Shown here: in pieces, positions 1 through 59,786 of the stretch
Layout: every line of letters begins with the position of its first letter
How positions within the stretch are numbered: position 1 is the stretch's first letter
Assembly (NCBI GenBank): GCA_045837725.1
Contig: JBEWZL010000270.1
Location: 310,001 to 369,786, forward strand
Source of the DNA: Vermamoeba vermiformis
Lineage: Eukaryota
Reading direction: 5' to 3'
DNA length: 59,786 nucleotides
Made by a program: the position numbers and the translations under genes
Notes under the pieces: model-generated
What the model was told of the DNA's origin: nothing
Seen by the model: only the letters and a program-made list of their open reading frames with translations
Database searches by the model: none

Positions 1-176
1 CAAATTACGGAAAGAGTGCGTATTATCTTGTAAGAATTTGAAACGTGTTGAGCGGCGTGTTCTTTAAACTTTGAAATTTTCCTTTTTTAGTTATTGTAAT
101 TCATATTTTTAGAACAGAAATCGTTTTCTGATTCAATTGAAAGTAGTCTTTGCTAATCGATACTACAACAGCCTCG

Positions 177-2453
177 ATGGCGCGATTAGCTTTAGGACTT
201 TTTACTTGTTTGTGCTTGCTGCACTTCAGCACATCCGCACCATTCACGAAGAATAGCTTTGTTGTGTCCTCGAGGGACTCCCTAGCGCAATATTACCTAC
301 AAGAGTACAGTATAAACGGCACAAAATTGCAACAAATCTATTTGCCAACCCCGGGGTAAGCTATAAATTAACGGCCAAATCCAATTTTCAATCCTGACAA
401 CAAAAAATTCGAACGATTATGAAGCGCAACGAATCGGAGGAATATTAAATATTTTATAGACGCTAATTCTAATTATTTTAACTGTCTAACCGACAATTTC
501 GTTCGATCTTGCATCCAAATCTAATAATTTTGCAACTAACCTCTATCCCATTAGAGCTTGCATAACTTGCCGGTTCGGTTTGGATGCAACGGGTCTCTTA
601 CTTTCCATTAACATGTATACTACTGATGCTACCCAATATCACACCCTCGTGCACTTGTACAACTCGCAAGGGGATCTCGTCGAGACTACGGATATTCCAA
701 CAGGCTCCGAGTTCGTTGGTGATGCCACAGTAGGCAATCAAGAAATTTGGTTGACTTATCGATCGGGCGTTATGTACACAAAGCGAGGTACAGCGGCAGT
801 GGTCAACTCTAACATTGCTTCGCCCACAGTTTATAATGCCGCTCAACTTCAATTGATTGGCAGCAAATTATACGCCCAAATTGGTCAGCTTTATGCCATG
901 GATCCTGTGGCTACGACTGGCACCGGCACATTTGTTTCTTTGAATTCTGTTTCGCCACTCTCTGCCACTTGCTATTATATTTATGGAAATGCAATCTACA
1001 GATATGATTCAGGCTATTTGTTCAAGCACACTTTTGATGCCCAAGGAGCTGTTTCTGGCATGTCCGATTACTATCTTCAAATACAAACAAACAATGCTGC
1101 ACCAACTAGTTTGTATGCGATGGCAAGTGAAGGAGTCACTTATGTGTTAATGGTCCTGATCAATGGCTTTGCAAAAGAATATACTTTAGTGCGCTTCACA
1201 GATACTGGAACTCAACTTACCAATCAAGTCACTTTGGATTCAAGCACCACTTATTTTATGCAAGGTGTTGGAAGCTCTCCTAAAATTACTTGCTCAGATG
1301 GCTTTAAAAACCAAGATGAGTCTGACATTGACTGTGGTGGTGCTACTTGTGGCAGTTGCAGCTTGGGCAAAGCTTGTGCAGTTAACAGTGACTGCTCAAC
1401 AGACTACTGCAATTCAACCAAGATTTGTGGTATGTAGTTAAAAGTATCATGCCAGTGATTGCTAACTTGTTTTGTCATAGACACTCCTACATGCAGTGAT
1501 GTCGTCAAGAACCAAAATGAGACTGATGTTGACTGTGGTGGACCTAATTGCAGTCCATGTGCAAATGGAAAATCATGTGACCTTCATACAGATTGCTCCA
1601 GTGGTTACTGTAGTTCATCTAATACCTGTGGTAAGTTATATCAAGTTTCTGTATCTTATTGCTAATTGTTCTGGCACAGCTGATCCAACTTGTAATGATG
1701 GTGCCAAGAACCAAGATGAAACTGACGTTGACTGTGGAGGGCCAACTTGCCTTCCTTGTGAAATTGGAAAAGCTTGCCTATTGCCTAGAGATTGTTTGGG
1801 TGGCTATTGCAATTCAACTCAGATCTGTGGTAAGTCAAAAAGCCGCAAATGTGTTACAGAGGCTGATCAGTATTTCAGATGCCCCTACTTGTGATGATGG
1901 TGTAAAGGACCAAGATGAAACTGATGTTGACTGTGGTGGTGTGACATGCCCTGGCTGCGCCATTGACCAGGTCTGTGTACTTGATGGAGACTGTATCAGC
2001 AAGAGATGTGATGCTGGTTACTGTGGTAAGTCTAACATTGTAAAACCTGCAAACACATACTAAGTTGACATATAAAGTGGTATCATGCTTTGATGGCTTC
2101 ATGAACCAAGATGAGACTGACATTGACTGTGGAGGTTTTGCATGTGTAGAATGTGAAATTGGCAAGGCATGCTCTCTGGACTCTGATTGTAGCAGCAATG
2201 CCTGTTCTAACAATACTTGTGGTAAGCAGAATTCTACTCAAACACCCAATTTGGCTCACACAACACACGTTTAGTCAATCCTCCATCAGCACGCCCAGAG
2301 TCAAGTCCTGTAGCAGATCAGCCCTCCAACGCTCCGAGCTCAAATACACCAGTTGGCTCAAGAACCCCAAGAGGAACGTTGTTGTCTTCTGCCGCTTTCG
2401 TAGTGGTGTCAGCAACAGCATTTGTTTGCGGCTTTGTGACGTTACTTATGTAG
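177..2453 (+). CDS. Secreted, probably GPI-anchored surface protein with five Cys-rich (C[16 protein letters not shown]) repeats; exons 177-355, 555-1429, 1481-1630, 1680-1829, 1879-2025, 2078-2221, 2275-2453
   Basis: Signal peptide [25 protein letters not shown] introns with CTAAC/CTAAT-like branch sites splice in frame; Pro/Ser linker then hydrophobic C-terminus ...[22 protein letters not shown]. Confidence 0.85.
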
Positions 2454-3072
2454 TCAATTAAATTTTTCTTACGCACTTTTTATTAGCAATAAATAGAATT
2501 AAAACGATGTACGAACAGATCTCTGAATGATTTGCCACTGGAGCCTATGCGATCTTTTACCGACGTTAGTATGGTTTAATACTACTGATGAATTACGATA
2601 CGGTCATTGTTAGAATAACATTCTGAATCTAGTTTTGTGTGCAGTGACTTGATCCGGATCGAGAAAAAAAGCCGGCGATGTCGATCGAACAAAGCACAAA
2701 AATAGGGAATTAACAAAATGGAACTCGTTGATAAACAAAAACGTGTTCCTAAGCCATTTCAATTGGTTAGAGCCGGAAAATTATGCCGCGTGATTTGTCT
2801 TCCGATTATTTCAAATAAACGCATCAATACCTCTTCCAAAATAGGAAATTAATGAACGCTGCCTTAGTAGGCGTCGACTGTCACACCTGATTCTTCACCT
2901 CTAATTTTATGCTTGATTGATTTCTCAAATTAAACTATTGGCCGTCTATTTATAAAATGGACCAATAGGAATCTAATTTACCGACAGCCTACAAAATAGC
3001 CGATTATTCGGTAATAAATTTATTATTAAGCTAAATATTTACATTGTGTTGGTTTTAGTTCCGTTCGGTCCG

Positions 3073-3453
3073 TCAATTCCTCATCATTAAGAATATCGAA
3101 GCAAAAATGACGGTGGAAAAGAAAACCGAAGCGATATACCATGAAATAAACCATTTTATAGGTAATAATCCTTCATCCGCCGAGCAGAGCGTTAATGGTT
3201 TTATTCCTAGACAAAGGATCCGATCTGCTGAATCGATTTTGATTCCACCTTTGTATCGTTCTACGAAGCTGCTATACAATTTAATAGGCGACAATAATAT
3301 ATCATTTTCCGATATGTAGCCAGGCCTCCTCCGGTACATCATTTTGATTGTAAAGTAGGTTGAAATGCCGACAATGTAGGCGCAGTAAAGTGTCGGCAGG
3401 ACGATATATGCTACAACTAGATCGGCCATAATCTTGTGGCTGTGGTCGTTCAT
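3073..3453 (-). CDS. Small hypothetical membrane protein (two hydrophobic segments)
   Basis: Intronless 126-aa ORF with N- and C-terminal hydrophobic stretches; no family recognised. Confidence 0.55.
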   Translation of the reverse strand: MNDHSHKIMADLVVAYIVLPTLYCAYIVGISTYFTIKMMYRRRPGYISENDILLSPIKLYSSFVERYKGGIKIDSADRILCLGIKPLTLCSADEGLLPIKWFISWYIASVFFSTVIFASIFLMMRN

Positions 3454-3758
3454 CCTTTGTGGTTGGATCTAATTCGATTATTTTTAAAAAGAGCTTAATT
3501 TGGAAAGAGCCGAAAAATTGTAGCGAATTTCTTTACCATAAAGGTTTGATTTGTTATGTAACTGTTGTCCTTCAATTGAATAGATCACGATAATAGTTTG
3601 ATCGTTAGGCTGAGCGGATATGCTAGAAATTCCGATGCAAGAATTTACTTCTTTGTGTGCAAGACTCTAATTGAATAGGTGAATTATATTACAAGGATTT
3701 TATTTTACATCAACAATGCTACAATTTTGAGCCAAGGAGAGCTCGATCCGAGTGAATT

Positions 3759-5252
3759 TTAATTCCGATCGGATGCTTGTAAAGAGACACTACCACCAGA
3801 TGTCCTCGACAAAATTAAGAAAGATTGACCATTGTAGGTCTTATGGGGTATTACTGGCGATACGTCAGCGCTTCCTGCCCCAGAATTTCTCAAGATCGGC
3901 GAAGAAATGACTCGATGGATGTGCTTACTTTCAGAGCTCTTCTTTTCGGCTTTCTTTTTGGACTTTGACTTATCAGACTTACTCGTGATATAGTTTCCTG
4001 ATACGCTGAGGTCAACATCGCTCAATTGCACGGTCCAGCGCTTATTCTCGGAGACATTTTGAGATGAGGTCTCGTACGAGTAACATCTGCGTTTTTCTGA
4101 GCGGATTTTGGTGACTTTCTCGATATTCTCCGATGAAGATCGCGTTCTATTGTGTAGTTCTATCAATTGCATAGATTTCGGCCGCAAAGCTATATAAATT
4201 TAGCAGTTTTAGTAACAGATTTGAATTTCGCAGGTAAATGACTGAATTGCAATAATATAAGCTGACGTACCTCTTAATTTCTCGAGCTTAGGCAATGCAG
4301 ATGCAGCTCGTCGTGGTCCTCTACGCTCTCGCTTTTTGCCTTCTTCGGATTCGTCGTGAGATCCAGACAACAAATCATCGCCTGACAGCTGTGGAAAAGG
4401 TACTCGTTGCGCCTTACGGGAATGTTTCGGTGACTTGACGATAGAATACTGAGTATTAATTTCTGAGTCGTATATCTTGTTGCTAGGCAAATCTTTCAAA
4501 GATTTGGATCGAGGTTTCGATGACGGACTGCTAGTGGTCGAATCTGCTCGTTCTCCGTCGCCATTCACACTGCTTCGATATGTAATGATCTTGCAAAATG
4601 TCTTTGGCGAAGAACGAGGCAAAACAGACAAAGTACGTGGAGATTTTGCTGCAGATCGAGGCGTGGTAGTTTGCGCGGGCTTTGAGACATTTGAATTGTG
4701 CACAAAACTTGATGGCAGTGACCTCCTCTTATCTACACTCTCTAGCCTACGGGTTTTTGATTCGCGCGCACTTTTAGTCTTCTGATTTGAAAAATCAAAG
4801 GACGACATCTGATCAAAAATATTTGATTAATTAAAATCAACTTTCAGACAGGTTGTTTCACGAATCTTTGTCGGATAAATAGTACTTACATCCATTGTTC
4901 GCTGCGGACCATCATTTGAAGCTCTGGACGATGATATTTCTGGAGTCCTTTTTGCGCGTCTTCGATCAGCCTTTGGATCTGGCGCACGAACGCGAGAACT
5001 GGTTGAAATATTGGATCTATCGTCTTCAGATGATGGCTCTTCCTTACTAAACACTTCTTTACAGCTAAACATTTCGTCGTCATCGATTTCTTTGTTCCAT
5101 CTTGCAATGGAAGACTGGCTATCCACTTCGCTGTCTTGTTCCGAATCAATATCCAGTATAGAATTGTTCTTTAGTAAGTTGAGTGCACGAGCCCATTGGT
5201 CTAAACTGCTAATGCTCACGGATGATTTCAATTTCCCTTTCGATCCGCTCAT
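3759..5252 (-). CDS. Ser/Lys/Arg-rich low-complexity hypothetical protein, multi-exon; 5' end uncertain
   Basis: Consecutive minus-strand ORFs 4827-5252, 4209-4808 and 3759-4187 joined by GT-AG introns. Confidence 0.6.
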
Positions 5253-5776
5253 CTTGCTTATTGAATCCGCGAAACCGTCTGCAATGGGTTAACGTACACT
5301 GCGCCACGAGAAAATGATATTTTTGCTCGAGTGTTGCTGCCAGGACGTCGTGTTAGTGAAATTAGGCATGAATTAACGAAAAAGGAGTTGATTGATAATG
5401 ACGGCTGTGCATCCGGATGAAATCCCAATTAAATGCACCATTTATGTTCAATAGTACGCACACTCTCGTGCCTTAAATATAAAAATTAATCTGCGTACTG
5501 TCTACCACAGATGAGCCTAATTTAATATAATTTTCGGCAGTTAAATCCGGGATGTGCTTTGTGTGCCTCGTGTTGCACGTTCGTCGTCTCTGAGCACCTT
5601 CATCATATAATGTACTCATTCGTGCACGACTCCGTTGTATAGGTATAATTATATTCTATTGTGGTCGTATCAAATCAATTGATATTTTTGTAACGGTCTA
5701 GGGCAAAATCTTTTTTTTGCTGCTAATTAAATTATTATTGTTTGCCCTTTAATATATTACCACACGTTATAATAAG

Positions 5777-8443
5777 ATGGAAAAAACTGAATCTGAAACA
5801 ATTGGAGCACAAACTGAGCTCGGAAAATTGTTGCTTGGTGTATCTCAAGACTCAGCCGTCACGATCGAAAAACAAGCTGCAGGTAATCATTATAATATAC
5901 TTGAATATCATATTCAACACAAGCAGCCTTTAGAGAGTAAATATTGAGTAATTTTGTGCCAGATTGCCCTATCGAAGCAGTAACGGTTTACAACGATCGC
6001 GCTGAAGTGAAAAGAAAAGTTCAATTCAACGTGCAAAATTCAGGTAAATATTAATGGAGCTAAAATTATCGATAGGAGCAGTACAGCAATTGAAATTCTA
6101 AGGCCTTAATACAAATCTACTCAAACTCGTATTATCGATTAATTATGTTTTAAAAATATTATAGGCGTTGTTGATATCGTTGTTAATGGCTTGAACCAGT
6201 TAGGTAAGTTAAACATTTTGTTAAATGAAAATTCAATTTGGTCTTCGAGCCTAACCTTGATCCAATCTTGCGATTAACTAAATTTAGCTCAAATATTAAT
6301 CATAATTATTTAGTTGAGGCCAACAGCGTTAGAGTGAGCGGCGCTACTCGTCAATTGACGATCTTAGAGGTAAGTTTGTACCAACCATTTTAACCTTTGA
6401 ATAACGCTAAGCTCGCTATTAATTCTAGGTATCTCAATATACTATGTTCGAGCTTAAGCAAAAGAACGAAAAAGAATTGGAATCTGCATTAAGCGACAAG
6501 CGCAAGAAATTGAAGGATCTCGATCGAGCTTTACGCGATGTAGATATGGACTCAAATGTCTTATCAGTAAGTACTACGTGTATTTAAACAATATTGCAAT
6601 TAGAAAATAATAATCCACCGTTAAATTACGTCGTTCATGCTTCGCGTACCAGATGTACTTGTAGCCGAACTAATCGATTTCGTTACATTAGAAACAACGT
6701 GCCGTCCTTGAAATGTACTCCAATGAGTCTATGAAATCGAAGGGCAAACTGAACCTCGATGAAGTCTCTCAAATGATGACTTTCATCCGAAACGAATCTG
6801 CTCGTTTGGACAAGGCTGTAGTTGACTTGGAGCAAAAGAAAAAAGGTACTATTCAATGCTAAGCGTTATTTACGTTGTATTAATATGCCTTAGATCTCCA
6901 AAAGGAGTATGATACCTTGAAGAAGGAGATCGAGTACCGACAGATCCAAGATGATACTGGCGGTCAACAAGCCACTAGAATTTCAGTGCACGTGCCTTCT
7001 GGCGGTGATGTAAGTATAAAGCCGTATTATTTGTATTATACGGATGCTTACTAATCGAAATTTCAGTACACGTTCTCGTTCACTTACGTGATCACTAATG
7101 CCTCGTGGACGGCGAGTTATGACGTGCGAGTGCAGACCAAGGCATTGACTTGCCAACTAGTCTACTACGGATCAGTCCGTAACAGCACTGGCGAGGACTG
7201 GAAAGACGTCAAGTTGTTTTTATCGACCGCTTCGCCGGGCACTCGTGCCGCCCCTCCTCCATTGCGAACATTGCGCGTTAGATTCCCAGTGCCTGTTTAT
7301 CAATCTTATGGATCAGTTTGTAAGAATAACATGAACAATTCATTATTTCTAAGGCTAGATCTAACCGTTATTTTTCAAAAAGATAAAAATAGTCTCTCCG
7401 AACAGTCGATGGTTTTGAAAGCTGCTGATATGCCCAGATCACCTCATGCTGAACGTTCCAGACCTCCACCTTCAGCAGCACCCATGAGCGTATTGTCTGC
7501 AAAGGCTGGTACGTAACAACACGCAAAATTTTAGAAAAAAAGTCATGCTAATTATACCACAGAGTCGAGCAACACCAGTCAGACTTATGCAATTTTGCGC
7601 TCGTGCACTATCGAGAGCGACAACAAGCCTCACAAAGTGACCATTTCGGTGATCGACCTCGCTGCCACCTTCCTTTACACGACCATTCCAAAGCTTGCAC
7701 CATCAGTAAGGCTTCATCTTATTGATATTAAGGGTAGTACTAACGACCGTGATAAACTATAGGCATATCTTAAGGCTCATACTACCAACAACAGTACTTT
7801 CCAATTGCTCAAAGGTCCGATGAATGTGTTCAGCGACAACTTTTTCATTGCCTCTTCGGAACTTCCCGTACGTTATAATTATCCATCAAAAGCATCGTAC
7901 AGTTGTGCTAATACAATGCTTTGGCTAGGCCACGAGTCCTGGAGGAGAATTCGATGTTTTCCTTGGCGTGGATCCGGGTGTTAAAGTGGAGTTTAAGCCG
8001 GTCAAGGTGAAAGAAGGCAAGGCTGGTCTTATCAAAAAGAGCAAGACCGAGAACACTGCACATAAGATTACTATATCGAACAACAAGCCTAACAATGTAA
8101 TTCTAAATTTATGCTCGTAACTTGGTCTCTAACGTCGATTTTTCAGATTGAGATCTGCGTGTTCGAGCAAGTCCCTTTGTCCGAGGACGATAAAGTCAAA
8201 GTCAAAATTATTAAGCCTGAGCTTAAGGTGCGTAGTATAGCATATTAATTGCGTTCATATTGATTAATAGTTTAATAGGACAATTCTGACGCGGTCGTAT
8301 TGAACGAGTTCAACAACTTGAAGTGGCACTTTAAAATGGATTCGTTCTCCAAGACTAAGATTGAATTAGAATATCAAATCGATTACCCTGCGGAGCGTTA
8401 TATCAATATTCACGAGGGATCTAAGGAGGACACTTTGGAATAA
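5777..8443 (+). CDS. DUF4140 (N-term) / DUF4139 (C-term) family protein, multi-exon
   Basis: Spliced motifs CPIEAVTVYNDRAEVKR, NASWTASYDVRV, YYGSVRNSTGEDW, AYLKAHTTN, FDVFLGVDP. Confidence 0.85.
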
Positions 8444-8619
8444 GATCACATCTGATCTTCGAGATCTGTCTTGAAAGAGCTTTCTAACCGACTAAGCAAT
8501 TATTTATTAATAAAGTAGTGGCCGCTGGTACTATAATATCATATTCATAGTCTTCGTGTCATCGGGTCAAGCAAATACTCAATGGTGAGTTTACTCAGTT
8601 CGATTTGAATTTTACAGCG

Positions 8620-9297
8620 ATGACCACAAGAGCAATAACTTTAGTATTTCAACGGCGGTTAATGTCAAGTACGTTAATGTAATGCTTAATCAAGGCTAAG
8701 TTAATAAGCTAACACTTCTTTTGCCTGGTGCCAGCTGTCGTGCACAAAAAAGAACCTTTCGACATTAATAAATTTGGAAAAAACAGTCCTCCTGTAATAA
8801 TATTCGACGGAGTATGCAAATGGTGCAATGCGAATGTTAATTTTGTGATTGCTAAGGATACAAAGAAGATCTTCAAATTCGCTCAATGGCAATCACGACC
8901 TGTGAGCTTGCTAACCTATTATTATCATACCATATTCTTATTTAGTAATTTATAGGGTCAAGAACTGCTGAAAAAGTTCGATATAGAGACAGATCTGAAT
9001 AAAACAGCCACAATGATATTAATTGAAGATGGTGTCGCGTATTCACACTCAACAGCCGCACTGAAAATTGGACAAAAATTAGGAACACCTTATTCGTGGC
9101 TGGCAACTGCTGCACTGTTCGTTCCAAGGCCCATCCGCGATTTTGGGTACTCATTAATTGCTCGTAACCGTTACAGGTTCGTAATTCATTATATTTCCGT
9201 CACAGCAATTTTATCAATTAATTTTAGGATAATGGGCAAATACAATCAATGCTTAATGCCGAGTAAAGACGTAAAAGACAGATTTTTGGAAGAGTGA
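8620..9297 (+). CDS. DCC-family (DUF393/YuxK-like) thiol-disulfide oxidoreductase
   Basis: IIFDGVCKWCNANV (DxxCxxC), FKFAQWQS, PRPIRDFGYSLIARNRYR. Confidence 0.88.
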
Positions 9298-9464
9298 ACT
9301 TACTTGGATCCTTCGCCTGTCATAACTTAGTAATGTGAATATATGTGTACATAAAAGGAATGTAAATATGACTTTTGGCGCTGATTGGTTGAACGAAATG
9401 CCGTTAAAGAAATAAATTTTTGGTGGCCGAAGTGTCAACAGAAAAGTTCTTTGGATCAGCACAA

Positions 9465-11276
9465 ATGGCCGACTCTAAGGCTATAGAGCTCACTTCAAAT
9501 AGTGTATTAGATGAAGACGAGGATGATTTGACCGTATATGATAAAGAGTCGCAGAATCCAAGGTAAGTAGTAAATTAATTAATTTTGTGCTTCTAGAATT
9601 TTATACCAAATCAATTATTATTTGAAATGATCAAGTGATATATATTTATTTAATTGCATATATTAGAGTATTTAAATTAATTTCTTTTATTTTGTACAAC
9701 AGCGGTTTTGGTGCGCGGATGTTAGAAATTTTATTGGCATTCCTTCCATTAGGCTTTATAAGCTTCGGAGGCCCTCAAGCACATATAGTAAGCCCTTCAA
9801 CGAATACATACTTAATTTCAACGCTTACTAAGCCGAGATCTGGATTTCTGTTAAACTGTCAGTTGCTTATTGTCGCTTATTTAGGCTTTATTGCATCAAA
9901 GTTTTGTAGAGAAGCGTAATTGGATTACGGATACAGCATTTACAGATTTATTTGGCCTCGCATCTGCGTTGCCTGGCCCGAGCTCATCCCAGATGGTGGC
10001 AGCACTCGGATTTATCCGTTCAGGAATGATTGGAGGCAGCTTTGCGTTATTTTGCTTTCAAATACCTTCCGCTATTCTTATGGCAGCTGCTGGTCTTTTA
10101 ATGCGAAATGAAACTGTCACGCAATTTTTGATGAATCCGCCTGCTTGGGTAAGTCGGCTATAAAAATTCCGTACATTACGATATTAATGCCTTATTATGA
10201 CATGTAGTTTGCGGGTCTTAAGAACGGCCTATTTGCAGCGTCAATTGCTTTGATCGCAGTTTCAATTTGGAAGTTGGGCACGAAAAACATCGAGACAAAA
10301 ATGACTAAAGCGTTATTTATTACGAGTAAGTTATAATTCTGCTATAATTTTCTTGGAATTATTAATAATTATTTATTTAAGCGACAATTTTGTCCTTGCT
10401 TATCAAAGCTGCTTGGACATTGCCGGTCTATTTATTTGTTAGCGGTCTAATTTCATATGGATGGCTTACTTTCTTAGAAAAACGAAACAAAAGACCTCCT
10501 AATATGGACGCACAAAGCGATAATACTTTAGAAATCATCGAAACACAAGATCCGCAAACGAACAACGATGTCCAACAAATTCAATCTGAAAATATTATCG
10601 AAACGTTCAAGAGCACGAAGAATGCCAAATTAGGCGTGATTAACATTGCAGCATTTTTCGTCATTCTTATTATGGTAATTGTCGTGCGAAGTTTGTTCCC
10701 GTCGTGCATCAACTGCGTCATTGCAGAAGTATTTTATCGAGTCGGCGCTGTCATTTATGGAGGAGGACAAGTCGTATTGCCAATGTTCATCTCGGAGCTA
10801 GTGGATACGGGATATATGACCGAAAGTGCATTTTTGTACGGCTTGACCCTTATCCAAAGTTTGCCAGGTACATCCGGATCTCGCAACTTTTTTCACTTTG
10901 CTAATCAATGTATCTTATTATAGGTCCGCTATTTAACTTAAGTGCGTTCCTTGGTGCAGTTGTCGGAGGAGTTCCAGGCATGATCATCGCGTGGCTCGGA
11001 ATTTTCGCACCAGGCGTCATGCTGATTTTTGGAGTTTATCCGTTCTGGTCGAAACTCTCGCAGCAACAATGGATGAAGAAAGTCTTGGTTGGATTGAATG
11101 CAGGAGCACTAGGATTGATTTTATCAGCGTTTTTCATTCTTTGGGTCAAGTTCCCTGTCGTTTACGCATCCGCGGCTTTGTTGGGCGGTGGTTTGGTCTT
11201 ATTTTACGATGTGGCCACACCGATCGCTATTGTAATTAGTGGACTGTTCGGTATAGTCGTTGGAGTGCTATTTTAA
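9465..11276 (+). CDS. chrA: Chromate ion transporter (CHR family, long-chain)
   Basis: SFGGPQAHI, LPGPSSSQ, YGGGQVVLP and spliced LPGPLFNLSAFLG: duplicated CHR motifs with many TM segments. Confidence 0.9.
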
Positions 11277-11465
11277 TGTAATAAATATCTCACTAGACCG
11301 GTCTGTGTCAATTTCCTAAATAGGAAACGTGGACCAAAATAACAGTCTCGCGACAATCCAGATTATTATTGAAAGTATATTATAGATAACACAAGTCATT
11401 ATTCTAGAATATTGGGTTATTGTACAGAATCAGACAAAGAATAATAGAAACTGAAATCGGATGAG

Positions 11466-12738
11466 ATGGGAAGCAAGGGAACGAAGATTTTAAACGAAGG
11501 AACGGCAGAGCCAACTGATAAATCCGCAAATACTATTGCACAAGAATTAAATGGCCAAGTATTAAAGCTGTACGGAAAGTTTCTGAATGACCAAGGAACT
11601 GCTGTCGACTACAAAGGCTTAGGACAAAGCGAAGAATTTCAAGAATTTAAGCAAAAGACTTTATTATTGCATAATGTAAGCTAATAGAATTATTTATGAT
11701 TTTTTAATTATTTTTCGGAATAACGTTCGGTATTAATTTGTTTTTACGACAACAGGTTGATTTAAGCACGCTAGACGAGAATGAGAAATTAGCCTTTTTT
11801 ATTAACCTCTATAATGCCCTGGTAATTCATGCAAACGTCGAGTAAGTTTATTCGGATTCGGAACAAAAAGTTGCTCCGTCGATGGTGGGACCCGTCCCAT
11901 TACCACCATACTACCAATAGGCTCACTTCGTATATGTTACTGTATATTAACGGTATAATTGCAGAATCGGCTTCCCTCAGAGCGCGTTACAACGATCCAG
12001 TTTCTTCTCTGGTGCGGCTTACCAGATCGGACCTCATGTTTATTCATTGAACGATATTGAGCACGGAATTTTACGAGGTAGGCGATGTGATATTATTGAG
12101 AGTTAATATGCAAATTACATTGATTAGGCAATTTATTTTAAAGTATTGCAGACCTCCGCGACATTATTCGGTAACCAAAGATTAATTTCTTGTATTGTAG
12201 CTAATAGAAAGCACCCCGGATCGTTTATGAACACTTGGAGTCACTCAGATGCGCGTACAGCTTTCATGGTCGAGAAATTTGATCCGCGAATCCACTTTGC
12301 GCTCGTCTGCGGCGCTAAGTCTTGCCCTCCTATTAGGATCTTTAAGAAAGGTATGTATAATGATGTTAATATAGTGTATTGACGTCCTTATCTAATGTGT
12401 GACTTCATGTAGAAAACGTCCAAGACGCGTTACAAAAAGCGGCCTTAAACTTTTGCCAAACAAACGTTACAATTAAGCCTAATAAAAAAGAGGTAAACAT
12501 TATATACATATAATAGTATTATAGAGTTAGTTTAGGCATATTTATTAATCTTCTACCGCAGATCTGGTTATCAAAAATATTTATGTGGTACTCAGGTGAC
12601 TTTGGTGCGAATCAAAAAGAACTGTTGCAATACATTCGTCAATTCTTGGAAGAAGAGCAGCAAAAGGAGCTTGACGAAGCCATTGAAAAGCATTACCACG
12701 TCAAGTACGAAGAGTACGATTGGGGTACCAACGAATAA
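11466..12738 (+). CDS. DUF547 domain protein, multi-exon
   Basis: EKLAFFINLYNALVIHA, SLNDIEHGILR, DPRIHFALVCGAKSCPPI, LSKIFMWYSGDFG. Confidence 0.88.
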
Positions 12739-13510
12739 GAGTCTTTGTATATATATGTTATCTACACGAATGTTTCATGTAATAAATAACGTTATTAAGC
12801 TCAGTAGGTTGCAGTGGATATCGGATCGGCAGTGATCTTTTTGCCAACAAGGATTCAAACCCTCGAGCATTCATTGCGTAAGATAGGGTATCTAAATTTA
12901 CTTCTAAAGCACCTTTTACTACTTTAATTTTTGTTTTTCCAAAGTACAATTAATTTTTCCTAATTTGGAATTTGTATGGAGGATCTATCTCGGACTAATC
13001 TTCAGCATCATTGTAGGTCAATAATGATCGAATAGAGTATATTGTACCCTAAGGTAATCAATCTTTGGATTTTGTTGAGTTGCAACAGCAGTTTATCGTA
13101 AAGATTCTCTTTTTTCGACCGTTATTTTTCAAAATTAGTTTCGAACGTGCCAAAGCAAAAGGCTTAAAAATACAATATATATGGACCAGTAATACAGAGG
13201 AATACAATAATCAGGTATTTAACCGCTGCCTTGATCTCGTGCCGAAACAAATCTAATTTTCGTCAGTAAAATTTCGGCACGTAAATGAATATTGATTTTA
13301 ATTATTATTAATTATTAGTACATATTTTCCTATTTATTGGTGAATTAGGTAAATTTAACCTTGCCTAATTAATTCAGTGGAAATTACTCCACAACACGCC
13401 ACCGCGCGATTTATTCGAGGATTAATTAAGAAATTATTTACATAAACACGAATTATATTAGCAATAATCAAGCTTGATATTTTGATTTAATATTTTGAAT
13501 TTTTTTGTAG

Positions 13511-16500
13511 ATGAGGAGACACGCAATACCAGCTGAATTTAGCAACGATCTGAAAGATGATTGGTCAAAGTTATTAGCAGTAGATATTAATAGACCGGGA
13601 GAACTACTGATTCACGAATTATTTCGCGTGGATTCCAAGAGCGGTTTGGTTCAACATCCGTTTCTAACAAACTCAAACAACGGTAAGCCCCGCATAATAT
13701 TATAATAAATTATACTAATATTTTTGCAGTTCAAATCGAGGTTAAATCAATTTGCCCAAGAGTCAAGGAGATTTTGGCAATAGATCAAAATTACGCCCAC
13801 ATTACCACGCACAAAGGCAACGTTAGTCCATTATTAGCAGCTGTACTAGTGCAAGATGAAGACTCTGTAGATATTTTGCTCGATAACAATGCAGATCCAG
13901 ACACGCCAGATGTGGAAGGTCGAACGCCCCTTTGGTGGGCAGCTAGATTTGGCAATACCGCCATCGTAGGGTCGCTCATGTCCTTTGGCGCGGCGATCGA
14001 TCCGCCAGTAGGCCCCGGCGTGCTTCATTTGGCCGTGTTAAGTCAGAAACGCAGCACTGTCTTGGCGATTTTAAGACACCCGAACTTGGATGTGAACCAA
14101 GGCGACAAAAAGATGCGCACAGCTTTGCATTGTAAGTACCATCGTAATAGGCATATTTTCGTTAGTATTAGACTCATGCAAACTTCTGCAACTAATTCTT
14201 TTTGCATCTTCTCGCGTTGGGCTAGAGGTTAAAAAATTCATTTTTTTTTCTGTGAAGGAGTGAAATTGAATATCTATATTGTGATTTATTACGACATTCA
14301 GATATTTCTATAATTACTATATATAGCAATAGTAATCTCACGATAATAATTTTTATTTATTTCACGATAGACGCTGCGGCCATGCGAAACACTCGAATTC
14401 TGAAAATGATGTTTGACGTCGAGGACATCAATGTCTTTGCACGTGACAGCTTGGGCATGACACCACTATTCTACGCAGCACTCTACGGCCGTGTCAAGAA
14501 TGTCAAACTTTTAATTAACGAAGGATTCTTTGTCTACGAGTCAATGGCCAGAAACAACGAAATTCCGATGAATCCTCCGCCTGAAGGACAACTGTCTTCG
14601 TTGATTATAAGCGACCCTGTTGATAATAACGGCATGACACCGCTGCTTTGGGCCTGTTGGAGCGGACAGCTAGAAGTCGCGGCTATTCTGTGCTACATGG
14701 AGAACGGTTATTCCGCTGCAGACACAAAAGCACGTGACTTGAAGGGCAGAACTGCATTGCACTTTGCCGTGTTAGGCCTGCACAAAGCACTGAAGCAAAA
14801 GTCAATTAAACGAGCCATACGCATCGTGGATATTATTCAAATTTTGGTCAAATCTGGCGCTGACGCACGTGCTTTGGATCACTTCGACAGAACACCGCTA
14901 CACGTGCTCGTACAAAACTTGCCTTTTATGGACAACGAACAGACCGAGCTGGTCTTGAAGGCCATTGATTTGTTAGTCCAAGCCGACACTCCGCTCAGAA
15001 AACAAAATCGCTTTGGACTGACTGTCATGCAATTGGCTGCGCAGAGTGGTCACGTGACACTTTTGAAGCACTTGTTTTCCAAATTAGGAAATCCTGTGGA
15101 TACAAATTCTTCGATACTTATCGACGGACAAGGCCGATCGTTATTGCACCACGTGGTCTTTGGATTGAAGAGCCAGAAGGAAATTTCATCGGATGTCAAC
15201 ATAGATTTCCCGCAGTGCGCCGTGTTTCTGCTACAAAACGGTGTTTCAGCATCGGCCATTGACAAAAAAGGAAAAACAGCGTTACAATTAGCAGTTCAAT
15301 ACGGCTTGCCGGCACTGTCACGTGTTTTGATCGAACGAACGGAGAACTTGAATGGCGCAGAATTATTGCAATTGTTCCTCAAAGGACGAAGGCACACGAC
15401 GGAATCTTTGCAAGTATTGATGGATAAACTTCCCTCAGTCAATCTCGGAGCACGAGATTACTTGCCAGTTTTGGAATCAGCTGCCAAATATCTTTTCGAT
15501 GAAAAATGCTGGCAATTAATTCAACAGAAAGTACAAGTCAACGACGAATTTTTGCAATTACTGTCACGGGATGTTACCTTACTACACACGGCTGCCAAAT
15601 ATGGAAATAAGATTGTTTTCGATTGGCTATTAGAATCGAGTTTGGACAAAGCGAAGTTATTGCAACTATTCGAGAAAACAGATGCAAAGTCAAACACGGT
15701 CCTTCACTTGGTTTTCAAGCACGGAGCGAAATCTCACGAGAAATTCCGTCCAGTAGCGGAATTATTGTTGGCGAACTGTACGAAGGCCGTTTATGACGTG
15801 AAAAACGCACGCGGAAAAACAGCCCTGCATTACGCGGCCCAATGGAGAACGAGTTACGTGGACAAATTGTGTTCGAATGGCATTGATGTCAACACGCGCG
15901 ACAACAACGGCGTGACAGCACTGCACGAGGCCGTTGCTGTCGGCAATGTCGGAACACTGACTTCGTTGATCATCAACAACGCGGACGTGACACTTGTTGA
16001 CTTCAAGTTGCGCACAGTATTTCATTGGCTGGCGTACTGGTCGCATAAGAACAACTACGACGGCACCACCGTGCTCGAGACCATTTTGGCACTTGATATG
16101 AGTGGACTAGGCATCTTAGAATCAGTCGACATTAACGGTCAAACACCGTTCCATTACCTCGCACGATTTGGCACGCACGATTTGACGCTGTTCAACAAAC
16201 TTATGGGACAATCACGTGACATGTTGGACGGTACCGGCGATTCGGCGCTGCATTTGGCAAGTCAATTTGGCCACGTGAACATTGTGCAAGAATTGCTCAA
16301 CACGCAAATGAATGTAAATACATTGAACCACAGCGGCATGACTGCACTGATGGTTGCCGCACGATATGGCCAACGCCCCGTGATGCAGCTATTATTAGAG
16401 CACTTTGCAGATATTCATTTGCAGGACAATCAAGGCCGAACAGCGCTGCATTGGGCCGTTCACGGAAAAAATCTCGCTTGTATCACGCTGGTTTGGTCCG

Positions 16501-17606
16501 ATGATTTAGGCTCAGTCGAAGATAACAATGAAATGATGCCTATTGATATCGCATGGGAGCAACAGAACGCGATGAGTTTCATGAAATTAGAGAATTTAAT
16601 CAACAAGACTGAACGAAATGACAGCGAAGATTACGAGGAAGAAGACGAGGAGGACACGGTCAATGTGATCTTCGATGAAGAGGACGAGTTGATGGCTACA
16701 GACGATGACAGTGATAGTGAAGAAGATGATGGCGACAGTGACGAAGAGAACGGCGACAAACAATTCGACGAATTATTCAACACGGATTTCTTGGCGGACC
16801 TCGAGAGCTCGTTGAAAACTCCATCACCCGAGACTAAAGACCAGCCGGACGAGCCGCGCCAAGAGGTCAGCGAGCCAGTGCCGCAGCCGCCAGTCATCAC
16901 CGCGATAAAACTAGACCAAACTAGTCCCTTAATGATGGAAGTGCCCAATAGCAACTCGACGGGCTTGACACCGACCGTGCCGTCCCCGCGACTCTTGCGC
17001 ATCAGTTCAGACAGCAGTGTCATAGGCAGTCCTGATCAATCTCCTCTGACCTCGCCAAGCACGTCAGGCGAGCACGTGCTTAGTCCCCGAACTCAGCTTA
17101 AGAGGACTGACAGTGGCTCGCGATTCTCGAAGTTCGCGATGCCGTCGTACATGGGCACGTTCATGAAAAAGTTCACGCCGGAAGGAGGTGAAGCCAGCCC
17201 TGATGGATCACAAAGCCCGAGTCAGAGTGGCGAGCATAGCTTGCAAGGACTATCAGCGCCTAGTCTCGAGAATAGTACTGAGTCTATTCAATATGCTAGT
17301 GTGGCGCTAGTGAAGCAACTGATCGAAAAAGAATTCGCAGAAAAAATCAAACAAGTTCGATCAGAATTCGAAGAAAAGATTCAAAATGCATTGACCGAAC
17401 AGACTAATAAGATGGCTGATATTATGAAACAGCAACAAGAATTATTGAACCGACAGAAACAAGATTTTGAAGAGTTATCGAAAAATTCGAACGTCAGCAA
17501 AGATTACTTGGACAAATTGACCAATCACATCGCGTTAAATAATCAAATTATCGATAATTTAAGCCAATCCAACAGCAAAACTAACTCTAATACAACGAGC
17601 GACTAA
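13511..17606 (+). CDS. Large ankyrin-repeat protein with acidic tract and C-terminal coiled coil
   Basis: Many G-x-T-[PA]-L-H repeats in ORFs 13774-14232 and 14382-17606; introns near 13683-13729 and 14132-14370; start may lie further upstream. Confidence 0.9.
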
Positions 17607-18783
17607 TATTTGTAATCACGTGTACTGTATTATTATAATGTTTGTATAAACGCTTTCATAGCACTTATTTATTATTATTCATAGCGTCTATATTATCTTT
17701 ATCAATTCTTTCTTGTCTATTTCATAATACCGAACTCCAGTGAAGCAATTCTGGCGCTTTTAATTGGTAAGTTGCCTGGTGCTTAATTTTGCCGGTGATC
17801 GCGTCAATAGTAAATACGCTAGTGCCAGAGGTCGTGTACGCGGTTTGAGTTGATCGTCGTAGGCCCAATCACTAATATCGTCATAGATGGGCAGCGGAAT
17901 GATTTTTGTTTGACAGGCGTTGGGACTCAATTTGTTGATAGAAGTACTTCTAACACGAAAAGAAAAAATTTGCTTTCGCACGAAATTGGCAATTTCGAAA
18001 CGATTTCCGAAGATTTTCTGTGTCTCTGCTTCGATCGACTTTCGCACGAGCATTATTCAGTTTTCCAACCGGCACAATCACAACGGCAACAGGAAGAATG
18101 TTCAAGTGACTATGAAAGTAAGTTAATTAGATTAAGCAAGCTTTTGGATCTTTCTAGATTATTAACTCGAAATCAGCTTGATTAACCCACCTCAAAAATT
18201 AATTAAAAATTAGGAATAATTCGGCTATTGTATAACATATAATTTTAAAAGCTATTTTACTATTTAAACGCGATCTGAGACCTACTTACTATTTTATTGT
18301 TGCATTTTTTCGAAACTTTGTAATTTCAGAACCATATTGGAGCCACAATAGTGACAAAATTAATTTGGCTTGTATTTTCTCGGCTCTGATGTCATTGATT
18401 TGAAGTTTGCTAAAAACTGAAACGGAGTATGGATTTGCCAAATCAATACTTTTGTTTTTGGCCTACACAACTGGCTTATAGAAGCCAACACTCTTACGCC
18501 AACTAATACACGATTACCGTAATTGATGATGTAATCAAAGGCAATTTTCGAATGGTTTTACGCATTGTTACGCTTTCGTACAAAAACTTAAAAAGATCGG
18601 GAGAGCTAAATTGTTTTAGTATACCGTGTTGCAAATCCTAATACTAATTAAACAATAGTCAGCAACGATTATTTCCAAACTAGGTAAAAACTGACCGCTT
18701 TACCATGCGGATGCGGAGCAGGTTTTTTTTTTGGATCCGGTAATTAGTTACCGTTACAAACTTGTACTAAGTAACACAAACAA

Positions 18784-20256
18784 ATGAAATTTCTTATTAT
18801 TATCTCTCTTGTTCTGTTAGAGCTCGTAGTAGCGAGCGAGATGGTGCTGACTCCTGGTGGCTATCGTCCTCGTGAATGCGTAAGTCAGATCTTGCCGCCA
18901 AATTTAATCATAATTTTGTCGCTAATATTTAATGATATATAGGTCCATATTATCGAAGAAGAAGGCGCCGTTGTTCATCACCCCACTTACGACCAGATGT
19001 GGATCAAGTTCGCTAACGGCACCATCAAAGATCTGCCTCCTTGCAAGGGAGCAATGAAACCAACAGCTCGTCAATTGCGTGGAGGATGGCTCGTAAGTAT
19101 ATAACTCTATATAACTAATAATAATTTCGGGTATTAACAAAAAATTTATTTAGGCGTATGCCGTGTACAATTCGCAGGAAACAATTACTAGCTTCACTGG
19201 ACGATGGTAACACTAATATAGGATTATTTTAATACGGATTCAATTGTAGTATGATCATACTGATTGCTATTAATAGGACCGTTCCTCCCCCTCCTCAATC
19301 CGACGGTCAAAACATCTACTTGTTGCTCGGCTTGGAAAACTACTACTACGGTACGTTTGTTATTGAATCACTGCTATATAAGTATATATGTGTATAATGT
19401 GAACGCAAATCAAAGAATAGACGTTAGTGCTGTTCGAACTAACGCGTTATTTTTCGCATCAGATGAGCAAGGTGCTTACAAAGGTGAGACTATCATTCAG
19501 CCTGTATTGCAGTGGGGTCGCGCTCTAACTGGCGGTGGTGCGGTAAGTACATTTCCTCGAAATCGAGCGACACATCTACTTTTTTCATGCGCATCCGTTA
19601 TTACGCAATCTTTTTTTGACCAAATAGGATAGATTTATTTTTTTATCGTATATGATCTTATATACATTCAAAAATCTCTAAACTAATGCATTTGTTTAAG
19701 TATTGGGCTATTGCTAGCTGGTACGTCGGATCCAACGCCGTGTACAGGTAAGAAATTTCGCTAATTAATTAAATGTATAATCGTTACTAATGTTTTGTTT
19801 TATAGTCTCGCGCAAAAGGTTAACCCTAACGACGTGATCGTGGGCAATATGTTCTTGAACAAAAACAACACGTGGTCAATTCAATGCCTCGACAAGACTA
19901 CTGGTGTTAGCAGCAACCTTGCCGTAGTGACTGGTAGTTTGGAGCCTGTTGCCACCGTTACTTTTGTACGTCTAACTGATTTATTAATATTTTATCCGGA
20001 GTTAATTTTATGGATCAAGATCCACAGCGAAGTTTCTACGAAAAAAATGTAGGCGCGTATTAATTTATTATGAATGTAGGAAGCCTACGGCATGAAAAAT
20101 TGCGACGATTATCCGAACGGCAAGGTTAGATTCTCAAATTTGGCAATCGTGGACGGCACCAAGTCTTTGTCCCCTAAGTGGCAGCCAGTTACAGTCGATC
20201 AATGCGAAGAATCTGTTACTATCGTGGATAAGAAGACTATCGATATTAAGTTTTAA
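18784..20256 (+). CDS. Secreted glutamic peptidase-like protein (G1/eqolisin-like fold), about 8 exons
   Basis: Signal peptide; spliced protein has propeptide VLTPGGYRPREC, then FTGRWTVPPPP, IIQPVLQWG, WAIASWYV and VTFEAYG, giving candidate catalytic Gln and Glu. Confidence 0.65.
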
Positions 20257-20476
20257 GAGTAATAAAGGTCGTTTTGTCTCTTACAAACCGGCGAGTACAA
20301 ATTAAAAAAAAATTATTTATTAAATCTAATTATTACTTATACGTCTAATTCTAACATCACCCCTACTACTATTATTATTACTAATATTATTATGACTACT
20401 ATAAGTTGAAGTTGTTCGATCTTTCTTGAGCTGGCTATAAAATCGATTCTCGCTCAATAACCATGCATTCCGCCTA

Positions 20477-22265
20477 TTACAAAGGCTTATCTAGCGCGAT
20501 AAGAAGTTTTCGAGCGAAATCAATTTTGCAGTAAGGAAAATGAATTCGTTTGAAGATCTTGACCCAGATCTCGAGCGGAAACACGTCCGTGAATGCATCT
20601 TCGCGCAATCTTATCATCTGAATAAATGCGTTGATGTGTCTAATGTCGTCGATGCTGCGCCAGTAATTTCTATAATTTCGAAGAAGGGGCTGTTGGACGA
20701 TATCAATAAATTCTTGAACACCATGTAAATCAGCCGCAGTAATCGACTCATTGGCTTGAAGTATGCTCGCTAGTGTTTGTTGCATCATTTCTTTCTCATC
20801 ATCATTTGCTCCATCCGGCGATTTAACTTTGATCGTTCGTATTGACTCGTTGATTTTGAGGGCTGATTCAATATGATGAAAACATCGCTTATTGATGGTC
20901 AAGCTGGTTAATGTCTGATTGGCTGCCAGAGCTTCGCTGAATTTTTTCAGGTTGTTTTCGGTTTCTTCTTCCGGCTCTTTACTCCATTCAGGGGCGTAAA
21001 GATGCAAAGATGACAATGTGAAATTCGCACGAAGAACATCTGCAAACATGCTGTAATAGCGTCCAGAGTACTTGTCGAGTTGGAAATCAAGGTCTAAATG
21101 TCGTAATGTCTTATTCGTCATCAATCCTTTTGTTATTTCGGACACAAAATATTCGCCAGCTGGTTGTACTTTATTTCTGAAAGTAAAACTCTCCAGCGTC
21201 GAATTGACTTGCAATATGTTTCCTATTGACCAAAAACTTTGCATCGTTTTGCGAATATCACTGTCGTATGAGCCATCCTCCGAAAAAGTTATTGATAATT
21301 TGGTGATGCTCTTGCTGTTTCTGAGAATTTCACAAAGGTCAACGTCTTGCAATGCAATGTCCGTCATTATCAATGTCTTCAACTTGGTTTGCAAAATTGG
21401 CTTCAATTTATCAAAATTTATCAATGTTCCATCACCAGCAATATCGAGTTTTCGTACATTTTCGTTTTCTGCCAATTTTTCTAGGTCACTCTTGCCACCA
21501 ACAAGCAAGCAAATGTCCGAAAAATTTGGTACAGACAAAAGCTCAAGATAGATGTTGTCCTCGCTGCTGAATACCTTCATGAAAATTGATGTCAAATTTG
21601 GACGTGTCAAAGTGTCAACTAGCTCTGTCATCGGTGGTGAAGAATCTGTGCTCCCTAGAATGAGGGACACACTAGTGATCCTATTCGTCGCCAATATTTT
21701 TTCATACGAAGCTCGGTATAAGTCCCACCAAGAGGTTTCAATGGTAAGTCGGCTAATTGACTTGTTTTGAATGTACAGATCTGTAGCTTGGATGTACGCG
21801 TCGGGGATTATATCTATATCCTCTAAAGTTGGGCTGTTTTTCAATGCATTGCGTAGTCCCCAACTTTTCAATGTTCTAATGCTTTGATAGTTTAGGACGA
21901 TGAATTTTTTTCTTGCGCGGATGAGATCGATTATGTCCTCTGAAGTCGTCGGAAAATAAACCTTAGCAACCAAATATTAGTCTAATGCATATTAATATCA
22001 GTTTTAACTTACCGGTTCGTAAAGGAGTTCAACTTCTCGAATTGACGGATCAATTGACGACTTTAATCGTTCGAACTGACTAGCTGATAAATCGTTCCTT
22101 GTTACGCGTAATCTATCAATGTGTTTGATCTGACTTATCATTGAACAAAATTCATCGAACACTTGGTCTTGAATCGTGTAATTATTGAAAATTACCGTTT
22201 TAATCTTCTGAAGTATTTCATCGCCTTTAAATAATATCTTTTTGATCCATATGATATTATCCGTC
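20477..22265 (-). CDS. RNI-like LRR family protein with C-terminal F-box-like tail; appears 5'-truncated (possible pseudogene)
   Basis: LxxNxTLxxLxL repeats; tail VFPLEIWVKIFKRI; upstream exon (IKTVIFNNYTIQ...IDPSIREVELLYEP) matches the paralog at 44177 but homology stops at about 22265. Confidence 0.75.
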
Positions 22266-22267
22266 CA

Positions 22268-23290
22268 ATGTTAATCGAAGAAATGCACGTATTAAACAAG
22301 GTTTTAGAGGTCAATACGACATTAGCGGAATTAGATATCGAGGAGACGGGCAACAACCGAGTGGCACTGAAAATCAATCGAACAATCACAGGGCTTAAAT
22401 GTATTGCACCTTCAATGGCCGAATCAGACTATGAATATGACACTTTCTGCTCGTGTTTATTGTTGAACCAAAGCTTGACAAGATTAGAATTGAGTAATTG
22501 CAAACCAAAGCTACATCCGTTGATAGCGTACATACAACGCAATACAAATCTAAAAACATTATCATTACTATCAAAAAGTGTCGATGTTATAGTACCAGAG
22601 TTGATATCAGTACTAAACAATCACCCTTCAATTACGGATCTGACCTTGGCAGCAATTTACAAAAAAAACCGCGCAAAGCTCACAGCGGAGGTATTAAGAA
22701 CCAACAAAGTGGTAAAAAAATTCAAATTGACTGGCGAAATATCCATAGCAACAGTTCACGCGATCTGCCAATCGTTGTACGACAATGACACTTTGACGAG
22801 TTTGACACTTGACAGCAATCTCCGGATCTGTCCGAGCTCTAGTTTTAGCGCGACTTCGTGTTTAGCATGCACTGCTAGAGCATTTTCAGACTTAATGGCT
22901 AAGAACAAAACATTGCAAGTGCTGCATGTGACAGCAATGACAACGGAACAATTAACGCGAGTTTTGGCCATGAACAGCAGTCTTACTAGCATCGCCGTAG
23001 ATAAAACCGATTCCATAATTTCCCAGCATTTTCTCAAGATTAAAAAAGGATTGGTCGTCAATACAAGAGTTATGTCGTTGAAAATTAACGGACCGCGGGC
23101 AGACAAGCACTGCAAATTTATTGATAAGTACATCACTCGCAATAGAAATTTGTACATTGATGCAGCAATCATCGTTCATAATATACGACGCAGCGATTTG
23201 TTTCAACTGATGCCATTAGAGATGTGGACTCATATTTTCAGCTTGTTGGGTCATCCATACGACAAACATTGGGACACATTTTGGGATTGA
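22268..23290 (+). CDS. RNI-like LRR family protein with C-terminal F-box-like tail; probably 5'-truncated
   Basis: LEVNTTLAELDI, LYDNDTLTSLTL, MAKNKTLQVLHV repeats; tail LMPLEMWTHIFSLL; close paralog of 58846-59786. Confidence 0.75.
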   Translation: MLIEEMHVLNKVLEVNTTLAELDIEETGNNRVALKINRTITGLKCIAPSMAESDYEYDTFCSCLLLNQSLTRLELSNCKPKLHPLIAYIQRNTNLKTLSLLSKSVDVIVPELISVLNNHPSITDLTLAAIYKKNRAKLTAEVLRTNKVVKKFKLTGEISIATVHAICQSLYDNDTLTSLTLDSNLRICPSSSFSATSCLACTARAFSDLMAKNKTLQVLHVTAMTTEQLTRVLAMNSSLTSIAVDKTDSIISQHFLKIKKGLVVNTRVMSLKINGPRADKHCKFIDKYITRNRNLYIDAAIIVHNIRRSDLFQLMPLEMWTHIFSLLGHPYDKHWDTFWD

Positions 23291-24403
23291 TAAATAAACA
23301 GGATTGCGAAGCGAAATGTGTATTTAAATGTGATTGTACTGACCAGAACTGAGCGGAACCAAACCTTGACGTTGTTTCGATACCAAACTAAATTTTACGC
23401 CGTGCTCTTGCTTCTGCAACACATAATAAGAGCGACTTGAGAGGCTTAGAAACATCGAAGATATGTTCCATTGGCGGATGCACTGAATGTACTTCACTAG
23501 GTGATAACACGTTGTTGGTGGGTTGCACAGTTCGGTCGTTCTAATGAATGCGTTGATAACTTTTGGTGTCCAGGCCGCGGTCTTTTAAAACGAATCGCGT
23601 GGCAAAGGCAACTCGGCTAAGAATGCTTCCAACGCGCACGTCAATTAATTTTAAATAATCAAACTACGAGTTGTTTATCGGCGTAACTTTTTTGTTTAGC
23701 CTAATACGCCATTCACGAAAATAGACTATTCGGAAACCTCCGCCTTTGAGTGCGTAATTCTGCAGTGTCGGTCGTAAGGCCCGGCGTATAACCACTGAAC
23801 ATATCGAGTTACCTGAACATGTCAGCCAACAGATTGGCTAGCGTTAGGGAGCATCAAAACCATAATCCTTAATATTTGAGTGAATCAATTGTACTGCAAT
23901 ATGCTGGTCGGAGCAGGCCGAGCAATTTACACTAGTAGATAGTACAGCTTTGAATAATTGCCGATATTTTGAGTTTTGTACTGTCGCGAAAATATCGGTC
24001 GATCGAATAAAAATAATAATAATTTATTTTTGGCAAAATCCAACCTTTTCGGCGTATGCTGGACCGCGAAACAGCTAATTTAATCTTACGGGATTGCCAG
24101 CCTGCATAATTTATCGAATGCCGTGTAATGGATGACGCTGTTATCGGAAGAAACAAAGAAACCTGGTAGGCGTGACAGATATTCTGATGAGAAATCTGGT
24201 GTCTCGAAACACAGGCGATAAACGACAGTTTAAAGACGGTACGCGAGAGGGATACAGTACTTCTCGCGCTTATTCACGGGCATTGCCAAAACAGGTCCGA
24301 ATGAGGTGCGAAAAAGGATCGTTTATGGAATAGAGTACACTAGGTGTCATTATACAAGTATGAACAACCTACGACTTATACAATTAATTGCTGTGCATAT
24401 CAA

Positions 24404-24565
24404 TTAAAAATAAAATGTTTCGCCGCCACCAGGATCGTTGAATACACGAGTTTCGCCGCCACCAGGATCGTTGAATACAAGAGTTTCGCCGGCACCGGGA
24501 TCGTTGAATAGACCAGTCTGACCGCTGAAAGTGGTAGTGAAGCCCATGCTCACAGGTGCGTTCAT
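24404..24565 (-). CDS. 53-aa peptide with three tandem 11-aa repeats (FNDPG[G/A]GET)
   Basis: MNAPVSMGFTTTFSGQTGL-FNDPGAGETLV-FNDPGGGETRV-FNDPGGGETFYF*; TATAAA about 60 nt upstream; below the ORF-track length cutoff. Confidence 0.6.
   Translation of the reverse strand: MNAPVSMGFTTTFSGQTGLFNDPGAGETLVFNDPGGGETRVFNDPGGGETFYF
24418..24516. repeat. Three tandem 33-bp repeats
   Basis: tttcgccg(c/g)cacc(a/g)ggatcgttgaata units starting at 24418, 24451 and 24484. Confidence 0.95.
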
Positions 24566-25371
24566 CTTGCGTTGTCGTGTGCTTGTTGTTGTGTGAAATT
24601 GAATGGTTCAGCTCAATTTTTCTGATTTATACTCCCTAAGAGCACGTGGCTGACTAAAAATGGAATGGACCCCGAAATATAACCGCGTTCGGCGAACTGG
24701 ACCTTAACGAGCAATTAATAGAGTCAAAGCCACGTCATTTAATGAACCTTTGGTGGAAGATCGGATCTTTCCGGTGTCGCCAACTATGACATTGTCAACC
24801 TTTCATTCCGATCGTTTAGGCACTGCTCGCATCGTGTATATGTATTGATTTATATTAATGCGACGAATTTGCAAGGCGTGTCGAAGATGTAATAATAACA
24901 TTTAAGGCTTTTTCCGAGGTTCTGCAGCTCAATTGTTCGGACAGAGGATGGCCGTTTGAAAGTACAGATAAAATGCGGCTTGCATTGCCTGCACCTCAAA
25001 AATAAAGGCTTTGTTTAATTATTGAGTTTAGAAAAGAAGGGAAGGCTACAACCGTCTATAGATCCAATGGCACATCATCGATGATAGATTTGAACCGGTA
25101 CTTAAATAAAAATGATCGGGAATGAAGGCGTATTATTGTAACTCTTGACTGTACTGACCAAAATGGAACCAAGAACCTTGGCGCATGAAGACGCTGGCTT
25201 CATTTACTTAATGCGTGGCTATGGTGAATAACAATAAATTCCATGAACCCTCCGAAGCATTATGGACAAGATCTGGACCTCGTTAGTAAAGCATATTATT
25301 TACTATTTATGTACAAGTTAGATTACTACCGCCTTATTCATATGAATAACCGTTGATGAAAAAAATCATAA

Positions 25372-25777
25372 TTATTGTTTGTTTTTGTTCGGATCAGGAC
25401 CCACATCTCGTGAACCTATTGAGCTGTCAACAAACCGGAGAAAATTCCACAATTATAATTATTTACCCGAATTTACAAAGGCTCCTCGAATGGCTGCTTG
25501 CTTCGGTAACGCTTCTGGAGAATCTGACATTTTTTAAATTATTATTACAAATTCCAACAAGCTTCTAACATTAATATTACGGATAGTTCACGTGCAATAA
25601 TATTATTTTATTATGAAATAAATTAGTATTAGGTCGAGTGAACTTACTTAATGAAACTTCTTTTCTTTTCTGTCCTTGGGCGTAGAACATGGGCCATGAA
25701 AATCCCACTACCGCAATGCCTATTAGTGCGAGTGCAAATAAGCCATTCCGTGACTTTGGTTTTGGTTTTGACGACAT
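25372..25777 (-). CDS. Small single-pass membrane protein with C-terminal RGAFVNSGSRDVGPD motif, 3 exons
   Basis: Spliced MSSKPKPKSRNGLFALALIGIAVVGFSWPMFYA...PKQAAIRGAFVNSGSRDVGPDPNKNKQ*; resembles a small conserved eukaryotic protein of unknown function (from memory). Confidence 0.65.
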
Positions 25778-26083
25778 CTGTTGTTATCTATTTGTTGAAC
25801 GTTGGTGAATAGCCAGATATTTCGTTCAATTCTGATTGAAACATGAAGACAGTGCCCTTTTATCTATTCTTAACGTCATATTATGTTTTCGTTCACGCGT
25901 AATATCACGGACGAATGCATTTAGCCTTTTTTTTGTTTTTCCCGCCATTTTTGATTCGGTTCGTTATCCTTTTTTAAATTTACATTTCAATTAATACAAC
26001 CACAACATCGATAAAAGGTACGTGGGTATTAGTAATTACTTGATCAACGCAACAAAGCAATTCTAACAAGGCATCTAAACCAG

Positions 26084-28182
26084 ATGTCTTTCGCGCCATT
26101 AATTCCCATTGGTGCTGGAGCCAATCCAGCTTATCGTTTGCGATATTCAATGTACGAAATACCGCCGACTGAAAAAATTACATTGGAAGAGTTTGAGAAG
26201 TTCGCCATTGACAGATTAAAAGGTAAGTCGAAGCTAATTTATCAAATCGAGTCATAAATAATATCAACTATAAATCTGTATGAAAAATTATATTATAGAA
26301 TTACATTTTAATTATTTGTTGTATTTTTTTAGCGTTGAAAGCTCTTGATAATTACCGTATGGCCGGTGCTCGTGGCTCAGCACTCGTAGAGAAGATGCGT
26401 CCTATACTTGAGAAGTACTTGCCTATGCCTAGGTGGTACGTAGAATTTATTTACTCATTAGAGCGATCGAAAGCTAATTCAAAAAAACTGATTAAACCAA
26501 TTGGTCTCAACTGAACTCATTGTATAATATTATATAGGAGAGAAGTACCTAATAATGAAAGCGAGATGGAAGATGCTATCAGAAGAGACGTTGTTTCTCA
26601 TTTCGCGCTTAGATTGGCCTACTGCAAGCCGTAAGTCGCCAAAATACATAGCTGTGACTATTTAACGCTCAACATTTAATTAAGTGCCGAAAGCAATTGG
26701 TTTTTAACCCAAGAGAAGGCTTTGTTGCAGTAAGTACTGAAATTTCCAATAAGGCGCGATCTGACTACGTTGATTTCAGAGTCCGCTTATTGTCTGAACC
26801 GGATGCCCTTGAGACCTTCATTTCTGATAACAACATGAAGTTCCAAAAGGTACATACTAATTTTTAATTCAATCTTACAGCTGTTACAAACTAATGAAAT
26901 TCAGATCGACGCTGCTTCGTGGACCGCGAACGAGCCTTTATTTAGACAAGTATTACAAAGTGTCTATGGTATGTCAGCTAAGGATATCCCTTGCGACAAA
27001 GATAGCTTCTACGTCGTTCCCTTCGAGCAAGCTACGGAGCTTGTTGCGCACCGCAAGGTCTTGTTGCGTGGTGGCAAGGCATTTGTTCATAAGAACGACC
27101 TCATTGCCATTGTATTGGCGCAATTCAGGTAATTATATTACATCTAAACGAATTGTTTGATACTACGGATCTCGATCGCCGTTTGTAAGACGGATTTGAA
27201 ATCAGTTCCAATTGCATTTATTAATCATTTATTGTTTAGAATGCATATAAGTGAGGCCTTGCAGCGAGCCTATAGACAAATGCCCGTGTTCAAGAAAGAC
27301 GAGCGCATCTTCCCGCTCTTGGAGTCGTTCCCTAAGCAGTACTTGGGCAAAGATTATGCCGGAGCTACTAATAGAAAAGGTCGCCATGTTAACATTAATG
27401 ACCTCGATAGCGTACGTTTGAAACATGTTCTAGCGAATCCAAGCGGGATTCGAAGATCAATTTTTCTTAGTTTGGACTAACGGCTCTTATAGCTATCCGA
27501 AACCGCTATGCCTTTGTGCATGAAGAGTTGCCACAAGAGCTTGCGCGCTAATCACCACATGAAGCACATGGGTCGCATGCAATACGGTTTGTTCTTGAAG
27601 GGCATTGGTGTGACCTTAGAGGACGCTCTTGAGTTCTGGCGCAGCGAGTTCTCTCAAAAATTCGGCAACACAGTATTCGAGAAGAAATACGCTTATAATA
27701 TTCGGTAAGTTGCCTCATTATTTTCGATCAGTTGAAATCCAGTACGCGATCTGACAAATTCGGTTAATAGACACAACTACGGTCTCGCAGGCAAGAACAC
27801 TGATTATACACCTTACGCTTGTCAGAAAATTATTGAGATGAAGGCTCAGCCTGGCGATGATCACGGCTGTCCGTTCCGTCACTGGGATCAAGGCACTTTA
27901 GGCCAACAAATGAGCACTGTTGGCATCGCTCCAGCCGAGCAATCGAAAGTGTTTGGATTCTTGCGTCAAGGTCAATATACTCAAGCTTGCAAGCAGTACT
28001 TCATGGCAACACATCCGAATGCACCTGACTACGTCCAGAACCATCCCAATAAGTACTTCAATATGAGCATGAAGTACCACAAGGTTAGCGTGAAGACAGA
28101 GCCAGATCAACAAGCAGCAAGTGCTGCGGAACAAAGTCAAGCTACGACTACAGCCACTGATACTCAAATGACGGATGCTTAA
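26084..28182 (+). CDS. PRIM2: DNA primase large subunit (Fe-S), multi-exon
   Basis: [78 protein letters not shown]. Confidence 0.97.
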
Positions 28183-28328
28183 TTGGATCTGTTCATTGAG
28201 CAACTCATGTAATGAGCTTGGCTTAGTTTTAATAAAATATTGTACAATTGATTAAAGATTTTAGTTACTACTCGCATTGAGTTTGCGAAATATTTGGAGA
28301 ACCGATCAAGCGTTGTTGATTTATTTTT

Positions 28329-29844
28329 TCAGCGTTTGACTCGTTCAAGCTTGAATCTGCTCAACATCCATTCAGCAAGACCGTCAAGTGCTTGACTGCC
28401 TTCAGGCACAATGCCACTGAGCATCGAAGGACAATGGAACATTCGTGGAGCAATAGTCAGATCGACTTCGTTGCCCAACTTCTTCAATTCGTCGCTGAGT
28501 TGAATATTTCCGTCGTGCAATGGATCGTATTCACCGACTTGAATGTTGATAGGCGGCAAGTCTTTCAAGTCCGTGTAATATTTCTTCAGCGTTTCGTTGT
28601 TGGCCTTTGTTGCGTGTGCGAATGCAGCGAACCAATCGGTCATTGATGGAGTCAACCATGAATAAACCTTCTTGTCGCTGTATTGTCTTGAGTTCCACTG
28701 GTCTTGAGGCTTATAAGTGCTCAAGTACTCGAAGCCCAAGTCTATAAAAATGGTGTCAGATAGGCAGATCGGATCCAGCTAAAAAGACTTGACGTGTCAG
28801 CGTCTAGTACTTACGAGAACTCCATGGAGCAATAGCAGCCGGTAAAGGGAATCCTTCGTGCTTAGCAGCGACTGTTGTCAGCAGTGTCATTGCACCACCA
28901 GCAGAGCATCCATAAACAACGAGCTGATCTGGATTCACGCGCTCGATCTTGATCAAGTATCTGTTACAAAAGAATATAAGTACGTTTTTGTATCAACAGA
29001 ACACACCTGTATTACCTATATACAGCAACAGCATCGTTAACTGCATCTTGAATGGAGTTTTCAGGCATCAATCTGTAGTCCACGCTTAACACGCGTGCAC
29101 TCAATTTTTTGGCCAAATGAGCAGCAGGATGTGCTTCAACATTGATAGAGCCGATGACAATACCTCCCTATAGTATAGACATTAGCGTTATTACATACTT
29201 GAACGAAGGCTACTTACACCATGGAAATACAAAATTGTGCGCGATGGATGCGCGTTTACAGGGGTAAACCAAGCAACCTAAATCGATGTTAGTATTATAC
29301 TCATTGATAAATAAAGTGTACTTAGCGTACTGGAACTTTTGCTATTTGGAAAGGGGTAATCAGAACGTCGGATGCAGGAGGCTGCAGATAGTGAATCGCT
29401 TCCATCATCATTCGGCTGTTGTATTCCGTTATTATTAGATAAATAGTACTATTGTTAATATGTACAGCACGTACGCTTCTTTGTAGTCAGATTTTCCTTC
29501 CTTGGCAGTTAGACGGCTCATTAAAGCAAAGCTACGAGCCTCTGGCGACCAATCTACGGCAAAAAAATTGGAATTAATATTATTATTATTCAATACGAAT
29601 TATAAGCGCGAGCAGGATGAATTTAAAAGAATTATTTCGATCCAAAACAAATAATTTTTGTAAGAGGGGTGCATTATTAACAATTTTAATATTTACCTTC
29701 GAGACCTTTAGTAGGAAAATATGTCTCTACTAAAGTGAGGCATTTAAGCACGCCTCTTGCCATGATCTGGAACGTGGTTTCTTTGTAGATCACCGCTGGG
29801 ACCAACAGAGCGACGAGCAACACTAATATTGATAGTTTGCGCAT
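28329..29844 (-). CDS. Alpha/beta hydrolase, hormone-sensitive-lipase-like esterase, multi-exon
   Basis: LYFHGGG, SVDYRLMPE, nucleophile motif GCSAGG, LPPINIQVGEYDPL, MFH; N-terminal signal/anchor. Confidence 0.88.
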
Positions 29845-30238
29845 AGTTTACCGTTGCGTTTAATTGGTCACATTAAAAAAGCGGGTGTTTTTTGTTGACA
29901 CGAGCAAAACTTTGATGATTCGTATTTACTCAGACAAAAACGAGAATACCAAAGGAGCCAAATAGGCATGTAAATGTAGGTACTTATGCTACGAGAATCT
30001 TTGTGAACTGAATAGCGATTTGAGCATCAATCATAACTGGATTCAGAAACGAACTTATTATCATAATTTCGTGGTGGAAATACTCAAACCACCTAGTAAT
30101 ATTTGGAAATTTGTATTTTATTGCAATTTTACGACGTAAGCACCGTTCACAATCTTGGTGACGAAGCAAATTTTGATGACGAGGCAAAACAATCTATTTA
30201 AGGCGTAAAAATATCTTGATTAATTATTAGAATAATAG

Positions 30239-32461
30239 ATGCACATAATGAGCACCATGAAAACCATTATCATCCTGATTGGCTTGATCTACGTGGCATC
30301 TGCGACAACTATTCCAAATGCCTACATTCAAGACATCACAAAAGCTAAAGTAACAGGCGCAACTGTATATACTTCATACGCAGAACTACAAATTGAAGTT
30401 CCATTCAACATATCTTCAGGTAATTCTTTAAAACAGTGGATCTGTCAAAGGCGCGAACTCATCTTGTTGTGCGTAGGACGAACGGAGGTCTTATTAACGA
30501 ACCTACCTTCGTACACTATGTTCGATGGCACATTTAGAGTATCGACAAAGCACTCACAAGTCACAAGCGTAAGTTTTCGAACAGATCTGTACACGCACCT
30601 TGTGCTAACATACTCTAGTATGCACTCGGTCATCGATTGATACCAAGTGGTGTAGTCAATAAGACTCGCCTAGCGGAGTACGAAGACGAGCTTAAAAGAG
30701 TTGAACACGAATACAGTGCGACAACAACACTTGTTGGAAACCTCGAAGAGCGTAAATCAACCTTGAAGCTTTTGATGCAACATCGAGGCGAAAAGGCGTC
30801 AAGTGCCGAGGAAATAGAGGCCATGGTCGATCTTGTAGCGACTAAGGGTGCGGCTATTGCGAAAGAACTTGCCGAACTGAAGATCAAAGAAGCTCGTAAG
30901 TAGATTCAGATACTTTCAAAAGTCGAACAAAGACTAACTGCCATTACAGAATTGAAAAAAGACAAAGAAAACCTCGTTGAAAAGATTAAAGAAGAAAAGA
31001 AGAAGGGCAATGACGTCGAGGACTATGTTGTGTCTATCATCTTGAACAACAATCTCGAAATGGAAGGACCTGTTGAAGAGCTAGTAACCGTCAAGTACTT
31101 GGTCAGTTCAGCATCATGGAACGCTTCATATGAAATTTATTATAAGCCTGAAGACGGCACTGCTCATTTACAGTACTACGCTGAGATCCTGCAATACACC
31201 GGATTTGACTTTGACAATGTATGTCTAGCGTACCAGTTATTATGATGATACTAAAATTATTACTTAGGTACCTATTACGTTGGCTACGGCTCGCTACATG
31301 AATGTTGGAAAGATTCCTGAGTTAGCATCCGTTCAAATTGAAATTGGTACGTGCATCCGTCTCAGATCTGCTTCACGCAAGACATTTCTAACAATATTAT
31401 ATGAAATAAAGCACCTAAAGGCTTTGTTTCATCACAAAACATTCAAGAGTCGTACGTGAAGTCCAGCAAGGTGAACTACCGTCAATACACCCAAAAAATG
31501 GCCGGGACTGCAGAGGATCAAAGTTTTATGGCCGCAGAAGCTGGTTTTGGTGTGATGCACGAGGAGATGACCGCTGCTATCGTGGAAGATAAATTTGTTG
31601 CAGCGACTTTCCAACTGAGCCAACAACTCTTTGTGCCGTCAAACATCCGAGTGCCCAGCAAGGTAAGTCAACATCGACACCTATAACAAATCTAACACGT
31701 ATTCTATCGTGTAGGTATTGATCGCAAGTATTCCACTCAAGCTGAATGTACGACACTACGCAGTCCCCAAACTTTCAAGTCACGCCTACTTGCGTGGTTT
31801 TACAATGAACCCGAGCAAGTTGGTCTTGTTGAGGGGTCCTTTGTCTGTATATATTAACAACAGTTATGTCACCAAGACCGTGTTGACGAAGGTACGTTTG
31901 GCCAAACATCCCGCCTTGAACACAACACAATAGCTAATTGTTGCACGGTAGGATGTTCAACCTGAAGCCAAGTTCAGCGTGTTGTTGGGCATCGATGAGG
32001 GCATTGAAATTCAGTACAAGCCCGAGAACAAGTTCAAAGAGACCGAGGGCTTCATTCAATCTTACACCGTGCAGCACGCGTACCTTACAATTAGCGCCAC
32101 TAATAACAAGCAAGAAGACGTAAGTTATCAGGTTCATTATTATATCAAGGTGTAGGATGGCATTGACTAAAAGCTTCATTAGGTCACGATCTGGATCTAC
32201 GATCAGTTGCCTAAGAGCACTGACGAAAAGATCGTAGTCAGCCTCATCGAGCCAAGTCCCGAAAAGGCCGCAAAAATAAGTTCTACTGATGACACTGACA
32301 GCAGTAACGAGACTGCAGCGTTCACGGTCAATTCAGCGACGCAAACTGTTCGCTGGATCGAGACGATTAAGCCCGGCCAGACAAAGCAATTGCCGTTCCA
32401 TTTTAAGGTGACTTACCCTGAGAAGGAAAGAATTGTTGTGCAAGATAAGAACAAGTTGTAA
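30239..32461 (+). CDS. Second DUF4140/DUF4139 family protein, with predicted signal peptide
   Basis: VTGATVYTSYAEL, SASWNASYEI, YYAEILQYTGFDF, VPKLSSHAYLRG, LLGIDEGI, DQLPKSTDEKIVV. Confidence 0.85.
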
Positions 32462-33105
32462 TAAGCCAGTAAGTGCTTGTTGTTTGATAAAACTTCTTCA
32501 TTGTCTTCTAACTTATTTAACTCCGGTAAACGTTAATCCGATACGTCTGAAAGTCCTTGAACGGTTTCATTGCAGGCCGTTGGATCCAACGCTGCATCAA
32601 CATCAACTTCAAACCCCTCTGTTCGAGCTGGCGTGTTATTATTGGTTTCGATCTGGTAGTAACGTTACATTTAATTAAGGTGCATTGACCAAAGTTTGAC
32701 TTTCTACGAAATTTCAAATGAATTACAATTTATCTCGGCTCAAATGAAAGATTCATCGATCCAGTTAGCAAAACATTATAATATACATGGAATATATATG
32801 GTTTTGTTGATAACGGACTTGGAAGGATTTGCTGCCACTGCCGAAAAGTGGATGTCGGCAGTTTTTCTGCGCGCCAACCTGCAGGTTTTGTGGTTTCCAG
32901 TACTGAGCACCATCCAATTGTTCAACTAAGAAGAAATTTGCCGTCAAACAGCTGCCAAAATTAGATTTTTTCTGAACGTTTGAACTTTTCAACGTTTACC
33001 AGCAAAAAGTTACCAAATTTGGAAACTACTGAACGAAACCATTTCTGCTCATTTCAAAAAGTTGTTTATCATCTCTACCGAGTAATCATAGACCACAAAT
33101 CAACT

Positions 33106-34759
33106 ATGTCGCAACAATTGGATTGCTTGATCGTTGGTGCAGGCTTCTCCGGCCTGTACATGCTTCATCGCGCTCGCTCTCTCGGCTTATCCGTTAAAGC
33201 TGTAGAAACTGCTCCTAACGTTGGCGGAACTTGGTTCTGGAATCGCTATCCTGGTGCCTCATGCGACGTAGACGTAATTGGTTAGTAGATCAGTTCGGTT
33301 CTAACGGCTCGGGTTTACATTTCTATTTTTAGACTACTCTTTCTCCTTCGACAAGAACCTCCAAAATGAATGGACGTGGAAGACAAGATTTGCTTCTCAA
33401 AAAGACCTCTTTCAGTACCTGCTCCACGTAACCGACAGATTCAACCTTCGATCCGACCTTATTTTCAACACTAGCGTCACTGCTGCTTCATGGAACGAAC
33501 AAGAGGCCCGATGGAACGTTACTTGCAACACTGGGGCTTCATTTTCCGTCAAATTCCTGGTCATGGCTACTGGATGCCTTTCCGCTCCCAAAGAGATCGA
33601 CATTGCCGGAAGCACTTCCTTCAAGGGCGAAACATATACAACGAGTGCTTGGCCAGCCCACGACTTAGACTTTACTGGCAAGCGCGTTGCAGTTATCGGC
33701 ACTGGCTCATCCGGAGTTCAAACCATTCCCGAAGTCGCCAAACAAGCCAAACACGTCTACGTCTATCAACGCACTGCTTGTTATGCCGTACCTGCTGGCA
33801 ATCGCACCTTCACTGAAGAAGAGATCAAGACAACTAAAGACCAGTACGATCAACTTCGTGCTGGCATGCGCAACACCTTCTTCGGAGTGGCCACGTACCC
33901 GATAGTTACGACAGCTTTTGCGACAGTATCAGCTGAAGAGCGTCAAAAGATCTACGAGAAGGCTTGGACCGAGGGAGGCTGGAACATGTTGATGTGTTTC
34001 GTTGATAATTTGGTCAACAAGGAGGCCAACGACGCTGTTTCTGAATTCGTCAAGAACAAGATTCGCAGCCAAATCAAAAACCCGCAAACGGCTGAAGATT
34101 TGGTCCCGACGGATTATGGCTTTGGCTTGAAACGCGCTTGCTTAGAGAACGGTTACTACGAGGCCTTCAATCGTCCGAACGTCAGTTTGATCAACTTGCG
34201 CAAGACTCCTATTGTCGAAATCACACCGACTGGCATCAAGACTAGCGCAGGAGAACAAGAACTCGATTGCATTATTTACGCAATGGGATTTGACGCCTTC
34301 ACCGGTCCGTTGACTCGAATCAACATCCAAGGTCGCAACAACGAAACAGTGAAAAATCATTGGAGCCAATCGACGAGTTCGTACCTTGGCTTAGCGTTGA
34401 ACAACTTTCCAAATTTGTTCACGATCTGCGGTCCCGGAAGTCCCTCCGTTCTCAGCAACATGGTGCTGTCGATCGAAGAGCACGTGAATTGGGTTACTAA
34501 CTGCTTGGCGTACCTGCAAAAGAATAACATTAAGACGATTGAAGCCACCAGACAAGCTGAAGACGAGTGGACCGGTCTCGTGAATATCATTGCGAATATG
34601 ACCTTGTTCCCAACCGCCAAGAATTCTTGGTACAACAACGCCAATATTGCGGGGAAAAATCAAAATTTCACGCCTTATGTCGCTGGTGTCGGTCCTTACA
34701 GTCAAAAGATTACGGCTGTGGCTGCTGCAAACTACGAAGGATTTGTATTAACTAATTAA
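33106..34759 (+). CDS. Type I Baeyer-Villiger monooxygenase (cyclohexanone/phenylacetone monooxygenase-like); one intron at 33281-33332
   Basis: GAGFSG, GGTWFWNRYPGASCD, ATGCLS, FKGETYTTSAWP, GTGSSG, KRACLENGYYEAFN, GPGSPSVLSNM. Confidence 0.95.
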
Positions 34760-34847
34760 AAGTCTTTATTTTTATTAATAAAATTTCTATTCGTTCCAAA
34801 CTGAATAGTACTGCAGCAAAATCTATGTTGACGCCCGGATCCACGTT

Positions 34848-37281
34848 TTATTTCTTTTTTTTCGGTTTCTTATTGTCACTCATACGACTAGTATTTTCTA
34901 CAACAACAGTCTTCGTGTACAGTTCTGTCGGCCATTTATCAGGCTTGACGAGCTCACTTTTGCCGTTGACAACTTGTTCGCAGAATATCAGCACATCGCC
35001 CGTGACCACAAAATCTCGATCAAGTGAGACTAATTTTTGCAGTTCTGCGGTGATATTTGCAGATTCAGTGGTGTAGGGACAGAACGGCATGTACACAGAG
35101 CCACCGGCCACGCGGAAATATTCTTGCAGCAGTTCATTTGCTTTGACATTCGGCTTGGCTTTCTTATTGACATTGCCTTTGAACAGCATGATATAGCTAA
35201 GTATGTTGAAGTCAGACTTTGCATTAATGAATTTTAACCCTTTAGTGACGGGAAGAGCGTGACAAACGATCGGTCAAACGCCGGTCAAACCAAATTTTTC
35301 GGCAACCAACACACAATAATTGTTAATATTTAATAATATTTACACAACTATATATGTAGTATAGTCGTGGTAATTGGCTCGAAAAATTTATCGATAGAGC
35401 CGAGAAAAAAATTAATTCTTTATGAAATTTCGTAGAAAGTCAAACTTTGTCAACGTCACGCTTTCCCCGTCATGAAAGGGTTAAATTGGAATTGACCAAT
35501 CACGTACCGTTTGCCTTTTGGATTTTTCATGACGTAGCACGAATGAACCTCGTCCACAGTTGATTTCAATACTTCCATGGCAAAACTGAGCAAGTTGGTG
35601 CTTTCGATAGTGATTTCCTAATATAGTAATTAGCACTTTGTAGCAGAACCTCGAGTCATACCCTCAGCTTGCTATCTTCAGTGACATGCATCACACTGAT
35701 CGTGCTGGGCTTGGTATCGAAGTACAACAACATAACTGTATCATCGGTCTGCACCACGAACTCGTTGGGAGAATGCTGCGTTTGACACGTGTCAATGAAA
35801 TGTGTCACAAAAAAGTTCGATGAATAACGTACCCTAATGACATGTTTCGCCATAGATCCTCGATAGAACACTGAGCCAAGTGTTTTTCGTGCATTCACGT
35901 CGTAAAAAGTCAATCCAGATTTAAGTCGAAACACGAGCAGATCGTCGAACAAAAAGAGCGGGAAATTTTGTAGGTATTTCATCTTAAATGCTGCGTAATT
36001 ATTGCGTCTATCAAATATCCATATGAACCCAATCGTTGAACAAACTAACTGTTAAAAGAAATTAGCACAAGCGATCAGTTGATAATTTAGATCCGTACCA
36101 AGGTATCGTTCAACGCCGCATAATAAACCCCTGTATCAATCGGTAGCTGGCGCACGAGTTCAAAGTCTTGATAGATGTACAACACACCGGGTGTAGTAGA
36201 AACAATAGTGTTTTTACAGAACGCTAGCACTGGTCCATGGATGCCCATTGAAAGGTCAATTTTTTCATTTTTCACCCAGTCATATAGCACAGAGTTGCCA
36301 AATCTTATAGTATATGATTCGTTATTAAAAAATAGATTAATTATTAAAAAAAAATACTGCACCGGCTGAACTCACCTTGGCTCCACTCCGATGACTTGAG
36401 TTACCGTCGGATCAGTGTTAAAAATAGCTTGTTTGAAGTGACCGTCATGCCACGGGAGATTTCGTTCAGCTGAAAATTTAATCTCGGAGATATCAAACGA
36501 GATTTTGGTGGCTTTTAAAGTATGCCATTCGACAGCCAAGTAGCCGTCAACGTTCTAAATAGAGTATTAGTGTATAATGGATATTGTCCTATACTTACGA
36601 ATGATAGTAAGTAATTTCCAATGGCTACAGAGTACCACGATCTGCCGAGTTGCTAAAAATACCAGATCAGTCGATCCAAAAAAGTTAAATCAGCGCGTGT
36701 ACCTTAGAGACCTCCCCAGTATAAATATTTTTTGCTTGACAACCGAGTACTTTAACAGAATTCTCGCCTGCTTGTGTGCCACAGGTTGCAATTACATTGT
36801 CTTTATGCATCGAAATATGCGGGCCAATGAATCTGTTTTCGCAATGCACCTCGTGGTTTGCAATAAGAGTTTTGATATATACGCTAGTAATACGAAGTTA
36901 GTGATGTATTTTCGGCATAAAAAATCGTTGCTAACTCACTTTCCAGTTTGGATCGCCTTGTAAACTTTTGATTTTCGAATATGTAAAAATCGCCAGGATT
37001 GATTTTCATATGGCAGAGTATTATCGAACGGAAAATCGACGTGGTACAGGTGCTATAGAAAAATTAGAAAAATTATAAATTATAAAGAAAAATAAAAATA
37101 AAGAAAAATTCAACCAAAAATATTTAATTAAACAGCGCTTAAGACTGACCTTCCATAAGTGATCATCGAGTACGTTCAATCGCCAGCTCTTGCACACAGA
37201 CGAGCATCGAAGTAAGGAACGCAGATCAAGCTGAAGCAGCGACGAAAACAAGATCTCGCTGGGCAAATTAGACCAATTCAT
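34848..37281 (-). CDS. F-box protein, multi-exon
   Basis: N-terminal WSNLPSEILFSSLLQLDLRSLLRCSSVCKSWR; successive minus-strand exons down to ORF 34848-35189. Confidence 0.75.
35238..35480. mobile_element. piggyBac-type non-autonomous element (MITE), 243 bp
   Basis: TTAA at 35234-35237 and 35481-35484; 26-bp imperfect TIRs CCCTTTagTGACGGGaAgAGCGTGAC versus CCCTTTcaTGACGGGgAaAGCGTGAC; lies in an intron of the F-box gene. Confidence 0.88.
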
Positions 37282-38020
37282 GTTAGTTCGTTCTATTGAT
37301 GTCTTGTGCAGTCTGTAAGATGGTTGAATAAATAATACCTTCAAATCTAAATTTGTTTCGGTTGCTCTTGTTCTCGGGCTATCTAACAATTTTCCCGCGA
37401 CAATCAGATTCTATTCTCAAGTTTCTTCCGAACTATATCGGTGATATATTGTATATTATCTTTTATAATGTATGGAAACGAAGAGCAGAAAAGAACTACT
37501 TTTCGCGATCCCTTTTAAAACTGTGACCCAATCAGCTGCTTTGCACTGCCTTCTGTTCTATCAATTGCAATAATATTTTTGCTGGATTTTAACAATTTTT
37601 TCAGCTCGCTAGAATCGACATCCAACGAATTGTTAACTCGATCTGGCTTTTATCAAAAGCATCCAGGTTGCTCGATCGAGCTGCAGCTTATAATATAAAA
37701 TCAGTATTCTCGTACGATTATCTGGATCTTTACGTACTACTTACCATCATGTTTTTTGCCTATGAACCATCGTTGTGGCTACCACGCATAACTAACTACG
37801 AGATTGCGTTGCAACGTAAAGCTGGCTATTGTTCCAGCACTTCTATCAATAAAGATTTTGGCTGCATTTGTGCTTGTGCTGTCCGGGTTGGAAAAAACGA
37901 AAAAACACAAATTCGAAAAAGAAGCACGTGCGGCGTCAATCTGACAAACGAAACTGCCGCACAATCATTGTAAAAATTTACTAGATTGAAGGAATTCTTA
38001 CAGGACAAACTGAGCATATT

Positions 38021-41000
38021 TTAATGTGTCTTTACAGCGTACTTAATATTCAATTGTTGTAGTAGGGGCATAATTTCGCTCACACTATGATCTTCGTTGC
38101 TTATTTTGCACCAAGAATGGAGCACGATCAAGTTCAATTGATGAGGTTGGTTTAAAATATCTGCTATGGCGGTGCATGTTGCGGACTGGAAGGCGTGTGC
38201 AGGGTTTTTCCGAGTGTCCCACAAATGAAGGGTTCTTAATCGCGGGAGCATCGATTTCAGTGCATGAACGAAACTTATTTTCACAAATTTCACCGGATAT
38301 TCAGTCTGTGCTACGATTGGCAGCATCAAGTCTGTGATCGATTCTTGATTTTGCAGTGCGAATAAGAATTCATTTTCGCTTGCGTTTGCACCATGAAGAT
38401 CTTCATCGTTTCCGCTTAAATTGATCGGAAACATCATATGAAACTTTGTGAGTTTGTTCTTTTGTATCAGATCAATCAACGGGCCGTATTTTGTAAAGTG
38501 ACAATTGAACAGTACCACTGATGTGATTGTCGGACTCGATGCAATGTCGCTCATCAATTGTGCTATCAGTGCTGACTGTTTTTCGTTAGCACACTGCAAG
38601 TTCATGAGCTTAATAGACTTGAGAACGGAACTCGAGCCTATTGTGTAAAAAGTAAGTAAAGTCCGATAGCATTTAGAGATTCATTTGCTTACGAATGATT
38701 TGTGAAGCCTTGTGAATGGTGTGTTTGAGTGCCTTTTCGTCATTCAAATCAACGATCATTGTTTTGCACTCATTAGCATCACTTCGAATACTTGAATCGT
38801 ACATGCGTGCATTGTACTTCATTCGGTTGCACTGCTCGTGTTAGTCTAGAACGTACTATAATCATGACGCAAGTTTACCTTGGTGGTTAGTAACTGTCTG
38901 AACTCTTCTTCGCATTGCTCTTTGATCATTCGATTCGTTTGTTCTAATAATAAATTGAGTCGTTAATTAAACTAAAAGATTTATCACCTACTTCGGAGTT
39001 CAAGAATTTTGTTGCGTTGTTCATCCGACATGTCGTGAAAAGGAATGTCGTCTTCGTATTTGTGAATAAACAATTGTGCCAACGCGTCTTCTTCCTGCAA
39101 CTCTTGTCCGCTGTAAACTATTGCGTCTTCAACGAGATTCTTTTGCATATAATAAGCTGTTTTGTCATCATGGTCTGGTGCTTGGCCGATCGTTTCATCC
39201 CAAAGCTCGACCATGCTACAATAACAAGATGAGAAAAAACTTAAACGAAGGCAGGCTATAATCTTAAACTTACTGCCTGATGATACGCTCATCCACAGAA
39301 TCATCTTCCTCGTCGGAATTTTCCATGACTGAGATTTCAAAATCTTCAGGGTCCTCTTTGGCGTCAAACTGGGCATGTTGGACGCACTTTTTGAGACTTT
39401 CTTGCACGATACTACGCATTGGGTCGTCATTATAGTCTTCATCTTCTATGCTTTCGTTGGTATCGCCCTCTTCCAAGTCCATAATTGGCTCGTCAACCCA
39501 GTCACTATCAACGCTTGACGATTCGTCCGAGTAATCTTCGCTGTCAGAATTCATCACAATTGGATTCTCGTAATGTAAATCGCTCTTGTCAGTGTAAATT
39601 ATCGTTTGTTTTGTCCTATTCAGCTGTCCCATCTCTAGGGCTTTTAAAATATCTTCAGAGCCCACATCTACTACATTCTCGTTCGGTTTTTTCTCTGATA
39701 CAACCGACGACAACGTGCGGTGAATAAATTCACTTAATATATGGACTGCAAACTCTGTGGTAATCGTTAACCCACACGAATTCTATTATAATTGGAATCA
39801 AACTTACCAGTGGCATTGGGTGTGGCACAAAAAACTCCTCCTTTTCGCATTAAGCGATGAATGCCGTGACGAACTGAAGAAAAAATTGAACATTCAGCTA
39901 TTATTTGGCGTTAGTATCACTTACTTGACAGCCAATCCGGCATTGTTTCAAAATCATCGTCAGTCGCAATATCTGCTTGAAAATAACTTGTCCACGGATT
40001 GACTTGCTGCGGAAAATTGAATCCCCATTGCTTATCGGCGAGGTAAAACACTTCCGAGATATTGTTTTCAACCTCGAACACTAGTACAACATTAATATTA
40101 TAGGCTAGGTATTAGATTATTACCTGAATAAACAGAGCTCAAGTACGGGTACTTCTTTTCCGCGCCTTGTTTCAAGAACAACAAGTCCACCATGCGAAGC
40201 TTTTGAAGCGCACAAATCATCGTTGAAATGATTGACGAAGATTGATCGAGTGTTGTAGCGTATTTGAGCTGATTAACAACTTCATCGACGACATCGCCTG
40301 TTCGAACCACGAATCGCTCGAATTTGGCTGTCTGAAGTGACACGTGTCAACACGTGAATAAGTTTTAACTTGCAATAGCAACACGAACTTACACTAATAA
40401 GCGCTGAATCGGGACAGCATGGCGCGGGACAATGACCCATCAACACTGCACTCAGCACGTGAATGAACAATTTGAGCGAGCGTTCTGACGATGACACATT
40501 TCTTGTAAGAGATTAGTCCTATAACGTCATATCAATCGTTTTCTGCGTGACTCACTCGAAGATTTTGTCTCTTTGTTCAATGGAAATAAAACTATCGTAT
40601 TCACTCTCATCTTCAACATCGCTCTCGTCTTCGTTTACTTCCGTCTTGAGTGCTTCAGATTCTTGCGTATGAATAACATCTTTGTCGTCATTTTTATCAT
40701 TATCCGCACTGTTAGTGTCAATCACGTCGCTTTCGGAGGCATCCATTTCTTCGTCTGACTCGCTGTGGCTGCGTTCATCCCAACTGTAATCGAAATCTTT
40801 GCTGTTCAAGATATCACGCAGCAGCGATCGATCCCAATCCCAATCCAAGTCTACGTCAAGTTTGGACTCAAGTTCGACAATTTCTTCGTCTTTCTCATCG
40901 TACAAAGCCAATTCGTTTTCTTCTTTGAGACAACTGCACTCGGAGTTTTTGAACGCTTCGACAACAGGCTTTGTGTCACGCCATAGTTCAAATTGGCGAT

Positions 41001-41782
41001 ATTTGGCCTCGCACTTCAAAGCCAGTTGTTTGTAGTCAACGGCTGGATCGTAATTTTTGTGCTTTGTGTCGACAAGGTCCATTGAGAGCGTGTAGTCGCT
41101 TTCTAGCCAAAAAAATTAGCAGAGATCTCAGTTTATTACTATATCTGATGTAATAATATCTTACGATCGAAGAAATATTTGATTGGAAATTTAGCAAGGT
41201 ACTCGTCTTCAGCGACCAGATCTTGTTGGATCTTCATGCAATCTCTCGTTACGGGCGAGTCATAAATTTCAAAATCCCATTCAAAAATATTCTGGTTTGG
41301 CGAGGAAACTGATTTTAGAACTGTATGACACGTTAGAAGCGAAGATCTGATTTGATTGTTTTTCAAACTTGCCTTGGTCGAGGAGTGTTCCGTCGATATT
41401 CACTTTAAATCGCTTTCTGGATGCTAAATAGACTTCATACCACCTTCTATTTGTTAATGATTGTGATACCAGATTATTCCAACGTTTTGAGGTCAGTGAC
41501 ACTAGAACAATAGACAACGGATCTTCCACGTATAGTAGAATAATCTGTAATATCTCCTGCGGAAATATTTGGAATATCTCTAACTCTATAAATAGAGAAG
41601 TCAGAAGTAAAGTCGACGAGGTAAATGAAAATTAGATCAAATAAATAAATTGCTTATTAAATTCGCGAATTAACCTTGTAAATGTAATAAATCGATAAAA
41701 AAATACCTTCAGAATTGCGGCGCGATTTTTTAAGTATTTGTTTGTCGTCCCAGGCCTCATCTGCTTTTCTTTTTTTCTCCAT
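38021..41782 (-). CDS. Large F-box protein with acidic tracts and LRR-like C-terminus, multi-exon (could be two genes)
   Basis: FQIFPQEILQIILLYVEDPLSIVLVSLTSKRWNNL; minus-strand exons mostly joinable in frame, including one probable GC-AG intron near 41320-41372; not all junctions verified. Confidence 0.65.
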
Positions 41783-42547
41783 CCGGTTTGGACAAAAGAA
41801 CTAACAGTCAACTAAAATCTCTTGTGTTGTCCGTTAGAAATACAACATGAAAAAGGACGGTCCTGCTGTGGTGTTTTGTTTTTGGCGTGCACAAACAAAG
41901 AAAGCACGTGAGCCAAGAAATTCCCAGAAAAGCGGTTGACCGCCCAGGGTTGCCGGGTATGCCTTGCGTGTGGTTCAACCCCGTAGTTTCAGCCCTTAAA
42001 GTCGCCGCCGATCCAGTTCACCCGATCTGATCGAGCCCAAGCCTCAATCAATGCACTATGATTTTGGACCATGCAGTACGGTCTCCAAAAGCGAACCGTC
42101 TACCCTAACGACAGTTCCGTCCATAACTGCACAACGTAAGTTGCAATGAAAAAAAAAGTCAGTTATTGTTCGGTCCCATTAGAGCATCAACAATTAAATT
42201 GGTCGTCATTATTCAGCCCTATAAGTACCACAATAGATTATATGATCGAGATTATGGTCTTGTAAGTACATACACCCATAGAATAAATTCGGAACGATCG
42301 AGCCGTTTCAGATCATTTCAATAATGACTTGATTAAGCAATATTTTATTCAATTATAAACGAATATTATATTTATACAGCGTTCTATCGCTAAGCATAAT
42401 AATTATAATTAAATAGGTAAACAAAACCAAAAAAGATCAAAAACGCCAGTAGCACGATTTGAAGTAAGTTCATTAATAAAAATTTGATTATATTTGATAA
42501 ATATATTTCCTAAGTTTTCTGCAATATTCAAATTAACTGTTTTGTAG

Positions 42548-44030
42548 ATGTCGATCAGTTACTTTTTAGCGGCTTCAAAGAGAAGATTATCACGAACGCC
42601 AATACGAACTCTCATATTAGGAGTTGTTGTATTTTTGGCAATAATATTACTAGTCACAGAATTGCGAGTAACGAACAACAAGACGGTTGGATGCGATCAA
42701 CAAATTTTACAGTTTCATATTGGAGATGGAGAAGTAATTGACGAATATACAGATACCAAAGATAGAGAATGCACGAAGCCTATATTCGAATTAGATAGCA
42801 AGAATTTAGTGGTCAAGAAAAAATGCGGAAAAGATCCACTCAATTTTTTCCTTTTATGGTCAACAAAGCGCGAAGATTTCAAATTAAAGCACTTTAGAGT
42901 AATAGACAGCATATTTACACATCATCCTAATGCAAGGCTGCACATAATTACTTCGAACATGACCCTGGATGATTTTTCGTTTTATACGAATGACTACGAT
43001 ATAGTGCATCACTATTTGGACACGAATAATATATTCAAAGATACGCCGTTAGAACGATGGGCGCAAAATATTCCGCAGTACAAGTCTTCAGGCAACTATT
43101 TCAGTCACTTGACGGATGCGATGAGACTAGCGCTGCTTTGGAAATACGGAGGAGTGTATTTGGATACAGATGCGATAGTCATTAGGAATTTAGAACACGT
43201 TCGAAATGCTTTGGGAGTGCAGCACCCATCCGACGTCGCGACTGGCGAAATTAACGGTAAGTAACGTCTCATAGCTTAACTCAACATCAAATATTGTTTA
43301 ATTGCCTTAATTGGTAAAATTTTGATTTTAACGGTAAACCGCGTGTTGTAACACCGCATCCATTATTACAATTAATTTGCTAAATTTGGATCAGGACTTA
43401 AAAATAGCTTGGTAATTTAATTGCGGTTATTTTTCTTATTTATTGCTCTCTTACTAATTTGAGCCACAAATTAGGCGCGGTCATGATATTCGACCGGATG
43501 CATCCATTTTTGTATTACGCCATGCACTTCTTAATGTCGACGTACGATCCCGGTGTGTGGGATATCGCAGGACCACAAGTCGTTACTAAGGCTGTTATGG
43601 GTTGGAGCTCACTACATCCGTTCATGGTGCGCTGGATCCCCGAACATAAAGCGGGTAAGTTGCGCGACATTTCCTTATTTAGTAAAATTCAGAACTAACA
43701 ATTGGTTCAGGTCAATATGACTTGCCCAACGAGCCTATAGGCACTCCAGCGATCTCAGTATTTACTGATCGATTCGCTTTTTACGGTTTGGCTTGGTGGG
43801 TCAAACCACGAGTGGATACGACTGCCGGACATCCGGATCTGCCCCAATACCGTAAAGACGTTGAAGAACGAGCATATGCGTACCACTATGTTAATCAAAT
43901 GGTGCGAGTCACGAACTCAAAGATCAAGAAGGGCGTCTACTTGTTCGATCTGCTTCAAAAAGGCTGTTTGTTCGAGTGCTCGTACGATGATCTAGATATC
44001 AATATTGTAGAAGTATTAGATAATAAGTAA
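42548..44030 (+). CDS. Glycosyltransferase family 32 (alpha-1,4-glycosyltransferase-like), type II membrane protein
   Basis: N-terminal TM; HLTDAMRLALLWKYGGVYLDTD (DxD motif); WDIAGPQVVT. Confidence 0.9.
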
Positions 44031-44176
44031 CTCTTTGGAATAAACTAACTGCGTTGTAAATTATCAAGATGATCTGGTTTATTTTTGGAATTCCCGTGCG
44101 CTGAAAAAACCTCAGATCTCATTCCTTATGATTACATTCATTCCGACAATAGATATAACACCGTCCTGTACCATAA

Positions 44177-46203
44177 ATGAACGGCAAAACCAACAAATCA
44201 GGCGTGCCAATCTGGAAAGAAGCGGTTTACGACATTCCCAATCAAACCAACCCAGAAAAATTGTATGACCGTATAAAGACGCTAGAAGAATTATATGTCA
44301 GTGAAGATAAGTTCAAAAAAGAAGATTGGCAATACTTAACGACATGGATGCAAGACAAAAAAAACAAAATAAATCACGTAACGTTCAGAGCGCTCACAAT
44401 TTCATCCGAGAATATTCCATATATCACAGATATATTAATGAAAGGCAAGAACATCAAAACCATCATTTTCAACAATTACACGATCCAAAATGACAGCGCA
44501 TTCAAAGATTTTTGTTCCCTCATCGGCAAAATCAGAAACATTGGTAGACTAAGAATAACAATCAACGAATTATCCCAATATCAAGTCCAGCAACTCCAGG
44601 CGACGATAGATCCGTCAATAAATGAAGTCGAGCTCATCCACGAACCAGTAAGTCTGCTTCCAATAATATTATAGCAGACTTAGGATCAATTAACGTAATT
44701 ATTAGATATATATTGCAATGTCCGACAATTCTATTTACGAACAAGTGACGAAGAAGCGAAGATTTGTTATTGGAATGAAGGAGATCAATTATATTCGCGA
44801 CTTTGACATTGGCTGGTGCCTTTTCAATGCTTTAAAAAATAGCCCTGCGCTGGAACATGTCTCAATCCAATCATTTGCGTTAAGCCCTTGGAGTTTGCCG
44901 ATCGCAGCAGATGCGATCGCACAAAACAAATCTGTGACACGAATAGCCATTGGTACCGATGGATGGGACAATCATCGATATGTATTTAAAAATCTGATAG
45001 AAAATGATAGAATAACACATATTGATATACAAGCAACCTTTGGCGTGACGCAATACTCGATCAGCTCGCTCAGCAAGTCTTTAACACGTCCGAGCCTGAC
45101 TTCGATGAAAATTGAATGTGATATGCAAGGAGATACGTTCAAAGATATACTCAACATCCCAAACATCACAGATCTGCAAGTCGCTGGCGGGTTTCGCGGA
45201 TCTAGCCAGTTTGCTGACATGATAGCACCAAATAAACACGTGACAAAGCTCCATATATTCGGTGGATCAACGAAAGGATTCGAAAAGATATCAGCGATGT
45301 TGTTAGGACAACTTACGAAGCTAACACTATCTCACGTCACTGTGAAAAAGTTTGACATCTGTCAAGTTTTGAAAAATAGCACGTCTATTACCGAGCTGTC
45401 CGTCATAGAAGACGGAAACGGACTAACGACCTATTATAACGGACCTTCTCGTAAGTGCCTTATCTCTTATATAGCCGGGACTGATTGTTCGTGCAGATCG
45501 GTACGATAACATTGCGGATATTTTGGAAGTCAATTCAACGCTCAAAAGTTTGACACTCAAAGTGCCACTAAACGACGTCAAAACTTTTTTCGAAAAATTC
45601 ACAGCAGGACTGAAGAATAACAAAGTACTGAAGCATTTGGACGTACACATTATCGAAGATTGCTTTGACATGTTTGCAGAAGCCCTGATCGAAAATGACA
45701 CTTTGACATCTCTTCGCTTAGGCGGACTCGAGCCATTGCCAAACCAACTAGTGAAATTCAGCCATGCAATCGCTACTAACAAATCACTAGCAAGCTTGAC
45801 TGCCGAAGGGATCGCCTGTTGGACTGAAGTTTTGTCGGTTTTGAAGACTAACAACTCACTGCAAAAACTTAATTTAACGACCGCGCTCGGAGCTGTTCCG
45901 AATGAATTCTTCGAAAAATTAGATACTGTGTTGCAAACGAATCAGTCTTTAACTTCATTAGGACTACAGAAAGTTCCGATCCCGGTCCACATCCAAAAAG
46001 TTTTGCAACGAAATCATCTGGCGTACCATCAAAATATTGATAGAATATACTCTTTTATTACTATGATGCGCCTACGACCAGAAGCATTCACTTCAGTTCT
46101 TCCGCTCGAGATCTGGGTTATGATTTTCAAGCGGATCCAGTTACCCGGGTGCAGAATCAACTTCGCGGAAAAATTTATGGAGGGTCTTAAAACTGTATCA
46201 TAA
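44177..46203 (+). CDS. RNI-like LRR family protein with C-terminal F-box-like tail, 3 exons
   Basis: ORFs 44177, 44718 and 45523 joined by GT-AG introns; tail VLPLEIWVMIFKRI; paralog of the 20477 gene. Confidence 0.8.
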
Positions 46204-46662
46204 ATTTGAATCAATTCACGGCCCCAAAATTACCCGATTAAATAAAATTAGCCGAGTTGTGACGAATTGGTCGAGCTTGAATTTTGAGCTGTTTGAGAGT
46301 TTGATTTTTTGCGAGGGTTTCGAAAAATCGAGATTTTACGTGCCATGTGTTACACGGCAAGATATTGCATGATGTAATCGATGGATTGTGCAATAAAACG
46401 TATGCTAATGAATTCCAATCATCTTCAGAATGACAGGTGAGTTCGAGTGAGCGGATGTGCCAGTTGTTCGCGATTGCATCAAAGATTTCTGACGGAATGG
46501 AATGGCCTGGGTTTGACAGAATAATAATAAATTTTTCTAAGCTGGTATTGCGCTTTAAGTTGTATCCAAATGCCTGCCAGTAGTCGCTTTGAAGCAGATG
46601 TGGTATTGTCATTGATAGAACGTGAATATTCGAGTCTGAAGCTGCCAAAATATTTAATAGCC

Positions 46663-46824
46663 TGTAACACCACGCACGAAAAGAGTTCGCGCTAGGCGAC
46701 ATATCGCCTGAAATCTCGCGATAATCTCGCGAGATAAAAACACTTTGTATCGTTATTTATTGTACGCTTTACTCTTATATCAATAAACACAACTTACCGT
46801 TATTATTCCGACGGTTATTCTACA
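46663..46824 (+). repeat. 5' LTR (162 bp)
   Basis: TGTAACAC...TTCTACA; differs from the reassembled 3' LTR at one base. Confidence 0.95.
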
Positions 46825-46826
46825 TT

Positions 46827-46836
46827 TGGTTCCGAT
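46827..46836 (+). promoter_or_regulatory. Primer binding site (TGGTTCCGAT; possibly tRNA-Glu)
   Basis: TGG 2 nt after the LTR; complementary to a ...AUCGGAACCA tRNA 3' end; tRNA identity is inferred. Confidence 0.6.
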
Positions 46837-46954
46837 TTTGCGTGAACCGTTGTTGTAGATTCGGTTGTGGAAATTGATTCGGAGTTGGCAAAACGTTGTA
46901 TGAAAATTGTAATAACATCGCCAATAATTCCAATAATTATATTACAAGCCGCCT

Positions 46955-49042
46955 ATGTCGTCAGACAATCGCATCCGTACGCGCTCTCAATCGCAGCGAG
47001 ACCTACTCGCATCTCAAGGGGGAGAAGCCCCGCCCAGCCAGCAGCCTAGCTCAAACGCTAGAGCGGACAGCTCAGCGCCTGGGACTACCTCGACGGCCGC
47101 TCCCCTAGCACTGAGCTCAGAGGGGACGCGGACCAACTCAGGGATGAAAGACTCCCGCGAGAGTTCACGGTCGAGAGCTAGTTCTCACGCCTCTGCAGCT
47201 GCTCCTAAGTCGCACGCCTCCCAGGCAGAGCCCGGCAATCAAGCTAGTCCGCGCAAAAGGTCAAGATCTCGCCAATCTGACCAAAGGGATGACAATGGCC
47301 GCTCCCCTAGCCCCAGGAGCTCGAGCCCCTCTCCCAAGCGCCGTGACCGAAGCTCGCGAAGGCACAGACGTCGATCCGAACGTAGAGACCGGCGCAGAAG
47401 TCGCCAATCAAGGTCCCGTTCTCGTGATCACAGATCTGATCGCCAAAAGCACCGCCGCTCTCGCCATTCTAAGTCTCGTTCTCGTTCCCGCTCTCGCTCA
47501 GCAAGCTATGACAGCTCTTCAAGAAGCCGCTCAAGAAGTGCTTCTCGCGATCGTCGCCGATCTCGGAGAGAAAAATCTAAGAGAACAAGCTCTAAGTCCC
47601 GCAAGCAGACGCGCACGCGTGAGGAAGGCACCAGACACTCGCGTCAACGCGATGTAGCTCAGCAAGGTGCCGTGATAACCGTTACTGAGAATGAGACAAC
47701 TCGTGACACAACTCAACAACCTCCACCTCGCGAACGAATTGACAACAGGGGGACTCAAGACAGCCCTTCTGACAACAATTGGTCCCGCCCCGACCAAACT
47801 GCTCAAGACGCGCAGTTCGCGCAAGAAGTTCAGGAGTACGAAGAGTTCCGTCACATGACAATCGATTCAATCAAGCAGCTTCAACTCGAGACCAAGGACA
47901 ACGCAAAGCACATACAGCTACTTGGGGAATCCCTTTCTGATATCAAGAGACAACTGACCAACCTCGTACACAAGATCGAGGAACACCAGCAGGATTCTGT
48001 CCGTCAGTTGCAATTCTTGTCTGAGCCCAATTCAGGCGCGGAAGAGACTCGTGGTGCAGCTCCTAAGCGTGTTATTCCTGTTCATGGCTCAGCAGTTGCC
48101 AAGCGCTACACTCGCAAAGGCTCTGAAGTACCTAGCCGCCAAAAGCCTCTCAATGAGAAAGAGATTCCGAGTGACGTTCTCTTTTATACCGGCATGAACA
48201 GCGAGGTCAGCTTACAACGCTGGTATACCAAGATCTTGCTTTGGCAAGCCATCCTCGACTGGAGTGATCGGCAGACTCTGCAATGCATGTGCCTCAGAGT
48301 TCGCGGAGAAGCTGCAACCTACATCGAGAGAGGAGATGTCATTGGCCCAGCTACAACTCCGGAGGACCTGTTCGAAATGTTCAGTGCTAATTTCTCAAAC
48401 ACTGCAACGGAGCTCTCGCTTTCACTCACCTTGGATAGCATTCACATGCAGACCAATGAGGGTGTCAGCGACTACAATGCACGCTTCATGAAGACTCTGG
48501 CTCAAGTGGGAGACATTTACGAGTTGCGCAAGCTGATCGCGTACATTAAAGGCCGAAGCAGCAAGTACCGAGACATCATGGCCCTTGCACGACCATCAAC
48601 CCTTGCTGCTGCAATGCAAGCATTGTCCCTCACTACCGCGTTCCAACAAGCCACCAATGTAACACCAACAGGCAACACGCCTGTTACAGCTACACCAGCC
48701 ACTAGTTCCGTGTTACCAGCTGTCAGTGTCGCCAACACTGAGATGACCCAGTTGCTACAGACACTGGTCCAGTCCGTTAATAAGATGTCGACATCTCTGG
48801 AACAGTCAAAGTCTAACTTCAACAATAAGCCATTCTACCAGCGCTTCCAAGGACAGAACCAAAGTCAGACCTCAACCTCTGGGCAACCTAAGACCCAGAT
48901 CCCCTCAAGTGCTGCAACACCCAAGCCGAATGGCTCAAGCTTCCAACGCTCTATGAATAACAATCCACGAGTGAGCGCAGCCCTTGAAGAACCACCCTCA
49001 GAGGAACTGGCTGAGGAGGACATTGATCAGGAAAACGCCTAA
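46955..49042 (+). CDS. gag: Gag-like protein with long N-terminal Arg/Ser-rich region
   Basis: 695-aa ORF between PBS and pol; capsid-like segment WSDRQTLQCMCLRVRGEAATY and QTNEGVSDYNARF. Confidence 0.85.
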   Translation: MSSDNRIRTRSQSQRDLLASQGGEAPPSQQPSSNARADSSAPGTTSTAAPLALSSEGTRTNSGMKDSRESSRSRASSHASAAAPKSHASQAEPGNQASPRKRSRSRQSDQRDDNGRSPSPRSSSPSPKRRDRSSRRHRRRSERRDRRRSRQSRSRSRDHRSDRQKHRRSRHSKSRSRSRSRSASYDSSSRSRSRSASRDRRRSRREKSKRTSSKSRKQTRTREEGTRHSRQRDVAQQGAVITVTENETTRDTTQQPPPRERIDNRGTQDSPSDNNWSRPDQTAQDAQFAQEVQEYEEFRHMTIDSIKQLQLETKDNAKHIQLLGESLSDIKRQLTNLVHKIEEHQQDSVRQLQFLSEPNSGAEETRGAAPKRVIPVHGSAVAKRYTRKGSEVPSRQKPLNEKEIPSDVLFYTGMNSEVSLQRWYTKILLWQAILDWSDRQTLQCMCLRVRGEAATYIERGDVIGPATTPEDLFEMFSANFSNTATELSLSLTLDSIHMQTNEGVSDYNARFMKTLAQVGDIYELRKLIAYIKGRSSKYRDIMALARPSTLAAAMQALSLTTAFQQATNVTPTGNTPVTATPATSSVLPAVSVANTEMTQLLQTLVQSVNKMSTSLEQSKSNFNNKPFYQRFQGQNQSQTSTSGQPKTQIPSSAATPKPNGSSFQRSMNNNPRVSAALEEPPSEELAEEDIDQENA

Positions 49043-52000
49043 GTCGGAGTGGCTCCTGCTCTCCACCTCCGACTTCCCTACCAGGGCAGGACCTAGTCAA
49101 TAATGTCGCCGACATCTCGTCAGTGGTGCCAGCGTCAATCTCGAGGACTGACCCACCCACAGAAACCAGGCCATCTGGGGTGGTTGAACCCATCAAATTA
49201 GACACTAAGACAGTGCTCTATGCGCCTATTCAGCTGTTCAACAGACAGATCCAAGCTTTGTTGGACACTGGAGCCTCGTGCAATCTAATCTCATCACAAC
49301 TTGTCAAACGCCTACTTGACCAGAAGCAGGACATTCGAGTCAACCTACAGCCACGTCAGGCTTCTGCCATCAACGACAGCAAACTCAAGATTGAAGGTAC
49401 TGCTATTCTACCTATCCGGTTTGCAAATGGCCTCAGCTATGACGTGAAGTTTGCCCTGTCTCCAGAGATCAATCACCTCGTAGTGTTGGGCATGGACTTC
49501 ATCAGGTTGACAAAGCCGTGCATGGACTTTGGCTCTGAGAATGTGTGGTTCCACGAGTCAACCCCTGACTACCCACAGCTACCCTTGAAGCGTAAGCGCA
49601 CAAAGCCCAAGTCAACGCGACAGAGGCGCAGAGAGTTGCGCGCAGAGCAACGTGAATTTATCAACTCTGTTACTGGCTATTCAATCAGTGACTTACTGGT
49701 CGACCCCTCCGAGGATACTGCTCGCGTGCCAGTTATCACACATGGCCACCTTAGTATACCTGCGCGATCAGAGACACTGTTCTTGCTACCAACACCTGTG
49801 CACTATCGCTCTGCTCTAGTTGTGCCAGCAACCAACTTTTACCACCAGTATGGAGTACAATTGGCTCTAGCTGTAGTTAGCATCAAGAACGGGAATGTTC
49901 CAATCCGTATCATCAATGCTAGTGAGCGAGAGGTCATCATCCCTCCATTACGGTGCATCGCTCACTTAGAGACTTATGAACTCATCCAGACCTCTGACGA
50001 AGTCAACTCCGTAGATGACAGTCCTATGGATGAGGAATGGGTTGATGCGCGCTTCAAATTCACGAACACTAAGCTGAGTGCAGCCCAATTGCATGAAATC
50101 AAGCTATTAGTGTGGCGCAATCGAGACAGATTCAGTCAAGTGTTAGGCAACACCAATGCAGCTGAACACCGGATCGATCTCACAACTGACACTACACCGA
50201 AAGCACACGGATATCGAATACCAGAGGCTCATTTGAAGGTGGTGCAAGGCGAGATAGACCGTATGCTGAATCTAGGAATCATTAGTCCCTCGAAGTCGCC
50301 CATGTCAGCTCCTATTGTCTTGGTGAAGAAGAAAGATGGCACGCTACGGTTCTGTGTTGATTATCGCAAACTCAATGCGATCACTCAGAAGGACGTCTAC
50401 CCACTGCCCCGTATCGATGACATCTTGGCCAAACTCTCTGGCAATATCTTCTTCTCTACATTCGATGCTGACAGTGGCTTCTGGCAAATATCTATCCGAC
50501 CAGAGGACCGTGCAAAGACTGCGTTCACTAGTCCCTTTGGGCTATTCGAGTTCAATAGGATGCCCTTTGGGCTGTGTAATGCACCTGCTACATTTCAACG
50601 TTTGATGGATGTCGTCCTCTCAGGCCTCCTATGGAAGAATTGCCTGGTCTATATGGATGATATCATCGTATTTGGTCGCAGTTTCGACGAGCATCTCGAC
50701 AATTTGACTCTAGTACTTGACGCCCTTCGAGCTGCCAACATCACTCTCAAGCATCAAAATGTAAATTGTTCTGCGAGGAGATTCAATTCCTTGGACATGT
50801 CGTGTCTTCAGCAGGAGTTGCAACAGACCCAGAGAAGGTGAACAAGATCAAGGACATGCCAGCGCCACGCAACGCTCATGAAGTGAGAATATTCACTGGC
50901 CTCACTGGGTATTACAGAAAGTTCATTAAGAATTACGCCACAAACCCTTAAATAAGCTACTGCGTAAAGAAGGAGAGTGGCAATGGGACACTCCACAGCA
51001 ACAAGCAGTTGACGAGTTGAAGAGGAGACTAACAGAAGCACCTATACTGGCGTTCCCTGACTTCAATCTGCCCTTCGTACTGTTCACAGATGCATCAAAT
51101 CACGGCATTGGTGCGGTGCTCTCTCAAGTTCAAGATGGCAAAGAGGTGGTAATCTGTTACTTCTCTCGAACCCTAAACGCTGCTGAACGAAACTATTCTA
51201 CTACGGAACGAGAATGCCTGGCAATAGTTGACGCCGTCAAGAACTTCCGCTACTACCTAATTGGTCGTCGATTTGAAGTAGTGGTGGACCATCACAGCCT
51301 TCGATGGTTGAAGACAGTCGGAGACAATTCACAGCGCTTGGCTTGTTGGAGTTTACAGCTACAAGAGTTTGATTACGACGTCTCTTATCGTCCTGGTAAA
51401 CAGCACGCCAACAGCGATGCCCTCTCACGACTTACTGGAGAAGTTGTCAATATGGTCAGCACAATCAGTGACTTCCGTGATGAGCAAATGCGAGATCCAA
51501 TGCTGCGTAGCTACATTGAATACTTGACAAAGAAGACTCTTCCACCTGATGAACTTCTGCGACAAGACATTATCAAGGCATGTCGCGAACTGTCAGTGAT
51601 CGATGGACTGCTATTTAGAATCTGGTATCCTCAAGGCCGTCGTAACAGCGAACCAAGATCTCAACTTGTCGTTCCGTTGACTTTATACGCCAAAGTTATT
51701 GAAGAGCATCACGACTCAAGCATTGCTGGACACCTTGGTTTCTTCAAGACATATGAACGAATCCGTGAACGCTATTTCTGGGATCATATGCTTCAAGACA
51801 TCGCTACTTGGGTCTCGACCTGCGAGCAGTGCATCCGTCGTAAGTGAACAAAGTTAACTGGGCTACTACAACCCATACACTCTTCCGCACCATTCGAAAC
51901 AATAGGAATGGACATATTAGGCCCCTTCAACCCTACACGCAATGGCAATCGCTACATTATCGTCATTGTCGACTACTTCACTAAGTGGGTTGAAGCGTTC

Positions 52001-53080
52001 GCACTTCCAGATCAATCAACAATGGAGATTGCAAAGAAATTAGTTGAAGAAGTTATATGCCGACATGGTGCTCCTCGTCGTATCCTCACTGATCAAGGAA
52101 GCAACTTCTCGTCAGCACTGGCTCAAGACATCTACCGTGTGTTGAATTCAAAGAAGGTGCGCACAACAGCCTACCATCCACAGACGGATGGCTTAACAGA
52201 AAAGTTCAACCACACGCTTGCTACCATGCTGACTCATTATGTCAACGAGTTTGAAGATGACTGGGACGACTATATCAATTATGTCCTATTTGCTTATCGC
52301 ATTGCAGTGCATCACTCTACTAAGTACTCTCCGTTCTTCTTGTTATATGGACGACAAGCACGAATGCCCAGTAACTTAGATCAATTCGAAAGAGTGGATG
52401 AGTCACAACCAGACATTGACGAGTATGCACGCGACTTGTTGCGTAAGTTGAACATAACCTACAGCGATGTACGCGACAACAATCTATTAGCAAAACAACG
52501 TCAAAAGAAGCAATACGATCGCGTAAGGATCAAAGAAAGCATTAAGGTTGGAGACAAAGTTTATTTGGATTTGATAGTTGGATCAAAACTTTCGTACAAG
52601 AACGAAGGGCCTTTCAAAGTCACACATGTGAAAGGTTTAGTCTGTGACATTCAACATTTAGAAAACAAACGCGATGTTAGACGAGTCAACGTCAGTCAAC
52701 TACGACACACACCAACTAGAATTAACAACAACGGAGAGAGCTCTTCTACCGACTCTCAACAGAACCACGAGTCTCATGTGGATAACAAAGAGATATTGCA
52801 ATCAGCTGAGCCGCCTACCAGCGAGATTGTGCGCAAGAAGAAAACACGAGAGCCAACTCTTCTCAAAGATTTAACAAGAATCAAAGACAGCTTGTCAGAA
52901 TCGAATTTTTCCTCCAACAAGAAATTGGTTCTTCAATTGCTCGGCAAAGGATCGCCTTTCATTTCCTCCAGCAGATTAGAACAACAGTACGACAAGCAAA
53001 TCAAAGCAACGGACAATGCCGAAGAATTGAAGAAATTTATTTCTGAAGTCATTCGCGACAACGGAGCGTCGCGTCTTTAA
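49027..53080 (+). pseudogene. pol: Pol polyprotein (protease, dUTPase-like, RT, RNase H, integrase) with two frameshifts and one in-frame stop
   Basis: LLDTGAS; RFCVDYRKLN; YMDDII; TDASNHGIGAVL; HHCC zinc motif; TDQGSNF; frameshifts at about 50750 and 50941; TGA at 51845-51847. Confidence 0.95.
49030..49091 (+). promoter_or_regulatory. Predicted -1 ribosomal frameshift signal: slippery G GAA AAC plus H-type pseudoknot
   Basis: pol frame is -1 relative to gag; stem 1 AAGTCGGAG (49041-49049)/CTCCGACTT (49067-49075); stem 2 TCCTGCTCT (49054-49062)/AGGGCAGGA (49083-49091). Confidence 0.75.
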
Positions 53081-53096
53081 AAGATGGGGGGAGGAA
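53079..53096 (+). promoter_or_regulatory. Polypurine tract
   Basis: AAAAGATGGGGGGAGGAA directly before the 3' LTR. Confidence 0.9.
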
Positions 53097-53214
53097 TGTA
53101 ACACCACGCGCGAAAAGAGTTCGCGCTAGGCGACATATCGCCTGAAATCTCGCGATAATCTCGCGAGATAAAAACACTTTGTATCGTTATTTATTGTACG
53201 CTTTACTCTTATAT
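53097..53214 (+). repeat. 3' LTR, first part
   Basis: Matches 46663-46780 up to CTTATAT. Confidence 0.95.
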
Positions 53215-53429
53215 GGCAAGATCCACGAGTCTCAGCTTATGAGAAATAGTAATATGTAAGCAGAACAAGAAGAAAACTGTAAAAGTTTAACAAAAATAAA
53301 GGCGTTCGATGATGAAACTGCAAAATTTAAAGATAAAAGGAGTAGTAAAATAAATTCTAAGAATACCAATTTATTTAGTTAGTAGAGCAAAAACCTTTGA
53401 GCAAGGATAAAAAGATCTACAAAAAGTGC

Positions 53430-56158
53430 TTAGTCGTCTTCTTCTGTTAAAGCAAATCGACGGACTGGTGACATTTGCCCGTCTTCTGCATCACCAACAT
53501 CAGCTTCTTCAACATTGTTGTTGTTGTTGAATTTCGGCATTGGAGTGGTTCCTCGGACACTTGGAGTAACAGGCAACAAAGGCTCATCAAAGGCGTCTGG
53601 CAAAAAAGCTTTGGCTGGAGTGCTTGGCTGTTGGGCTGTCCCCTCAGGTGCAGCAAGAGAGGACACAGCAAGGGCAGTAGAGACAGCTAGAGCAGCCTGG
53701 GGGTCATCGACAGAGCGGCTCAAAACTCGGCAAACGTGGGCTTTAATCTTGTTCTTCAGTGGGCCGTTGGTGATGTAGCCCACATAGCTGCGGCTTGATA
53801 GGGCAGCAGCAATGTAACCGGTCTGTAAATGAGTTAGTAAAGCAAGGCGAAGGATACAACACGACATACACCAGATAAGTTGTTGAGCTCCAAAATAACA
53901 CCATCAGCAGGAGTGTAGACAGAGAAGATGAACCACAGAACCTGGACTGGAGGTTGGCGGGGAAACAATGCCGTTGAGGTCAAACTGAGCTTTTCACGAA
54001 GCATCTCGTAAGCAGGAGGTGTTTTAAAGACACCATGCTGCCAATTTGGGTTGTAATGACCATGCTTGACCCAGTTGCCTTCATTGGTATTAAAACATGG
54101 AGCATTGCCTGCACGAAGGCGCAAGAAGTAGAAATCCCACGTGGTTTGAACAGGATTAATGCCAGTGAAGGACTTAACAGGAGGGGCGCTCAGGCATGCA
54201 GTGTACTTGAACTCGAAAACCAAAGGATTCTGTGGTTGAGAAAGCGAGTGAAAAATTGAATACGCTGCACTTGGATCCGCAAGAACGACCAGGCGAGAAG
54301 AAAGGTGCATGCATTTCAGAATTGGCTGCAGCAAGGAGTTGCGGAATTGCTCAGCATTTTCAAGCACCAAGAAAATAAGATCTGCTCTGAGCTGCAGCTG
54401 AATATGAGAGAAGGAGTTCACCACTCGGAAATGCGGGTCAAAATGCTTTTCAACATTAGCCACCAAGTCTTTGCGGAAGGGAACATCCTCGTCCACGTCA
54501 CTCTCGGATTCATCATTGCCAGGCGCAGTAATGACAGCGCCTTCATTATCGTCCTTCTTCTGCGAAACGTAATGAGAAAAGAAAAACGCGTGGCGCGTTT
54601 TTGGTGACTTACATTTGTACGTGACTTTTTTTGTGGTGGTTCTGCATCTGCAGGTGCAGCAGGGTCGCGGTCTCGTTTTCGGGATTCCTTTTCTGGAACG
54701 GGGAGATCAACTGGCAAGCGTTCTTTAAGAACCTTATCTGCACCTTTCGTGTTCTTTGAGGCAGTAGGTGACTTCTACAACGAGTCAGATTGGTGGAGGC
54801 AAAAACGCGTGGCGCGTTTTTAAGGGTACTTACAGGTACTGTTTTCGTTGTTGCAACAGCTTTGACTTTCACACTTTTCACAGCAACTGAGGCGTTCAAA
54901 TCTTTGATGAAGGCTTGCATTGCAGCACTCTCCAGATCATTTGCCGTAGCGGTCTCCAATGCTTCAAAAGTTCCAGCTTGGATTGCTTCCACATAGTCTT
55001 CCAGAAGATCCGCATTGGGTGCCTGCTGTCTGACATAATCAACCATTGAAACAATGTGTGCTTGACGAGCAACGATGCCAGAAAACTCTGAAAATGATTA
55101 GATGGTAAAAACGTGCCACGCGTTTTTGCTTACCAGTCAAACTTGCTTTGTTGTCGTTTTTGATAGCCCACGACACAAATTCCTCAATGGCAGCAAGTTT
55201 GTACATATCGTCCAACTTCCAGAATGCTTTGTTCTCAGTGATGCAAGATAGCTTCATGGGGTTTTTGTAGCCGTACTTCAGATGCAACTCCTTGAGTTTC
55301 TTGTAAACAGCGTTTTGGGCAATGTCTTCCGCTCCTTTGTTTGTTAGCTTGTTGTACGCAGTGTACAACTTCTTGGCCGAGTCCAACGCGAGCCCATCAC
55401 GTTTTCCCTGTCATCCTCGTTAGAAAGAATTATTGGCCTTCAAATATTGCTACTTACAGACAACTGGTGAATGCGTGCCCAGTTTACCGTGACCTTTTTT
55501 CCCTTCGTTTTTGTTCGTACACCAGGCATTTCAAGGTACCGAATTAGCTTCTGCAGGTACTCGAACCAAGGGGCTTTGGCAGTACCATCTTGTGCTTTAG
55601 CGTTATTTGCACCAGCAAGAACCTCGCGTTCTTCTTCAGTCATGGTAACTCCGTTGAGAGAAGCCTTCAAAATGAGGCATGGCCACTCTTCAATATCACT
55701 ACAAAAAGTTAGCTAGAGCAAAAACGCGCCACGCGTTTTTACTCACTGGCTTTGGAAAACTTCAAAACGGTGATTTCCACCAAGAATTAGGTACTCGGGC
55801 TTCTTATCTTTGTTAATTTTGTCTTCTTTGGGAAGCTCTTGTAACAGAAAAGGCTCGCTATAATCCAAGCCTTTGTCGAAGTTTCCTCCACCCATCTTTA
55901 TTATTTGTTGCTCGATGGTTTTTTTGCCTTCTTCCGTCACCAAACGGTAGTTTCCTGAATGGAGGTTAGTAAAAACGCGCCACGCGTTTTTGCTCCCGTA
56001 CCTCGTTTTGTCATTTGAGACAGCAGAACATTGCGTGGCTTATCGTACTTCAGCCATTTCTGGAGCAGTTCTATGGGCTTGTCTATGTTGACGAGCTGTT
56101 GTTCCTCGTCTGTATCCTCCTGTTTCTTGGAGGTATTTCTTTTATTTGTGTTGCTCAT
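53430..56158 (-). CDS. Transposon cargo protein (792 aa): N-terminal ParB/sulfiredoxin-like domain plus C-terminal degenerate beta-class N6/N4 DNA methyltransferase-like fold
   Basis: Seven GT-AG introns (55955-56001, 55699-55746, 55408-55457, 55088-55133, 54775-54833, 54560-54612, 53823-53869) give a 2379-nt open frame; EYLILGGNHRFEV...EWPCLIL; FPRQPPVQVLWFIFSVYTPADGVILELNNLSGTGYIAAALSSRSYVGY. Confidence 0.8.
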
Positions 56159-56883
56159 GTTTGAAGGGAATGAATAATGACCGAATAAAATTTTTTTTTG
56201 TTCGATGGTTTGACCAAACGTTGACCGTTGACCAAACGTTGACCAGGTCCAAAAGGAAAAACGCGCCACGCGTTTTTGCTATTCATATGGTTAATCACAA
56301 CAAGAATGGACACACCTCTTCTTGATGTCGTTCTTGCTCTGCCTCCGCACGAAATTGAGCCTGCTATTTTGGACGTTTTGCAGCATCATCGCGTCACTCC
56401 GCACTTGCGTGTTCTCAAGCATGCTTCTGTCCAGCATGCTCTGCTATCAAATTACGGTAGATCCCTGCGGATTGCGGCAAGCAGTGAACGCACTTCAGGG
56501 TTCTTCCGTGGATCTTTGTCCTCAATGCTTCACGCTTCGATTGACAAGGCAGCAGTTGCTTCATTGCTTAATGTATCACCAAGTAGCGTTTCTCGTGCTC
56601 TTTCCATTTCAAATGAACGCTATCACAATGGGTTAATGACTGGCATTCACAACAAGTTTGCTTCCCCCACCAAGTACAAAGTTAGTCGACTTCCCGTGGC
56701 CACCTCCATTGTGACTGATTGGATAATTTCACACTGTCGCCCTTCTGCAAACTCGGCAAATGTTGTTCGCAATCGCAATGCTGATGGCACATGGTCTTAT
56801 GAAATAATGCACTACCACAATGAATCAATTGCAGAGCTGTTCACCAAGTACAAGGCAGGTACCAAAAACGCGTGACGCGTTTT
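54582..56883. repeat. Seven dispersed 21-bp palindromes AAAAACGCG-N3-CGCGTTTTT
   Basis: Copies start at 54582, 54801, 55107 (one C>T), 55720, 55971, 56257 and 56864 (TGA spacer, one T short). Confidence 0.95.
56210..56277. promoter_or_regulatory. Putative bidirectional promoter: four TTGACC hexamers plus one palindrome
   Basis: TTGACC at 56210, 56221, 56228 and 56239, in the 147-bp gap between the divergent ATGs (56158 and 56306). Confidence 0.5.
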
Positions 56884-58343
56884 CTAATACCCTTCCTTCA
56901 GGTGCAACATCAAGCAGATGCTGTTGGCAAATCTACGTTCTATTCACTTGTGCCCAAATGTGTTTATCTTCAGCCCTACTATTCTGGCCTCTGCCCAACA
57001 TGTGCATCTGATAAACATTGGCAAATGATGCTTAATCGAAACAGGCGCTCTTGGCATGCCGACTGCCACTGCCAGTGCACCTACTGCACAGTTTACAACC
57101 ATGCTCTGTCATGCCCTGCTGATTGTGTTTGCAAAGGTGATGAGTGTCCTATTGAAATGTCAAACATTCCACAACAATGGATTGTTCCTCAGGCCAGCAA
57201 GGCTCTGCGCAATGACCGCGACAAGCATGCCCCAAATCAAATGGTACATGTATGGCAGCAAGGCACGCGCCTTCAGTTCATGGAGAATTGCAGTCTTGTT
57301 GCTGAAAGGTGCACTGATCACAAGCTTCATGTTTCTTGGCAAAAGCAAGTTATTTCAACACTTAAGAAAAAGCTTCCTTGGAACACTGTAATGATGCGCT
57401 GGGATTTCTTGATGAACTATTCCCATGTTAGCTCAGTTGAAGTGGGCAATGCTTTCTATGGGCGCCGCCAGTCTACTGTTCTAATTGCCACTGTCTGGTA
57501 TCATGGACCTGACAGTACGCCAGAATCCCCAAAAATCACCAAAACCTACCATGCATTTGTCAGCCCTTACCTGTCCCATTCTTCTTTGGTTTTTCAGAAA
57601 GCATTTGCTGCACTACTTCCACAATTGGATTTGCACACAGATGTTGTCAACTGCATCATTCTCTCCGATGGTGGCATGCAGCATTTTAAAAACAGAATCT
57701 CAATGCATTGGGGAACAACTGTCTTCAACAAGTTCAACATCTGCTTACGTTGGATAATTGACCCTGCTTACCATGGCAAGGGTGAATGTGATGGCCGTGG
57801 TGCTAAGCTGAAAAAGAAAGCTAAAATTCATGTTCTCAAGGAGATGGTTTCCTTGATACTCCAGAACAGCTAGCCAATTATTGGAATACAGTGCCAGGAG
57901 GCACTTCTTCGTTTCTCAACATAGACTGGGAGGACACAGAACAGGATGTGCAGACGATAAATGGCATTAAAGCCTGCTATGACTTCTGCTTCTCACGCAA
58001 TGAAACTCAGTTGTACATGAGGAAATGGCCTTGTGTGTGTGCCGACTGCCTTGACTTTAACTTTGGCAGTTGCAAGCGAGGTGCTCAAGTAGGAGAATGG
58101 CTGTTTCGTCAGACAAAGCCAACCAATGTAAATCACCCAAAAGGACTCAACCCTCCTGTTGTTGTGGAAGAAGAAGTCGAACACTGTGAGGTTGAGAAAA
58201 TTGTTGGTAAACGTATGTTCAAAGACAAAGTACAGTATCAGATTAAGTGGCTTGGTTTCACCGAAGAGTACAATGAATGGAAGTACGAAGATGAAATGGA
58301 TTGCGAAGACCTTGTTCTTGCTTTTGAAAACGATCACAAATAA
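56306..58343 (+). CDS. Sola2-like DDE/DDD transposase with Cys-rich regions and C-terminal chromodomain; GC-AG intron 56855-56901; 1-nt frameshift at about 57840
   Basis: Catalytic-core motifs WDFLMNYS, LSDGGMQHFKN, YHGKGECDGRGAKLKK; CVCADC; EVEKIVGKRMFKDKVQYQIKWLGFTEEYNEW. Confidence 0.85.
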
Positions 58344-58443
58344 AAATGCAACCCTTTTATTTTTGTACAATAACAGCAATTTCAACATAAAAATAAATTC
58401 TTGTAAATATTGGCGGTTTTGGCTGAGACTCGTGGATCTTGCC

Positions 58444-58491
58444 ATATCAATAAACACAACTTACCGTTATTATTCCGACGGTTATTCTACA
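58444..58491 (+). repeat. 3' LTR, second part (begins with the duplicated ATAT)
   Basis: ATATCAATAAACAC...TTCTACA identical to the 5' LTR end. Confidence 0.95.
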
Positions 58492-58845
58492 TAGCCATAC
58501 TTCAAGTGCATTCTTTTCGGTAACATTGAAAGATAGCGTTCGATTGGACACGGCAGAATTGGATCTCGTTAATTCTTTGAAATTCGTCAAATCTTCAGTC
58601 CTCCATTTTCCTTTAAATTGCTCCATAAATTATTAGATTATTAATTTAATTTCAATTAAAATATTTTCGAGCAAATATTTAATTCGTGCTGGGATGTGGC
58701 TTACAACATCGACAGAGGCCGGTTTAACTACGATATGCAGCTCCATTATACTAGTAAATTATAGTAAAATAATTATTGTACACCCCGTGTGCTTCAATCT
58801 AACGCGAAACGCGTTTATTATTTTCGACGACGCAACCAAGGAATT

Positions 58846-59786
58846 TTATTTATCGTGTTTCAACAATTCAGCCCAATGTTTGTCGTATGGATGACCCATC
58901 AAGCTGAAAATATGCGTCCACATCTCCGACGGCATCAATTGAAACAAGTCACTGCGTCGTATATTATGAACGATGATTGCTGCATCGAGGTACAAATTTC
59001 TGTTGCGAGTGATGTACCCGTCAATAAATTTAAAGGTCTTGGCCGATCGTGCTGTCATCTTATTCTCGGTTATCTTGCACGACAACAGCTGGGAGTTGTT
59101 ACTGAGCGCTTTTTCTATCATTTTAAACTGGCCATTGTTATTCGCATTAGTGCAACCAATGGTGATGCTGCGCAAATTGCTGTTCGTGTTCAAAACGAGA
59201 ACCAATTCGTTCACGGACATGCCTGTAACGCTTAAAACTTGCAAAGTCTTGTTCTTGGCAAGTAATTTTGAGTACGGATTGAATTTTTTGTTCAGGTTGT
59301 ACACCTCGCCAAAACCGAAGCCATCAAGTGTCAAACTTGTCAAAGTGTCATTTTCGTACAACGACTGGCAGACATCGCTAACTGTTTTCTGGAATAGTTC
59401 ACCGGTCAATTTGAGCTTTGTGATCTTCTTATTAACTTTCAAGATGTCTCCTATCTTGCTTGTAGGTGAAGATAACGTCAGATCTGTGATCGAGCAATGA
59501 TCTTTGAGAACTGAAACAAGCTCCGGTGTAATTAAACTACCGTTAATTGTTGCTTCTAGTGATAGTACTTTCAGTCCTTGCTTGTTTTGAAAGTGCACTA
59601 TTGTCGGATTTACAACTTGATTTCCATTGATCAATTCTAACCTCGTCAAACTCTGCTTCAATAGTAATGCCGTGCAAAAACGTTCATATTCTTCGGTTGA
59701 TTCTAATGTGGAGGGCAATTTGTGTTTCAGACTTTTGAGCGTCTTATTGGGGAACAATGCAATAGCATTCGGCTCATTATTTATGA
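58846..59786 (-). CDS. RNI-like LRR family protein with C-terminal F-box-like tail; runs off the window edge
   Basis: LYENDTLTSLTL, LAKNKTLQVLSV; tail RNRNLYLDAAIIVHNIRRSDLFQLMPSEMWTHIFSLMGHPYDKHW. Confidence 0.8.
   Translation of the reverse strand, partial: INNEPNAIALFPNKTLKSLKHKLPSTLESTEEYERFCTALLLKQSLTRLELINGNQVVNPTIVHFQNKQGLKVLSLEATINGSLITPELVSVLKDHCSITDLTLSSPTSKIGDILKVNKKITKLKLTGELFQKTVSDVCQSLYENDTLTSLTLDGFGFGEVYNLNKKFNPYSKLLAKNKTLQVLSVTGMSVNELVLVLNTNSNLRSITIGCTNANNNGQFKMIEKALSNNSQLLSCKITENKMTARSAKTFKFIDGYITRNRNLYLDAAIIVHNIRRSDLFQLMPSEMWTHIFSLMGHPYDKHWAELLKHDK

What the first reader, a model, noticed from the sequence alone, without database searches (positions are those of the whole stretch)
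54582..56883. Seven parS-like 21-bp palindromes placed in the transposon's own introns
Seen: AAAAACGCG-(TGG/CCA)-CGCGTTTTT lies in 5 of 7 introns of the ParB-like gene, in the single transposase intron and once between the genes. Spacers occur in both orientations, the remaining intron sequence is unrelated between copies, and I saw no copy outside the element. Near-perfect conservation in otherwise divergent 46-59 nt introns implies selection. Hypotheses: (a) loading sites for the element's ParB-like protein, analogous to parS, with introns letting sites sit inside coding regions; (b) 9-bp RNA hairpins between donor and branch point that control splicing; (c) CpG-rich methylation-sensitive sites or host ACGCGT (MCB-like) factor sites.
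Basis: partly seen in the sequence, partly recalled or inferred. Interest (0 to 1): 0.9.

Follow-up and report, generated by a model that had tools for sequence, protein, structure and literature searches.

The report
Palindrome array inside a transposon's introns
A recently active jumping gene of an unidentified microbial eukaryote carries seven copies of one 21-base palindrome, six of them tucked into its own short introns, most likely as docking sites for a DNA-binding protein that the element itself encodes.

Summary
AAAAACGCG-NNN-CGCGTTTTT occurs 7 times (at most 2 mismatches allowed) in 59.8 kb, against 0 expected. All 7 lie at 54582-56884.

They sit in a 5,229-bp DNA transposon (53215-58443). 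It has perfect 22-bp inverted ends and a 4-bp ATAT target duplication. The element is inserted in a retrotransposon LTR whose partner LTR shows the empty site.

Five of the 7 cargo-gene introns, the one transposase intron and the 147-bp divergent promoter each hold one copy.

The transposase has an RNase H-like core and a chromodomain. The cargo is weakly but reproducibly ParB_N-like at its N-terminus and N6/N4-methylase-like at its C-terminus. That architecture is published for an Ectocarpus Sola1 element.

My best reading, at 0.4, is sequence-specific DNA sites for an element-encoded protein. Introns are the only free space that lies spread along the element's coding interior. Binding is untested, and splicing is inferred only: no RNA reads lay on the element.

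The one sister lineage I could fetch (about 51% protein identity) has no such palindrome, including in its intron at the matching place.

Verdict: a new variant of a known kind, of moderate to high interest.

The parts
53211..53214 (.). Left target-site duplication, ATAT
   Evidence: the 5' LTR (46663-46825) matches 53097-53214 and 58444-58492, with a 4-bp overlap (46777-46780). Sequence read.
53215..53236 (+). Left terminal inverted repeat, GGCAAGATCCACGAGTCTCAGC
   Evidence: a perfect 22-bp inverted pair, with 2 matches in the window against 0 expected.
53430..56158 (-). Cargo gene: 8 exons, 7 introns, 792 aa. ParB_N-like N-terminus and N6/N4-methylase-like C-terminus.
   Evidence: One search gives a single open frame after removal of 7 GT-AG introns. 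P0159 is 63% identical over 137 aa of exon 7.
53823..53869 (-). Cargo intron 7 (47 nt), no palindrome. It splits methylase motif I.
53778..53983 (-). Methylase motif X to motif I region (cargo aa 625-677), interrupted by intron 7
   Evidence: a profile built from 21 bacterial PF01555 domains scores E 8.5e-5 for one sequence, and 9.9 bits against at most 3.2 in 1000 shuffles.
54560..54612 (-). Cargo intron 6 (53 nt), holding palindrome P1 at 54582-54602
54775..54833 (-). Cargo intron 5 (59 nt), holding palindrome P2 at 54801-54821
   Evidence: A copy variant 54815 C>T lies inside P2, at 186.5 of 575.1 depth in X1.
55088..55133 (-). Cargo intron 4 (46 nt), holding palindrome P3 at 55107-55127 (one CpG to TpG mismatch)
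   Evidence: the intron's RNA fold is only -3.6 kcal/mol.
55408..55457 (-). Cargo intron 3 (50 nt), no palindrome
55699..55746 (-). Cargo intron 2 (48 nt), holding palindrome P4 at 55720-55740. It splits the ParB box-like segment.
55659..55805 (-). ParB_N-like segment (cargo aa 103-135, ...YLILGGNHRFEVFQS/HDIEEW...)
   Evidence: own ParB_N profile; language-model neighbours
55955..56001 (-). Cargo intron 1 (47 nt), holding palindrome P5 at 55971-55991
   Evidence: The L001 frame breaks after the same MTKRG residues.
56159..56305 (.). Divergent promoter spacer (147 bp), holding palindrome P6 at 56257-56277 and a tandem TTGACCAAACGTTGACC pair at 56210-56244
   Evidence: repeat family D8
56306..58343 (+). 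Transposase gene: N-terminal exon with weak HTH hints, RNase H-like DDE/D core, C-terminal chromodomain. One-base frameshift near 57841 in this copy.
   Evidence: table 4: the X3 contig has one extra base behind 57841, and X1 shows it at 0 of 713.1 depth.
56859..56917 (+). Transposase intron (59 nt; a second AG at 56900-56901 is out of phase), holding palindrome P7 at 56864-56884
   Evidence: L001 has a palindrome-free stretch of about 90 nt, closed in frame, at the matching place.
58188..58331 (+). Chromodomain
   Evidence: PF00385, E 1.7e-9, 37.9 bits (cut-off 25.1)
58422..58443 (-). Right terminal inverted repeat
58444..58447 (.). Right target-site duplication, ATAT
   Evidence: The empty-site joint 53210>58444 is seen in X1 contigs (table 5).

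Best explanation
The seven palindromes are sequence-specific, double-stranded DNA sites for a dimeric protein encoded by the element itself. The most likely binder is the ParB_N-like/methylase-like cargo protein. The N-terminal DNA-binding part of the transposase is the alternative.

The element is compact: about 83% coding, with two divergent genes. The only sequence free to hold a 21-bp site, apart from the two terminal untranslated stretches, is the promoter spacer and the stretch between the 5' splice site and the branch point of each roughly 50-nt intron. One site per available slot gives an array spaced 219-613 bp across the central 2.3 kb.

By analogy with ParB/parS and KorB operator arrays (recalled knowledge), the protein would load at these sites. 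It would then coat, bridge or mark the element's DNA, either to control its own two genes from the shared promoter or to tag the element as self.

Shown: the sites, their placement, the mobility of the element and the domain leads.

Inferred: splicing, any binding, which protein binds, and the consequence.
For: 1. Seven near-identical 21-mers against 0 expected, and no isolated half-site anywhere in the window.

2. The sequence itself is kept, not just the pairing. There are 0 compensatory changes among the seven. The one stem mismatch (P3) is uncompensated and leaves the RNA fold of that intron at -3.6 kcal/mol.

3. The central triplet flips relative to transcription: UGG in cargo introns 1, 2 and 4, CCA in introns 5 and 6. 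A symmetric DNA-binding dimer would tolerate this.

4. One copy lies outside any intron, in the 147-bp divergent promoter.

5. The element is CpG-poor: observed/expected 0.61 without the palindromes, 0.70 in its other non-coding DNA, against 1.16 for the rest of the window. Yet the palindromes keep 27 of 28 possible CpGs.

6. The cargo has a ParB_N-like segment and an N6/N4-methylase-like motif X to motif I region.

7. The same accessory architecture is published for Sola1-1_Ec32, with the suggestion that such proteins bind and modify their own transposon (PMC12477816). Red-algal Plavaka elements have inverted-repeat arrays next to a ParB-like accessory gene (bioRxiv 10.1101/2025.02.11.637652).

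8. The inverted ends share nothing with the palindrome, so these are not the transposase's end-binding sites.
Against: - No binding data exist.
- The ParB and methylase assignments rest on low scores (5.5-9.9 bits). Pfam and PHROGs found nothing on single exons, PDB sequence search gave nothing useful, and the fold prediction of exon 7 failed at pLDDT 34.
- No helix-turn-helix was shown in the cargo.
- No DPPY-type catalytic motif was seen in the cargo by eye, so it may not methylate.
- The only sister lineage fetched (L001/L002, about 51% identity) lacks this palindrome and any other repeated palindrome.
- Copies in organism A include a variant with a CpG to TpG change inside P2, so the constraint is not absolute.
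- Six of the seven sites are transcribed, so an RNA role cannot be excluded.
- Relative to all non-coding DNA of the element (874 nt, of which 409 nt is intron), 6 of 7 in introns is only mildly more than chance. My binomial estimate is about 0.045.
Confidence: 0.4

Rival explanations
1. RNA hairpins in the pre-mRNA. A 9-bp stem with a 3-nt loop between the 5' splice site and the branch point tunes splicing of the element's own transcripts. It could, for example, slow or gate intron removal and so limit transposase and cargo dosage.
For: - Six of the seven lie in introns, always between the 5' splice site (5-12 nt upstream) and the branch-point-like CTAAC/CTAAT/CTGAC.
- The isolated hairpin folds at -8.1 kcal/mol.
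- Five of the six intron folds are -9.6 to -17.8 kcal/mol, against -2.6 and -3.7 for the two palindrome-free introns.
Against: - One copy is in the promoter spacer, not in an intron.
- All stems are the same sequence, with no covariation.
- The P3 mismatch is uncompensated (-3.6 kcal/mol).
- The loop is UGG in three cargo introns and CCA in two.
- Two introns of the same gene do without it, as do 7 of 7 strict-criteria host intron candidates of 47-81 nt.
- Shuffle z-scores of whole introns are modest, from -0.4 to -3.8.
- No RNA reads were available to test splicing.
Confidence: 0.2
2. Binding sites for a host transcription factor (an ACGCGT/CGCG-box type dimer) that drives or times transcription of both divergent genes, with the intronic copies acting as enhancers.
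For: - P6 lies 29 bp upstream of the transposase ATG in a 147-bp bidirectional spacer.
- Each palindrome carries at least one ACGCGT: 8 in the element.
Against: - The half-site AAAACGCG occurs 0 times outside the element in 54.5 kb that holds many host genes. My composition estimate is about 2 expected.
- ACGCGT occurs 10 times outside the element, against about 12 expected by the same estimate.
- One copy per intron along 2.3 kb of gene body is unusual for a promoter element.
Confidence: 0.15
3. No function of its own. A short palindrome spread within the master copy by insertion, repair synthesis or gene conversion shortly before the burst, and survives only where it does not break coding sequence.
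For: - The sister lineage lacks it, so it is a recent gain or a loss.
- The family is a very recent burst. 116 of 159 X1 pieces are at least 99% alike. Depth on the element is 606-1554 per bin, against 1.5 for the flank.
- Decay variants exist: P3, P7 and 54815 C>T.
- Cargo intron 1 and the transposase intron share 85% over 40 nt, which hints at copying between introns.
Against: - It is confined to the element: 7 of 7 in 8.7% of the window.
- No target duplications flank the palindromes (listing).
- There is at most one copy per slot, and never two.
- 27 of 28 CpGs are kept in a CpG-poor element.
Confidence: 0.2

Closest known systems
Sola1-1_Ec32 of Ectocarpus, with its ParB-like plus DNA-methyltransferase accessory gene (PMC12477816; passages read)
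   Same: A cut-and-paste element with an accessory gene on the strand opposite the transposase. Its product combines a ParB-like domain with an N4C/N6A-type methylase domain. The authors suggest such proteins bind and modify their own transposon.
   Different: That element is 21.5 kb with a 1104-aa protein; this one is 5.2 kb with a 792-aa protein. The passages I read mention no cognate sites and no intron-borne palindromes, and I could not see the supplements. Here the catalytic methylase motif was not found, and the transposase carries a chromodomain.
Plavaka elements of Bostrychia, with PAG3 (ParB-like N-terminus plus 2OG oxygenase) and adjacent tandem inverted-repeat arrays (bioRxiv 10.1101/2025.02.11.637652; passages read)
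   Same: A transposon-encoded ParB-like protein with repeated inverted repeats inside the same element, read by the authors as possible self-binding sites.
   Different: That is a different superfamily with a different enzymatic partner domain. Its repeats lie in tandem beside the gene. Here single sites are dispersed, one per intron and one in the promoter.
Bacterial ParB-parS partition sites and the KorB operator array of plasmid RK2 (recalled knowledge, not from a call)
   Same: Short palindromes, several per replicon, sometimes inside genes, bound by a ParB-family dimer that then acts at a distance.
   Different: No ParA partner exists in this two-gene element. The host is a eukaryote with spliceosomal introns. 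The arginine-rich GERR box reads GGNHR here. Binding is unknown.
Sola2-type elements (Bao and Jurka 2013, PMC3627910; passages read)
   Same: AT-rich 4-bp target duplications of the AWWT type, ATAT included, and short inverted ends of 12-21 bp.
   Different: I could not test homology of this transposase to Sola reference sequences. Assignment to Sola1, Sola2 or Sola3 stays open.
Introner elements, meaning intron-generating mobile elements (recalled knowledge)
   Same: The same short sequence recurs in several introns.
   Different: Introners make whole introns that are alike from end to end and spread through host genes. Here only 21 nt are shared. The sister lineage L001 has interruptions at the places matching two of the palindrome-bearing introns, without a palindrome. 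No host intron candidate carries the palindrome.

Membership tests
Sola superfamily of cut-and-paste transposons | 4-bp AT-rich target-site duplication and short terminal inverted repeats | tested here: met
   The TSD is ATAT and the ends are a perfect 22-bp inverted pair. The empty site is present in the partner LTR and in X1 contigs. The published Sola2 pattern is AWWT (PMC3627910).
Sola superfamily of cut-and-paste transposons | DDE/D transposase with an RNase H-like core | tested here: met
   The model has pLDDT 87.3. Foldseek finds 9 PDB chains at E<=0.001: retroviral integrase cores and one RNase H1 chain. The Metnase transposase domain follows at E 1.5e-3. D168 and D256 are nearly invariant in 66 aligned sequences.
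Sola superfamily of cut-and-paste transposons | Sequence homology to Sola1, Sola2 or Sola3 reference transposases | not testable with these tools
   Pfam has no Sola model (PMC5751038), and no family matched here. Repbase and the published alignments were not available.
ParB-plus-methylase accessory proteins of eukaryotic transposons | ParB_N (ParB/Srx) domain at the N-terminus | tested here: inconclusive
   Pfam found nothing on single exons. For exon 2, 5 of the 30 nearest Atlas clusters are ParB_N and 8 are DUF6551. My own 13-sequence ParB_N profile scores E 1.1e-3 on aa 103-135, with 0 of 1000 shuffles reaching the real score.
ParB-plus-methylase accessory proteins of eukaryotic transposons | N6_N4 DNA methylase domain (PF01555): SAM-binding motifs X and I | tested here: met
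   For exon 7, 26 of the 30 nearest Atlas clusters are PF01555. My own 21-sequence profile aligns aa 625-677 (FPRQPP...LSGTG) at E 8.5e-5, with 0 of 1000 shuffles reaching it. The scores are low, and Pfam on single exons was negative.
ParB-plus-methylase accessory proteins of eukaryotic transposons | Catalytic (D/N/S)PP(Y/F/W) motif IV | tested here: not met
   I saw no such motif in the printed 792-aa translation. The profile match covers only motifs X to I. The place where I would expect it reads LVLENAEQ, and WVLDSADQ in P0159; that placement is my own reading.
ParB-plus-methylase accessory proteins of eukaryotic transposons | Encoded on the strand opposite the transposase, inside the same element | tested here: met
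   Searches show divergent genes 147 bp apart. L001 has the same layout.
ParABS partition system (parS sites) | ParA ATPase partner | tested here: not met
   Only two genes fit between the inverted ends.
ParABS partition system (parS sites) | Palindromic site bound by the ParB helix-turn-helix | not testable with these tools
   The palindromes are present. No helix-turn-helix was shown in the cargo, and there is no binding assay.
Introner-like intron-generating elements | Whole introns alike from end to end, and present in unrelated host genes | tested here: not met
   Only the 21-mer and the splice signals are shared. 0 of 7 host intron candidates carry the palindrome. All 7 copies lie within the element.
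Rfam RNA families | Match to a curated structured RNA | tested here: not met
   There were 0 matches at gathering score over the whole window.

The most novel reading that the evidence does not exclude
A eukaryotic DNA transposon carries a parS-like loading-site array hidden in its own spliceosomal introns. Its ParB-like, methylase-derived cargo protein loads at these seven palindromes on DNA and spreads over or bridges the element. This gives the transposon a private, sequence-addressed chromatin or epigenetic state that travels with every new copy. Placing the sites in introns lets them lie inside coding regions without cost to the proteins.
Probability: 0.3. Interest if true: 0.85.

Novelty: new variant of a known kind. 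Interest (0 to 1): 0.6.

Why it matters
Transposon accessory proteins that pair a prokaryote-type ParB module with a DNA-modifying module have been noticed only recently, in brown, red and green algae. What they recognise is unknown.

This element is compact, very recently active and probably present in hundreds of copies. Its candidate recognition sites are sharply defined: one 21-mer, seven times. That turns a vague idea, 'binds and marks its own transposon', into a bench test with a known DNA probe and two candidate proteins.

It would also be a clear example of introns serving as safe parking space for cis-acting DNA sites inside genes.

If the RNA reading is right instead, it would be a case of a transposon tuning its own splicing with a standard hairpin.

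Tried and rejected
**Whole genome.** Confinement is shown only for 59.8 kb.

**RNA evidence.** No listed holder of the stretch is on record as RNA. Two RNA runs of the same species label laid 0 and 4 reads. The 4 reads lay on the LTR and its flank, not on the element. This is no test of expression or splicing.

**Single-exon searches of the cargo.**
- Pfam, PHROGs and PDB sequence search gave nothing meaningful.
- tblastn against phage records gave no match.
- A search for longer homologues gave none. The near-length search gave one, P0159.
- AlphaFold of exon 7 with a 2-row alignment failed at pLDDT 34, so no fold search was made on it.

**Sister elements.**
- The first alignment was too diverse for a scan.
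- The metagenome scan gave only L001 and L002.
- Viral contigs gave none, and prokaryote genome contigs gave none.

**Motif in public collections.** It occurs at 1 site in IMG/VR. In the genome-contig collection (596 billion bases by the tool's description) there are 54 stretches with one site each. No genome shows an array, so there is no sign of a known prokaryotic parS-type repeat.

**Host identity.** The monooxygenase gene I chose hits metagenome and bacterial-labelled proteins at about 50% identity, so it gave no taxon.

**Rfam.** No match.

**Papers.** The Iyer 2011 and Yuan and Wessler 2011 papers are not held.

**Rejected ideas.**
- Palindromes as transposase end-binding sites: no similarity to the inverted ends.
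- Mini-MITE with target duplications: no flanking direct repeats.
- Introner origin: see the membership test.
Full report
**1. The observation**

The pattern AAAAACGCG-NNN-CGCGTTTTT, with up to two mismatches allowed, matches seven times in the 59,786-bp window. The starts are 54582, 54801, 55107, 55720, 55971, 56257 and 56864. None of 100 dinucleotide-preserving shuffles gave a single match. Five copies are perfect. P3 has one CpG-to-TpG change in a stem arm. P7 has one change at its last base, and its spacer reads TGA, not TGG or CCA.

The 8-mer half-site AAAACGCG occurs 13 times in the window, and all 13 are inside these palindromes. Only 16 perfect hairpin-type palindromes with stems of 8 bp or more exist in the whole window, and six of them are these. 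The last copy ends at 56884, not 56883.

**2. What carries them**

The palindromes lie in a 5,229-bp element (53215-58443). It has perfect 22-bp inverted ends flanked by ATAT on both sides.

The element sits inside the 3' LTR of a Ty3/gypsy-type retrotransposon. The 5' LTR (46663-46825) matches 53097-53214 and then 58444-58492, with a 4-bp overlap. So the partner LTR is a ready-made empty site and the target duplication is 4 bp. Contigs of a DNA run of the same organism also show the uninterrupted LTR (joint 53210>58444).

On the element, the per-bin contig word depth in that run is 606-1554, against 1.5 for the flank at 58539-58700. Of the 159 laid pieces, 116 are at least 99% alike. Depth is not a copy number. 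Even so, the contrast points to hundreds of near-identical copies, that is, a very recent burst. Four water-metagenome runs of one study hold 22-41% of the stretch's sampled words. Of these I laid X3 only; 13 of its 20 laid pieces are at least 99% alike.

**3. The two genes**

*Cargo gene (minus strand).* Removing seven GT-AG introns of 47, 48, 50, 46, 59, 53 and 47 nt joins eight exons into one 792-aa frame, from the ATG at 56158 to the stop at 53430-53432.

*Transposase gene (plus strand).* It starts at 56306 and has one intron, 56859-56917. The nearer AG at 56900-56901 is out of phase. The gene ends at 58343.

This copy has a one-base frameshift near 57841. A metagenome contig carries one extra base there, which keeps the frame open as in the homologues P0001 and P0005 and in L001. 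The organism's own run shows the extra base at 0 of 713.1 depth. I cannot say whether the amplified family is frameshifted or whether this is a systematic read error.

Splicing is inferred from frames, from splice and branch signals, and from homologues. No RNA read lay on the element.

**4. What the proteins are**

*Transposase.*
- The C-terminus is a chromodomain (PF00385, E 1.7e-9).
- The 323-aa second exon has 510 relatives at E<=0.001 among 1.84 billion representatives. Of the ten I scanned with Pfam, two carry chromodomains and none has a Pfam transposase family. One named member is an uncharacterised scallop protein.
- A 66-sequence alignment has two nearly invariant aspartates and a conserved HGKGxCDG stretch in its consensus. 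It gives a confident model with pLDDT 87.3.
- Its best PDB matches are retroviral integrase cores, RNase H1 and the Metnase transposase domain.

So this is an RNase H-like DDE/D transposase. The AT-rich 4-bp duplication fits the Sola superfamily: Sola2 is published as AWWT, with ATAT included (PMC3627910, passages). Pfam has no Sola model (PMC5751038, passages). I could not compare the protein with Sola references, so the superfamily call is probable, not shown.

*Cargo.* Single exons gave nothing in Pfam or PHROGs. The two recognisable regions are each split by an intron, which explains part of that failure.
- For exon 7, 26 of the 30 nearest Atlas clusters are PF01555 N6_N4_Mtase. For exon 2 the nearest clusters include ParB_N and DUF6551. 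These are leads only.
- To test them I collected real domains from bacterial genomes and built two profiles. I scored the spliced protein inside scripts.
- The ParB_N profile (13 sequences) aligns to residues 103-135 (...YLILGGNHRFEVFQSHDIEEW...). It gives E 1.1e-3 for one sequence. It scores 7.9 bits on the N-terminal 200 residues, against a maximum of 5.3 in 1000 shuffles.
- The methylase profile (21 sequences) aligns to residues 625-677 (FPRQPP...ELNNLSGTGY...), which are motifs X and I. It gives E 8.5e-5, and 9.9 bits against a maximum of 3.2 in 1000 shuffles.
- No (D/N/S)PPY-type catalytic motif was seen, so the module may be inactive.

This architecture is a ParB-like N-terminus plus an N4C/N6A-type methylase, encoded opposite the transposase. 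It is what was reported for Sola1-1_Ec32 in Ectocarpus, with the comment that such proteins may bind and modify their own transposon (PMC12477816, passages).

**5. Where exactly the palindromes sit**

- In each of the six introns the palindrome starts 5-12 nt after the first base of the intron.
- It ends just before a branch-point-like CTAAC, CTAAT or CTGAC.
- Without the 21 nt these introns would be 25-38 nt long. With it they are 46-59 nt, like the two palindrome-free introns (47 and 50 nt) and the seven strict host intron candidates in the window (47-81 nt, none with the palindrome).
- So the palindrome occupies the only unconstrained part of a minimal intron.

The seventh copy is in the 147-bp spacer between the divergent start codons, beside a tandem TTGACCAAACGTTGACC pair.

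The element's non-coding DNA totals 874 nt, of which 409 nt is intron. So 6 of 7 in introns is only mildly non-random once coding sequence is excluded; my binomial estimate is about 0.045. A fairer description is one site per available slot across the central 2.3 kb, with none in the two terminal untranslated stretches.

**6. DNA site or RNA hairpin?**

*For a sequence-specific DNA site.*
- All seven are the same sequence, with no compensatory change.
- The one stem mismatch is uncompensated and leaves that intron's fold at -3.6 kcal/mol.
- The central triplet is UGG in three cargo introns and CCA in two.
- One copy is not in an intron.
- The palindromes keep 27 of 28 CpGs. The rest of the element has CpG observed/expected of 0.61, with its other non-coding DNA at 0.70, against 1.16 for the remaining window.

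*For an RNA role.*
- Six of the seven are transcribed and sit between the splice site and the branch point.
- The hairpin alone folds at -8.1 kcal/mol.

I therefore favour protein-binding DNA sites (0.4) over splicing hairpins (0.2), host-factor sites (0.15) and functionless recent copying (0.2).

Which protein binds is inference. The inverted ends share nothing with the palindrome. The cargo is the ParB-like candidate, but the transposase N-terminal exon has weak HTH hints of its own (Pfam E 0.05-0.14).

**7. Sister elements**

The metagenome scan returned two loci (L001, L002) with about 51% transposase identity. L001 has the same divergent layout. It carries a remnant of cargo exon 1 whose frame breaks after the same MTKRG residues, and a stretch of about 90 nt, closed in frame, at the place matching the transposase intron.

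Neither locus has the palindrome or any other recurring palindrome. So the interruptions at those two places are older than the palindromes, or the palindromes were lost there. This argues against an introner-type origin. It also means conservation beyond this family is not shown.

In the organism's own copies a subfamily carries a C>T change inside P2, at 186.5 of 575.1 depth.

**8. Comparison with what is known**

ParB-like accessory proteins in eukaryotic transposons are in print: Ectocarpus Sola1, and Bostrychia Plavaka PAG3, which has tandem inverted-repeat arrays next to the gene (bioRxiv 10.1101/2025.02.11.637652, passages). ParB-HTH-fused adenine methylases in chlorophytes and chytrids are also in print (PMC4738411, passages).

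Four full-text searches found no description of a palindrome array placed in a transposon's introns. Supplements were closed and may hold repeat annotations I could not see.

Earlier notes of this scan mention bacterial IS21 elements with a ParB-like gene and a four-site array. These are unchecked leads.

The finding is therefore a new variant of a known kind: a likely cognate-site array for a recently recognised class of transposon accessory protein, with an unusual intron-borne layout.

**9. Verdict**

Interest is 0.6.

Noticed in passing
window 46663-53214 plus 58444-58492: A Ty3/gypsy-type LTR retrotransposon with short 163-bp LTRs and long gag-pol frames. The DNA transposon split its 3' LTR. 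The LTR has its own 9-bp-stem palindrome, ATCTCGCGAT-AAT-CTCGCGAGAT, at 46713-46735 and 53147-53169.
   Followed up: partly
window 57841: The transposase frame is broken by one missing base in this copy. A water-metagenome contig (X3) has the extra base at 6.16 of 6.16 depth. The organism's own run X1 has it at 0 of 713.1 depth. Either the amplified family is frameshifted or this is a systematic read error.
   Followed up: partly
window 56210-56244: A perfect tandem pair of TTGACCAAACGTTGACC lies in the divergent promoter, just upstream of palindrome P6. It contains four GTTGACC/TTTGACC units (family D8).
   Followed up: no
window 55745 to 55968: One X1 contig (depth 133.9) joins the sequence just after palindrome P4 to the sequence just before palindrome P5, skipping 222 bp that include cargo exon 2. 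This may be a deletion variant formed between two palindromes, or an assembly artefact; only 27 letters lie on the shorter side (table 5).
   Followed up: no
L001 2086-2320: Five different 7-8-bp-stem palindromes cluster within 235 bp, just downstream of the cargo exon 1 remnant in the sister element. They make up 5 of the 10 such palindromes in the 4,888-bp contig.
   Followed up: no
window 33305-34759: A Baeyer-Villiger/flavin monooxygenase frame. All 120 listed hits are about 47-51% identical. The few that carry an organism label are bacterial, and most are unnamed metagenome proteins. This may be a gene of bacterial origin in a eukaryotic genome.
   Followed up: no
window 20477-23290, 38021-38680, 44706-46203, 58846-59784: Several paralogous leucine-rich-repeat-like frames share a similar C-terminal tail (...PLEIWVKIFKRI... 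/ ...MPLEMWTHIFSL...). This looks like a locally expanded host gene family.
   Followed up: no
window 53215-58443: The element's CpG observed/expected is 0.70, or 0.61 without the palindromes. The rest of the window is at 1.16 and the neighbouring retrotransposon at 0.93. Either the element is specifically exposed to CpG loss or it brought the depletion from elsewhere.
   Followed up: partly
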